Shown: in pieces, positions 1 to 45,068 of the stretch
Position numbering within the stretch: position 1 is the stretch's first letter
How the letters are laid out: the number at the start of each line of letters is the position of its first letter
Assembly (NCBI GenBank): GCA_947467125.1
Contig: CANIGN010000002.1
Coordinates: forward strand, 1 to 45,068
DNA from: Bacteriovoracaceae bacterium
GTDB taxonomy: Bacteria; Bdellovibrionota; UBA2428
Reading direction: 5' to 3'
Length of the DNA stretch: 45,068 bases
The notes under the pieces: generated by a model
The model's input: only the letters and a program-made list of their open reading frames with translations
What the model was told of the DNA's origin: nothing
The model's database searches: none
Program-made: the position numbers and the translations under genes

Positions 1-1362
1 CACCTTGCTACTCTTCAAAGCGATAATTACGGAGAACAACTAAACAATTCTCCTTACTTAAAAATCTTAGGATTTAAAACAAACAACCCCTCTCAGTACT
101 CAGCAAGTTTCTCACCCTTAAATTCTAGCGACAGACCTCTTCTCGTAGCTGTCATTGATACAGGAATGAATCTTGAACACCCATTTTTGAAACCCTTTGT
201 TTCGACAAATGATGGAGAAACAGGCCTTGATGCGAATGGTATCGATAAGACCACAAATGGAATCGATGACGATCACAATGGCTATGTCGACGATGTGAAT
301 GGAGTGAGTGTCGTCGATAAAAATGGCGACGCAAAAGATATCCAATACCACGGAACTCACGTGAGTGGACTCGTGAAAACCATTCGAGACCATGCTCTCG
401 CAAGCGGCTATTCCGCTGCTCTTAAAATTCAAATTCTTCCCATACGTTTTTTTTATAAGTGCGAAGTTGTCCCAGGAGATGGGCAAATATGCGGAAGTGT
501 TTCATCAGCAATCGCTGCTTTAGATTATGCACTTTCAAGAGGAGCTAAAGTCATCAACATGAGTTGGGGCTCAGATACTTATTCACAAGTACTTTACGAG
601 ACTTTAACTGAACTGTATCAAAACGACATAACCCTCGTTGCGGCTGCAGGAAATAACGCCTTAAACGTTGATGATCACCCCTTTTTTCCCGCAGCTCTTA
701 ATCCCTGTCTTCCAGGACTTATTTCTGTAAACTCGATAACCACAGCCGGAGAAAACGAAAACAGCGTGAGCCTTTCTAGTTTTTCTAACTATTCATCGCA
801 ATTTGTAAACATTTCAGCTCCAGGACACAGTGTTTATAACAATACTTTTGGATTACTCAGCTCAAGCGGGAGCTACCCCTTTGGAGATAAATTTATCGCT
901 CTCAGTGGAACGTCAATGGCCTCACCTCTTGTTGCGGGAATCACTGCTGTCATGAGAAGTCTGAACCCCACCCTAAGTGCTCATGACATCAGAGATATTC
1001 TTCTCTCAAGCGCAACAATCCCTTACGATTTAAATACAAATAGCAAAATTCTTTCTCATAAAAACCAAGTAGACGGTTATGCCCACGCCATAAAAAGTTT
1101 TGAAAATGCACTTTCAAGTCCGCATCTTAAAATAAATAATATTGAATCGTGTTCGCTCAATCCCGTTTCTGGATTTTCAAGCAGTACTCAAAAAGAACAA
1201 AATAACGGAGGCGGAGGCGGCTGTGCTGCACTTATAAGCGCCCATGGCTCAAATGATGATTCAAATAATCCTTTTGGGGGGAATTCGCTTGGACTTCTCA
1301 CAAGTCTTTTTTTCTTCGTGCAATTCCTCAGAAGGATGAGTTATAAAATCAGCCGGTGTTAG
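1..1362 (+). CDS. Subtilisin-like serine protease (peptidase S8), 5'-partial, with a C-terminal sorting-signal-like tail
   Basis: Frame 1 is open from nt 1, so the track ORF 166..1362 is only the Met-truncated part. The catalytic triad motifs are readable: VAVIDTG (Asp), HGTHVSG (His), GTSMASP (Ser). There is an Asp/Asn/Gly-rich Ca-binding-like insert, DANGIDKTTNGIDDDHNGYVDDVNG. Confidence 0.9.
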   Translation, partial: HLATLQSDNYGEQLNNSPYLKILGFKTNNPSQYSASFSPLNSSDRPLLVAVIDTGMNLEHPFLKPFVSTNDGETGLDANGIDKTTNGIDDDHNGYVDDVNGVSVVDKNGDAKDIQYHGTHVSGLVKTIRDHALASGYSAALKIQILPIRFFYKCEVVPGDGQICGSVSSAIAALDYALSRGAKVINMSWGSDTYSQVLYETLTELYQNDITLVAAAGNNALNVDDHPFFPAALNPCLPGLISVNSITTAGENENSVSLSSFSNYSSQFVNISAPGHSVYNNTFGLLSSSGSYPFGDKFIALSGTSMASPLVAGITAVMRSLNPTLSAHDIRDILLSSATIPYDLNTNSKILSHKNQVDGYAHAIKSFENALSSPHLKINNIESCSLNPVSGFSSSTQKEQNNGGGGGCAALISAHGSNDDSNNPFGGNSLGLLTSLFFFVQFLRRMSYKISRC

Positions 1363-2021
1363 ATAACCTGCATGATTTTTTTAATCATCCACTCGAATCG
1401 CTCATTTATTTTTTAAATAATCCGACGATTGCTCTGTGGGGACCTTTTGTAGGTTTACTTGCTTGTGGGATGGGACTTCCTGTACCCGAAGACATCATCC
1501 TCGTTGTTGCAGGATTTCTAGCTGGACAAAATAACGGCAAAATTCTCCCTCCGATCATCATCACGTACTTAGGAATCATCATTGGAGATTCTCTTATTTT
1601 TTTTGTGGGCCAAAAGTTAGGTCGCAAAGTCATGAAGTCCAAGTTAGCTCAAAAGATACTTACTCCGGAGCGACTCGAAAAAGCAGTCAATGCTTTTCAT
1701 AAGCACGGAATATGGGTGAATTTCTTTGGACGATTTCTGCCAGGTTTTCGAGCCGCTATCTTTTTTACAGGCGGAACTTTGAAATACCCTTTTCATCGCT
1801 TTCTCTTAATGGATGGATTAGCAGCTCTTGTTTCAGCACCTCTTTTTGTGTGGCTTGGATATTGGGCGGGAATGAAGTTTTCGGAAAACATTTCTCTTCT
1901 TGATCACTATCTCAAGAAAACAAAAGCCTATTTTAGTTTAAGCATTCTGATCGTTCTTATTGTTGTGAGCATTGTTCTTTATATAAAATCCAAAAAAAGA
2001 AAAGAAATAGAAGCCAAATGA
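1356..2021 (+). CDS. DedA family (SNARE-associated) inner membrane protein
   Basis: 221 aa with multiple TM segments. DedA-like segments GLPVPEDIILVVAGFL and FFGRFLPGFRAAIFFTGG are present. The GTG start overlaps the protease stop by 7 nt. Confidence 0.8.
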   Translation: MLDNLHDFFNHPLESLIYFLNNPTIALWGPFVGLLACGMGLPVPEDIILVVAGFLAGQNNGKILPPIIITYLGIIIGDSLIFFVGQKLGRKVMKSKLAQKILTPERLEKAVNAFHKHGIWVNFFGRFLPGFRAAIFFTGGTLKYPFHRFLLMDGLAALVSAPLFVWLGYWAGMKFSENISLLDHYLKKTKAYFSLSILIVLIVVSIVLYIKSKKRKEIEAK

Positions 2022-2932
2022 GTTGTTCTCTTTATTTAAAAAAAATCTTCATTTTTTTTATTCTTTTTAGTTATTTAAAAATTTCTTGGGGCAAAGAAAA
2101 AATTAAGATTCTCACTTACTCATCTTTTATGGATAAAGGTGGACTTGGGGAATGGATTCAACAGCAAAGACCCGATATTGAATTTCAAAGCTCTAAAGAT
2201 TTCTCTGGAATCCTTGGAGAACTTCGAAAGCTTAAAAGACAAAATAAACTTTCCTCAATTGATTTAGTTTTGGGATTAAACGAAATAAATTACAAAAGCG
2301 CTCTTCAAGAAAAGCTTATTGAGCAAGGCGTTCCTTTTGAAAAAAGTGGATATACAATCTTAGTAAATAAAAAACTTTTAAAAGAAGAACAATGGCCTCG
2401 TAGCTGGAAAGAATTAGCTGAAAAGTTTTCTAAAAAAATCCTGGTGCAAGATCCGCGCACAAGTGAAATTGGTCTTGCTTGGCTCCTGAATGCAAAAGAC
2501 CTCAGTAACCTTAGTCTTGCTGAAGCAAAAAAAATTCCCCTCAAAGTTTTCCCAAAGTGGTCAAGCTCTTTTGGCGCTTTTGAAAACGAAATGGCTCCCA
2601 TGATTTGGACCTATACCACAAGCCTCGCCTATTATCGCTGCCACAACAGCGATAAAAATTATGCAAACCTACCTCTTCCAAATTATCCTTTTGATACAAA
2701 CTATGTTGCAGCTACAAGTGGCAAACCTAACGAAACTCTCGTCCAAACAATTAAATACCTCTCTTCAAAAGACGTTCAAGAAAAAATTTGGCAAAAAAAC
2801 TGGATGTTCCCCGCTTCAAATTCTCAAGCTCCTTCTTGTTATAAAAATATTTTTATTCCCCGAAACGCAAAGGCTCTTCGCTTTTATAATAGTTCTCAAA
2901 TACTTGGATGGCTTGACGAATGGAGCCTCTAA
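2018..2932 (+). CDS. ABC transporter periplasmic substrate-binding protein (ThiB/FbpA-type family, substrate uncertain)
   Basis: It has an N-terminal signal peptide (IFIFFILFSYLKISWG) and is about 300 aa. It sits directly upstream of a twin-domain permease and a short ATPase, as in thiBPQ. Its start overlaps the dedA stop (ATGA). Confidence 0.6.
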   Translation: MSCSLYLKKIFIFFILFSYLKISWGKEKIKILTYSSFMDKGGLGEWIQQQRPDIEFQSSKDFSGILGELRKLKRQNKLSSIDLVLGLNEINYKSALQEKLIEQGVPFEKSGYTILVNKKLLKEEQWPRSWKELAEKFSKKILVQDPRTSEIGLAWLLNAKDLSNLSLAEAKKIPLKVFPKWSSSFGAFENEMAPMIWTYTTSLAYYRCHNSDKNYANLPLPNYPFDTNYVAATSGKPNETLVQTIKYLSSKDVQEKIWQKNWMFPASNSQAPSCYKNIFIPRNAKALRFYNSSQILGWLDEWSL

Positions 2933-4452
2933 GCTCTCAAACCAGAAAAACGACAGACGCCTTTCTCAGCACTTTTTATGTTTCAGTTATTTGGCTACCT
3001 CTTATTTATGCCTTCATTTCTCTAAGCTTGCAGATCTCATCTGAAACACTCACTTCATCTTTTTTTTATTTACTCGCTCGATCTTCTTTATTTGGAATTT
3101 TTCAAGCTTCTTTAAGTGTTTTACTTATTGCTGCTTTTTCTTTTGCCTTTGGTTATTTAAATGTTTTTTACAAATTTAGCTTATCTTCTCAAAAGGCAAT
3201 TTCCATTATCGCTCTTTTTCTGTTTTCATTAAGCCCCACTATAGCTGCTTTAAGCCTTTTAAATCTTGGCAATTTCTTCAAACTTTCAAGCGCACAAGGT
3301 CTCTCTTGGATTGTGGCATGCCATTTTATGATGAATGCTCTTTTTGTATCTTTTCTTTTTGCGAAACGCCTTGAGCGCTTTCAATTATCCCAATCTCACG
3401 AACTTATTCCTCTCTTAAAAAGCTTTGGAACTTCGAAAAGAAAATTTATTCATGTTTATTTATGGCCAATTTTTAAAAATGATTTCTTCTCATGGGCTCC
3501 ACAAATTTTTCTTTGGTGCTTTAGTAGCTTTGCTCCCGTCCTTCTTTTGTCTGAAGGCCCTCATCAGAGCACTCCAGAGATTCTCTTCTACTACTCCATT
3601 CTTAATGATCGAAGTGGAGCAAGAATTTTTTGTATTTTACTTTTAAATCTTTTTCTTGGCTTTTTTTTGAACCGAAGTTTTGGCAAGTCCCTTTCACTTC
3701 AAGAAAGCTCCGCTAACAAGTACTCACTTAAAATCGATTCCTATCAAAAAAATAAATTTTTCTATTTTTTAATTCTGATTTCTATTTTTTTTCTTTTTCC
3801 TTTTTTACTAACTCTTCTTCAAACAATTTCTATTATTGGAAATCCAAAAATTTTATTTTTCTTCCAAGAGCTCCTCACTCCTCTCAGCACAAGTTTTCTC
3901 ATTTCCCTTTGTTGTTTTCTTCTTAGTTTTTTTGTGGGTTTTCTTTGTATAGTTGCAAAACAAGATTCCCCTTTAATTCAATACTCTAATATTTTAAGTC
4001 CACCCTTTATTCTTTTTGCTTGGTTAGAAACAGGTCTTCGTTCAGAAAATCATTTCACTTCTATTTTTTTAGTTTCAACGGCTAGCTTTCTGAGTGTTTT
4101 TCCATGGTTTTACCGTCAGATCAAAACTCAACGTGATCAACTTCCCATTGAATGGGGTCTTTATTGCCTAAGCCTAGGAATGACTCCTTTTACTTATTTT
4201 AGAAGAATCCTTTTTCCTCAACACAAAAGCACTCTTTTTAAACTTGCGGGAGTTTCAAGTCTTTGGGCTTTTGGAGAATATGCTTTTTCAAAAGTTTTTT
4301 TTGAAAAAAGCGAATCGCTTCCTCTTTATATTGATGAGAACTTAAGACGCTATAATTTTGACGCTTCGTCATTTGGAATTTCATTGGCTTACTTAGGTTC
4401 TTTTCTCATTGTCTTTCTCATATTAAAAAGCGAGAGGCCCTCCTCATGTTAA
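2920..4452 (+). CDS. ABC transporter permease, fused two-domain type (ThiP/FbpB-like)
   Basis: 510 aa and very hydrophobic, with about 12 predicted TM segments. This size and architecture are typical of ThiP/FbpB double permeases. It overlaps both neighbours. Confidence 0.65.
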   Translation: MEPLSSQTRKTTDAFLSTFYVSVIWLPLIYAFISLSLQISSETLTSSFFYLLARSSLFGIFQASLSVLLIAAFSFAFGYLNVFYKFSLSSQKAISIIALFLFSLSPTIAALSLLNLGNFFKLSSAQGLSWIVACHFMMNALFVSFLFAKRLERFQLSQSHELIPLLKSFGTSKRKFIHVYLWPIFKNDFFSWAPQIFLWCFSSFAPVLLLSEGPHQSTPEILFYYSILNDRSGARIFCILLLNLFLGFFLNRSFGKSLSLQESSANKYSLKIDSYQKNKFFYFLILISIFFLFPFLLTLLQTISIIGNPKILFFFQELLTPLSTSFLISLCCFLLSFFVGFLCIVAKQDSPLIQYSNILSPPFILFAWLETGLRSENHFTSIFLVSTASFLSVFPWFYRQIKTQRDQLPIEWGLYCLSLGMTPFTYFRRILFPQHKSTLFKLAGVSSLWAFGEYAFSKVFFEKSESLPLYIDENLRRYNFDASSFGISLAYLGSFLIVFLILKSERPSSC

Positions 4453-5117
4453 AGTTTAATTTTCATTTTGACGTTCCTCATAAAGGCTCCCTTCAGGCCC
4501 ACGGTCAGCTTGAATTTGGCACAAAGCTCGCAATTCTCGGACCCTCTGGTTGCGGTAAAAGCACTTTTCTAAAAGCCTTAGCGGGCCTTTCACCCAAACG
4601 CTCGGGCGAATCCACTTGGCTTGATCAAAACTTTAACCAAGAAATGCTCAAAGAAGGTGTCTTGGGCTTTTGCTTTCAATCAAGTCCACTTTTTTCTCAC
4701 CTAACTGTCCTTGAAAATCTAGCTCTTCCACTTGAATCACTTAAAAAATACCGTCCACTCTCTTCAGAGCTTAAAAAGCAAAGAGCTCAAAAGCTTCTTC
4801 TTCGAGCTGGTCTTAGTGATCTAGCCAATCGTTTTCCTCCTGATTTAAGCGGGGGTGAAAAAAAGAGAGTTTCTCTTTTGCGTTCTCTTATATTTAAGGC
4901 TCCCTTACTTATTTTGGATGAACCCTTTTCTGATTTAGATGAGGAAAATCGAAGATTGTTTAAGAAATGGCTTCATGAAATTCTTTTAGATCATAAAGGA
5001 GTTCTGGTTTTTGTGACTCACCATGAAAGCGATATTCAAGACCTTGCAAATCTTCGTTTTGACTGGCCCTCAAACAAAGAAACTGTATTAGACTTTTCAA
5101 AAGCTCAAAAATTATGA
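4446..5117 (+). CDS. ABC transporter ATP-binding protein (ThiQ-like, no C-terminal regulatory domain)
   Basis: Walker A GPSGCGKST, ABC signature LSGGEKKRVSL, Walker B LLILDEPFSDLD and H-loop VTHH are all readable. At 223 aa it matches the short ThiQ type. Confidence 0.85.
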   Translation: MLKFNFHFDVPHKGSLQAHGQLEFGTKLAILGPSGCGKSTFLKALAGLSPKRSGESTWLDQNFNQEMLKEGVLGFCFQSSPLFSHLTVLENLALPLESLKKYRPLSSELKKQRAQKLLLRAGLSDLANRFPPDLSGGEKKRVSLLRSLIFKAPLLILDEPFSDLDEENRRLFKKWLHEILLDHKGVLVFVTHHESDIQDLANLRFDWPSNKETVLDFSKAQKL

Positions 5118-5902
5118 ACCTTCTTTTTGTACATGGCTTTATGGGATCCGCTCTAAACTGGAGCACTGTTAGATCAAAGATTGAGACACTTGCAAAAGAA
5201 TCAGGCTTTCAACTTAAAACCCATGCTGTTGATTTACTGGGGCACTCTTCAAGAAGATCCTCAAAACCCTTAAATAACTTTTCAAGCGCTCATGAGGCTC
5301 TTTGCGAGGAACTCTTTGAAGATATTAAAGGATTAGGTCCCGTTGTTGCTGTCGGACATTCCTTTGGACTGCGACCACTTCTTCTACTTGCACAAAAAAG
5401 ACCTGAACTTATTCCTACACTTATTGTGGAAGACGCTTCCCCTGAATTGAGCCCTCAATCGTGTTCGTTCCTTTTAAAAATACTCCAAACAACACCTACC
5501 CCTTTTCGCACGCGCGAATCTGCTCGCGAATATTTTGACAAACACTATCCTCCACAAATTGCTCGTTTTTTATTAAGTAATATTCGAAGCCTGCAGAATC
5601 CTGAAATAAACGATTGGAGGTTTGATAGGCCCTTTTTAGAAGCGCTTTTACGAGAAGCTCAAACAAGCCCACTTTGGGATCAATGGCAGGAATACCCTGG
5701 AGAAAGCTTTCTTATAACAGGAGAAAAAAGCGAACTTTTCGCTCATCCATCCGTTCTTCAAACAATGACTGAGAAAAGATTTCCCCGTAAACTATTGCAT
5801 TACCAGATTAAAGACTCTGGCCACTGGATACACGCCGACAAACAAGAGGACTTTTGTCAGGTTTTAGTAAAGATTCTTTCTTCAATTAAGGACTCAATTT
5901 AA
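5114..5902 (+). CDS. Alpha/beta-fold hydrolase (esterase, YbfF/MenH-like)
   Basis: Motifs seen are the oxyanion-region LLFVHGFMGS, the nucleophile elbow GHSFG and a C-terminal catalytic His context DSGHWIHAD. Its start overlaps the ATPase stop (ATGA). Confidence 0.75.
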   Translation: MNLLFVHGFMGSALNWSTVRSKIETLAKESGFQLKTHAVDLLGHSSRRSSKPLNNFSSAHEALCEELFEDIKGLGPVVAVGHSFGLRPLLLLAQKRPELIPTLIVEDASPELSPQSCSFLLKILQTTPTPFRTRESAREYFDKHYPPQIARFLLSNIRSLQNPEINDWRFDRPFLEALLREAQTSPLWDQWQEYPGESFLITGEKSELFAHPSVLQTMTEKRFPRKLLHYQIKDSGHWIHADKQEDFCQVLVKILSSIKDSI

Positions 5903-5934
5903 TATTCCAATTTAATTTATTTTGACTAATTTGC

Positions 5935-6843
5935 TTAGGCTTTTTTTCTGCCTAAGATGAATACCACTGCTGACATAATCAAAAAGCCAACTGCACCAAA
6001 AAGAAGCATGGTTCTCACATTGCCCTTCTTACTCACATTACTCACCTTCTGGACTATAGACGAAGAACCCGCAGAGTCTTGGGTTTTTGACGCAACAGCA
6101 CTTGAATCAAGAGAAGGAGCAGAAGCAACAGGAATAGTTGCCATAGCTCCGGCTTGTGTATCTGCAGAATTAGATCCTGTATCAATTGAAAGGCTTGCTC
6201 CCTGAGAAGGAGCATTAGAAACAACACTAAGACCCGCGTCAACAGCAGGTATTTCTTTTTGAGGAGCAGGTTGGGCTACAATTACTTTATCTTCTTCTTT
6301 TTGAGGAGAACCCTTTGAAAGATCTGCAACCTGAGCAGATTCCTCAGAAACTGGAAGTCTTAACATTTGACCAACCACCAATACGTTTGGATCTTCAATT
6401 TCAGGATTTAACTCGAGAAGTTTTTTTAATGAGTTTGCTTTTCCAAAAACCCCGTCTGCAATCAAAGAGAGTGACTCTCCACGAGCAACCTTCCACTCCT
6501 TCATATCAGAAGTATATTGAGTGTGAAGTTGGCCACGCCAAATTTTCACTGCTTGTCGATCACCTTTTTGAAGTTTCGCGCGATGACGAAATGTTGAATT
6601 TTTTACTGGAAGAGAATTCATAACATCAGATCCACTTGCTTGATCGGATGTTGCTTCTAGATTGTCTTGTGAAGAAGTGTCTGCGCTTGCATCGCCCAAA
6701 ACAAGACTTGCATCCTCTTGTGAGTCCCTTGCGCTGACTTCTTCACTAATAGCGGCATCAACTGCGCCGTGCCTTGAAGAACAAGCCACCAAACTAGAGA
6801 GCAAAACAAAAGATACTGCCGTACCAGAAGTAAACCTCTTCAT
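5935..6843 (-). CDS. LysM domain lipoprotein with a C-terminal TM anchor
   Basis: A LysM motif is readable: WKVARGESLSLIADGVFGKANSLKKLLELNPEIEDPNVLVVGQMLRLP. Starting at Met13 (6843) gives an ideal lipoprotein signal, MKRFTSGTAVSFVLLSSLVAC; the longest ORF starts at 6879. The rest is low-complexity and S/A/D-rich. The C-terminal TM is LLFGAVGFLIMSAVVFIL followed by GRKKA. Confidence 0.7.
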   Translation of the reverse strand: MKRFTSGTAVSFVLLSSLVACSSRHGAVDAAISEEVSARDSQEDASLVLGDASADTSSQDNLEATSDQASGSDVMNSLPVKNSTFRHRAKLQKGDRQAVKIWRGQLHTQYTSDMKEWKVARGESLSLIADGVFGKANSLKKLLELNPEIEDPNVLVVGQMLRLPVSEESAQVADLSKGSPQKEEDKVIVAQPAPQKEIPAVDAGLSVVSNAPSQGASLSIDTGSNSADTQAGAMATIPVASAPSLDSSAVASKTQDSAGSSSIVQKVSNVSKKGNVRTMLLFGAVGFLIMSAVVFILGRKKA

Positions 6844-7084
6844 CCTTAAAAGTAAATTTTCCATAGATAAAACGCTCATGTGAACATCACTTCGTCTCTA
6901 AGCCTAAATAACTTTAGTGTTATTAAGAAAAAAATAAAAAAAATTTAGAAATTTAATTGTAATGAAAAAGCAAGGCACTCAAGACTTACTTGAACAGTAT
7001 ATTTTTTGTACAAATTTGATCAATCATGAAGATTCTTGACTAAGCATATTGTGGAGTTGCTCAGTCAAATTTAAACTTTAGGTT

Positions 7085-8290
7085 ATGAAACTTGGTAGTG
7101 AAGTTCTTGAAAATTCAAAAGCTCTGAGCGAACTTAAAAAGAAACGGGTCGCACTTTTAGCTCACCCAGCGAGCGTCAATAAAAACCTTGTTCACTCCTC
7201 AATTGTTTTTAAAAAAATTCTTAAAGAAAATTTAGTTTGCGCTTTTGGACCTCAACATGGAATTCGCGGTGAAAAACAAGACAATATGGAAGAAAGCCCA
7301 GACATCATAGACCCTGTACTTGGCATTCCGGTCTTCAGTCTTTACGGAAAAACTCGCAGACCCACAAAAGAAATGATCGAAAAAGTTGACGTCTTATTAG
7401 TCGACCTCCAAGACGTTGGAACAAGAATCTATACTTTCATCACAACGCTTTTTTACATGCTCGAAGCCTTTCACAACACTCAAAAAGAAATTTGGATTCT
7501 TGATAGACCCAATCCCGCCGGAAGAAGTATCGAAGGTTTTTGTTTAGATCCAAAGATGATTTCTTTTGTTGGGTGTAGCGAAGGTCTTATTCTTCGACAC
7601 GGATTAACTTTGGGAGAACTCACTCAGTATTTTAAGGAAAAACATTCTTTCAATGTTCAAACCAAAATTTTTAAAATGCAAAATTACAAAGCCCATCAAA
7701 AACCGGGGTGGGGCTGGCCCTCTCTGGAATTTCCCTGGGTGAATCCAAGCCCAAATATCCCCAGACTTTCTTCTGTTCGAGCTTTTCCAGGAACTGTTTT
7801 GATTGAAGGAACTCTTTTATCCGAAGGAAGAGGAACAACTCGTCCCCTTGAAATCATAGGAGCTCCTGATATCGACGGAGAAAAGCTCTTAAAGGAAATG
7901 GAAAAAATAAATAAAAAATGGATGGAAGGATGCCAGCTCCGTGCTTGTTACTTTGAACCCACTTTTCAAAAGCACGCCAAACAACTTTGCTCAGGTTTTC
8001 AAATTCACACGGATTATCAAAACTTTAATCCCCAAAAATTTAAACCCTTTCGCCTTGTCTGCTTAGCCCTTAAAGCTCTTCGTAAAATGAATCCTGAAAG
8101 AGAAATCTGGAATCGTTCGTATTATGAATACGAAAGAGATCGCCTTTCTTTTGACCTTATTTGCGGAACAAGCCTTGTAAGAGAATGGGTGGACGATCCT
8201 TCCTCAAAACCTGCTGATTTAGAAAGACTCTTGCTGCAAGACGAAAAGTCTTGGCTTAAAACTCAAAAGAAATATCTTCTTTACAGATAA
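7085..8290 (+). CDS. DUF1343 family protein (NamZ-like exo-beta-N-acetylmuramidase family)
   Basis: Blocks typical of the family are present: FGPQHGIRGEKQ, IPVFSLYG, VDLQDVGTRIYTFITTL, ILDRPNP, RHGLTLGEL, WVNPSPNIP, FPGTVLIEGTLLSEGRGTTRP. Confidence 0.8.
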   Translation: MKLGSEVLENSKALSELKKKRVALLAHPASVNKNLVHSSIVFKKILKENLVCAFGPQHGIRGEKQDNMEESPDIIDPVLGIPVFSLYGKTRRPTKEMIEKVDVLLVDLQDVGTRIYTFITTLFYMLEAFHNTQKEIWILDRPNPAGRSIEGFCLDPKMISFVGCSEGLILRHGLTLGELTQYFKEKHSFNVQTKIFKMQNYKAHQKPGWGWPSLEFPWVNPSPNIPRLSSVRAFPGTVLIEGTLLSEGRGTTRPLEIIGAPDIDGEKLLKEMEKINKKWMEGCQLRACYFEPTFQKHAKQLCSGFQIHTDYQNFNPQKFKPFRLVCLALKALRKMNPEREIWNRSYYEYERDRLSFDLICGTSLVREWVDDPSSKPADLERLLLQDEKSWLKTQKKYLLYR

Positions 8291-8324
8291 TTTTGAGAAT
8301 ATCCCAAAAGATTTGCTAGATTGA

Positions 8325-9533
8325 GTGTGCTTGTCAGACATAAGAGTTTTAAAGTTTGGTGGATCTTCACTCGCAAGTCCCGAACTCATTCATAAAGTTG
8401 CCCAAATCATCGCGGATCATTACCACGCATGCAAAAAAGTAGTCGTCGTCGTGAGCGCAATGGGAAAAAGCACTGATGAGCTCATCCAACTTGCAAAAAA
8501 AGTAAGTCCCAACGCTCCCCTTAAACATTCACGTGAAGTCGACATGCTCGTAAGCGTTGGCGAAAGAATCTCCATGTCGCTTGTCTCCATGGCTATTCGA
8601 GATTTGGGCATCGAAGCCGTTTCTCTCACAGGCTCTCAAAGTGGAATTATTACAACCGAAAGCCACGGGGAAGCTGAGATTCTTGAAATTAAGGGTGAGC
8701 GAATTTTAAAAAATTTGGAAGAAAAAAAAGTTGTAATCGTTGCGGGCTTTCAAGGTGTCAGCCGAGAAAAGGAAATCACAACATTAGGTCGCGGAGGAAG
8801 TGATACAACCGCGCTTGCTCTTGCACATTTTCTTCAATCATCTTCGGCCTATATTTATTCAGATGTGGATGCGTATTATTCTGCGGATCCTAAAGTTGTG
8901 AAAAATGCTCTTAGATATGAAAAAATTCCTTGGGAGATCGGCTTTTTATCTTCTTACTTTGGAGCCAAGGTCTTACACTCTCGAGCAGCCAAAATAGCTG
9001 CAAAGCAGCACCTTCAAGTTCAAATGTTATCCACATTTAATCCACAGAGGAGTCCGGGCCTTTTAGAAGGGGACATTGACGCAAAAAATCAATTATTTCA
9101 AGTATTTACATTAAACCTAAAAAAGGACTTAAAAAAGTTAACCACAGACAAATGTGCATTACCATGTAAGGACATTCCCCTCGAAATAGAGGACTGTTTT
9201 ATGCCTTCTTATTTTGAAAATCGTATTGAGTTTCCAGCTGGTGCTTTGAAAACTTTTTTTTATTCTTACGAGAAAAACTTAAACCCACAAGAGGGTTTAG
9301 AAAAAAAACTTTTAAATGAAGCGGGATATCAATCTTTTACACTTGTTGGAACAGGCCTTCTCCAAAAAAAGACACTGCTTCAAGAAGCAGAAAAAATACT
9401 CATGAGCTTTGGCGTTGAAATCGAAGGATACGATTGGACAAATCTTTATCTTGTTCTCATTACAAAAAAGCTAGATGCCGATCAAAAAATCCTTCAATCA
9501 CTTCACGAACACTTTCTTGAAAATACGAATTAA
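8325..9533 (+). CDS. lysC: Aspartate kinase
   Basis: The amino-acid kinase fold N-terminus reads VLKFGGSSLASPE, VVVVVSAMGKSTDELI, ITTLGRGGSDTTALALA. The C-terminal part (about 140 aa) is ACT-like but divergent. The start is GTG. Confidence 0.85.
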   Translation: MCLSDIRVLKFGGSSLASPELIHKVAQIIADHYHACKKVVVVVSAMGKSTDELIQLAKKVSPNAPLKHSREVDMLVSVGERISMSLVSMAIRDLGIEAVSLTGSQSGIITTESHGEAEILEIKGERILKNLEEKKVVIVAGFQGVSREKEITTLGRGGSDTTALALAHFLQSSSAYIYSDVDAYYSADPKVVKNALRYEKIPWEIGFLSSYFGAKVLHSRAAKIAAKQHLQVQMLSTFNPQRSPGLLEGDIDAKNQLFQVFTLNLKKDLKKLTTDKCALPCKDIPLEIEDCFMPSYFENRIEFPAGALKTFFYSYEKNLNPQEGLEKKLLNEAGYQSFTLVGTGLLQKKTLLQEAEKILMSFGVEIEGYDWTNLYLVLITKKLDADQKILQSLHEHFLENTN

Positions 9534-9590
9534 GTAAAAAAAAGACGACTTGAAGACCCTTGCTCGTTAAACCATTAATTGAGGGATTCG

Positions 9591-10658
9591 ATGGTTAAAA
9601 AGGATTTCATTAAACTTTGGGTTTTTAAAATACTTCTCTATTTTGCTTTCATATGCACAAATGTTTTGTATTCAAAAAGCTTTGATTCTCCTTTCGCAAT
9701 TCAAAACATATTTAAACCGATTCCTATTCCTCCAAAGACAATGAACTATCAGCTCACAACAACCCCCGGCTACGAATACACCGATCCCCATAGGCTTCTA
9801 AAAATTATTGCAGTCGGAGATAGCCTTCTCCAAAATTTCTATAACTGTGATTTACCTTGTAAGCTTAAACAATTCCTAACACTCGAAAGAAAACATGCTT
9901 TTATAGATATAGATCCCGAGATTCACTCTATAGAGAGCGTCTTTGAGAAATTTTCTAAAATCACTCCAACACTCGCCATGAACGTAGGAGCACCAGGCTC
10001 AATGGTCATTAGCCCTCCTAAACCAAGTCTCCTTTATGAGACTCTTGGAATACGAAGTCTTCGAGAACAAGTCGAAATCATAAACTCTCTAGCAATTCCT
10101 CCAGATCTAACTTTTGTGTGGTTAGGCCACAACGACGTGAACCTCTACACAAAAGGATACTCCGAAGAAAAACTTCTTCACGAATTTGGAACTGAATTTA
10201 AAAAACAAATTCAAAAACTTGTTTTCTCATTAAGCGCTCAAGAATCTAAAAGAAAAAAATCAATCATTGTATTTTCACTCGGTTCTTTTGAAAGCGCTTT
10301 TAAAGCACGAGATGAATGCGAAGCTCGAAAAAAACTTGATTCTTCATTATTTGATTCTTTTGAAAATGTTTCAAAAGATTTTAAACTCGTTTTGAAAGAA
10401 AATCGCGAAGACGCTTATCGACTTAATAAAGAAACCAACCAAATCATGGAAAATACTATTCGTGAATTAAACTCTTACCGTGAACTTACTCCCAACATTG
10501 AGATTCGCTTTTCTTACAAACCTCAAGAAATCAACCAACTCTCTTGCGATGATCTCAGCCCTCACGATGCCTTCCATCCTGGAAAAAATGAAGCTCAACT
10601 CATTGCGAATCTCTTTTATGAAGAAGCTCTCAAAAGCCTAAATTTTGTTATGCATTAG
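9591..10658 (+). CDS. SGNH/GDSL-family hydrolase, secreted
   Basis: Block I is IIAVGDSLLQNF (GDS), block III is WLGHNDV (GxND) and block V is DAFHPG (DxxH). The N-terminus is hydrophobic. ATG 9591 is preceded by GAGGGA; the track ORF begins at TTG 9579. Confidence 0.7.
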   Translation: MVKKDFIKLWVFKILLYFAFICTNVLYSKSFDSPFAIQNIFKPIPIPPKTMNYQLTTTPGYEYTDPHRLLKIIAVGDSLLQNFYNCDLPCKLKQFLTLERKHAFIDIDPEIHSIESVFEKFSKITPTLAMNVGAPGSMVISPPKPSLLYETLGIRSLREQVEIINSLAIPPDLTFVWLGHNDVNLYTKGYSEEKLLHEFGTEFKKQIQKLVFSLSAQESKRKKSIIVFSLGSFESAFKARDECEARKKLDSSLFDSFENVSKDFKLVLKENREDAYRLNKETNQIMENTIRELNSYRELTPNIEIRFSYKPQEINQLSCDDLSPHDAFHPGKNEAQLIANLFYEEALKSLNFVMH

Positions 10659-10677
10659 AGGAGTCGGGGGTTAAAAA

Positions 10678-10754
10678 TGGCGCATCCAGCTGGGATCGAA
10701 CCAACAACCTTCAGATTCGTAGTCTGATGCTCTATCCAATTGAGCTATGGATGC
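10678..10754 (-). tRNA. tRNA-Arg (anticodon ACG), CCA encoded
   Basis: The reverse complement folds by hand as a cloverleaf: acceptor GCATCCA/TGGATGC, D-stem GCTC/GAGC, anticodon stem TCAGA/TCTGA with loop CTACGAA (ACG), T-arm GTTGG-TTCGATC-CCAGC, discriminator G plus CCA. Length is 77 nt. This tRNA is the substrate of TadA, which is also encoded in this window. Confidence 0.95.
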
Positions 10755-10867
10755 GTAAACTAAAAAAGAGCCTTCAGGGGCAGCCTTTTTTTGGTCGAAT
10801 TAAATATATAGACGAAAAACTGCAACCCTGCAGCAAAAATATCGAGTGATTACGTGGGAGAAGAAAC

Positions 10868-11461
10868 ATGTCAGGTATACTTGAAAGCCTCTACGACAAG
10901 ATAGCACCCGTTTATAATTGGACTATAGGCCCCTCTTTAGAGGGAGCCCGCAAAAAAGCCATTGAATTTGCCAACATTCAAAAAGGGGAAAGGGTCCTTG
11001 AGGTAGGGGTAGGAACAGGGCTTACTTTTCGCCATTTACCTCCCGAAATTGACTTCGTAGGCGTCGATCTTTCAGAAAAGATGCTGGCCCAAGCCCTTAA
11101 AAACGAAAAGAAACTAGGCCTTAACTATGAATTGCTCAAAATGGACGCCTCAAAGCTCAGCTTTCCTGATGAAAGCTTTGATTTAGTGATAAGCGCCCAT
11201 TTTCTAAGCGCCACCTCCAACCCCATTCCTGCCATATTAGAGATGAAACGCGTTGTGAAAAAAACAGGACGCGTTTTGCTTGTGAATAATTTTCAAAAAG
11301 CAGAATATCTTGCGCATCTCATGGAACCCCTTGCACATAAGTTGGGCTTTAGTATGAAGCTTAATCTTGAACAGCTTTGCGCTAAGACGGGCTTTCGAGT
11401 GCAAAAAAGAATAAGAGCCAGCAAAGTCCTCCCGATTGATGCAGTTCTTTTAATCCCTTAA
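10868..11461 (+). CDS. Class I SAM-dependent methyltransferase (UbiE/COQ5-like fold)
   Basis: SAM-binding motif I is VLEVGVGTG, with an acidic loop VGVDLS and motif post-II DLVISAH. Length is 197 aa. Confidence 0.8.
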   Translation: MSGILESLYDKIAPVYNWTIGPSLEGARKKAIEFANIQKGERVLEVGVGTGLTFRHLPPEIDFVGVDLSEKMLAQALKNEKKLGLNYELLKMDASKLSFPDESFDLVISAHFLSATSNPIPAILEMKRVVKKTGRVLLVNNFQKAEYLAHLMEPLAHKLGFSMKLNLEQLCAKTGFRVQKRIRASKVLPIDAVLLIP

Positions 11462-11464
11462 GCC

Positions 11465-12658
11465 TTATTCAATCTCAAGGTTTTTTTGGATGGAGGGCTC
11501 AAAATTTTCAAGCTCTTTAGGAATTTGCTTTTGAGAGCGAACCCCAAATTCTTTCAAGCGCTCTGATTGGCGCAACAAATTCCCTTTTCCATCACGAAGC
11601 TTTTTAATCGCCTCATCGTAAGATCCTTGAGCGCTCTGAAGAGACTTTCCAATCGACATTAGATCTTCACAAAACAAAACAAACTTGTCATAAAGAAGCC
11701 CTCCGCTGCGAGCAATCTCTAGAGCATTTTGATTTTGTTTTTCGTTTTTCCAAATAGACTCTACAGTTTTTAAAGTTGGCAAAAGAGTAGAGGGGCCCAC
11801 TAAAACAACTTTTCGATTCCAAGCTTGTTGAAACAAATTTGGATCATGTTCGTACAAAGCAATTAAAGCTGTTTCAATTGGAAAGAATAGAAAAACAAAA
11901 TCAGGCGAGCGAAGGTTTTTTAAATTTTGATAATGCTTATCTCCCAAACCCTGAACATGCATTCGAACTGCCGAAGCAAAACTTTTTAAAGCTAATGCTT
12001 TTTCATTTTGATCCGCTGTATTCACCCATTTTTCAAAAGCAGAAAGACTCACCTTGCTATCAATAATCAAATGTCTGTTCTCAGGTAAATGAATAATCAC
12101 ATCGGGCTTAAAGCGAGCGCCTTCTTCGTTCTTAAGCTGAAGATCTCTTCCTTGAGTTGAGTATTCGTGGCCTTCTCGTAAACCTGAAGCTTCCAAAACC
12201 TTTTCAAGAATCACCTCACCCCAAATTCCTTGAGTTTTAAAATCTCCACGAAGAGCTTTTCCTAGGTTGTCACTTGTAAAAGCCATTCGTTCAATTTCTT
12301 TTTTCAAATTAAATCTTTCACGAGCTTCTGCTTGATAAACACTTTCGACTTTATTTTCAAAATCTTTTAATTTTTCGTTTAGAGGTTTTAAAATATTTTC
12401 AAAACTTTTTGAGGAAGAAACTTCTAAGTTTTGCTGACTTTTTTTCATCAAATCATTTGCAAAAAGTTCAAACTTTTCTTGAAAGAGCTTTTCTTTTAAG
12501 GCCGCTTCACTCTTAATAGATTCAACTTGAGCACTTAAAAGAGTTTTTTCTTTTTCAGCTTCAAGCACATATTTTGCATGCTTTTGATTCATTAAAAAAT
12601 ACGCAAAAAGAGCGCCAAGAAGGCACCCCCCTAAAATTAAAAAAAGGCTCAACAACAT
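11465..12658 (-). CDS. rmuC: DNA recombination protein RmuC
   Basis: It has an N-terminal TM (LLSLFLILGGCLLGALFAYFL) and a long coiled-coil region. The C-terminal nuclease-like core has a PD-(D/E)xK-type segment, PDVIIHLPENRHLIIDSKVSL, followed by FVFLFFPIE. Confidence 0.8.
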   Translation of the reverse strand: MLLSLFLILGGCLLGALFAYFLMNQKHAKYVLEAEKEKTLLSAQVESIKSEAALKEKLFQEKFELFANDLMKKSQQNLEVSSSKSFENILKPLNEKLKDFENKVESVYQAEARERFNLKKEIERMAFTSDNLGKALRGDFKTQGIWGEVILEKVLEASGLREGHEYSTQGRDLQLKNEEGARFKPDVIIHLPENRHLIIDSKVSLSAFEKWVNTADQNEKALALKSFASAVRMHVQGLGDKHYQNLKNLRSPDFVFLFFPIETALIALYEHDPNLFQQAWNRKVVLVGPSTLLPTLKTVESIWKNEKQNQNALEIARSGGLLYDKFVLFCEDLMSIGKSLQSAQGSYDEAIKKLRDGKGNLLRQSERLKEFGVRSQKQIPKELENFEPSIQKNLEIE

Positions 12659-12769
12659 AGGCCTTATTCAAGCGCTCTTTGAATGAATTCACAATTGTTA
12701 ACTTTGGGTTAAGGTTCCAAATAAAGTTTTCATCTTTAATGATCGTTAATTACGCCGAAAGAATGAATT

Positions 12770-13411
12770 ATGGGCTCTTATTCTAAACAAAGTCCTTGGC
12801 ATTCATTCATGCAAAGAGACGATCGATCTTTGCTAAAAGATCTTGCTCACCATCAATGGTCCTCAAGTTATATTTTAGAAAAAATCCCAGGGATTGTTTT
12901 TGCAGCACTCAGATCCCTCCATTTTTCACGTTCTCATAGGTGGGGAGTAGCTATTTCTACTGAAAAAATGCGCCCTATCGCAATGCAATTTTGTGAATGG
13001 ATGAGAACCCATGGAGAATGGGAAAAATGTGAAGCTTCCTGGTCTAAAAAAAGCAAAGGCCCATGGTCTTTGCCCTTCCAAATCTTTAGATCTTATTACA
13101 GATTTCGACGTGCGGAATATCCCAAGGGCATCAAGGGTGAAGTGAGTTATTCAGGACAAAAAAGCCTCCTAGACATGGAGGGAGCTCCTCTTGAAAACGC
13201 TCTCACCGGGCCTTTTTTAGAAGCCTTTTCTTTTATTACATTTTCGCTTCCAGAGCCGCTTCAACTCCCTTACCAACTTCACCTTGAAGGTCTATTACCA
13301 CATGAAATTTCTAAACTTTTGGGAATTCAAGCAAACAAAATTGATCAAGCTATTCATGCAGCAAAAGAAATTCTAAGCGCAGGCTACAGCAAGGCCAAGG
13401 AGTCGGCATGA
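12770..13411 (+). CDS. Hypothetical protein with a sigma-70 region-4-like C-terminal HTH (divergent ECF-sigma-like)
   Basis: The C-terminus LPEPLQLPYQLHLEGLLPHEISKLLGIQANKIDQAIHAAKEILS parallels the region 4.2 pattern (LPexqR..f.L....G.s..EIA..LG.s..tV......A...L). I cannot recognise region 2 confidently. Confidence 0.4.
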   Translation: MGSYSKQSPWHSFMQRDDRSLLKDLAHHQWSSSYILEKIPGIVFAALRSLHFSRSHRWGVAISTEKMRPIAMQFCEWMRTHGEWEKCEASWSKKSKGPWSLPFQIFRSYYRFRRAEYPKGIKGEVSYSGQKSLLDMEGAPLENALTGPFLEAFSFITFSLPEPLQLPYQLHLEGLLPHEISKLLGIQANKIDQAIHAAKEILSAGYSKAKESA

Positions 13412-13626
13412 AACAGACCAAACAAATTACTCTTGATTTTGAATCCCACGATATGGATTCCGTTCTTATTCGATGGCTCCTCGAAGGAGTGAAAGAGGAA
13501 GAAAAAGAAAAATTCGAAAAAACTTTATTATTCGATAGACGATTTCGTGAGCATTTCTGCGAATGGGTGAAAGCTATTCGAGAACCTGCATGGGCCTTGA
13601 ACGCTTCACAAAAGGAAGATAAATGA
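13408..13626 (+). CDS. Small soluble protein, anti-sigma-factor-N-terminal-domain-like
   Basis: 72 aa with no TM. LIRWLLEGVKEEEKEKFEKTLLFDRRFREHFCEWV parallels the anti-sigma pattern (yLDGeLs.ee...ve.HL..C..C). The H-x3-C-x2-C zinc ligands are not conserved. There is a canonical AAGGAG SD 6 nt upstream and an ATGA overlap with the upstream gene. Confidence 0.3.
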   Translation: MKQTKQITLDFESHDMDSVLIRWLLEGVKEEEKEKFEKTLLFDRRFREHFCEWVKAIREPAWALNASQKEDK

Positions 13627-14141
13627 ACAACAAACAACGAGAACTCTTACTAGATTGCCTGAGTCAGCTCTGGGCTCTTTCACGCAAAGCCGAAGACTAC
13701 TGGAAATACGTTGCTTCACTTGAGTGGGAAGAAAGCCTTACGCTTTTTAGCTCACTCCTCAAACATCCTCAGCAAATTGAAAATATTTTTGGTATTTTGA
13801 GTGAAGAAGAGAATAAAAAACTCAAAGACTCATTTGATTCAATTTTAAATAGACCACGATCTCAAAGCCCTGGTTTCTTTCATGTTGCAGTTTGGGCAAG
13901 TGTGATCGAAGTTAAATCTCAAACTCTTCGTCGTGAAATCTTTAGAGCTGCACTTATTCTGGATCAGTTGTCTCGTAAAATGATTGGATCTCCCATCGAT
14001 ATGTCCTCAAAAGAACTAACTCATTACTTAGATTTATCTAAAAGGTTTATGAGCCTTTCAAAACATATTCATCCAGCCTTTTCTCATTCTGATTTGCCCA
14101 TGCCTACAAACGTGAGCAAAAAAGAAGCTGCGGGCGGTTAG
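13623..14141 (+). CDS. Hypothetical protein (all-helical by composition)
   Basis: 172 aa ORF with an AAGGAAG SD and an ATGA overlap with the upstream gene. No recognisable motif. Confidence 0.5.
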   Translation: MNNKQRELLLDCLSQLWALSRKAEDYWKYVASLEWEESLTLFSSLLKHPQQIENIFGILSEEENKKLKDSFDSILNRPRSQSPGFFHVAVWASVIEVKSQTLRREIFRAALILDQLSRKMIGSPIDMSSKELTHYLDLSKRFMSLSKHIHPAFSHSDLPMPTNVSKKEAAGG

Positions 14142-14143
14142 TA

Positions 14144-15511
14144 TTAAGGAATGGGATATTCGGAAAGCCTTTGAAAGCGAGCTGCTTGATAGTCTTCTTT
14201 TAAACCTGAAGGTAAAGAATCAAGATAATTTGCAAGACTCGTGTATTTCACACATTTAACTTCCGCCAAACCACAAACTCTTTTAGCAAATTGTTTCAAA
14301 ACACGATTGTAAACACCTCGCTGATAAGGAAAAAAATGATGTCCAATACTTAAAGGAGCACGATTTCCAAAATAATTTGCTTTGAAATACTTCATGTAAG
14401 TTTGCATCATTTCATCAGCAAATCTGTCTTCATTTTCTGGATCATTTTCTGGATTTTTTCTGTCTTTGCTTTGATTTACAAAAAAGTTGTAATCCATAGA
14501 AATAGACTTATTTCCATTCCCCACAATGGTCAGTTCAAATAAAGGAAATTGCCATAATCCATAAGCGTTCTTTTTAGGCCAGAGTCTATAATCTGCTGAA
14601 TCACTTGTATCGTATCGATAACCTAAGCTCTTGAGAGCTGGAAAAAGCCCTGCACTTTTATCTAAATAAGGGGCTCTGAAACCCACTATGCTCGATGCAA
14701 TTTTTGAAGCATCTTTATATCCAAAGGATAAAAAATTATCTGTAAATATTTTTTTAAAATTGAGAAGCTCTTCTACCCAATCTTCTTTGCTCCACTGAGT
14801 TCCGCTAAAATGTCCAACGGCATGTGAAGCAAGCTCGTGCCCCTCAGAATATAATTTATGGACATAGGCCGTTCTTGTTTCGACATCTTCAAAAGATCCA
14901 CCAAAGCCAATATTGGAAGCTCCTTGTGCGTGAAGGGGACCTTTATAAAACTTTCTTTTTTGATCAGGAATAAAATTGACGCCACTTAAAAAGAAAGTGA
15001 ATTCAATATTTTTATCTAATTCCCGCATCTGTTTAGAAAAGGAAGCAAGGTCTTTCCAGCGCTCATTTTCCGTACAGTTATCAAAAGCAAACATGATAAA
15101 TTGCGGAGGGCGATTTTTTGAAGGCGTGGGAATAACTGGTGCAGGGACAATAGGAGTAGGAGGAACGATGGGAGCGGGAGGGATAGGGGCAGGAACAACC
15201 GGAGCTGGAGCAACAGGGACAACGGGAGTTGGTCGAACTTCTTGAGGATGAACAGGAATGGCCTTTGGTGGAGGAGTTTCTTCAATAACTTCAGCTTTTT
15301 CTACGGGAGTCGGAGCTGGAGGGTTTAATAAGATCACTCGAGGAATAATCTCTGTAGAAGCCTTCAAAACGGGAGTTTGCTCAAGAGCTTGATCCTGCTC
15401 TTTTAATTCCTTAGTTTGAGCGTTTTTTTGGGCGCAAGAAAAGAGACTTATAGCAAAAAGGACAAAAATTGCCCGATATGTAAAAGAATTCTGCCCTTTA
15501 AGTTTCTTCAT
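14144..15511 (-). CDS. Polysaccharide deacetylase (NodB/CE4-like) lipoprotein with a Pro-rich linker
   Basis: Starting at Met25 (15511) gives the lipoprotein signal MKKLKGQNSFTYRAIFVLFAISLFSC; the longest ORF starts at 15583. A Pro/Val/Ala-rich linker follows (PVVPVAPAPVVPAPIPPAPIVPPTPIVPAPVIPTP). CE4-like motifs are FAFDNC (variant of TFDD), HAVGH (HxxxH) and FRAPY (RxPY). Confidence 0.65.
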   Translation of the reverse strand: MKKLKGQNSFTYRAIFVLFAISLFSCAQKNAQTKELKEQDQALEQTPVLKASTEIIPRVILLNPPAPTPVEKAEVIEETPPPKAIPVHPQEVRPTPVVPVAPAPVVPAPIPPAPIVPPTPIVPAPVIPTPSKNRPPQFIMFAFDNCTENERWKDLASFSKQMRELDKNIEFTFFLSGVNFIPDQKRKFYKGPLHAQGASNIGFGGSFEDVETRTAYVHKLYSEGHELASHAVGHFSGTQWSKEDWVEELLNFKKIFTDNFLSFGYKDASKIASSIVGFRAPYLDKSAGLFPALKSLGYRYDTSDSADYRLWPKKNAYGLWQFPLFELTIVGNGNKSISMDYNFFVNQSKDRKNPENDPENEDRFADEMMQTYMKYFKANYFGNRAPLSIGHHFFPYQRGVYNRVLKQFAKRVCGLAEVKCVKYTSLANYLDSLPSGLKEDYQAARFQRLSEYPIP

Positions 15512-15615
15512 CTTCTTCCCATGAACACCTTTAAGCGTTCCTGCTGAGGCTTTAAAATCCTCATAGCTTTTTAAAGCAAGCAATATGCCATCTTAAGAGA
15601 AGTTTTAGCAACAAA

Positions 15616-16758
15616 CTAATTCAACAAATATTCCAAATAATCAGCAAGTGCGGTCGCTCTTTGTTCAATGCTTTTCATTTCAATAAATTCTTCTTTGGAA
15701 TGAATAGCGCCTCCTCGAGGACCAAGCCCATCAATGATTTGTAAATCTTTTGAAGCAAAATAGCAGCAATCAGAAGCTCCTCGACCGGCCTCTAAAAGTA
15801 CCGAAGTTCCTTCAATTCTAGAATAAATTTCTTGAGCCTTCTTGAGCTCTTGAGTCATTTCACTTTCAAAAGAAGGGCAATCGTCTATCAATTCCATTTT
15901 GATAGAACCCATATTCTTATTGTTAGGAGAAAAAAATTGAAGCTTTCTTAGCCCTTCTTCTAAGTTTGAATGAAAAGATCGAGCATCGTCATAATTCTCA
16001 AAGCGCATATCCATGGTGACTAAAATCTTTTCAGCGCTCATGTTGTATTTAAAAGGTGTGCTTTCTACACCATTCACACTCACACTAAGATGTGGATAAA
16101 GTAGGGATAACTTTTGAATAAGTTCATAAAGCTTTACAAAGCCCAAAGTGGGATTCGCTGAATCTTGAACGTCTCTGCCCGTATGAACAGAATTACCCTT
16201 AATAGTAAATTTGTAATAGCGATTTCCTCGGCGCTTTCGAATTAAACATCCACCCGGCAAAGCAGGTTCCATGCCTAAGACAAAACTTAATTGAGAGCTC
16301 AATTCTTTGATGAATTTTTGGAATCCAGGCGAACCCATTTCTTCACAGGAAGAAGAAAAAAGGTAAAGAGGCTTTTGAATCTTGTGCAACTTTCCAGAAG
16401 AGAATAGTTTTTCAAGGGCTCCCAAAGCGATCACCATTCCACCTTTGTTATCAGCAACACCTCCTCCAAAAGCGATTCCCTTGGATGAATCTATTTCGAA
16501 CGCTCTTAAATCTTGTGTGGAATAAACAGTATCAGCATGAGTGACAAGACAAACTCCCTTGCGAAGAGCTGACTTATCTTTCACACCCCATGAAGCTAAA
16601 ACAGAAGAAGAATAATCAGGATGTTCAGATTCAATCCAAGAAATTTTGGGATGAAAGAGTTGTAAGCGCTCGATGAGTTTTTTTTGGACGGATTCAACAC
16701 CTATGCAATCATTTGTTTCAGAAGAAAGCTCTACGAGCTCCCTTAAAAAGTTAAGCAT
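15616..16758 (-). CDS. M20 family metallopeptidase (CPG2/ArgE/DapE superfamily)
   Basis: Metal-ligand motifs are present: VTHADTV (HxD), GGGVADNKGG (bridging Asp), CEEMGS (Glu-Glu), and a C-terminal His in GGAIHSKEE. Confidence 0.8.
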   Translation of the reverse strand: MLNFLRELVELSSETNDCIGVESVQKKLIERLQLFHPKISWIESEHPDYSSSVLASWGVKDKSALRKGVCLVTHADTVYSTQDLRAFEIDSSKGIAFGGGVADNKGGMVIALGALEKLFSSGKLHKIQKPLYLFSSSCEEMGSPGFQKFIKELSSQLSFVLGMEPALPGGCLIRKRRGNRYYKFTIKGNSVHTGRDVQDSANPTLGFVKLYELIQKLSLLYPHLSVSVNGVESTPFKYNMSAEKILVTMDMRFENYDDARSFHSNLEEGLRKLQFFSPNNKNMGSIKMELIDDCPSFESEMTQELKKAQEIYSRIEGTSVLLEAGRGASDCCYFASKDLQIIDGLGPRGGAIHSKEEFIEMKSIEQRATALADYLEYLLN

Positions 16759-16822
16759 GGGACCAGACTAAATCTGAGCCCCATGCTGTCAAGTTTAGAA
16801 AATAAAGATTCTTTTCTAAAAA

Positions 16823-18415
16823 CTATTGATTCCCTTTTTCAACGTTTCCACGTCTTAAAAAAGCAGGAATTTCGAGATCTTCATTGCTATTTGTGTGGAG
16901 TCCAAGATCTTGAGCAATTTTGCGAGCTTGCTGCAAAATATCCATAGATTTTGAAACTTTGACTTCTACTACTGGCTCTGGTGCAACTTCTACTTTCTCA
17001 ATTTGAGGAGCTGCTTCCACAACTGGGCTTTCCACAAAAACTTCTTCTTCAAGAGAAGCTGCTTGATGAGTGGGCTCTTCAAAGCTCTTAGTTTCAAAAC
17101 TCTGAGTCATTTCCTGAGGAGGAGCCACTTCAACTTTTACTTCAACATGAGGAGCACTCACAGGAACAGAAAAACTTGTTGTTCCTTGTGAATAATCCGC
17201 TGTGAAAAAAGCTTCTGGTCCGTTTTCATTTTTTGTTTCAATTTTTGGAGAAACATTTTGAGAAATGGGAGCGACTACGGGCTGAGCAACTTGCGGAACG
17301 ACTTGCTGAAATGTTTGTTGAACAGCCGGTTGTTGAGAATCCATTGGCTGAACATACGAGCTTGTAACGCCCATAACATTGTTCTTATCTTTTTGATTAA
17401 AGCCCGTTGCAATTACAGTTACCTTAACAGCATCGCCAATTTTGCTATTGAAAACACTTCCGAAAATAACTTCTGCATCACGATCAGCTTCTTCAGTAAT
17501 CAATGTTACTGCTTCGTTGATTTCATGAAGAGTGAGGTTCTCAGGTCCAGTGATATTGATGATAATTCCTGTTGCTCCACGAATAGAGATGTCTTCCAAC
17601 AAAGGACTTGAAATCGCCAAATGAGCCGCCGTCACAGAACGATTTTCACCTTCAGCAACACCTGTTCCCATAAGAGCTAATCCACGATTTTGCATAACAG
17701 TTTTGACGTCTGCAAAGTCGAGGTTGATGTGTCCAGAAATGTTGATCAAATCACTGATACCTTGAACAGCGTTCAACAAAACTTCATCAGCTCTTGAGAA
17801 AGCTTCTAAAACGCTTGTTTTCTTATCAATGATTGAAAGCAATCTTTGATTAGGAATTTGAATAAGTGTATCGACATTTTCTTTAAGAGTCGCAAGACCT
17901 TTTTCAGCAACACGTGTTCGCTTAGGTGCTTCAAAGATAAAAGGTTTAGTCACAACAGCTACAGTCAAAGCGCCAATGTCTTTTGCAATTCTTGCAATCA
18001 CAGGAGCGGCACCCGTTCCTGTTCCGCCGCCCATTCCCGCAGTGATGAAAACCATGTCAGCACCTTCGAGAGATTTACGAATTTCAGCTTGGCTTTCTTC
18101 AGCAGCTTGACGGCCCACTTCAGGATTTGCACCTGCACCTAATCCTTTTGTAAGTCCCATTCCAAGTTGAATACGACGAGTTGCTAAACTTTTTGCAAGA
18201 GCTTGGCGATCTGTATTTCCAGAAATGAATTCCACTCCTGAAAGTCCAGCTTTCACCATGGCGTTGATTGCATTACAACCACCACCTCCAATGCCCACAA
18301 CTTTAATTTGTGCGCCTAAAACATCCATATCTCCTACAGTAATTTCCTGTGAAGATGAATGCTCTTCATTTGTGAATCCTTGATTTTCTTCCCCTTCAAT
18401 TGGCTCAAATCCCAT
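16823..18415 (-). CDS. ftsZ: Cell division GTPase FtsZ (long disordered linker)
   Basis: [13 protein letters not shown], the tubulin signature [13 protein letters not shown] and NxDxAD (NLDFADV) are all present. The linker is about 170 aa. The conserved C-terminal peptide is [11 protein letters not shown]. Confidence 0.97.
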
Positions 18416-18420
18416 AACGT

Positions 18421-18427
18421 CCCCCCC
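18421..18427 (-). promoter_or_regulatory. G7 homopolymer (SD-like) 5 nt upstream of the ftsZ ATG
   Basis: The minus strand reads ACGGGGGGG-ACGTT-ATG. Confidence 0.5.
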
Positions 18428-18434
18428 GTTTTTT

Positions 18435-19691
18435 TTAAACTAAATCCGTAAACCAACTTTTGATTTGCTTACCTGCATTCAAAACTGGCTCCATCACATT
18501 GTTCGTATTTTTACGTTTCATTCTTGATCCGCGCTTTTGAACACTTACCCACTCAACAAGTCCTAAAACTGAAGAGTAAGAAGGATGTACAAATTGAGCA
18601 TCTAAACCTTCCATTGCTGTTGGCAAAGATCGCTTAATTGGCAAATCAAAAACTCTTTCAGCAAGCTCTTGAGTTCCGGGGAGCATAGTTGCTCCACCTG
18701 TTAAAACAAGTCCCGCGCCTAATTTATCTTGGTATCCGCTTTGAAGAATTTCTTTTTTCAAAAAGTTAAAAATCTCTTCAAGACGAGGCTCGACGATTTC
18801 GCCTACAAGTTTTTGTTGAATGATTCGAGGAGCTCCTCCCCCAACAGGAAAAATCTCAAGCGTTGCGCCTTCATCAATATAGCTCTTAAGAGCACAAGCT
18901 TTTTCAATCTTCAATTTTTCAGCTTCGTTTTGTGGAGTGCGAAGTCCGATTGCAAGATCTTGAGTTAAGTGAGTTCCACCTAATGCAATTCCTCCTGTAT
19001 GAACAAGTGCCCCTGCTGAGTAAATAGCAAAATCACTCGTTCCGCCTCCGATATCAATAACAGCCACACCCAACTCTTTTTCGTCTTGAGATAAAAGAAG
19101 ACCAGAAGTTGCAAGACTTTGAAGAACAATTTCAGATGAATGAATTCCTGCTTTATGACAACATCGAATTAAATTTTGAATTGCAGAACGTGAAGCTGTG
19201 ACGATATGAACTTTTGCTTCTAAACGTGTTCCTACCATTCCCAATGGATCACGAATTTCGTCTTGCCCGTCTATTTTGTATTCTTGAGGAATCACATGCA
19301 AAGGCATGCGATCGTTTGGAATCGCAAGTGCGCTTGCAGAATCGATCACTCTTTTCACATCAACCGGAGTGACTTCTCTTCCTTTAATTCCCGCAACACC
19401 TGAAGAATTGAGTCCTTGAATATGTGGTCCAGAAATTCCAATCACCGCAGAAGTGATTTTCGCTCCTGAATTTGATTCCGCTTCTTCTATAGATTCAGAT
19501 AAAGCATTTACTGTTTCATCAATGTTTGAAACAAAACCTTTCTTTAACCCTGCAGACTTTGAAGTACCCACACCCAATATTTTATAATGTGCGCCTCCCT
19601 CGTTATTTTCTGAAGAATTTAAAGATGCCACAACCGTTGTAATTTTTGTGGAACCAAAATCCAATGCGACGACAATTTCGTCAGTTTTCAT
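18435..19691 (-). CDS. ftsA: Cell division protein FtsA
   Basis: Actin-like ATPase motifs are [24 protein letters not shown] and [10 protein letters not shown]. It lies between ftsQ and ftsZ. I chose the start at 19691 (MKTDEIV) because a G7 SD-like tract lies 5 nt upstream; the longest ORF reaches 19736. Confidence 0.95.
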
Positions 19692-19696
19692 ACGGA

Positions 19697-19703
19697 CCCC
19701 CCC
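19697..19703 (-). promoter_or_regulatory. G7 homopolymer (SD-like) 5 nt upstream of the ftsA ATG
   Basis: The minus strand reads ACGGGGGGG-TCCGT-ATG. Tract and spacing are the same as for ftsZ. Confidence 0.5.
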
Positions 19704-19812
19704 GTCAATACATCGTTCACGACACAATTCATGCATCGCGTTTTCTTGACTCTGTATTGCCCTAATATCTAATTTAAATGAGTATCAAGAGTTCTCAAAC
19801 TGTTGACAGTGT

Positions 19813-20481
19813 CTATAAACTGACGACTGCTCGTTTATTGTATGTTGCGTCAATTTTTTTCGCACGTATTCCACGTGAACTCAAAAACTCTAACGACTGT
19901 TTTGCTTTTTTCCAATTTTCAAAAAAGTTTTGAGACCCCAAAACAATCTTCGCATTTTTTAAATTTGCTTGCTCTACAATCACGACAAGCCCCAATTCCT
20001 TATCCCATGTCAATCCATTGACTTCTTCGGGATGCTCCTGATTGAGCCAATCAAGAACTGAAAGATAAATATCCTTATCCAAAGGAATAGGCCAAAAACA
20101 AGGAAGAGATCGAGGGCTCTTTGAAAAAGCAATTCCTTCTTTATCCACTTGCCAAAGTTGTTGTCCAATAAAGATAAGAGCCACACCGTCTCTTTCTTCA
20201 AGCTCAAGACGAAGCTTATGAGGCCAATTTTTTTGAAAATGCAGAGTTTTTAAAATTTTATTCTTACTCAAAAGCTTTTCAGATATTTTTTCTAAATCAA
20301 CTTCCCAAAGGTTTTCACCTACAACTTCTTTTACTTGAGGACGAATCAAATCCTGAGTTGCTACATTTTTTGAAACAATCTCAATGTTTTGAATTTTAAA
20401 AAAAGAAGATCTTAAAAAACAAACCACTCCAAGAGTGAGAATGAAAACCCAAGTCAGGATTCGTGCAGGTTTTTTTTTCAC
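19813..20481 (-). CDS. ftsQ: Cell division protein FtsQ (POTRA domain)
   Basis: It occupies the position between ddl and ftsA. It has a single N-terminal TM (ILTWVFILTLGVVCFL). At 222 aa it has a typical bitopic FtsQ/DivIB architecture. The sequence itself is poorly diagnostic. Confidence 0.7.
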   Translation of the reverse strand: MKKKPARILTWVFILTLGVVCFLRSSFFKIQNIEIVSKNVATQDLIRPQVKEVVGENLWEVDLEKISEKLLSKNKILKTLHFQKNWPHKLRLELEERDGVALIFIGQQLWQVDKEGIAFSKSPRSLPCFWPIPLDKDIYLSVLDWLNQEHPEEVNGLTWDKELGLVVIVEQANLKNAKIVLGSQNFFENWKKAKQSLEFLSSRGIRAKKIDATYNKRAVVSL

Positions 20482-21459
20482 TTATTTTTTTAACCCTTTT
20501 TGTCTGGAGATTGATTGAGTAACCAAAAACTCTACAAAATCTTCAAAACTAAGTCCCTTTGCCTTTGCAGCTTTAGGAACAAGAGACGTGGCAGTCATTC
20601 CAGGCAAAGTATTTGCCTCAAGAATAAAAAATTCACCCGAATCTCGAAGCATCACATCTATGCGCGCATAATCCTGGCAACGTAAAACTTTAAATGCTTT
20701 TAAGCATGCTGCTTGGATTTTTTGAGAAAGCTCTAATTCAAGAGGGGCTGGACAAAGATACTCCGTCTGCCCCGCTGTATATTTGCTTGTATAATCATAG
20801 AATTTTGAATTCGGCCGTATTTCAACAAGCGGATAAGCCTCGTCCATGACCACAGCACATGTTAACTCTCGACCCTCAATCCACTCTTCAATAATTAATT
20901 CATCATCAAATTGAAAAGCTTTTTCACACAAATCTCTGAATACTGATTTTCTTTCATTTTCAGGAAATTCTTTTGGATCATAGCGATAAACGCCGATCGT
21001 ACTTCCCTGACAAGCGGCTTTGATAAAACTTTTTTTATTTAAAATTTTAGGATTTTCTTTAAGGAGTTGATCATAAGAAAATTTTATTCTTTCGCAAATA
21101 ATAAAGGGCGCAACGGGACTTCCATTTTGCTTCAGTAAACTTTGCGTGACGGCCTTGTTAAAACACAAAGCGCTAGAAAGAACTCCGCTTCCTACATAAG
21201 GGACGCCTATGGTTTCTAAAAATCCCTGGACTCTTCCATCTTCTCCAAAAGTTCCATGAAGACCCAAAACAACCAAATCGGGCTTGTGCGATTGAAAAAG
21301 ACCTAAAAGATCCTTTTGCGACTTAATTTCAACACCCTTTGCTTGAAATCCTTTTGAGAGAAGGGCTGCAAGGAGATTCGCTCCGGTTTTAAGACTCACT
21401 TCTCGCTCCGAGGACTCTCCACCATAAATGACCCAAACTTCTTGAGCTTTCATAATCAT
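20482..21459 (-). CDS. ddl: D-alanine--D-alanine ligase
   Basis: Motifs seen are VIYGGESSEREVSL, GLHGTFGEDGRVQGFLE and the ATP-grasp C-terminus ILEANTLPGMT. The stop codon abuts the ftsQ start. Confidence 0.9.
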   Translation of the reverse strand: MIMKAQEVWVIYGGESSEREVSLKTGANLLAALLSKGFQAKGVEIKSQKDLLGLFQSHKPDLVVLGLHGTFGEDGRVQGFLETIGVPYVGSGVLSSALCFNKAVTQSLLKQNGSPVAPFIICERIKFSYDQLLKENPKILNKKSFIKAACQGSTIGVYRYDPKEFPENERKSVFRDLCEKAFQFDDELIIEEWIEGRELTCAVVMDEAYPLVEIRPNSKFYDYTSKYTAGQTEYLCPAPLELELSQKIQAACLKAFKVLRCQDYARIDVMLRDSGEFFILEANTLPGMTATSLVPKAAKAKGLSFEDFVEFLVTQSISRQKGLKK

Positions 21460-21514
21460 AGTCTAACAATTAGCGCCTACGTTTTACACATCAAGGATTA
21501 GACTTTTTTAGTCT
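21460..21514. repeat. Inverted/dyad copies of AGTCTAA / TTAGACT in the ddl / VKOR-dsbA divergent intergenic region
   Basis: AGTCTAA lies at 21460..21466 and abuts the ddl ATG. TTAGACT lies at 21498..21504. AGTCT at 21510..21514 forms AGACT-TTTTT-AGTCT with it. Confidence 0.4.
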
Positions 21515-21534
21515 TCATGGGCTAAATTTTTTTT

Positions 21535-22734
21535 ATGGCCGAAAACCGTCGCCTTATTTCGAATATCAAAACCTTTTTACTTACGGGAATAGTCGGCTGG
21601 ATTGTTTCTCTTTATACACTTTGGCATCGCGCAAAGGTTCAAGCGGGAGTTGATTTAGGTCAGGCCTTTTGCAACATCAACTCCAAAGTAAATTGCGATA
21701 GCATTGCTCTTTCATCTTTTTCTTCAATAGGGGGCTTTTCAGTTTCTCTTTTGGGAATGATTTTTTTTACGATTGTCACAATTTTGGCGCTCAGAACTCT
21801 TCGATCCGTCAATCAAGGATTTATGGGCGACCTTACGCGAAAACTTATAATGATTTCATCCTATGTGGGAATTTTGAGTTCTATAGCATTAGCGACCTTA
21901 AGCCTCACTGTGATTGGAGCCTTTTGTTTAGTCTGTGGAATTGTTTATGCCCTTTGCTTCTCCCTTTTTTATTCAACCCGTAAAATATCTAAAGATACCT
22001 CTTCAATAGTTAAGAAAGAAAGGTTTAGCCCTTCTTTCCTTATCCTTTCAGTCTCTTTGATCTCTGCTCAATATCTTTTCCAACCACTTTCAGAATCAGC
22101 GGCACGAAATGCCCTCTCTCTTAATTCTGGAGAAGGAATCGCCCCTGAATTTTTAAAACAAGTCATGAGCGAATATGAAAGTGGAAATTCCTATGAAATT
22201 TCTCCTCAAAAGAGCCCTGTTGAAGGAAGTCCTAAAGCAAAAGTTACCATTGTTGAATTTAGTGACTTTGAGTGCCCACACTGTGCTGAAAACCACAAAC
22301 ATTTACCCGTTGTTGCGAAGAGTTTTGGGGAAGACGTTCGAATCATATATAAAAACTATCCTCTTGATCCGGCTTGTAATAGTGCAGGAATGCATCACAA
22401 AGCTTGCTTAGCAGCTTATGCTGCTCGATGTGTATTTCAAAAAAAAGGTTTCGATGGATTTAAAAAAATTCAAGATTACCTTTTTGAAAACCAAGAATTT
22501 TTTGACAAAAAAAGTATCCAAGAAAAAGTCTTTTCCACTGGAATTTCAAAAGATGATTTTGAGAAGTGCCTTGATTCAAATGTAATCAAACAAGAAATCG
22601 CGGATGAAATTGAATTAGGGAAAAGCTTGGGATTGGACTCAACGCCCTCTATTTATGTGAATGGGCGTTTTTTAAAAATGGGCGCAAATCCTGACGTTCT
22701 TCAAAGTGTTCTCAAAGAAATATTAAAAAAATAG
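21535..22734 (+). CDS. VKOR (vitamin K epoxide reductase homolog) fused to a DsbA-like thioredoxin domain
   Basis: The N-terminal multi-TM part has the loop Cys pair CNINSKVNC and a membrane CxxC, CLVC (21925..21936). The C-terminal soluble part has FSDFECPHCAE, with CPHC at 22273..22284. Confidence 0.8.
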   Translation: MAENRRLISNIKTFLLTGIVGWIVSLYTLWHRAKVQAGVDLGQAFCNINSKVNCDSIALSSFSSIGGFSVSLLGMIFFTIVTILALRTLRSVNQGFMGDLTRKLIMISSYVGILSSIALATLSLTVIGAFCLVCGIVYALCFSLFYSTRKISKDTSSIVKKERFSPSFLILSVSLISAQYLFQPLSESAARNALSLNSGEGIAPEFLKQVMSEYESGNSYEISPQKSPVEGSPKAKVTIVEFSDFECPHCAENHKHLPVVAKSFGEDVRIIYKNYPLDPACNSAGMHHKACLAAYAARCVFQKKGFDGFKKIQDYLFENQEFFDKKSIQEKVFSTGISKDDFEKCLDSNVIKQEIADEIELGKSLGLDSTPSIYVNGRFLKMGANPDVLQSVLKEILKK

Positions 22735-22741
22735 TTTAAAC

Positions 22742-22761
22742 TGTTCCTAGAAGCAGGAACA
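22742..22761 (+). promoter_or_regulatory. Perfect 7-bp hairpin between VKOR-dsbA and gloB; its 3' arm contains the likely gloB SD
   Basis: TGTTCCT-agaagc-AGGAACA lies 8 nt after the upstream stop and 5 nt before the gloB GTG. No U-tract follows, so it is not a classic terminator. Confidence 0.35.
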
Positions 22762-22766
22762 AAGGC

Positions 22767-23447
22767 GTGAACGTAGAGATTTTCAAACAAGGCACTGACA
22801 ACTGGGGCTACATCCTTAGAAACGCACAAAACAAGTGTCTTCTTTTAGACCCTCTTGATGCAAATCTTTATGAAAAAAAAATTCGCTCCCTGAAATTAAC
22901 TCCTATTGCGATTTTACTCACTCATTACCACCAAGATCACATAGCAGGAGTCCCTGAACTTTTAAAAAAATTCTCAATCCCCGTCTTGGGACCTGAAGAT
23001 AATGAACAAACTCCAGAAATTGTTACAGATAAGGTAGCAGGAGAAATACAACTTTTAGAAAATACTATTTTTTGTTACACCATGCCTGGGCACACACGCG
23101 CACTCAACACGTACCATTTCAAAAAATCTAAACAGCTTTTTGTGGGTGATTTATTATTCAATCTTGGATGTGGAAGAGTTTTTGAAGGCACTCATGAACA
23201 ACATTACGCTAGCCTTCAACATTTAAAAGAGCTTCCAATTGATACTGAAATTTTTGTAGGCCATGACTACCGAGAAAAAAATCTGAATTTTGCAAAAAAA
23301 CTTGATCCAAATTTTTATTCAGCTCTTCAGCTCGAAGATCTTCAAGAAAGCACCTCACTTGAAATGGAGCTTTGGTGGAATCCTTTCTTGAAAGCTCCCT
23401 CTTTTGAAGCTTGGAAAAGGCTCAGAGACTTACGCGATCAATCGTAG
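22767..23447 (+). CDS. gloB: Hydroxyacylglutathione hydrolase (glyoxalase II, MBL fold)
   Basis: The metal motif is LLTHYHQDHIAG (HxHxDH), with later MPGHT and VGHDY. The start is GTG. At 226 aa it is slightly short for the family. Confidence 0.75.
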   Translation: MNVEIFKQGTDNWGYILRNAQNKCLLLDPLDANLYEKKIRSLKLTPIAILLTHYHQDHIAGVPELLKKFSIPVLGPEDNEQTPEIVTDKVAGEIQLLENTIFCYTMPGHTRALNTYHFKKSKQLFVGDLLFNLGCGRVFEGTHEQHYASLQHLKELPIDTEIFVGHDYREKNLNFAKKLDPNFYSALQLEDLQESTSLEMELWWNPFLKAPSFEAWKRLRDLRDQS

Positions 23448-23450
23448 TTT

Positions 23451-23939
23451 TTATTGTCTTTTTGAACGGAAAAAGTTTTGGAGAATTTGTCGACATTCTT
23501 CTTCGAGGACGCCCTCGATTTTTATAATATCATGATTTAGCCAAGCATCTTCATGAACCGTATAACGAGATCCCATCGCTCCCGCTCTTAAATCACGACA
23601 TCCATAAACAACTCGATCAAGTCGAGACAAAGAAAGAGCCCCTGCACACATTACGCAAGGCTCAAGCGTAACCACAAGGGTATAGCCTTTCAGGCGCCAA
23701 GCTTTTTCTATTTGAGAAGCTGCTCTTAGCGCTAAGACCTCTGCATGAGCAGTTGGATCTTTTAAATTTTCTCTTTGATTAAAAGCTTCTGCAACGATTT
23801 TTCCATCAACGTTTACAAGAACAGCCCCCACAGGAACATCGCCTTTTAGTTGAGCCTCTTCGGCCAATTCCAAAGCTCTCTTCATATAAGGAGTCCAATC
23901 GCGCTCAAGACTCCATTTTTTTTTAGAAATTAAAGTCAT
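23451..23939 (-). CDS. tadA: tRNA adenosine(34) deaminase
   Basis: CDA-fold zinc motifs are HAEVLALR (H-A-E) and PCVMCAGAL (PCxxC). Length is 162 aa. Confidence 0.9.
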   Translation of the reverse strand: MTLISKKKWSLERDWTPYMKRALELAEEAQLKGDVPVGAVLVNVDGKIVAEAFNQRENLKDPTAHAEVLALRAASQIEKAWRLKGYTLVVTLEPCVMCAGALSLSRLDRVVYGCRDLRAGAMGSRYTVHEDAWLNHDIIKIEGVLEEECRQILQNFFRSKRQ

Positions 23940-23942
23940 GGA

Positions 23943-25256
23943 TTATTTTTTGCGAATAACGTCCACTCCACCCATATAAGGAATTAAAACTTCTGGAACT
24001 TTTATACTTCCATCTTCTTGTTGGTAATTTTCAAGAACTGCAATCAAAGTACGACCTACCGCAAGTCCCGATCCATTTAAGGTATGAACAAAGCGAGTTC
24101 CCTTTTCTTTAGATTTATAACGAATCTTACTTCGACGAGCTTGATAGTCACTGCAATCAGAACATGAAGAAATTTCTCTGTAGCAGCCGCGCTGAGAACC
24201 TTCAAAGAGAGAGCCTGGAAGCCAAACTTCAATGTCATAAGTTTTTTGAGCATTATTTCCCGTATCCCCTGAGCACAAAAGCATAACTCTGTAAGGAATG
24301 TTTAAAGCTTGCAAAATACTTTCTGCATCAGCGGTCATTTTCTCTAATTCATTTAGACTTTCTTCAGGAGCAACCAATTTTACAAGTTCAACTTTATGAA
24401 ACTGATGTTGGCGTATGAGTCCCTTTGTGTCTTTTCCATAAGATCCTGCTTCTGAACGAAAACAGGGAGAAAAGGCCATAAAATATTTTGGAAGAATTTC
24501 TTCGGGCACCATTTCATCGGCAAAAAGACTTGTCACAGGAACTTCCGCAGTTGGAATTAAATACTTATCGTCATTTTCAATTTTAAAAACATCTTCTTTA
24601 AATTTTGGAAACTGCCCAATTCCGTAAAAAGTTTGTGCCGAAACCATATAAGGCGGAATAATTTCTTCGTATCCCTTTCGACGATGATGATCGAGCATGA
24701 AGTTCACAAGAGCTCGCTCAAGTTGAGCAAGGGCTCCTCGAATAAATGTAAAACGCGCTCCGCTTATTTTTGCAGCTCTTTCAAAATCAAGAAGTCCTAA
24801 AGCTTCGCCCAACTCATCATGAGCTTTCGGTTGAAAATTGAAGTTCTTTTTTTCTCCCCACGCTCTTACTTCTTTATTTTGATGAGCAGATTTTCCAACA
24901 GGAACAGACTCGTGAATCCAGTTTGCAATCACTTCAAGAGTTTCTTTAAAGGATTGATCGATCTTTTCAAATTCAGAGTTGATCACGTTCATTTGATCGC
25001 CCACTTCTTTTGCTCTGGCTTTGAGGTCTTCAGCCTCTGCTTTTTTGCCTTGTTTCATGAGCTGACCAACATTTTCTGAAACTTTGTTACGTTCAGCCTG
25101 CAAAGCATTTAACTGAAGCTGCCCCTTACTTCTTTCTTCAGAAAGCTTAAGAATTTTTTGACAAATATTTAGGCTTTCAGAATCACTATAGCCACGCGCT
25201 AAAAGCGCTTTTTGAAAAGACTCAGGATTCGCAACAACTCTTCTCCAATCAATCAT
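23943..25256 (-). CDS. serS: Seryl-tRNA synthetase
   Basis: It has an N-terminal coiled-coil arm and a class II core: FSPCFRSEAGSYGKDTKGLIRQHQF (motif 2) and TLNGSGLAVGRTLIAVLENYQ (motif 3). Confidence 0.95.
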   Translation of the reverse strand: MIDWRRVVANPESFQKALLARGYSDSESLNICQKILKLSEERSKGQLQLNALQAERNKVSENVGQLMKQGKKAEAEDLKARAKEVGDQMNVINSEFEKIDQSFKETLEVIANWIHESVPVGKSAHQNKEVRAWGEKKNFNFQPKAHDELGEALGLLDFERAAKISGARFTFIRGALAQLERALVNFMLDHHRRKGYEEIIPPYMVSAQTFYGIGQFPKFKEDVFKIENDDKYLIPTAEVPVTSLFADEMVPEEILPKYFMAFSPCFRSEAGSYGKDTKGLIRQHQFHKVELVKLVAPEESLNELEKMTADAESILQALNIPYRVMLLCSGDTGNNAQKTYDIEVWLPGSLFEGSQRGCYREISSCSDCSDYQARRSKIRYKSKEKGTRFVHTLNGSGLAVGRTLIAVLENYQQEDGSIKVPEVLIPYMGGVDVIRKK

Positions 25257-25270
25257 AGGGCACTACTCTA

Positions 25271-28204
25271 CTACCGGCTGCTGTATGGGGGAAGAGAGAG
25301 TTTTTGCTTGAGTTCAGCTGCATCGCTTGCCTGAGGCAAAAGATACAAATATTTCTCAAAATTTAATTTTGCCAAAGGATATTGCCCTTGGGAATCATAT
25401 ATATTGCCCAAAATCCTATAAGGCTCCGCTTCGTTTGGATTTAATTTAACGGCCAAATTCGCATTTCTAAGGGCACCGGGAGGGTCTCCCATAGCGACAT
25501 AAGCCTGAGCCAGACGTGTAAGAACCCTAGGATCACTTTGAAAATCTTGGCTAAAAAGCTTAAATATTGCAGGAACTTGAGCGGGTATATTGCTTTCAAG
25601 AAAGAACTCAGCGGCCTCCAAAAAGCTCTCAATAACTCCAGGCCTGACATTGACCTCTTTAAAATACATATCTTTTGCTTTTTCGATTTGCCCTGCTTTT
25701 TTATACGCTCGTGCAGCCTTGAGAAAAAGCTCAGGAAACTCATTATCCTGAGTTCCGGCATCAATATAGCTTTGAGCAGCCTCCACATAACGCTTGTCTT
25801 TCATATAAAGATCCCCAATATGAATAGAAGAACGGGCTCTTTGTGGCTCTAATTTTCGAGCTTCATTGTACATAACAAGTGCTTCGTTTGAGAGAGCCCT
25901 TCGCTCATAAACTTCTCCAAGAAGAATTTTCAAGCTCGGACTTTGTGGATTATCGACAACATCTTTTTCTGCAATTTTAAGTGCTTCTTGGGTTTGATCA
26001 GCATCAAGCAAGGCTCTGATATACTCTTCTCGAGCGATAGCTGTTTGCGAAAATCGTTCAACAAACTGAGCAAATTCTCTCAAAGAGGCATCGAGGGCAA
26101 GGTTTGCTTTGACTCGACATCGATAATTAATGATTTGAGACCGGAGCTTCAGAGGTCCCGAACTGTTGTATTGAGCTAACTGCGAATAACGAACGCATTC
26201 TGTATATTTTTCAAGCTCAAAAGCACCACGCGCAATAAAGTACTGGCTCAATCCATCTTGGGGGTTCATTTCTAAAAAGAGTTTTAAATTTTCCGATCCT
26301 TTTTCATAATCTTGACCGACCATATAAAGGATTCCCTCTGCTTTAAGTTGTTCTTTTTTGATATTATTAAAAGATCCTGAAAAAGTTTTTCCTAAAATAT
26401 TGGAGGCATTCTCAAAACGAAAGCGCTCGCCTTCGAACCAAATTCTTAAAGTTTTAATTTCCACATCAAAGGGAAAAGTCTTTTCCAAAAGTCTTAACTG
26501 TCTCTCTGCAAGTCCCCAATTTTTATCAAGAAGAGGACCCGTCACGACAGATATCAAATTCTCTTTGGCTTTGGGAGAAGCTTCTGAAACAACTTGAAAA
26601 GAGGAGCGTTCAATATTGTTCATTTCATTTTGCTCAAAAGCTTTTTTATAGTTTTCCAATAAAAGAGAAAAACGGAAAAAAGGATCGTCTAAATCAAGCG
26701 CTTTAGATGAATCTTCAAAAGATCCCTTCTGAATAACTTCTACTGTTTCAACAATTCGAGTAGGGTCACCCAATAGGGAATCTTTTACAAATTGAGCATA
26801 TTGCTTCCAATAAAACTCCTGCAAAACGCGAGGATATAGAGATAATTCACAAAACCCTGTGAAAAAATAACGATTGGGGATTTGAGGATTTCCTCGATAT
26901 TTTAAAACATTGTATTGAGCAATCAAATACCACGCTAATAAGGAATGCGCCTCTAAAGAAAAAAGCTCATCTGCTCTTTTGATAAAGTCATCTGAGAAAC
27001 TTTCTCCATTAAAACTTTTTCTAAATTTTTCTTCTTTTTCTGCTCTCAATGGTAAATTGGCAAGGTCCTCATCTTTAAAAGGAGTTTGAACTCTTATTGT
27101 TTGGCGGAATTCAGGCATAAGAGATGCCCAATATGAAATATCTCTTATGAAAATTTTAACGGGAAGTATTTTTTGTGAAATAGCCTCTGCAGTTTTCAAA
27201 GACTTATCCACATCCCCCGCTAAAAAGAAATCAAGCGCCATGAAAAGTTGCTTAATCTCCTCTGGCAATTTCATCTTGCTTTCAATTGATGAAAGAAGCG
27301 CCTTTGAAGCTTCTTTAAACTGAGTCGCTTTTTGAGGATCCGCAACGGAAACAGCGTCAGATACAATTCGAAAAGTCCATGCTTTTATAACCCAAGCACT
27401 TCCACTTAATTGAGCATTTACATCTGCTTCATTTTCATCAACAGTCATCAAAAGGTCATGCAGGCTCAAAGGTAAAGTTTTTAATTTTTCAAAATCATAA
27501 GTAAGGGCTGCAGAAGGAAAACTCAGTTGAGGTAACAAGCGTAAACGTAAAAGAAGAGGTCTAAAGTACCCTTTTTTAAAATCGAACTTATATTCGAGAT
27601 TTGTATTTTGAGTATTCTTTTCTCGTGTTCCACCAAAATAATCGGAAGCAAAATAAGCTCCCACTAAAAGAAGAATTACAAAGAACAAGCCCTGAAACTT
27701 TTTTGGAGCTTTTCGTACTGAACCTGAGAGATCCTCAAAACTTTTAATCCCACTAGAGCCACTTTCTTTTTGAGCTGCTTGAGGAGTAGATTGATTCTTG
27801 GATATAGGAATTGAAAATTCATTGCTTTGAGGATCCTTAAAAGCGTCTCTCTGTCGAGAGCTTGTATTTTGTGAATCTTTATTCAACTGAATTCTTTCTG
27901 TTGAATCGAAATTGGAATCAGCCTTATTTTCGGCCGAATCACTCCATCCTTTTTTAGAAGATCCCTTATCGGAAACCTTTGTATTTCCTGCTTTTACGCC
28001 AAACTGAACTTCTTGTATCAAATCAAAGAACTCTGTATCTGATCCTATAGGCTTCCATTGGCCTTCGCTTTCTAAAAAAATTTCTTCCGAGCCTTCAAGT
28101 CTTCCTTTTCTAATAAGCTTTATAACTTCAAGACGAGAATAGGGACCTTTAATTTTCCCAGAAGAAACTCTTATACGAATACGTTCTTCAAATTTTGTAT
28201 CCAT
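25271..28204 (-). CDS. Large membrane-anchored protein: N-terminal GYF_2 (DUF4339)-like domain, one TM, TPR-repeat body
   Basis: The N-terminus GKIKGPYSRLEVIKLIRKGRLEGSEEIFLESEGQWKPIG resembles a GYF_2 domain. A low-complexity linker and the TM FFVILLLVGAYFA follow. About 750 aa then carry repeated TPR-like 34-mers, for example YERRALSNEALVMYNEARKLEP and GQYPLAKLNFEKYLYLLP. Confidence 0.6.
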   Translation of the reverse strand: MDTKFEERIRIRVSSGKIKGPYSRLEVIKLIRKGRLEGSEEIFLESEGQWKPIGSDTEFFDLIQEVQFGVKAGNTKVSDKGSSKKGWSDSAENKADSNFDSTERIQLNKDSQNTSSRQRDAFKDPQSNEFSIPISKNQSTPQAAQKESGSSGIKSFEDLSGSVRKAPKKFQGLFFVILLLVGAYFASDYFGGTREKNTQNTNLEYKFDFKKGYFRPLLLRLRLLPQLSFPSAALTYDFEKLKTLPLSLHDLLMTVDENEADVNAQLSGSAWVIKAWTFRIVSDAVSVADPQKATQFKEASKALLSSIESKMKLPEEIKQLFMALDFFLAGDVDKSLKTAEAISQKILPVKIFIRDISYWASLMPEFRQTIRVQTPFKDEDLANLPLRAEKEEKFRKSFNGESFSDDFIKRADELFSLEAHSLLAWYLIAQYNVLKYRGNPQIPNRYFFTGFCELSLYPRVLQEFYWKQYAQFVKDSLLGDPTRIVETVEVIQKGSFEDSSKALDLDDPFFRFSLLLENYKKAFEQNEMNNIERSSFQVVSEASPKAKENLISVVTGPLLDKNWGLAERQLRLLEKTFPFDVEIKTLRIWFEGERFRFENASNILGKTFSGSFNNIKKEQLKAEGILYMVGQDYEKGSENLKLFLEMNPQDGLSQYFIARGAFELEKYTECVRYSQLAQYNSSGPLKLRSQIINYRCRVKANLALDASLREFAQFVERFSQTAIAREEYIRALLDADQTQEALKIAEKDVVDNPQSPSLKILLGEVYERRALSNEALVMYNEARKLEPQRARSSIHIGDLYMKDKRYVEAAQSYIDAGTQDNEFPELFLKAARAYKKAGQIEKAKDMYFKEVNVRPGVIESFLEAAEFFLESNIPAQVPAIFKLFSQDFQSDPRVLTRLAQAYVAMGDPPGALRNANLAVKLNPNEAEPYRILGNIYDSQGQYPLAKLNFEKYLYLLPQASDAAELKQKLSLPPYSSR

Positions 28205-28264
28205 GATTTACCACTGCCCTCATGAATATGATAACCGAGAACTAAGTCAGATTGATGAAAGATC

Positions 28265-29599
28265 TTAGATTATTACGCTACGCTTTTCGGCAAAAAAGAG
28301 CTTACCTGCTATACGAATATAATAAGCTACACCCATCAAGGTTCCCAAAAGAGCCCACATCACGAGTGGTCGATAACCTTGAGCCCACAAGTCTGAAAAC
28401 AACCAATACTTTGCAAAAAAACCAGGCAAAGGGGGAATACCTGCTAAAGAAAAAAGCCCTGCTGCTAAAATAAAACTTTGAAATTTACTTTGCTGACTAT
28501 CCTTTAAATTTAATTCTTCGGGATCTAAGTCTCCATTTGCATCAAGATTTCGGTTTTTCAAAAGACTTGAAAAAGCACTCAAGATCAAAGCGAGCGTCAG
28601 TCCATAAACAAAAAGAAAAAAGATGCCCGATGAAAGAGTCTCTTTTCCAAGCACCATCAATGGAGCAAGGGCTCCAGCATTCACAGTCCCAGAATAAGCT
28701 AGCATGCGTCTGAATGAACGCTGAGTAAAAGCAAGGAGACTTCCCACTAAAATACTGAGGGTTCCGGCAATGACTGCAAAATTCATCAAGTCATTTCTTA
28801 AATAAAATTCCGTTTCAGAAAATGCCAAGGCTGCTGAAACAAAAATACTCAATTTTGTGCCAGCTGCTAAAAAAGCAGCAACGCCCATGGGAGCTCCTTG
28901 ATAAACATCGGGAGCCCAAAAGTGAAAAGGAACAATTGTCATTTTGAAAAAAATTCCAACCAACAAAAAAGCCAAGGCAAGTGTCGAAAGAATATGAGAA
29001 GGAAAATGGCCCTGCAAAGAAGAGTAATCTACTGTTCCTGAGCAAAGATAAACAAGAGCAATGCCCATCAATAAGAGAGCAGAGGCAAAAGCTCCTGTGA
29101 GCATATATTTCAAAGAAGCTTCTAAGCTTCGTTCTCGATTTGTGTCATATCCAGCCAAAATATAAGAAGGGATAGAGAAGAATTCTAAAAACACAAAAAA
29201 GCTAATCCAATTATGAGAAGCAGGGAGCAAACTAAGTCCCATAACGGCTAATATCAAAAGAGCTAACCATTCCGGGCGATTTGCATAGCGCTTTGAAACA
29301 TCAAACAAAACAAAACTTGTAAGAGCAAAGAGAGAAACCAAAGCTCCCACAATTCGAGAAAAATGGGTGATATGTAATCCCAAAACAACTGAATCTGCTT
29401 CTAAAAAAGTAAAAGACCAAGTTGTGATCGCTAAAGAAAAAACAAGTATTCCAATTATTTTAAAAAACTTTGAAGATAATTTTAATCCCGCTCCAATCAC
29501 AGAAAGAGCAAATCCAAAAGATAAAAGCAATAAAGGAAAAAGATCTGATAACTGCTCAGAGGTTATTTCAAAAATTTTACTTTGAAAGAATTCGTTCAT
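28265..29599 (-). CDS. nuoN: NADH-quinone oxidoreductase subunit N (set 1)
   Basis: Antiporter-like with about 13 TM segments. It has the FWAPDVYQGAP motif and is the last gene of the operon. Confidence 0.85.
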   Translation of the reverse strand: MNEFFQSKIFEITSEQLSDLFPLLLLSFGFALSVIGAGLKLSSKFFKIIGILVFSLAITTWSFTFLEADSVVLGLHITHFSRIVGALVSLFALTSFVLFDVSKRYANRPEWLALLILAVMGLSLLPASHNWISFFVFLEFFSIPSYILAGYDTNRERSLEASLKYMLTGAFASALLLMGIALVYLCSGTVDYSSLQGHFPSHILSTLALAFLLVGIFFKMTIVPFHFWAPDVYQGAPMGVAAFLAAGTKLSIFVSAALAFSETEFYLRNDLMNFAVIAGTLSILVGSLLAFTQRSFRRMLAYSGTVNAGALAPLMVLGKETLSSGIFFLFVYGLTLALILSAFSSLLKNRNLDANGDLDPEELNLKDSQQSKFQSFILAAGLFSLAGIPPLPGFFAKYWLFSDLWAQGYRPLVMWALLGTLMGVAYYIRIAGKLFFAEKRSVII

Positions 29600-29608
29600 G
29601 ATTCATCC

Positions 29609-31036
29609 TTACTTCACGGGAATGGATCCATTGATCCAAGCTAATAAAAACTGTGGTGCTAAACCTAAAAGAGCAAGCCCTACTAAAAATGGAAAAATGG
29701 AAACATACTCGTTCCACTTCAAAGAAATAGGATGAGATTCAACAAGGGGAGAGACTTTTCCAAAAACCAAGCCTTTTACAAGTTGAAGCGTATACATGGC
29801 ACCCAAAACAACTCCCATAAGAGGCAACAAAACCCACCACCCTTTTTGCAAGAATGTTCCCGATAAGATCAAAAACTCTCCTACAAAGCCTGGTAACCCT
29901 GGCAAAGCAACGCTCGCCATAGAGGCAAAAACAAAAGTAAAAGCTAAAAAGCGATTTGTTGAGGCAAGACCACCGTACTCGTCTAATTTTCGAGAATGAG
30001 TACGATCGTAAATCATTCCAAAACTTAAGAATAAGAGTCCTGTACTCAGACCGTGGGCAAAATTTTGAAAAAATGCACCAGACTGTGCTGTTGCATTAGT
30101 AGAGATTGCACCTAAAACAACAAAACCCAAATGCGCGACTGAAGAATAAGCAATCATTCGCTTAATGTCTGTCTGGCGAAGAGCTCCGTAACTTCCCAAA
30201 ATAATTCCGATAACAGAAGCAGCAAATAATAAATCAGTAGAGTTCCAATAAAGAGTTGGGAACACCTGAAGAACCCAGCGAAGCATTCCATAAACCCCGA
30301 GCTTCAACAAAATACCAGCGAGCATGACAGAAACACCCGTAGGAGCTTCTGTGTGAGCATCAGGCAACCACGTATGTAAAGGCCACACAGGAACCTTCAC
30401 CAAGAAGGCCAATAAAAAAGCCCAGCCTAACCAGGGAGCAGCAGCACTTAACATCTCTGCGTTTCGTGAAAGCTCAGACCATGCAAGAGATTGAACTTCC
30501 GTTTTTGTAACAATGAAGAAAATCCCCGCAAGAAGAGCCAGCGATCCTGCAAGAGTCATGGAAAAAAACTTCAAAGCTGCATAAACACGATTTTCTGAAC
30601 CCCATATTCCAATAAGAAAGAATAAAGGAATAAGCATAAACTCCCAGAAAATATAAAAAAGAAACGCATCTGCGGCCAAAAGCGATCCAATGGTTCCAAA
30701 ATTTAAAAGCTGAAATAAAATCAAAAAGCTCTGCGAAATTTTGGAATGCCCTAGGAAATAAAAACTCAAAGAAAAACTTAAGAAAATAGTTAAAGCAATA
30801 AGCGAAACGTTTAACGTATCAGCGCCCAAAACCAATGCACTTTTAAAAAGCGGAAAAGTTCCGTAAGTTTCCATTAATCCAAAGGGAGCTCCCGAAGGAG
30901 TCACTTTTATCAATTCAATCAAAAAAAACACCCAAGGAAGATGAAGCAAAAGATTCACCCACTGAGCCCAGTTTTGTTTTCTAAAAGGAACAAGGACAAG
31001 AATACTTAAGAGCGGCCAAAAAAGAATGCTTACCAT
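29609..31036 (-). CDS. nuoM: NADH-quinone oxidoreductase subunit M (set 1)
   Basis: WLPDAHTEAPTGVSVMLAGILLKLG is present. The start is either 31036 (7-nt overlap with nuoL) or 31054. Confidence 0.88.
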   Translation of the reverse strand: MVSILFWPLLSILVLVPFRKQNWAQWVNLLLHLPWVFFLIELIKVTPSGAPFGLMETYGTFPLFKSALVLGADTLNVSLIALTIFLSFSLSFYFLGHSKISQSFLILFQLLNFGTIGSLLAADAFLFYIFWEFMLIPLFFLIGIWGSENRVYAALKFFSMTLAGSLALLAGIFFIVTKTEVQSLAWSELSRNAEMLSAAAPWLGWAFLLAFLVKVPVWPLHTWLPDAHTEAPTGVSVMLAGILLKLGVYGMLRWVLQVFPTLYWNSTDLLFAASVIGIILGSYGALRQTDIKRMIAYSSVAHLGFVVLGAISTNATAQSGAFFQNFAHGLSTGLLFLSFGMIYDRTHSRKLDEYGGLASTNRFLAFTFVFASMASVALPGLPGFVGEFLILSGTFLQKGWWVLLPLMGVVLGAMYTLQLVKGLVFGKVSPLVESHPISLKWNEYVSIFPFLVGLALLGLAPQFLLAWINGSIPVK

Positions 31037-32928
31037 ACGTTTACAACTCCCCACACAACCAAAAGACCCAAGAGCATCAAAAGAGCATAGCTTTGAACTG
31101 AGCCCGTATGAAAGATTGAAGCAAGCTGTCCTGTGATTCTGTAAGAAGCAAAACTTCCATGTAAAGTTCCATTCACTCCATACTCATCAATCCAAAGACT
31201 TAAACAGGTCCCAATTTTTCTAAGGGGCTTTAAGATAAAAGAATCATAAATCTCATCCACGTAAAATTTATTGAAAGATAACTTCCACGCAAAATTTTCT
31301 GAAGACGTAACAGGTCCTTTTTTGTATTTCACGTATGCAAAAAAAGCAGATGCGAGAGAAGCAATTGTCGCGATTCCCATCAAAAGCCACTCTGTTGCAG
31401 CTTCAACTTCGTGGCCCTCAACAGCTTTCGCTCCTGAGCTTTCAACCCAATGAGAAAAATACTGCAAATGCCCCCACATATGAGGAATCTCAAGCCAGCC
31501 CACAAATAGAGAAAGCAGACTTAAAATCATAAGAGGAACAATCATCATTGCTGAACTTTCATGAGCATGTTCAGCCTCGTGACTTCGAGGAGTTGACGAG
31601 AAAGTCAGGAAGTAAGAGCGGAACATATAAAAAGAAGTGAGCATCGCTGCCAATAGCAAGAGCCCATATCCAAGCACACCTCTAGACTCAAAAACTTTTG
31701 TTAAAATAAGATCCTTCGAAAAAAATCCAGACGTAAAGGGAAAGCCCGCAATCGCAACACACCCCACAAGATAGGCCACATGGGACCAAGGCATTTTTTT
31801 TCTAAGACCGCCCATTTTAAAAATATCTTTCTCATCGTGCATTCCATGAATCACAGAACCTGCCGTTAAGAAAAGAAGAGCTTTAAAACACGCATGAGTC
31901 ACGACATGAAAGAATGCCGCCGTTGGAGCTCCCGCTCCCAAAGCTGCAAACATAAAACCTAATTGCGAAACTGTTGAATAAGCTAAAACTTTTTTCAAAT
32001 CTCTTTGAGTAAGAGCCATCAGAGCAGCAAGCAATGCTGTTGAAAGCGCTACCCAAAAAATTACTGAGAGAACTTCTGTTTGTGTTGCAAAAATTGGCCA
32101 CAAACGCACAATCACTAATATTCCAGAGGTAACCATAGTCGCTGCGTGGATCAAAGCAGAAACGGGAGTAGGGCCTGCCATCGCATCAGGCAACCAAATA
32201 TACAAAGGAATTTGCGCAGACTTTCCACAAGCTGCCCAAAAAATAGCAAGGGCAAAAACAGTAAGGACCCACACAGGCAAAGCTGCTGCACGACCTGGAT
32301 CGGCAATCCATTCCATAATTCCCGAAACAGAGGATGTTCCAAAGTAGGCAAAAGCCACAAAAAGAGCGACTAAAAATCCTAAGTCGCCCACTCTGTTAGT
32401 CATAAAAGCTTTGATTCCCGCACGAGCATTTTTATCTTCTTCAAACCAAAATCCGATGAGTAAGTAAGAGCAAACGCCTACTCCTTCCCATCCTAAAAAG
32501 ACTCCAATCAAATCGCTCGAAAGAGCAAGAACCAACATAGAAGTCACAAATAAATTTAAATAAGCAAAAAAACGAGCCTGACTTTTATCATGGCTCATAT
32601 AGGAAGTTGCATAAAGATGAATGAGTGTTCCCACACCTGTGATGATAAGCAACATAACACTCATAAAAGGTGTCAGTTCAAATCCCATCTGAGCTTTTAC
32701 ATGTCCGGCTTGAAACCAAAGATAGCCTGGATCTGCAAGCTTTGAAGCTTCAGGAAATTTTAAAAATTGAAGAATCGACACAACAAAAGCAGCAAAACAA
32801 AATGCTGTTGCAAGCAATCCATTCAGCGTAGACTTCAATCTGAACAATCCATTTAAAAGTGCGCCAGCAGCTGGCAATAAAATAATCCAACTCAAAGGAG
32901 CTTCTACAATGTTTAAAACATCCGTCAT
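31030..32928 (-). CDS. nuoL: NADH-quinone oxidoreductase subunit L (set 1)
   Basis: WLPDAMAGPTPVSALIHAATMV and HDEKDIFKMGGLRKKMP are present. At 632 aa it has the C-terminal extension typical of the lateral helix. Confidence 0.92.
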   Translation of the reverse strand: MTDVLNIVEAPLSWIILLPAAGALLNGLFRLKSTLNGLLATAFCFAAFVVSILQFLKFPEASKLADPGYLWFQAGHVKAQMGFELTPFMSVMLLIITGVGTLIHLYATSYMSHDKSQARFFAYLNLFVTSMLVLALSSDLIGVFLGWEGVGVCSYLLIGFWFEEDKNARAGIKAFMTNRVGDLGFLVALFVAFAYFGTSSVSGIMEWIADPGRAAALPVWVLTVFALAIFWAACGKSAQIPLYIWLPDAMAGPTPVSALIHAATMVTSGILVIVRLWPIFATQTEVLSVIFWVALSTALLAALMALTQRDLKKVLAYSTVSQLGFMFAALGAGAPTAAFFHVVTHACFKALLFLTAGSVIHGMHDEKDIFKMGGLRKKMPWSHVAYLVGCVAIAGFPFTSGFFSKDLILTKVFESRGVLGYGLLLLAAMLTSFYMFRSYFLTFSSTPRSHEAEHAHESSAMMIVPLMILSLLSLFVGWLEIPHMWGHLQYFSHWVESSGAKAVEGHEVEAATEWLLMGIATIASLASAFFAYVKYKKGPVTSSENFAWKLSFNKFYVDEIYDSFILKPLRKIGTCLSLWIDEYGVNGTLHGSFASYRITGQLASIFHTGSVQSYALLMLLGLLVVWGVVNVW

Positions 32929-32954
32929 TTATTCAATCCTTTTTTACCCTTCAC

Positions 32955-33260
32955 TTAGCCCTTCAAAGAACGAAAATTCTCAAGAGTGAGTGTTCCGTAT
33001 TTTCTATACAGAATCACAAATATAGAAAGAGCAAGAGCTGCTTCTGCGGCCGCAACGAGCGTCACAAAAAGAACAAGTGAAGTTCCCTCTGCGTTTTTAT
33101 AAATCTGCCCTGCTTGAACAAGAACTAAATTCACCCCGTTAAGCATGAGCTCAATTCCCATCAAAGCCACAACAGCACTTCTTTTTGTAAAAAAAGTAAG
33201 CGCTCCAAAACAAAATAAAAATATCGCGACTGAAAAAATTAATTGTCCTGTTGCGATCAT
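32955..33260 (-). CDS. nuoK: NADH-quinone oxidoreductase subunit K (set 1)
   Basis: 101 aa with 3 TM segments. GIELMLNG and AAAEAALALSI are present. Confidence 0.9.
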   Translation of the reverse strand: MIATGQLIFSVAIFLFCFGALTFFTKRSAVVALMGIELMLNGVNLVLVQAGQIYKNAEGTSLVLFVTLVAAAEAALALSIFVILYRKYGTLTLENFRSLKG

Positions 33261-33799
33261 GAATGCTCCTTTTTCCCGAGATGGCCTCTCGCCAAAACAA
33301 TCGCTCCTAAAATGGCACCAAAAACAAGAAGTCCAGCAGCTTGAAAGGGAACTTGATATTGAGAAAGAAAATATTGAGCGTATTGTGTTGCGCTTAGAAT
33401 TGAAGCACTTGAATCCTCAGTTGCTTTTGGAACAAGGTCAATTGTTCTAAACAAAAACAAAGCAAGAAGTCCCGCTACCAATCCTGAAAAAAGAAAATGG
33501 GGTAACCGACCAGGTAGGTTTTTGAGCTTTTGTGGCTTTAAATCTAAAAGCATCACAATAAAAACAAAAAGAACCGCAATCGCTCCGGCGTAAACCAAGA
33601 TCTGTATAGCTCCGACAAAGAAATTTCCAAGTGAGAAGTATAGGGCCGCAGTTGAAAAAAGAGTTCCCATAAGAGCAACCGCACATGAAATCGGATTGCT
33701 GCTTACAAAAACAATCAACGCAAAAAATATTGCAAAAAAACTCGCAACCCACATGAAAACTGTAGGAGCTCCCGCTATTAAATCAGTTGCTTGATTCAT
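33257..33799 (-). CDS. nuoJ: NADH-quinone oxidoreductase subunit J (set 1)
   Basis: It lies between nuoH and nuoK. TM-rich, with a segment AIQILVYAGAIAVLFVFIVML. I chose the start at 33799 (ATGA overlap with the nuoH stop); the longest ORF runs 72 nt into nuoH. Confidence 0.85.
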   Translation of the reverse strand: MNQATDLIAGAPTVFMWVASFFAIFFALIVFVSSNPISCAVALMGTLFSTAALYFSLGNFFVGAIQILVYAGAIAVLFVFIVMLLDLKPQKLKNLPGRLPHFLFSGLVAGLLALFLFRTIDLVPKATEDSSASILSATQYAQYFLSQYQVPFQAAGLLVFGAILGAIVLARGHLGKKEHS

Positions 33800-34869
33800 A
33801 CAGACCTCAAATAACTCACAATCATCGTGATAAAAATATTTAGAACTCCAAGAGGAAGTAAAACCTTCCATCCTAAATGCATCAATTGGTCATAACGAAA
33901 GCGTGGAAGAGTCCATCGAATCCAAACATAAAACCACATGAAAAATAAAACCTTAACCGCAAATGAAACGACTTGAAGGGCACATGTTGCTGCAGATGCC
34001 ATCGTTAGCGTCATCTCTTTTGCTAAGAAAAAATTCCTGATTGTTTCTTCTGAGAGAAAAGGGACGTTATAACCTCCTAAGAAGAGAGTCGTTAAAAAAG
34101 CAGACGCGACAAACATCGCTGCATATTCACCCATAAAAAAGAGAGCAAACTTCATTCCGGAATATTCTGTGTGATAACCCGCAACAAGTTCTGATTCTCC
34201 TTCAGGAAGATCGAAAGGCAATCGATTGGTTTCTGCAAAAGCGCATACCCAAAGAATAAAAAAGCTCAAAGGCTGCATAAAAATTCCCCAAGCAGGCAAA
34301 GAAGACCCTGCCTCTTGAAGCTTTACAATTTCACGAAGATCAAGCGTTCCATAAGTGATGACAAGAGCGACGATACAAATTCCAATCGCAATTTCGTAAC
34401 TAATCATCTGTGAGCTTGCACGAAGAGCGCCCATCAAAGAAAACTTATTGTTTGATGCCCATCCCGCAGTGAGAACGGAGAAAACGTGCATAGAATTAAT
34501 TGCAAGCAAAAATAAAAGTCCCACACTCATATTTGCCACTTGAACGGGAAACTCAATTCCTTCCAAGTTGATAGATCCCGCCAAAGGAACCACCGTAAAG
34601 GAAATCAATGGAGGAATCACAGCAAGTGCAGGTGCGAGTAAGAACAAAACTTTATGCGCCTTTGCAGGAACGTTTTCTTCTTTGAAAACAAACTTAACAG
34701 CATCCGCCATGGGCTGCATTAAGCCCCAAGGTCCTACGCGATTGGGACCGCTTCGACGTTGCATCCATGCAGAACCACGTCGTTCAACAATAACCATCAA
34801 TGGAACGCCTGTTAGAACAGCCGCTCCTAAGGCAATGGCAACTATGGCTGACCACAGTTCAGCACTCAT
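33796..34869 (-). CDS. nuoH: NADH-quinone oxidoreductase subunit H (set 1)
   Basis: ERRGSAWMQRRSGPNRVGPWGLMQPMADAVKF and ETNRLPFDLPEGESELVAGYHTEYSG are present. Confidence 0.93.
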   Translation of the reverse strand: MSAELWSAIVAIALGAAVLTGVPLMVIVERRGSAWMQRRSGPNRVGPWGLMQPMADAVKFVFKEENVPAKAHKVLFLLAPALAVIPPLISFTVVPLAGSINLEGIEFPVQVANMSVGLLFLLAINSMHVFSVLTAGWASNNKFSLMGALRASSQMISYEIAIGICIVALVITYGTLDLREIVKLQEAGSSLPAWGIFMQPLSFFILWVCAFAETNRLPFDLPEGESELVAGYHTEYSGMKFALFFMGEYAAMFVASAFLTTLFLGGYNVPFLSEETIRNFFLAKEMTLTMASAATCALQVVSFAVKVLFFMWFYVWIRWTLPRFRYDQLMHLGWKVLLPLGVLNIFITMIVSYLRSV

Positions 34870-36233
34870 GACTGCTGCCTCGCTCGAATAGCATCCAATA
34901 CAGATCCCAACTGACCAGAAACTTTTGGAAGCTCTGGAGTAAATTCACTTTCAGGTATCAAAAGTTTTTCAAATTCTTCTGGAAATTTTTTCAACATGCT
35001 CGTCACCGGCATTGCGCAGGCATCTGACAAAACGCAAATGGTTTTACCTGCCATGTTATCGCAAGCACTTTGAACATTTTTCAAATCGCTCTTGGTTCCT
35101 TGGCCACTACAAACACGGCGGAGCATTTTGTATGTCCACTTTGTTCCTTCGCGACAAGGCACACACTGACCGCAACTTTCATGAGCATAAAAGCGCGCTG
35201 TTCGCATACAGATTTCTGGAATACTTCTGCTATCATCAACAACGATAATTGCACAACTTCCCATCATGGTTCCCTTCGCAGCAAGGCTGTCGAAGTCCAT
35301 GGGAACATCAAATTCTTCAGCTTTCAAAAGGGGCGAAGAAGACCCACCCGGAAAACACGCTTTAAATTTTCTACCAGGCAATGGGCCACCACAAATTTCA
35401 TTCAACATTGTTGAAAGCTTTGTGCCGACAGGAACTTCAAAAAATCCTGGTTTTTGTACGTCTCCAGAAACTCCCCATACGGTTGTTCCTGCTCCACGAT
35501 TTGTTCCGTTCCCCATTTTGATAAACCACTCAGCGCCGTTCAATAAAATTCCTGGAACGTGCGCAAGAGTTGCAACGTTATTTACAATTGTAGGTCCACC
35601 AAAGGCTCCGCTAATCGCAGGGAAGGGAGGCTTCAAACGAGGCTGACCACGGTCTCCTTCGAGAGATTCGATCAATCCTGTTTCTTCACCACAAATATAA
35701 GCCCCTGCACCGGGATGCACTGTTAAATCAAAAGCCTTTCCTGATCCAAAAATGTTTTGGCCAAGATAATTTTTTGCATAAGCTTCGTTAATAGCATCTT
35801 CTAAGCGCTTAATGGCCAAACGCAATTCACCGCGCACGTAGATGTAGCCCGTCTTAGATCCAATCGCGACTGCAGCGGCAATCATTCCCTCAATCAAACG
35901 ATGAGGACAATGCTCCATAATCTGACGATCTTTAAAAGTTCCGGGCTCACCTTCGTCTGCATTACAAACAAGATAAACAGGCTTTGTTGGATTTTTAGGA
36001 ATAAAACTCCATTTCATTCCCGTAGGGAAGCCCGCTCCACCTAAGCCACGTAAACCTGACTCTTTCACTGTTTTGATAATGTCATCGGCAGGCATTGAAA
36101 CGGCTTTTTTTGCAGCTTCATAACCTTTATAATTTTTTTCGTAATGCTGAATTGTCCATGACTTATCCTCACCGTATCCAGCAATCAAAACTCTTTTTTC
36201 AATTGGGTGGAGGGGTTGAATCTTTTGGCTCAC
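34866..36233 (-). CDS. nuoF: NADH-quinone oxidoreductase subunit F (FMN/NADH-binding, N3 cluster)
   Basis: GLRGLGGAGFPTGMKW, CNADEGEPGTFKDR and ESCGQCVPCREG (4Fe-4S) are present. The GTG start overlaps the nuoE stop (GTGA). Confidence 0.95.
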   Translation of the reverse strand: MSQKIQPLHPIEKRVLIAGYGEDKSWTIQHYEKNYKGYEAAKKAVSMPADDIIKTVKESGLRGLGGAGFPTGMKWSFIPKNPTKPVYLVCNADEGEPGTFKDRQIMEHCPHRLIEGMIAAAVAIGSKTGYIYVRGELRLAIKRLEDAINEAYAKNYLGQNIFGSGKAFDLTVHPGAGAYICGEETGLIESLEGDRGQPRLKPPFPAISGAFGGPTIVNNVATLAHVPGILLNGAEWFIKMGNGTNRGAGTTVWGVSGDVQKPGFFEVPVGTKLSTMLNEICGGPLPGRKFKACFPGGSSSPLLKAEEFDVPMDFDSLAAKGTMMGSCAIIVVDDSRSIPEICMRTARFYAHESCGQCVPCREGTKWTYKMLRRVCSGQGTKSDLKNVQSACDNMAGKTICVLSDACAMPVTSMLKKFPEEFEKLLIPESEFTPELPKVSGQLGSVLDAIRARQQS

Positions 36234-36775
36234 GCGACACTCCCTTCAGAAATACGTTTTTCATAATCAGGATAAGCATTTTTATCTTTTAATAAGTCAT
36301 CAATAATTCGATCGACTTTTTCGATCGTGAGTTCTTCGTGATAATCCCAACCATTCACCTGAAGAACAGGCGCTGTTCCGCAAGAAGCCAAACACTCCAC
36401 GCGTTCAAGACTGAATTTACCATCTGGAGTTATTTCGTTTTCTTTAATATTGAGCCGCTTTTTAATGTGCTCAATCACGCCATCACTCCCACGCAAATAG
36501 CAGCTGATGTTATGACAAACTTGCAAAACATACTGCCCTTTTTGATTGAGGCGAAACATTGTGTAGAAACTTGCGACTTCGCGAACTCGTGCGGGACTTA
36601 GATCCATTCGCTTAGCAACGTATTCAATTGAATCAGGAGTGAGCCATTTGTTTTCATCTTGTACAAGATGCAAAATGGGCAGCAACACAGCATCTTTTGT
36701 CGGATAACGAGTCAGTAACCACTGAAATCTTTTTTCAACTTCAGGAGAGAATTCATATTTCTTTTCGGAAGCCAT
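36230..36775 (-). CDS. nuoE: NADH-quinone oxidoreductase subunit E (2Fe-2S N1a)
   Basis: The Cys pattern is VCHNISC ... CLASCGTAP. Length is 181 aa. Confidence 0.92.
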   Translation of the reverse strand: MASEKKYEFSPEVEKRFQWLLTRYPTKDAVLLPILHLVQDENKWLTPDSIEYVAKRMDLSPARVREVASFYTMFRLNQKGQYVLQVCHNISCYLRGSDGVIEHIKKRLNIKENEITPDGKFSLERVECLASCGTAPVLQVNGWDYHEELTIEKVDRIIDDLLKDKNAYPDYEKRISEGSVA

Positions 36776-37308
36776 TAGGAATTTACTCCTTGTCCACGAA
36801 CAACAGTTGTTCCAAAGGGATCAAACATTCCCTCGTCGACAACTTTCTTTTCAAATTCTTGTCGATAATCCACTACGAAATCTTTTCTCAAAGGATGTCC
36901 CTTAAACGAATGAGGCAAAAGAATACGTCTCATGTCCGCATGGCCTTCAAAAACAATTCCATACATGTCGTAAACTTCTCGCTCGAGCCAATCAGCACCT
37001 TTCCACATATCAGTGACTGTAGAAATTTTAGGATCCAAATCAGCAACGGGAACCACAACGGAACAACGCTTTTTACTTTGCAAAGAAATTAATTCATAAA
37101 CCACATGAAAGCGTGGAGAAGCAGGAGCTTCATCATAAGCTGTTAAATCAGCCATGTGAACATAGCCTCGTGATTGCAAATCCTTCAAAAGTTCTTTGAA
37201 GTTTTCAACACTTGCTTTGAGCTCGGGCTCTGACGGAGCAGACTCTCGAATTGTGAGATTATATTTACTTTTTAATTCTTCAAAAAAACTTTCAAATTGC
37301 GTTGCCAT
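36775..37308 (-). CDS. nuoC: NADH-quinone oxidoreductase subunit C (30 kDa subunit)
   Basis: WKGADWLEREVYDMYGIVFEGHADMRRILLPHSFKGHPLRKDF is present. The start at 37308 shares 1 nt with the nuoA stop (TAATG); the longest ORF extends 45 nt into nuoA. Confidence 0.9.
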   Translation of the reverse strand: MATQFESFFEELKSKYNLTIRESAPSEPELKASVENFKELLKDLQSRGYVHMADLTAYDEAPASPRFHVVYELISLQSKKRCSVVVPVADLDPKISTVTDMWKGADWLEREVYDMYGIVFEGHADMRRILLPHSFKGHPLRKDFVVDYRQEFEKKVVDEGMFDPFGTTVVRGQGVNS

Positions 37309-37700
37309 TATGAAGGCTCCCATTCCACAGCACCGGCACGATATTCGTACCAAATACTTAAAACAAAAAAGACGAGAAAAAATAAAGTTGTGAGCATGCC
37401 CACAATTCCCACAGCTTTGAGCTGAGGCCAGGCAAGTGCAACCGGAAGCAAGAAAGCTGCTTCAAGGTCGAACAATAAAAACAAAATCGCAACGAGGTAA
37501 TATTTTACACTTAAACGATCACGCGCTTCGCCCGTGGGAGTAATTCCACATTCGTAAGACATAATTTTGGGACCAAATAATCTTCTGGGTCCTAAAAATC
37601 GACCTACAAAAAAAGCTCCACCCACAACAACAGAGGCGAAGGCAAACATGACAAAAATTCCTAAGAGGTTTGTATCAGGCGTGTTCATCAAAAAAGGCAA
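37308..37700 (-). CDS. nuoA: NADH-quinone oxidoreductase subunit A
   Basis: 3 TM segments. SYECGITP and LLFDLEAAFLLP are present. The start is either TTG 37700 or ATG 37688. Confidence 0.88.
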   Translation of the reverse strand: MPFLMNTPDTNLLGIFVMFAFASVVVGGAFFVGRFLGPRRLFGPKIMSYECGITPTGEARDRLSVKYYLVAILFLLFDLEAAFLLPVALAWPQLKAVGIVGMLTTLFFLVFFVLSIWYEYRAGAVEWEPS

Positions 37701-37776
37701 AAGCCCATCTTATTTCATAGCGCCAAGGTCATAGAGTGGCAATTATCAAATAGGAAAGCTGACAAATAACAAAGGC

Positions 37777-39315
37777 TTAGCGAGCAAAGTCTAGCGAAGT
37801 CATTGCCCATGACATTAAGGGTTCCCAATAAAGACCAAAAACTAAATTAGGAACAGCCAAAACAAACAACATCACAAGAATAAACTTAGGAATTTGCCCC
37901 TGAATATTGAGTGTTTCTTCAGAAACCTTCTCGAGGAACATCGCTTTTAAAATTTTAGCGTAATAAAAGAGAGAAATGACGGAATTTACCCCTGCAAGCA
38001 AAGCAAGCCCGTACATTTTTTGGCCCAAGATTGCGATAAAGAGGTAAAGCTTTCCGATAAAACCAACAAAAGGAGGTAATCCAACTAAAGAAAATAAGAA
38101 GATAGCCATCAGAACCGCAAGAAGAGGCGCTTTTTTAGCAAGTCCCTTGAAATCCTTTAATGAATCTCCACCCATTCGATCTTCAACGAGTGAAGCAACC
38201 CAAAAAGCACCAAGGTTCATCGTGCAATAAACAACGATGTAAAACATGATCGCAGAAAGACCTTCTCTGTTTTGAGAAGTCAGTCCAAGCAACATATATC
38301 CTGCATGAGCGATACTTGAATAAGCCAATATACGCTTAACCGAAGTCTGTCCTAGGGCCGCAAGATTTCCCATGAACATCGTAAAGACTGAAGAGATTGC
38401 AAAAAATTTAGCCCAAGAAACAAGTCCCCCTGCTAAATAAGCTGGCTGAGTTGCATTCTTTGTGGCCAACAACACAAGATCTTGATCCACAACGGGGAGC
38501 GAAAGTCCCACTACAAAAAATCGAATCAAAAGAGCAAAACCTGCAGCCTTTGGAGCAACTGAGAAAAGTGCAGCAACTGGAGTAGGGGACCCTTCATATA
38601 CGTCTGGTGTCCACATGTGCATAGGAGCCGCACTGATTTTGTAGCCAAAACCTGCGAATGAAAAAATAACTCCTACCCAAAAAAGATAAGGAATAGCATC
38701 AGCGGGAACAGAATGAACAAAGTTTCTCATCCCCGAAATTGTCAGTTCACCTGAAACAGCATACATAAGACTCATTCCGAAGATCATGATTCCTGTAGCA
38801 AGGGCTCCATATACAACATACTTCATCGAAGCTTCGACCGAAGATTGTCTTTCGCGATGAAAGCCCGCCAACGCGTAACTCAAAACAGAAACCATTTCGA
38901 TTCCTAGATAAGCCATTAAGAAATGGTTTGAAGAAGACATGAAAAGCAACCCGCAACCAAAAGCAAGAAGCAAACTCATATACTCAGCTTTTCTATCTGC
39001 AAGAAGTTCTTTTGAATAATGTCCCATCACGACTGCAAAAAGAATAATGAAGGGAATTATAAATCCAAAAAAAGAACTGAAGGCATCATGATAAACTAAG
39101 CCACTAAAATACTGTGTCGAAAGAAGTCCTAAATTAGGAATATTCAAAGCCGCTGCTGTCACAAGAATAAGACTTGTGAGTATTGTCAAAACACAAGAAG
39201 AACGGATCCAAAGTCCAGCCATTAAAAGGACTAAACTCCCTATGGCCATGGCAAGATTGGGGCCTAAATACTTCAAGCTATCCATTAAATTTGAAACAAC
39301 GGCTACAGAATTCAT
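37777..39315 (-). CDS. nuoN: NADH-quinone oxidoreductase subunit N (set 2 paralog)
   Basis: 512 aa, antiporter-like. MWTPDVYEGSPTPVAALFS is present. It is the last gene of the upstream set. Confidence 0.85.
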   Translation of the reverse strand: MNSVAVVSNLMDSLKYLGPNLAMAIGSLVLLMAGLWIRSSCVLTILTSLILVTAAALNIPNLGLLSTQYFSGLVYHDAFSSFFGFIIPFIILFAVVMGHYSKELLADRKAEYMSLLLAFGCGLLFMSSSNHFLMAYLGIEMVSVLSYALAGFHRERQSSVEASMKYVVYGALATGIMIFGMSLMYAVSGELTISGMRNFVHSVPADAIPYLFWVGVIFSFAGFGYKISAAPMHMWTPDVYEGSPTPVAALFSVAPKAAGFALLIRFFVVGLSLPVVDQDLVLLATKNATQPAYLAGGLVSWAKFFAISSVFTMFMGNLAALGQTSVKRILAYSSIAHAGYMLLGLTSQNREGLSAIMFYIVVYCTMNLGAFWVASLVEDRMGGDSLKDFKGLAKKAPLLAVLMAIFLFSLVGLPPFVGFIGKLYLFIAILGQKMYGLALLAGVNSVISLFYYAKILKAMFLEKVSEETLNIQGQIPKFILVMLFVLAVPNLVFGLYWEPLMSWAMTSLDFAR

Positions 39316-40868
39316 TAGCGGAGAGTCTCCGTAATCATGTTTGATGAAACTTTAAAAATGTTAATCAAAGGCTGAGGAAATAATCCAATCCACAAGCAAA
39401 GAACTGCGAGAGGAATCAACACAACCCACTCGTTCCAACGAATAGGAGGAATTTCACCTGCAGGATGATAATGTCCGCTCTCGTCTTTATGAAGAGCCAC
39501 ATAAGGGCCCAAAAACACTCTTTGAACCATCCATAGCAAGTAAGCTGCTGTGAGAAGAATTCCAAGAGCAGCAACAGAAGTGAGAGTTTTATAAACTGGG
39601 AAGGCTCCCAAGAAAACCATCGCTTCAGAGATAAAGCCGTTCAAACCAGGAAGACCTAAGCTTGAAAAAACAGCGACCATCCATGCAGCGGTAATGATCG
39701 GAGATTTTTGAGCGATTCCCCCAAAACCAAGCTTTCCATCCGTCGTAACAATCGCACGGTGATGGAGACGATCATAAAGAATCCCTACCAACATAAACAT
39801 CATGGCTGCTGAAAGTCCGTGGTTAAACATTTGAAGAATAGCACCTTGCATACCCGCTGCTGTGAAAACAGCCATTCCCAAAAGACAATAACCCATGTGA
39901 CTGACTGAGGAGTAAGCAACAAGTTTTTTCAAATCTTTTTGCGCCATCGCACAGAGAGCTCCGTAAACGATGTTAATCACTCCCATTACTGCAAGAGTTG
40001 TTGCAAAATACTGAGTCGCTTGTGGCAAGAGCCAGTAGTTAATTCTCAAAAATCCGTAAATGCCCATTTTCAAAAGAACGCCTGCAAGAATAACAGACAC
40101 CGCTGTGGGAGCTTGAACGTGAGCCCAAGGCAACCACGTGTGAAAAGGAACAATCGGAACTTTCACTGCAAAACCCATGAACAACAAAACCCAAACTGCT
40201 TTATCAAAAGGAAGAGTCATTCCAAAAAAGTTCAGCGTATATTGTGACCAGTTAATCTTAGAAAGTTGTGCGAGATCAAAAGTCGCAGGACTTAACCCAT
40301 TAGGTCCAGTGCTGTAGAAATAAAGAGCCAAAAGACCCACAAGCATCAACACAGATCCAAAAAGAGTATACAAAAAGAATTTAATCGCAGCATATTCTTT
40401 GCGCTCGCCACCCCAAATACCCACAAGGAAGTACATAGGCAAAAGCATGACTTCCCAGAAAACGTAAAAGAGGAAGAAATCAAGAGCACAAAAAACACCC
40501 AACATTCCCACATGGAGAAGAAGGAACATGGAAAAATATCCTTTGACTTGTTTTTTGATATTCCAACTTGCAAAGATGCACAAAAAACTCAAAAGAGTTG
40601 CAAGCAAGACCATCAAGAAACTCATTCCGTCTATTCCCATATGGAATTCAACGTTAAGAGAAGGAATCCAAAGAGCTTTTTCAACAAACTGAAAACCTCC
40701 CACTGAATAATTAAAGAGAGTTGTGAGCTTAATCGCTAACAAGAGAGGAACAAGCGTTACACCAACCGAAATCCATTTCACAATGTCGTCTTTCCCTTTG
40801 GGGACAAACAAGATCGCAAGAATTCCTAAGAGCGGAAAAAACGTTATCCAACTGAGAACACAATTCAT
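39315..40868 (-). CDS. nuoM: NADH-quinone oxidoreductase subunit M (set 2 paralog)
   Basis: 517 aa. WLPWAHVQAPTAVSVILAGVLLKMG is present. Confidence 0.88.
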   Translation of the reverse strand: MNCVLSWITFFPLLGILAILFVPKGKDDIVKWISVGVTLVPLLLAIKLTTLFNYSVGGFQFVEKALWIPSLNVEFHMGIDGMSFLMVLLATLLSFLCIFASWNIKKQVKGYFSMFLLLHVGMLGVFCALDFFLFYVFWEVMLLPMYFLVGIWGGERKEYAAIKFFLYTLFGSVLMLVGLLALYFYSTGPNGLSPATFDLAQLSKINWSQYTLNFFGMTLPFDKAVWVLLFMGFAVKVPIVPFHTWLPWAHVQAPTAVSVILAGVLLKMGIYGFLRINYWLLPQATQYFATTLAVMGVINIVYGALCAMAQKDLKKLVAYSSVSHMGYCLLGMAVFTAAGMQGAILQMFNHGLSAAMMFMLVGILYDRLHHRAIVTTDGKLGFGGIAQKSPIITAAWMVAVFSSLGLPGLNGFISEAMVFLGAFPVYKTLTSVAALGILLTAAYLLWMVQRVFLGPYVALHKDESGHYHPAGEIPPIRWNEWVVLIPLAVLCLWIGLFPQPLINIFKVSSNMITETLR

Positions 40869-40869
40869 A

Positions 40870-42987
40870 TTAAAAACCTCTCCAAATAAGAACGACGACT
40901 AAAGCCGCAACCGCGACTAATAAATACCTCTGAACTCGACCATTTTGTAAGGTCCGCAAAGTAGATCCTAAAGCTGAAGGCATTGCTCCTCCTACTCCAT
41001 CTACCAAAAGACCATCGATCAAAACGTCATCTATTAAAATTCCCGCAACATCCTTGGTTGCTTGAGTTACGTTTTTCACTCCATCCACTGCACCCTGATC
41101 GATAACTTTGTCATCGAAGATTGCACAAAAAGAAGAGAAAGGCATAAAAACTTTTTGAATCAAAATCTTGATGTAGAACCAATCGAAGAAATAAAGATTA
41201 TCAATTGCCTTGTGAACAAAGCTTGGCCAAAGAGCTGCTAACTTATCAGCAGAAATTTTCTTTGCTCCAAACACAAGATAACTAAAAGTAATTCCAATTG
41301 AAGCGACAACCAAAGAGAGGATCATGCCTGGCATGTGAGCATGATGTAGGTGCTCATGCCACGCCTCTCCGTGACCTGCTGAAAAAGACGCATTTGTTAC
41401 AAGAGTTTCAAACCAATTGTTTGCGCCTTTGAGAATAAAATCTCCTTCGCCGAGCAATCCTCCGGTTAAACTTCCGGTAAACAACACTGACAAAGAGAGT
41501 CCCGCTAAAACAACAAGAGGCACAAACATATTAAAAGAAACTTCGTGAGCTTCTTCATAATGATGATGATCATGCGGCTCTCCAAAAAATGTTTTGAAGA
41601 TCAAGCGGAACATATAAAAAGCAGTTAATCCTGCCGTTAAAAATCCCGCCAAAGGAATAAAGAAATGTTGTGAGTGATCAAGAATTCCAAATGCATATGC
41701 TGCTACAAGAATCTTATCTTTAGAGACAAAGCCACTAAACATTGGGACTCCAGAAATCGCAAGTGTAGCGATGAACATACACGCAAAAGTGATAGGAATT
41801 TTTTTGCGCAATCCACCCATATGACGAATATCTTGCTCGTGGTGCATGGCATAGATCACCGCTCCAGAACTCATGAAAAGACACGCTTTAAAAAGAGCGT
41901 GTGTAATCAGGTGCATGAAAGAAGCTTGATAAGCCCCCAAACCTACAGCCATGACCATATATCCCAGCTGAGAAAGAGTTGAATAAGCGAGAATTTTTTT
42001 AATGTCGTTTTGCTTAATGGCAAGAATCGCAGCAAAGAGAGCAGTGAACGCACCTACATAAGCAACAATTGTCAGCACTCCTCCCACTTCAAGAAGAGGG
42101 AACATTCTCAAAATCAAATAAACGCCCGCTGCAACCATTGTCGCTGCGTGAATAAGAGCAGACACAGGAGTGGGACCTTCCATTGCATCAGGCAACCAAA
42201 CTTGCAAAGGAAACTGAGCGGATTTTCCAACTGTTCCGCAAAAAATCAAAAGACCAATAACCGCTGCTGCATGAAAGCCACCAATCGTAAAATTGAACTG
42301 TCCAGATTGAATAGCCGCATAAATATCGTCAAAACGAAAAGATCCAAGAGCCTGTCCGTTTGCCAAAGGCAAAGTGAAAAGCATGAGCATTCCCGTAAAG
42401 AGACCCATATCTCCCACTCGAGTGGTCATAAATGCTTTGAGGCTCGCATTTGCAGCAGAAATTTTGTGTCGATAAAACCCAATGAGGAGATAAGAGCAAA
42501 GACCCATCAACTCCCATGACATAAAGAGAGTAAACAGATTGTCTGAAATAATAAGACCGAGCATCGCTGAAGTGAAAAGCGATAAATAAGCAAAGAAACT
42601 TGCGTAACGATATCCATCTTCAGGCTCTCCGTGATGATTGCGCATGTAGCCCGTTGAAAATAAATGAATCAACGTCGAGCAAAGAGTGACCATGAACAAC
42701 ATGATCGATGACATGTTATCAATACGAACACCAATTTCTAATTTGAAAGGCGTCTTGAGAGAAGCAAGGTCGAACCATGTAAAGTGCCACGTTTCTACCC
42801 ACGCAGGATCAAAATGATTGAACATGGATAAAAATATTCTTGAAGCCGCGACAAAAGATAAAAAGATCGCACCAAGGCTCACCCAATCTCCCATTCGAGG
42901 AAGTCTTTTGCCTACAAAAACTTGCACGAAATAAGCAAGTAGCGGAAACAAAGGAATCAAAAGAGCTAAAGAAATATTGGTGGTCAT
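40870..42987 (-). CDS. nuoL: NADH-quinone oxidoreductase subunit L (set 2 paralog, long form)
   Basis: 705 aa. WLPDAMEGPTPVSALIHAATMV and HHEQDIRHMGGLRKKIP are present, plus a long C-terminal region. Confidence 0.92.
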   Translation of the reverse strand: MTTNISLALLIPLFPLLAYFVQVFVGKRLPRMGDWVSLGAIFLSFVAASRIFLSMFNHFDPAWVETWHFTWFDLASLKTPFKLEIGVRIDNMSSIMLFMVTLCSTLIHLFSTGYMRNHHGEPEDGYRYASFFAYLSLFTSAMLGLIISDNLFTLFMSWELMGLCSYLLIGFYRHKISAANASLKAFMTTRVGDMGLFTGMLMLFTLPLANGQALGSFRFDDIYAAIQSGQFNFTIGGFHAAAVIGLLIFCGTVGKSAQFPLQVWLPDAMEGPTPVSALIHAATMVAAGVYLILRMFPLLEVGGVLTIVAYVGAFTALFAAILAIKQNDIKKILAYSTLSQLGYMVMAVGLGAYQASFMHLITHALFKACLFMSSGAVIYAMHHEQDIRHMGGLRKKIPITFACMFIATLAISGVPMFSGFVSKDKILVAAYAFGILDHSQHFFIPLAGFLTAGLTAFYMFRLIFKTFFGEPHDHHHYEEAHEVSFNMFVPLVVLAGLSLSVLFTGSLTGGLLGEGDFILKGANNWFETLVTNASFSAGHGEAWHEHLHHAHMPGMILSLVVASIGITFSYLVFGAKKISADKLAALWPSFVHKAIDNLYFFDWFYIKILIQKVFMPFSSFCAIFDDKVIDQGAVDGVKNVTQATKDVAGILIDDVLIDGLLVDGVGGAMPSALGSTLRTLQNGRVQRYLLVAVAALVVVLIWRGF

Positions 42988-42989
42988 TT

Positions 42990-43322
42990 TTATCCTCTAA
43001 GCCTCGCCATTCCATCTGGATCGATCGATCTTTTAACTCCGAAAACTCGCAAGACAATCGCCAAAGCAACAGCTGCTTCAATTGCGGCCATCACAATAAT
43101 AAAGAGAGAAAAGATGGCTCCGTCTTGAGTGGGAGAAGCGGCCGCTTTTGTTTGTAAAAGTTTAACCGCTACAAAATTTAAAGCTGCTGCATTTAAAATA
43201 AGTTCGACTCCCATGAAAATACCAATCGTATTTTTACGAGAAAGAGCTGCCACAATTCCAAAAACAAACATAATGGCACTCACAACAAGATAAAAAGATA
43301 AGTTATTTGCTAAACCGCTCAT
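42990..43322 (-). CDS. nuoK: NADH-quinone oxidoreductase subunit K (set 2 paralog)
   Basis: 110 aa with 3 TM segments. GVELILNA and AAIEAAVALAI are present. Confidence 0.88.
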   Translation of the reverse strand: MSGLANNLSFYLVVSAIMFVFGIVAALSRKNTIGIFMGVELILNAAALNFVAVKLLQTKAAASPTQDGAIFSLFIIVMAAIEAAVALAIVLRVFGVKRSIDPDGMARLRG

Positions 43323-43849
43323 TTGCTTGATCCCTCATCTTTATAATGAATTTCTTTATAATCAGGTCGGGCAACAATCACCGCACCCACAAGCCCAACC
43401 AAAAGGAAAAGAGCAATGTATTCAAAAGGAAGAGCGTATAATGTTGTCAAAGCAACTCCTACAGATTCTGAAATGGGAACCCTTACTGGATCCGCAACGA
43501 GCGAAAATTGAGTTTTTGAAATCAATTTAAAAAGAACCCAAAAAATTGCAGTTGAAAAAACTATGGGCGCTAAATATTTACGAGCCTGATCTAAGAATCG
43601 CGCTCTATAAATATTTTCAGACATCATGATCGCAAAAAGAATGACAACGATAATTCCGCCCACGTAAATAATAAGCTGAACAGCTGCAAGAAAATCAGCT
43701 CCAAGAACAACATAAAAACCCGCAACTGAAATCAAAGTGAACGTAAGAGAAATGGCTGCGTATAAAATATTCGGATGAAACGCGACGATTGAAGAAGTAA
43801 GAACAGTGCTGATTCCAATGAGGAGTGTAAAGATATCAATTAATTTCAT
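43319..43849 (-). CDS. nuoJ: NADH-quinone oxidoreductase subunit J (set 2 paralog)
   Basis: 176 aa. It lies between nuoH2 and nuoK2 and contains AVQLIIYVGGIIVVILFAIMM. Confidence 0.85.
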   Translation of the reverse strand: MKLIDIFTLLIGISTVLTSSIVAFHPNILYAAISLTFTLISVAGFYVVLGADFLAAVQLIIYVGGIIVVILFAIMMSENIYRARFLDQARKYLAPIVFSTAIFWVLFKLISKTQFSLVADPVRVPISESVGVALTTLYALPFEYIALFLLVGLVGAVIVARPDYKEIHYKDEGSSK

Positions 43850-43851
43850 AA

Positions 43852-45006
43852 TTAATGCGCGCCTCCTGCAAGACCCAAAACTTCAATCATTCCGCGACCG
43901 TGAAAGACGAGCATCCAAATGGCAGCGCCCATCAAATTAAACAATCCAATAGGGATTAAATATTTCCAGCAAAGAGACATAAGTTGATCGACGCGAAGTC
44001 GGGGCAAAGTCCAGCGCAACCACATCACAATAAAGACAAGGACTGCAACTTTTGCCAAAAAGACTCCGATCATGAAAAGACTCTGAACAACAACATCCAG
44101 GTTTCCACCAAAAAGCTTCCAGCCTAAATGAATGTCTGCCAAATTAAGAAAAGGCAAATTCCAGCCACCAAAGAAAAGCGCTGTTGCGATACAACAGAAC
44201 ATAATGACATCCGAAAATTCAGCAAGAGCATAAAGACCAAAGCGCATTCCGCTAAACTCAGTGTTAAATCCTGAAACAAGTTCCGACTCTGCTTCCGCCA
44301 AGTCAAAAGGAGTTCGGTTACATTCAGCAAGAGACGCGATGAAATATATAAAGAAATTTATAAAGACAAAAGGATTATGGAGAATAAACCAAAAATGCCC
44401 GCTTTCTCCATTAGGCCAAGACTGAAGCTCAACCATTTTTCCAATGTTCATAGTTCCCGAAATCATCACAACTGTTAAAACAGCAATTCCAAGTGGAATT
44501 TCGTAGGAAACGATTTGAGCCGCGGCTCGCACTCCACCCAAGAGCGACCATTTATTTTCAGAAGACCAAGCGCCGAGCAAAATTCCAAGAGAAACAAGCG
44601 AGCTTACAGCCATCACATAAAAAACGCCGATATCTAAATCAGCGCCCATGACATGTTTTGCAAAAGGAATAACAGCAAAAGCACCTAAGCTGCCTGCCAT
44701 CACCAAAGTTGGAGCAATATTGTAAACAAAAAGATCCGCATTTTTATTCGCGATATCTTCCTTCAAAAACATTTTGATACCGTCTGCAAAAAACTGCAAA
44801 AGGCCAATGGGCCCTACGCGATTGGGTCCAATACGCTCTTGAAAATCGGCACTGATTTTACGCTCAAGATAGGTACAAACTCCTCCGACGGGCATCGCAA
44901 ACAAAAGGATTACAATCACCGCAGATAAAATTGAAAAAACGCTTGAAGGCGCAATGTATCCCGTTAAAACGGTAAATCCGTCGCTTAATAAATCGGCTAA
45001 AGTCAT
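43852..45006 (-). CDS. nuoH: NADH-quinone oxidoreductase subunit H (set 2 paralog)
   Basis: YLERKISADFQERIGPNRVGPIGLLQFFADGIKMF and ECNRTPFDLAEAESELVSGFNTEFSG are present. Confidence 0.93.
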   Translation of the reverse strand: MTLADLLSDGFTVLTGYIAPSSVFSILSAVIVILLFAMPVGGVCTYLERKISADFQERIGPNRVGPIGLLQFFADGIKMFLKEDIANKNADLFVYNIAPTLVMAGSLGAFAVIPFAKHVMGADLDIGVFYVMAVSSLVSLGILLGAWSSENKWSLLGGVRAAAQIVSYEIPLGIAVLTVVMISGTMNIGKMVELQSWPNGESGHFWFILHNPFVFINFFIYFIASLAECNRTPFDLAEAESELVSGFNTEFSGMRFGLYALAEFSDVIMFCCIATALFFGGWNLPFLNLADIHLGWKLFGGNLDVVVQSLFMIGVFLAKVAVLVFIVMWLRWTLPRLRVDQLMSLCWKYLIPIGLFNLMGAAIWMLVFHGRGMIEVLGLAGGAH

Positions 45007-45068
45007 TGATACGTCCTGCTTTTAAAGTGTTCTGTTTGCTTAAAGGCTTCTGTGCGATCTGCACTGTC
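45003..45068 (-). CDS. 3' end (22 codons) of an unidentified upstream gene, translationally coupled to nuoH2
   Basis: The minus-strand frame is open from the window edge and reads DSADRTEAFKQTEHFKSRTYQ*. Its TGA overlaps the nuoH2 ATG (ATGA). It is too short to identify and does not end like typical NuoD (..GE(V/I)DR). Confidence 0.4.
   Translation of the reverse strand, partial: DSADRTEAFKQTEHFKSRTYQ

Follow-up and report, generated by a model that had tools for sequence, protein, structure and literature searches.

In complex I electrons are carried from NuoF to quinone by NuoB, NuoD, NuoG and NuoI. NuoG carries N1b, N4 and N5, NuoI N6a/b and NuoB N2, and NuoD contributes the quinone site. 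The presence of all core nuo genes in one co-linear operon is usual, not obligatory. For the Bdellovibrionota, the accessible text of PMC13147790 (2026) describes a nuoAHJKLMN cluster whose chromosomal site is shared by all members and a 'split arrangement' of a second nuo cluster in Bdellovibrio-like organisms except Peredibacter, which has a complete nuoA-N. The same text compares the 'identities of 14 genes' with Bacteriovorax, implying that Bacteriovorax has all 14 nuo genes. The Bdellovibrio nuo operon is also called 'split' in the accessible part of PMC4758237. Split nuo genes and a phylum-wide nuoAHJKLMN cluster are already known; an A-C-E-F-H-J order without nuoB, D, G and I, or displaced subunits, are not stated in the accessible portions of these two papers, and a literature search returned no paper describing a nuoA-C-E-F gene order. 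In B. bacteriovorus HD100, the relative that has been studied best, the order is canonical, B-CD-E-F-G (Bd3086 NuoB, Bd3085 NuoC/D, Bd3084 NuoE, Bd3083 NuoF, Bd3081 NuoG). This differs from the locus reported here, the layout of which is therefore not to be extrapolated from HD100.

The window analysed, i.e. the whole stretch of 45,068 nucleotides, probably contains the main complex I (NDH-1) locus of a predatory-type freshwater bacterium in the Bdellovibrionota, of Bacteriovoracaceae type. Two nuo clusters are located in tandem on the minus strand; the rest of the window is occupied by ftsA/Z, ddl, RmuC and similar genes. Cluster 2 has the order nuoA-C-E-F-H-J-K-L-M-N with overlapping junctions, so that a single co-linear nuoA-N operon is not present in the window. 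At nuoA/nuoC and at nuoC/nuoE stop and start codons have 1 nt in common (TAATG, 37310..37306 and 36777..36773). The nuoE/nuoF overlap is GTGA (36233..36230), and the overlaps nuoF/nuoH and nuoH/nuoJ are ATGA (34869..34866 and 33799..33796). These five coupled junctions were listed in the initial annotation and all were recovered on the minus strand; nuoJ/nuoK overlap by ATGA as well (33260..33257). The short overlaps A/C, C/E, E/F, F/H, H/J and J/K probably give translational coupling. Because the junctions are tightly coupled, nuoB, nuoD, nuoG and nuoI cannot fit in cluster 2.

The genes of cluster 2 are genuine and intact; Pfam identities, cofactor ligands and charged residues all agree. nuoA (37308..37700; Oxidored_q4, E 3.5e-26) retains D79 and E81 (here and below E. 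coli numbering for NuoA, NuoE and NuoF). Its start is uncertain: the ORF from TTG 37700 has 130 aa, that from ATG 37649 has 113 aa, and the starts picked by gene callers in close relatives give 113-133 aa. ATG 37649 is the likely translation start. nuoC (36775..37308, 177 aa; Complex1_30kDa, E 1.2e-39) codes for a stand-alone 30-kDa subunit with Nqo5 of T. thermophilus as the best PDB match; a C-terminal extension, DYRQEF...FDPFG, is clade-specific and conserved in the clade alignment. nuoE (36230..36775, 181 aa; 2Fe-2S_thioredx, E 3.7e-52) has all four N1a ligands, C92, C97, C133 and C137. nuoF starts with GTG (34866..36233, 455 aa; Complex1_51K, SLBB and NADH_4Fe-4S); the FMN/NADH-binding loops GGAGFPTG and GAGAYICGEE are present, as are the N3 ligands C351, C354, C357 and C398 (4/4). 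In the nuoH product (33796..34869, 357 aa; NADHdh, E 5e-115) 10 conserved charged residues are intact. nuoJ (33257..33799, 180 aa from ATG 33799; Oxidored_q3) is followed by nuoK (32955..33260; Oxidored_q2), in which E36 and E72 are kept. nuoL (31030..32928, 632 aa; Proton_antipo_N/M/C) keeps its key residues and a lateral helix of canonical length, with helix anchors 52 residues apart as in E. coli-type NuoL. nuoM (29609..31054, 481 aa; Proton_antipo_M) retains E144, K234, K265 and E407, and the final gene nuoN (28265..29599, 444 aa; Proton_antipo_M) retains E133, K217, K247 and K395. The sizes of NuoA (113-130 aa), NuoC, NuoE, NuoF and NuoH are normal for stand-alone subunits; thus, no fusion conceals a missing subunit. 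An exhaustive representative search with NuoC, in which the clade stood isolated, returned no NuoCD fusion near it. Compared with the operons of E. coli and Thermus thermophilus (Nqo1-14), the ten subunits are orthologous, the relative order A..C..E-F..H..J-K-L-M-N is kept and cofactor ligands and pumping residues are the same. The differences from a canonical nuoA-N operon are the lack of nuoB, D, G and I and the second membrane-arm cluster in tandem.

A six-frame regular expression search for CxxCxxCxxxC(P), the NuoI-type ferredoxin motif, was negative throughout the window, and tblastn with canonical NuoB, NuoD, NuoG and NuoI queries gave no match in it. Together with the junctions this bears out the initial annotation in that the four genes are genuinely missing from the operon and that cluster 2 by itself does not suffice for an electron path from NuoF to quinone. 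The searches were extended by tblastn to about 10 kb around the cluster in about ten relatives (L008, L010, L011, L015, L018, L019, L021, L145-L148); the Q module and the Fe-S wire of complex I (NuoB, D, I, G) were found neither in the window and the roughly 10 kb next to it nor in these flanks. This coverage amounts to about 65 kb of a genome of at least 1.4 Mb. To the left, no record was found for the product of the window's first ORF. A location of the missing genes upstream of nuoH2, as had been guessed, was refuted by the neighbours: only nuoA2 is located there, followed by the divergently oriented pfkB and mfd. Two distant seeds were tried and discarded. L020, the nearest outgroup in the NuoC word index and Halobacteriovorax-like in GC content, proved to be Aminicenantes in a NuoG search; L143 belonged to KSB1/Deferribacteres and was of no help. 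Among the best 120 homologs of each search the clade's NuoB, D, G and I were not reached from either seed. Viral contigs (NuoD alignment) and plasmids (NuoC) contained no Bdellovibrionota sequence. A metagenome scan with the NuoC alignment, using generic NuoC patterns, had only L149 and L150 as clade members among the matches listed.

We consider it probable, at about 0.72, that this is a canonical complex I with a stable, lineage-specific split layout and with nuoB, D, G and I encoded elsewhere. Cluster 2 encodes a complete membrane arm together with NuoC and the NuoE/NuoF pair for NADH oxidation, and cluster 1 encodes a second, divergent membrane arm. NuoB, NuoD, NuoG and NuoI would come from at least one further locus of the genome and, by normal modular assembly, would join the cluster products to form a canonical NADH:quinone oxidoreductase. 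The existence of these four genes in the clade is argued from biochemical necessity and from the indirect sentence on 14 nuo genes and Bacteriovorax quoted above. Tentatively, the trans-encoded Fe-S and quinone-site subunits plus NuoC may even serve both membrane arms, yielding two isoforms with one electron-transfer core. Somewhat more doubtful is that a single trans-encoded B/D/G/I core is matched to two different arms and that the lateral helix of one arm is made for four pumps.

Cluster 1, nuoA2-H2-J2-K2-L2-M2-N2, is directly upstream of cluster 2 and within the window extends over 37777..45006 on the minus strand. By Pfam it comprises nuoH2 (43852-45006), nuoJ2 (43319-43849), nuoK2 (42990-43322), nuoL2 (40870-42987, 705 aa), nuoM2 (39315-40868) and nuoN2 (37777-39315), the product of which is N-like by BLAST; nuoA2 (169 aa) is just past the window end. 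Identity to the cluster-2 paralogs is 25-42%. Simple scans of the minus-strand spacer between nuoN2 and nuoA (37701..37776) revealed no promoter-like or terminator-like site. In the relative L011 the same spacer carries four unrelated genes, three on the opposite strand; thus, the two clusters are separate units there. With its A-H-J-K-L-M-N content, and adjacent to mfd here as well as in the relatives L015 and L018, cluster 1 corresponds to the phylum-wide cluster described in the accessible text of PMC13147790.

Cluster 1 could, on the other hand, be an additional or alternative module for pumping, or have another partner, with the trans-encoded B/D/G/I used for the cluster-2 arm only. Peripheral-arm genes are wholly lacking in cluster 1, as such a role would have it. 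Extra partial nuoAHJKLMN operons are also present in the marine actinomycetes Salinispora, Streptomyces and Kocuria (PMC6676996), and like cluster 1 they are membrane-arm-only operons beside another nuo cluster. There, however, a complete nuoA-N supplies the peripheral arm, whereas in the window the neighbouring cluster is itself incomplete. The lateral helix of NuoL2 is longer by about 30 residues, a trait also of complex I variants with four pumps: the anchors are 80-87 residues apart versus 48-52 in canonical NuoL, the 28-30 extra residues are found throughout the NuoL2 family, and the helix has 92 residues in an AF2 model. At the same place of this C-terminal helix, the 2M-type complex I of Nitrospira and variants in 'Ca. 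Manganitrophaceae' are described as having an insertion of nearly the same length, 26 residues (Chadwick et al. 2018, cited in the accessible text of PMC9040806). Unlike the 2M type, cluster 1 has no second nuoM and no nuoB, C, D or I, genes which the accessible text does not report as lacking from 2M clusters. Its antiporter-like genes are three, one each of L2, M2 and N2, not four, and pLDDT in the helix extension is only 47-66. The 11-subunit NDH-1 without N module (nuoA-B-C-D-H-I-J-K-L-M-N) does not match either cluster: cluster 1 is devoid of B, C, D and I, and cluster 2 has E and F. In complex I, NuoH and NuoA form the interface with NuoB/D and the quinone tunnel. NuoH2 and NuoA2 keep all checked residues, which argues for a bound Q module. 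That cluster 1 is such a module and not a second complex I appears unlikely.

A more radical explanation is that B, D, G and I are absent genome-wide and that NuoC, NuoE, NuoF and the membrane arm or arms constitute a non-canonical NADH-linked ion pump, a new kind of enzyme with non-homologous electron carriers or another acceptor instead of the NuoG-NuoI-NuoB-NuoD path. The negative searches in the window, the flanks and the relatives agree with this, as does the NuoC of the clade, a well-separated lineage (5/8105 representatives at E<=1e-30) with its own C-terminal extension. The small part of the genome covered and the 14 genes compared with Bacteriovorax in the accessible text of PMC13147790 speak against it. 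Further, NuoC, E, F and H are canonical at every checked residue, which makes a non-canonical assembly of NuoEF and membrane arm unlikely. In established complex I structures NuoC packs on NuoD, and NuoE/F dock to NuoG. Genome-wide absence is thus very improbable, and sharing of B/D/G/I by the two arms is the likelier and less radical reading.

The canonical complex I with a split layout agrees with the conservation of the locus. The cluster layout is kept across the Bacteriovoracaceae-type clade at 44-98% NuoC identity, and relatives with 48-59% NuoC identity again have the order mfd, A2HJKLMN, ACEFHJKLMN, TPR protein, as does a GC-rich relative. A second, deeper Bdellovibrionota lineage, with a NuoC 46% identical to that of the window and an NCBI name of a cluster member reading Bdellovibrionota, has mfd-gpsA followed by A-C-E-F-H-J-K-L-M-N without cluster 1. 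Since it shares the order that skips B, D, G and I, the layout is old. At this mfd site it differs from the nuoAHJKLMN cluster in the accessible text of PMC13147790. Purifying selection is strong on each of the 16 genes (dN/dS versus L008 0.013-0.095; cluster 1 genes 0.015-0.06), and 38/38 checked charged positions in NuoA, H, J, K, L, M and N are kept in both clusters. A chimeric contig join, which the initial annotation had considered, or a decaying operon with recent gene loss can be dismissed, as nothing was found in favour of misassembly or pseudogenes and as 23 independent contigs, obtained from different samples and with different assemblers (5/23 >1 Mb), share the exact NuoH2 protein and the gene order, the order is shared by the relatives, dN/dS is low, the frames are intact and start and stop codons are coupled. 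The gene layout belongs to the lineage as a whole and is not an error. The case that the initial annotation named as lessening interest, a known split layout in relatives with B/D/G/I at an annotated locus, applies in part: the same order is present in relatives and a split nuo is in the literature, but no B/D/G/I locus was found in the sequences searched. Like the split nuo of Bdellovibrionota in the accessible literature, cluster 2 is not a complete operon.

A similar omission, and with it a precedent for Fe-S subunits encoded in trans, was encountered in unrelated organisms. GC-rich soil and peat contigs (L168, L171, L177, L189, L196, L206) carry A-C-D-E-F-G-H-J-K-L-M with no room for nuoB and nuoI. 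As in the window, nuoA leads directly to nuoC and nuoH directly to nuoJ, and the connecting chain has Fe-S subunits encoded elsewhere; unlike in the window, nuoD and nuoG are kept. In a NuoF neighbour-joining tree, which was unresolved, these operons were not placed as sister to the window's clade. Because the same theme appears in unrelated soil bacteria, leaving Fe-S subunits out of nuo operons may be general.

For annotation this calls for caution, because completeness calls from one operon would misjudge complex I as broken here. If NuoB, D, G and I indeed are encoded elsewhere, this would be a clean natural case of a complex I from separately encoded modules: B, D, G and I, which make up the electron wire and the quinone site, would be detached from the genes for the NADH module and the pump. 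A single B/D/G/I set could in that case work with two divergent membrane arms. Bacteriovorax-type predators would then be a tractable system for the matching of peripheral and membrane arms during assembly.

Sixteen nuo genes are located on the minus strand of the window, arranged as two runs; the remainder of the window carries cell-division and housekeeping genes. In the run from 37700 down to 28265 (cluster 2) Pfam identified NuoA, NuoC, NuoE, NuoF, NuoH, NuoJ, NuoK, NuoL, NuoM and NuoN, all far exceeding the curated cut-offs. Read directly in the sequence of the minus strand, the A/C and C/E genes are joined by TAATG (37310..37306 and 36777..36773), E/F by GTGA (36233..36230) and F/H, H/J and J/K by ATGA (34869..34866, 33799..33796 and 33260..33257). 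The five junctions from A/C to H/J which had been named in the initial annotation were all exact. Its claim that nuoB, nuoD, nuoG and nuoI are truly absent from the operon was borne out as well. A six-frame search of the whole 45 kb yielded no CxxCxxCxxxC motif, and tblastn of the window with NuoB, NuoD, NuoG and NuoI from a canonical nuo operon (L016) gave no match. Because the proteins have normal stand-alone sizes, no fusion conceals a missing subunit. The nuoM open reading frame, when started at the GTG at 31054, shares 25 nt with the end of nuoL (31030-31054, minus strand); the real start may be located more downstream. After nuoN a 977-aa TPR-repeat protein is encoded (25271-28204, minus strand), which is syntenic in the relatives L015, L018 and L019 (988-1001 aa).

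Next we consider the integrity of the gene products. Compared with the close relative L008, dN/dS was 0.013-0.095 across all sixteen genes. The four N1a cysteines of NuoE are intact, as are the FMN/NADH loops of NuoF and its four N3 cysteines. In NuoA, H, J, K, L, M and N of both clusters all charged residues which were checked against E. coli are conserved, and NuoC matches the solved Nqo5/NDUFS3 chains. By these comparisons the proteins appear canonical throughout, with the sole exception of about 25 additional residues at the C-terminus of NuoC (DYRQEF...FDPFG; 36775-36860, minus strand), which are clade-specific with a nearly invariant FDPF and are not found in canonical NuoC.

Twenty-three independent contigs, derived from different samples and including five of more than 1 Mb, carry the exact NuoH2 sequence of the upstream run. 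This excluded a chimeric join, which the initial annotation had considered as a potential refutation. Matches in genome collections were metagenome-assembled genomes of lake origin titled Bdellovibrionota or Bacteriovoracaceae. The layout, i.e. mfd, A2-H2-J2-K2-L2-M2-N2, A-C-E-F-H-J-K-L-M-N and the large TPR protein, recurs in seven relatives with NuoC identities of 92-93% (L008 and L010), 59% (L011), 51% (L015, a 2.73-Mb contig, and L018), 48% (L019) and 44% (the GC-rich L021). These seven nuo layouts leave no space for any of the four genes, and their flanks (about 10 kb) were all negative in tblastn with NuoB, NuoD, NuoG and NuoI. The clade's NuoC is well separated: a word-index search returned about 106 clusters with at least 160 bits, the next being at about 120 bits, and an exhaustive search against 1.84 billion representatives left just 5 of 8105 NuoC representatives at E<=1e-30. 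The fifth is P0121, whose cluster includes a member with the NCBI name Bdellovibrionota. Its contigs, L145-L148, represent a second, deeper lineage and share the A-C-E-F-H-J order with the seven relatives: mfd-gpsA is followed by a single A-C-E-F-H-J-K-L-M-N cluster with overlapping junctions (L145, 5037-12451; L146, 2491-11799; NuoC 46% identical to that of the window), and cluster 1 is not present. The skipping layout therefore predates the window's clade and is independent of the tandem membrane-arm cluster. The H, J and L proteins of the deeper lineage are closer to cluster 2 of the window, whereas M and N score higher against M2 and N2 of cluster 1.

Directly upstream of cluster 2 Pfam identified the run NuoH2-J2-K2-L2-M2-N2 (cluster 1). 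Contigs with the identical NuoH2 protein add a single gene, a 169-aa NuoA2, followed by the divergently oriented pfkB and mfd. The initial annotation was correct in that B, D, G and I are absent from the operon, yet its suggestion that they may be encoded beyond nuoH2 is therefore wrong. The membrane-subunit sets of the two clusters are old paralogs (identities H/H2 37.5%, L/L2 42%, M/M2 35%, N/N2 30% and J/J2 26%). Additional membrane-arm-only operons are also known from marine actinomycetes (PMC6676996). Simple scans of the 76-nt spacer between the runs detected no promoter-like or terminator-like site. In L011 the spacer (7242-9445) harbors a redoxin, an M48 peptidase and two YbjQ genes; as three of the four are on the opposite strand, the clusters are separate transcription units, at least in L011. 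On the opposite strand of the L010 spacer (8553-9660) an open reading frame of about 280 aa is present. The inter-cluster spacer thus tolerates insertions in these relatives.

A peculiarity of cluster 1 is NuoL2 (40870-42987, minus strand; 705 aa), a member of a family of 680-719 aa with more than 120 clusters. Its C-terminal lateral helix is about 28-30 residues longer, a property common to the whole family. The distance between two anchors is 82 residues in NuoL2 and 80-87 in the family compared with 52 in NuoL of the window and 48 in that of E. coli. In the AF2 model of NuoL2 the lateral helix comprises 92 residues, those of the extension at low confidence; the 44-residue helix of the NuoL model has a likewise low pLDDT. 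According to PMC9040806 (citing Chadwick et al., 2018) a 26-residue insertion at the corresponding place is associated with a fourth pumping subunit in complex I variants. Cluster 1, however, has only three antiporter-like genes.

How does this compare with known operons? According to the 2026 genome paper on Peredibacter starrii (PMC13147790), all Bdellovibrionota have a nuoAHJKLMN cluster at one common site; the paper also gives identities of 14 nuo genes in comparison with Bdellovibrio and Bacteriovorax. In an older survey the operon of Bdellovibrio is called 'split' (PMC4758237). The A-C-E-F-H-J order is given in the accessible text of neither. The window differs from B. bacteriovorus HD100, for which a proteome table lists NuoB (Bd3086), NuoC/D (Bd3085), NuoE (Bd3084), NuoF (Bd3083) and NuoG (Bd3081). 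Among 80 metagenome loci in the NuoC matches listed, about 20 from GC-rich soil or peat have nuoC directly after nuoA. Long loci (L168, L171, L177, L189, L196, L206) read A-C-D-E-F-G-H-J-K-L-M with no space for B or I, as nuoC adjoins nuoA and nuoJ adjoins nuoH; in L168 the intervals run from the end of nuoA at 9844 to the start of nuoC at about 9900 and from the end of nuoH at 16855 to the start of nuoJ at 16897. Further GC-rich loci are of this kind (L154-L158, L164, L167, L172, L178, L180, L186, L197, L217). The nuoB and nuoI of such operons must be encoded elsewhere. L199 has A-B-C-D-E-F-H-J-K-L-M-N, with no G and no I, L210 has A-C-D-H-J-K-L-M-N, and in L185 (1-6000) nuoB, a short nuoG and nuoI are grouped ahead of C-D-E-F. 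Omission of Fe-S subunits from nuo operons is therefore recurrent. A relationship of these soil operons to the window's clade was neither supported nor rejected by a NuoF tree. In L020 (9201-16580) and L143 (9181-17252) nuoA-B-C(D)-E-F-G-H-I is followed by unrelated genes. This split differs in kind, as nuoJ-N are encoded elsewhere. Both were rejected as seeds for the clade's B/D/G/I because the contigs are from Aminicenantes and KSB1/Deferribacteres, respectively.

According to established structures of complex I, electrons pass from FMN/N3 in NuoF via N1b, N4 and N5 in NuoG and N6a/N6b in NuoI to N2 in NuoB. The quinone site is formed by NuoD, NuoB and NuoH, and NuoC packs against NuoD. With NuoC, E, F and H retained under strong constraint, an operon of this kind must therefore be supplied with B, D, G and I from some source. 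In viral and plasmid collections nothing relevant to the clade's B/D/G/I was found. That the four genes are missing from the entire genome is highly improbable. We favor, with a probability of about 0.7, a canonical complex I in which another locus would encode the four connecting subunits, these joining in trans during modular assembly. NuoH and NuoH2 both retain the residues facing the Q module, and a Q module is encoded in neither cluster; it is therefore reasonable to propose, tentatively, that a shared B/C/D/I core may serve both membrane arms. The arrangement is a real, conserved and lineage-specific variant of complex I gene organization which has been partly noted in the literature.
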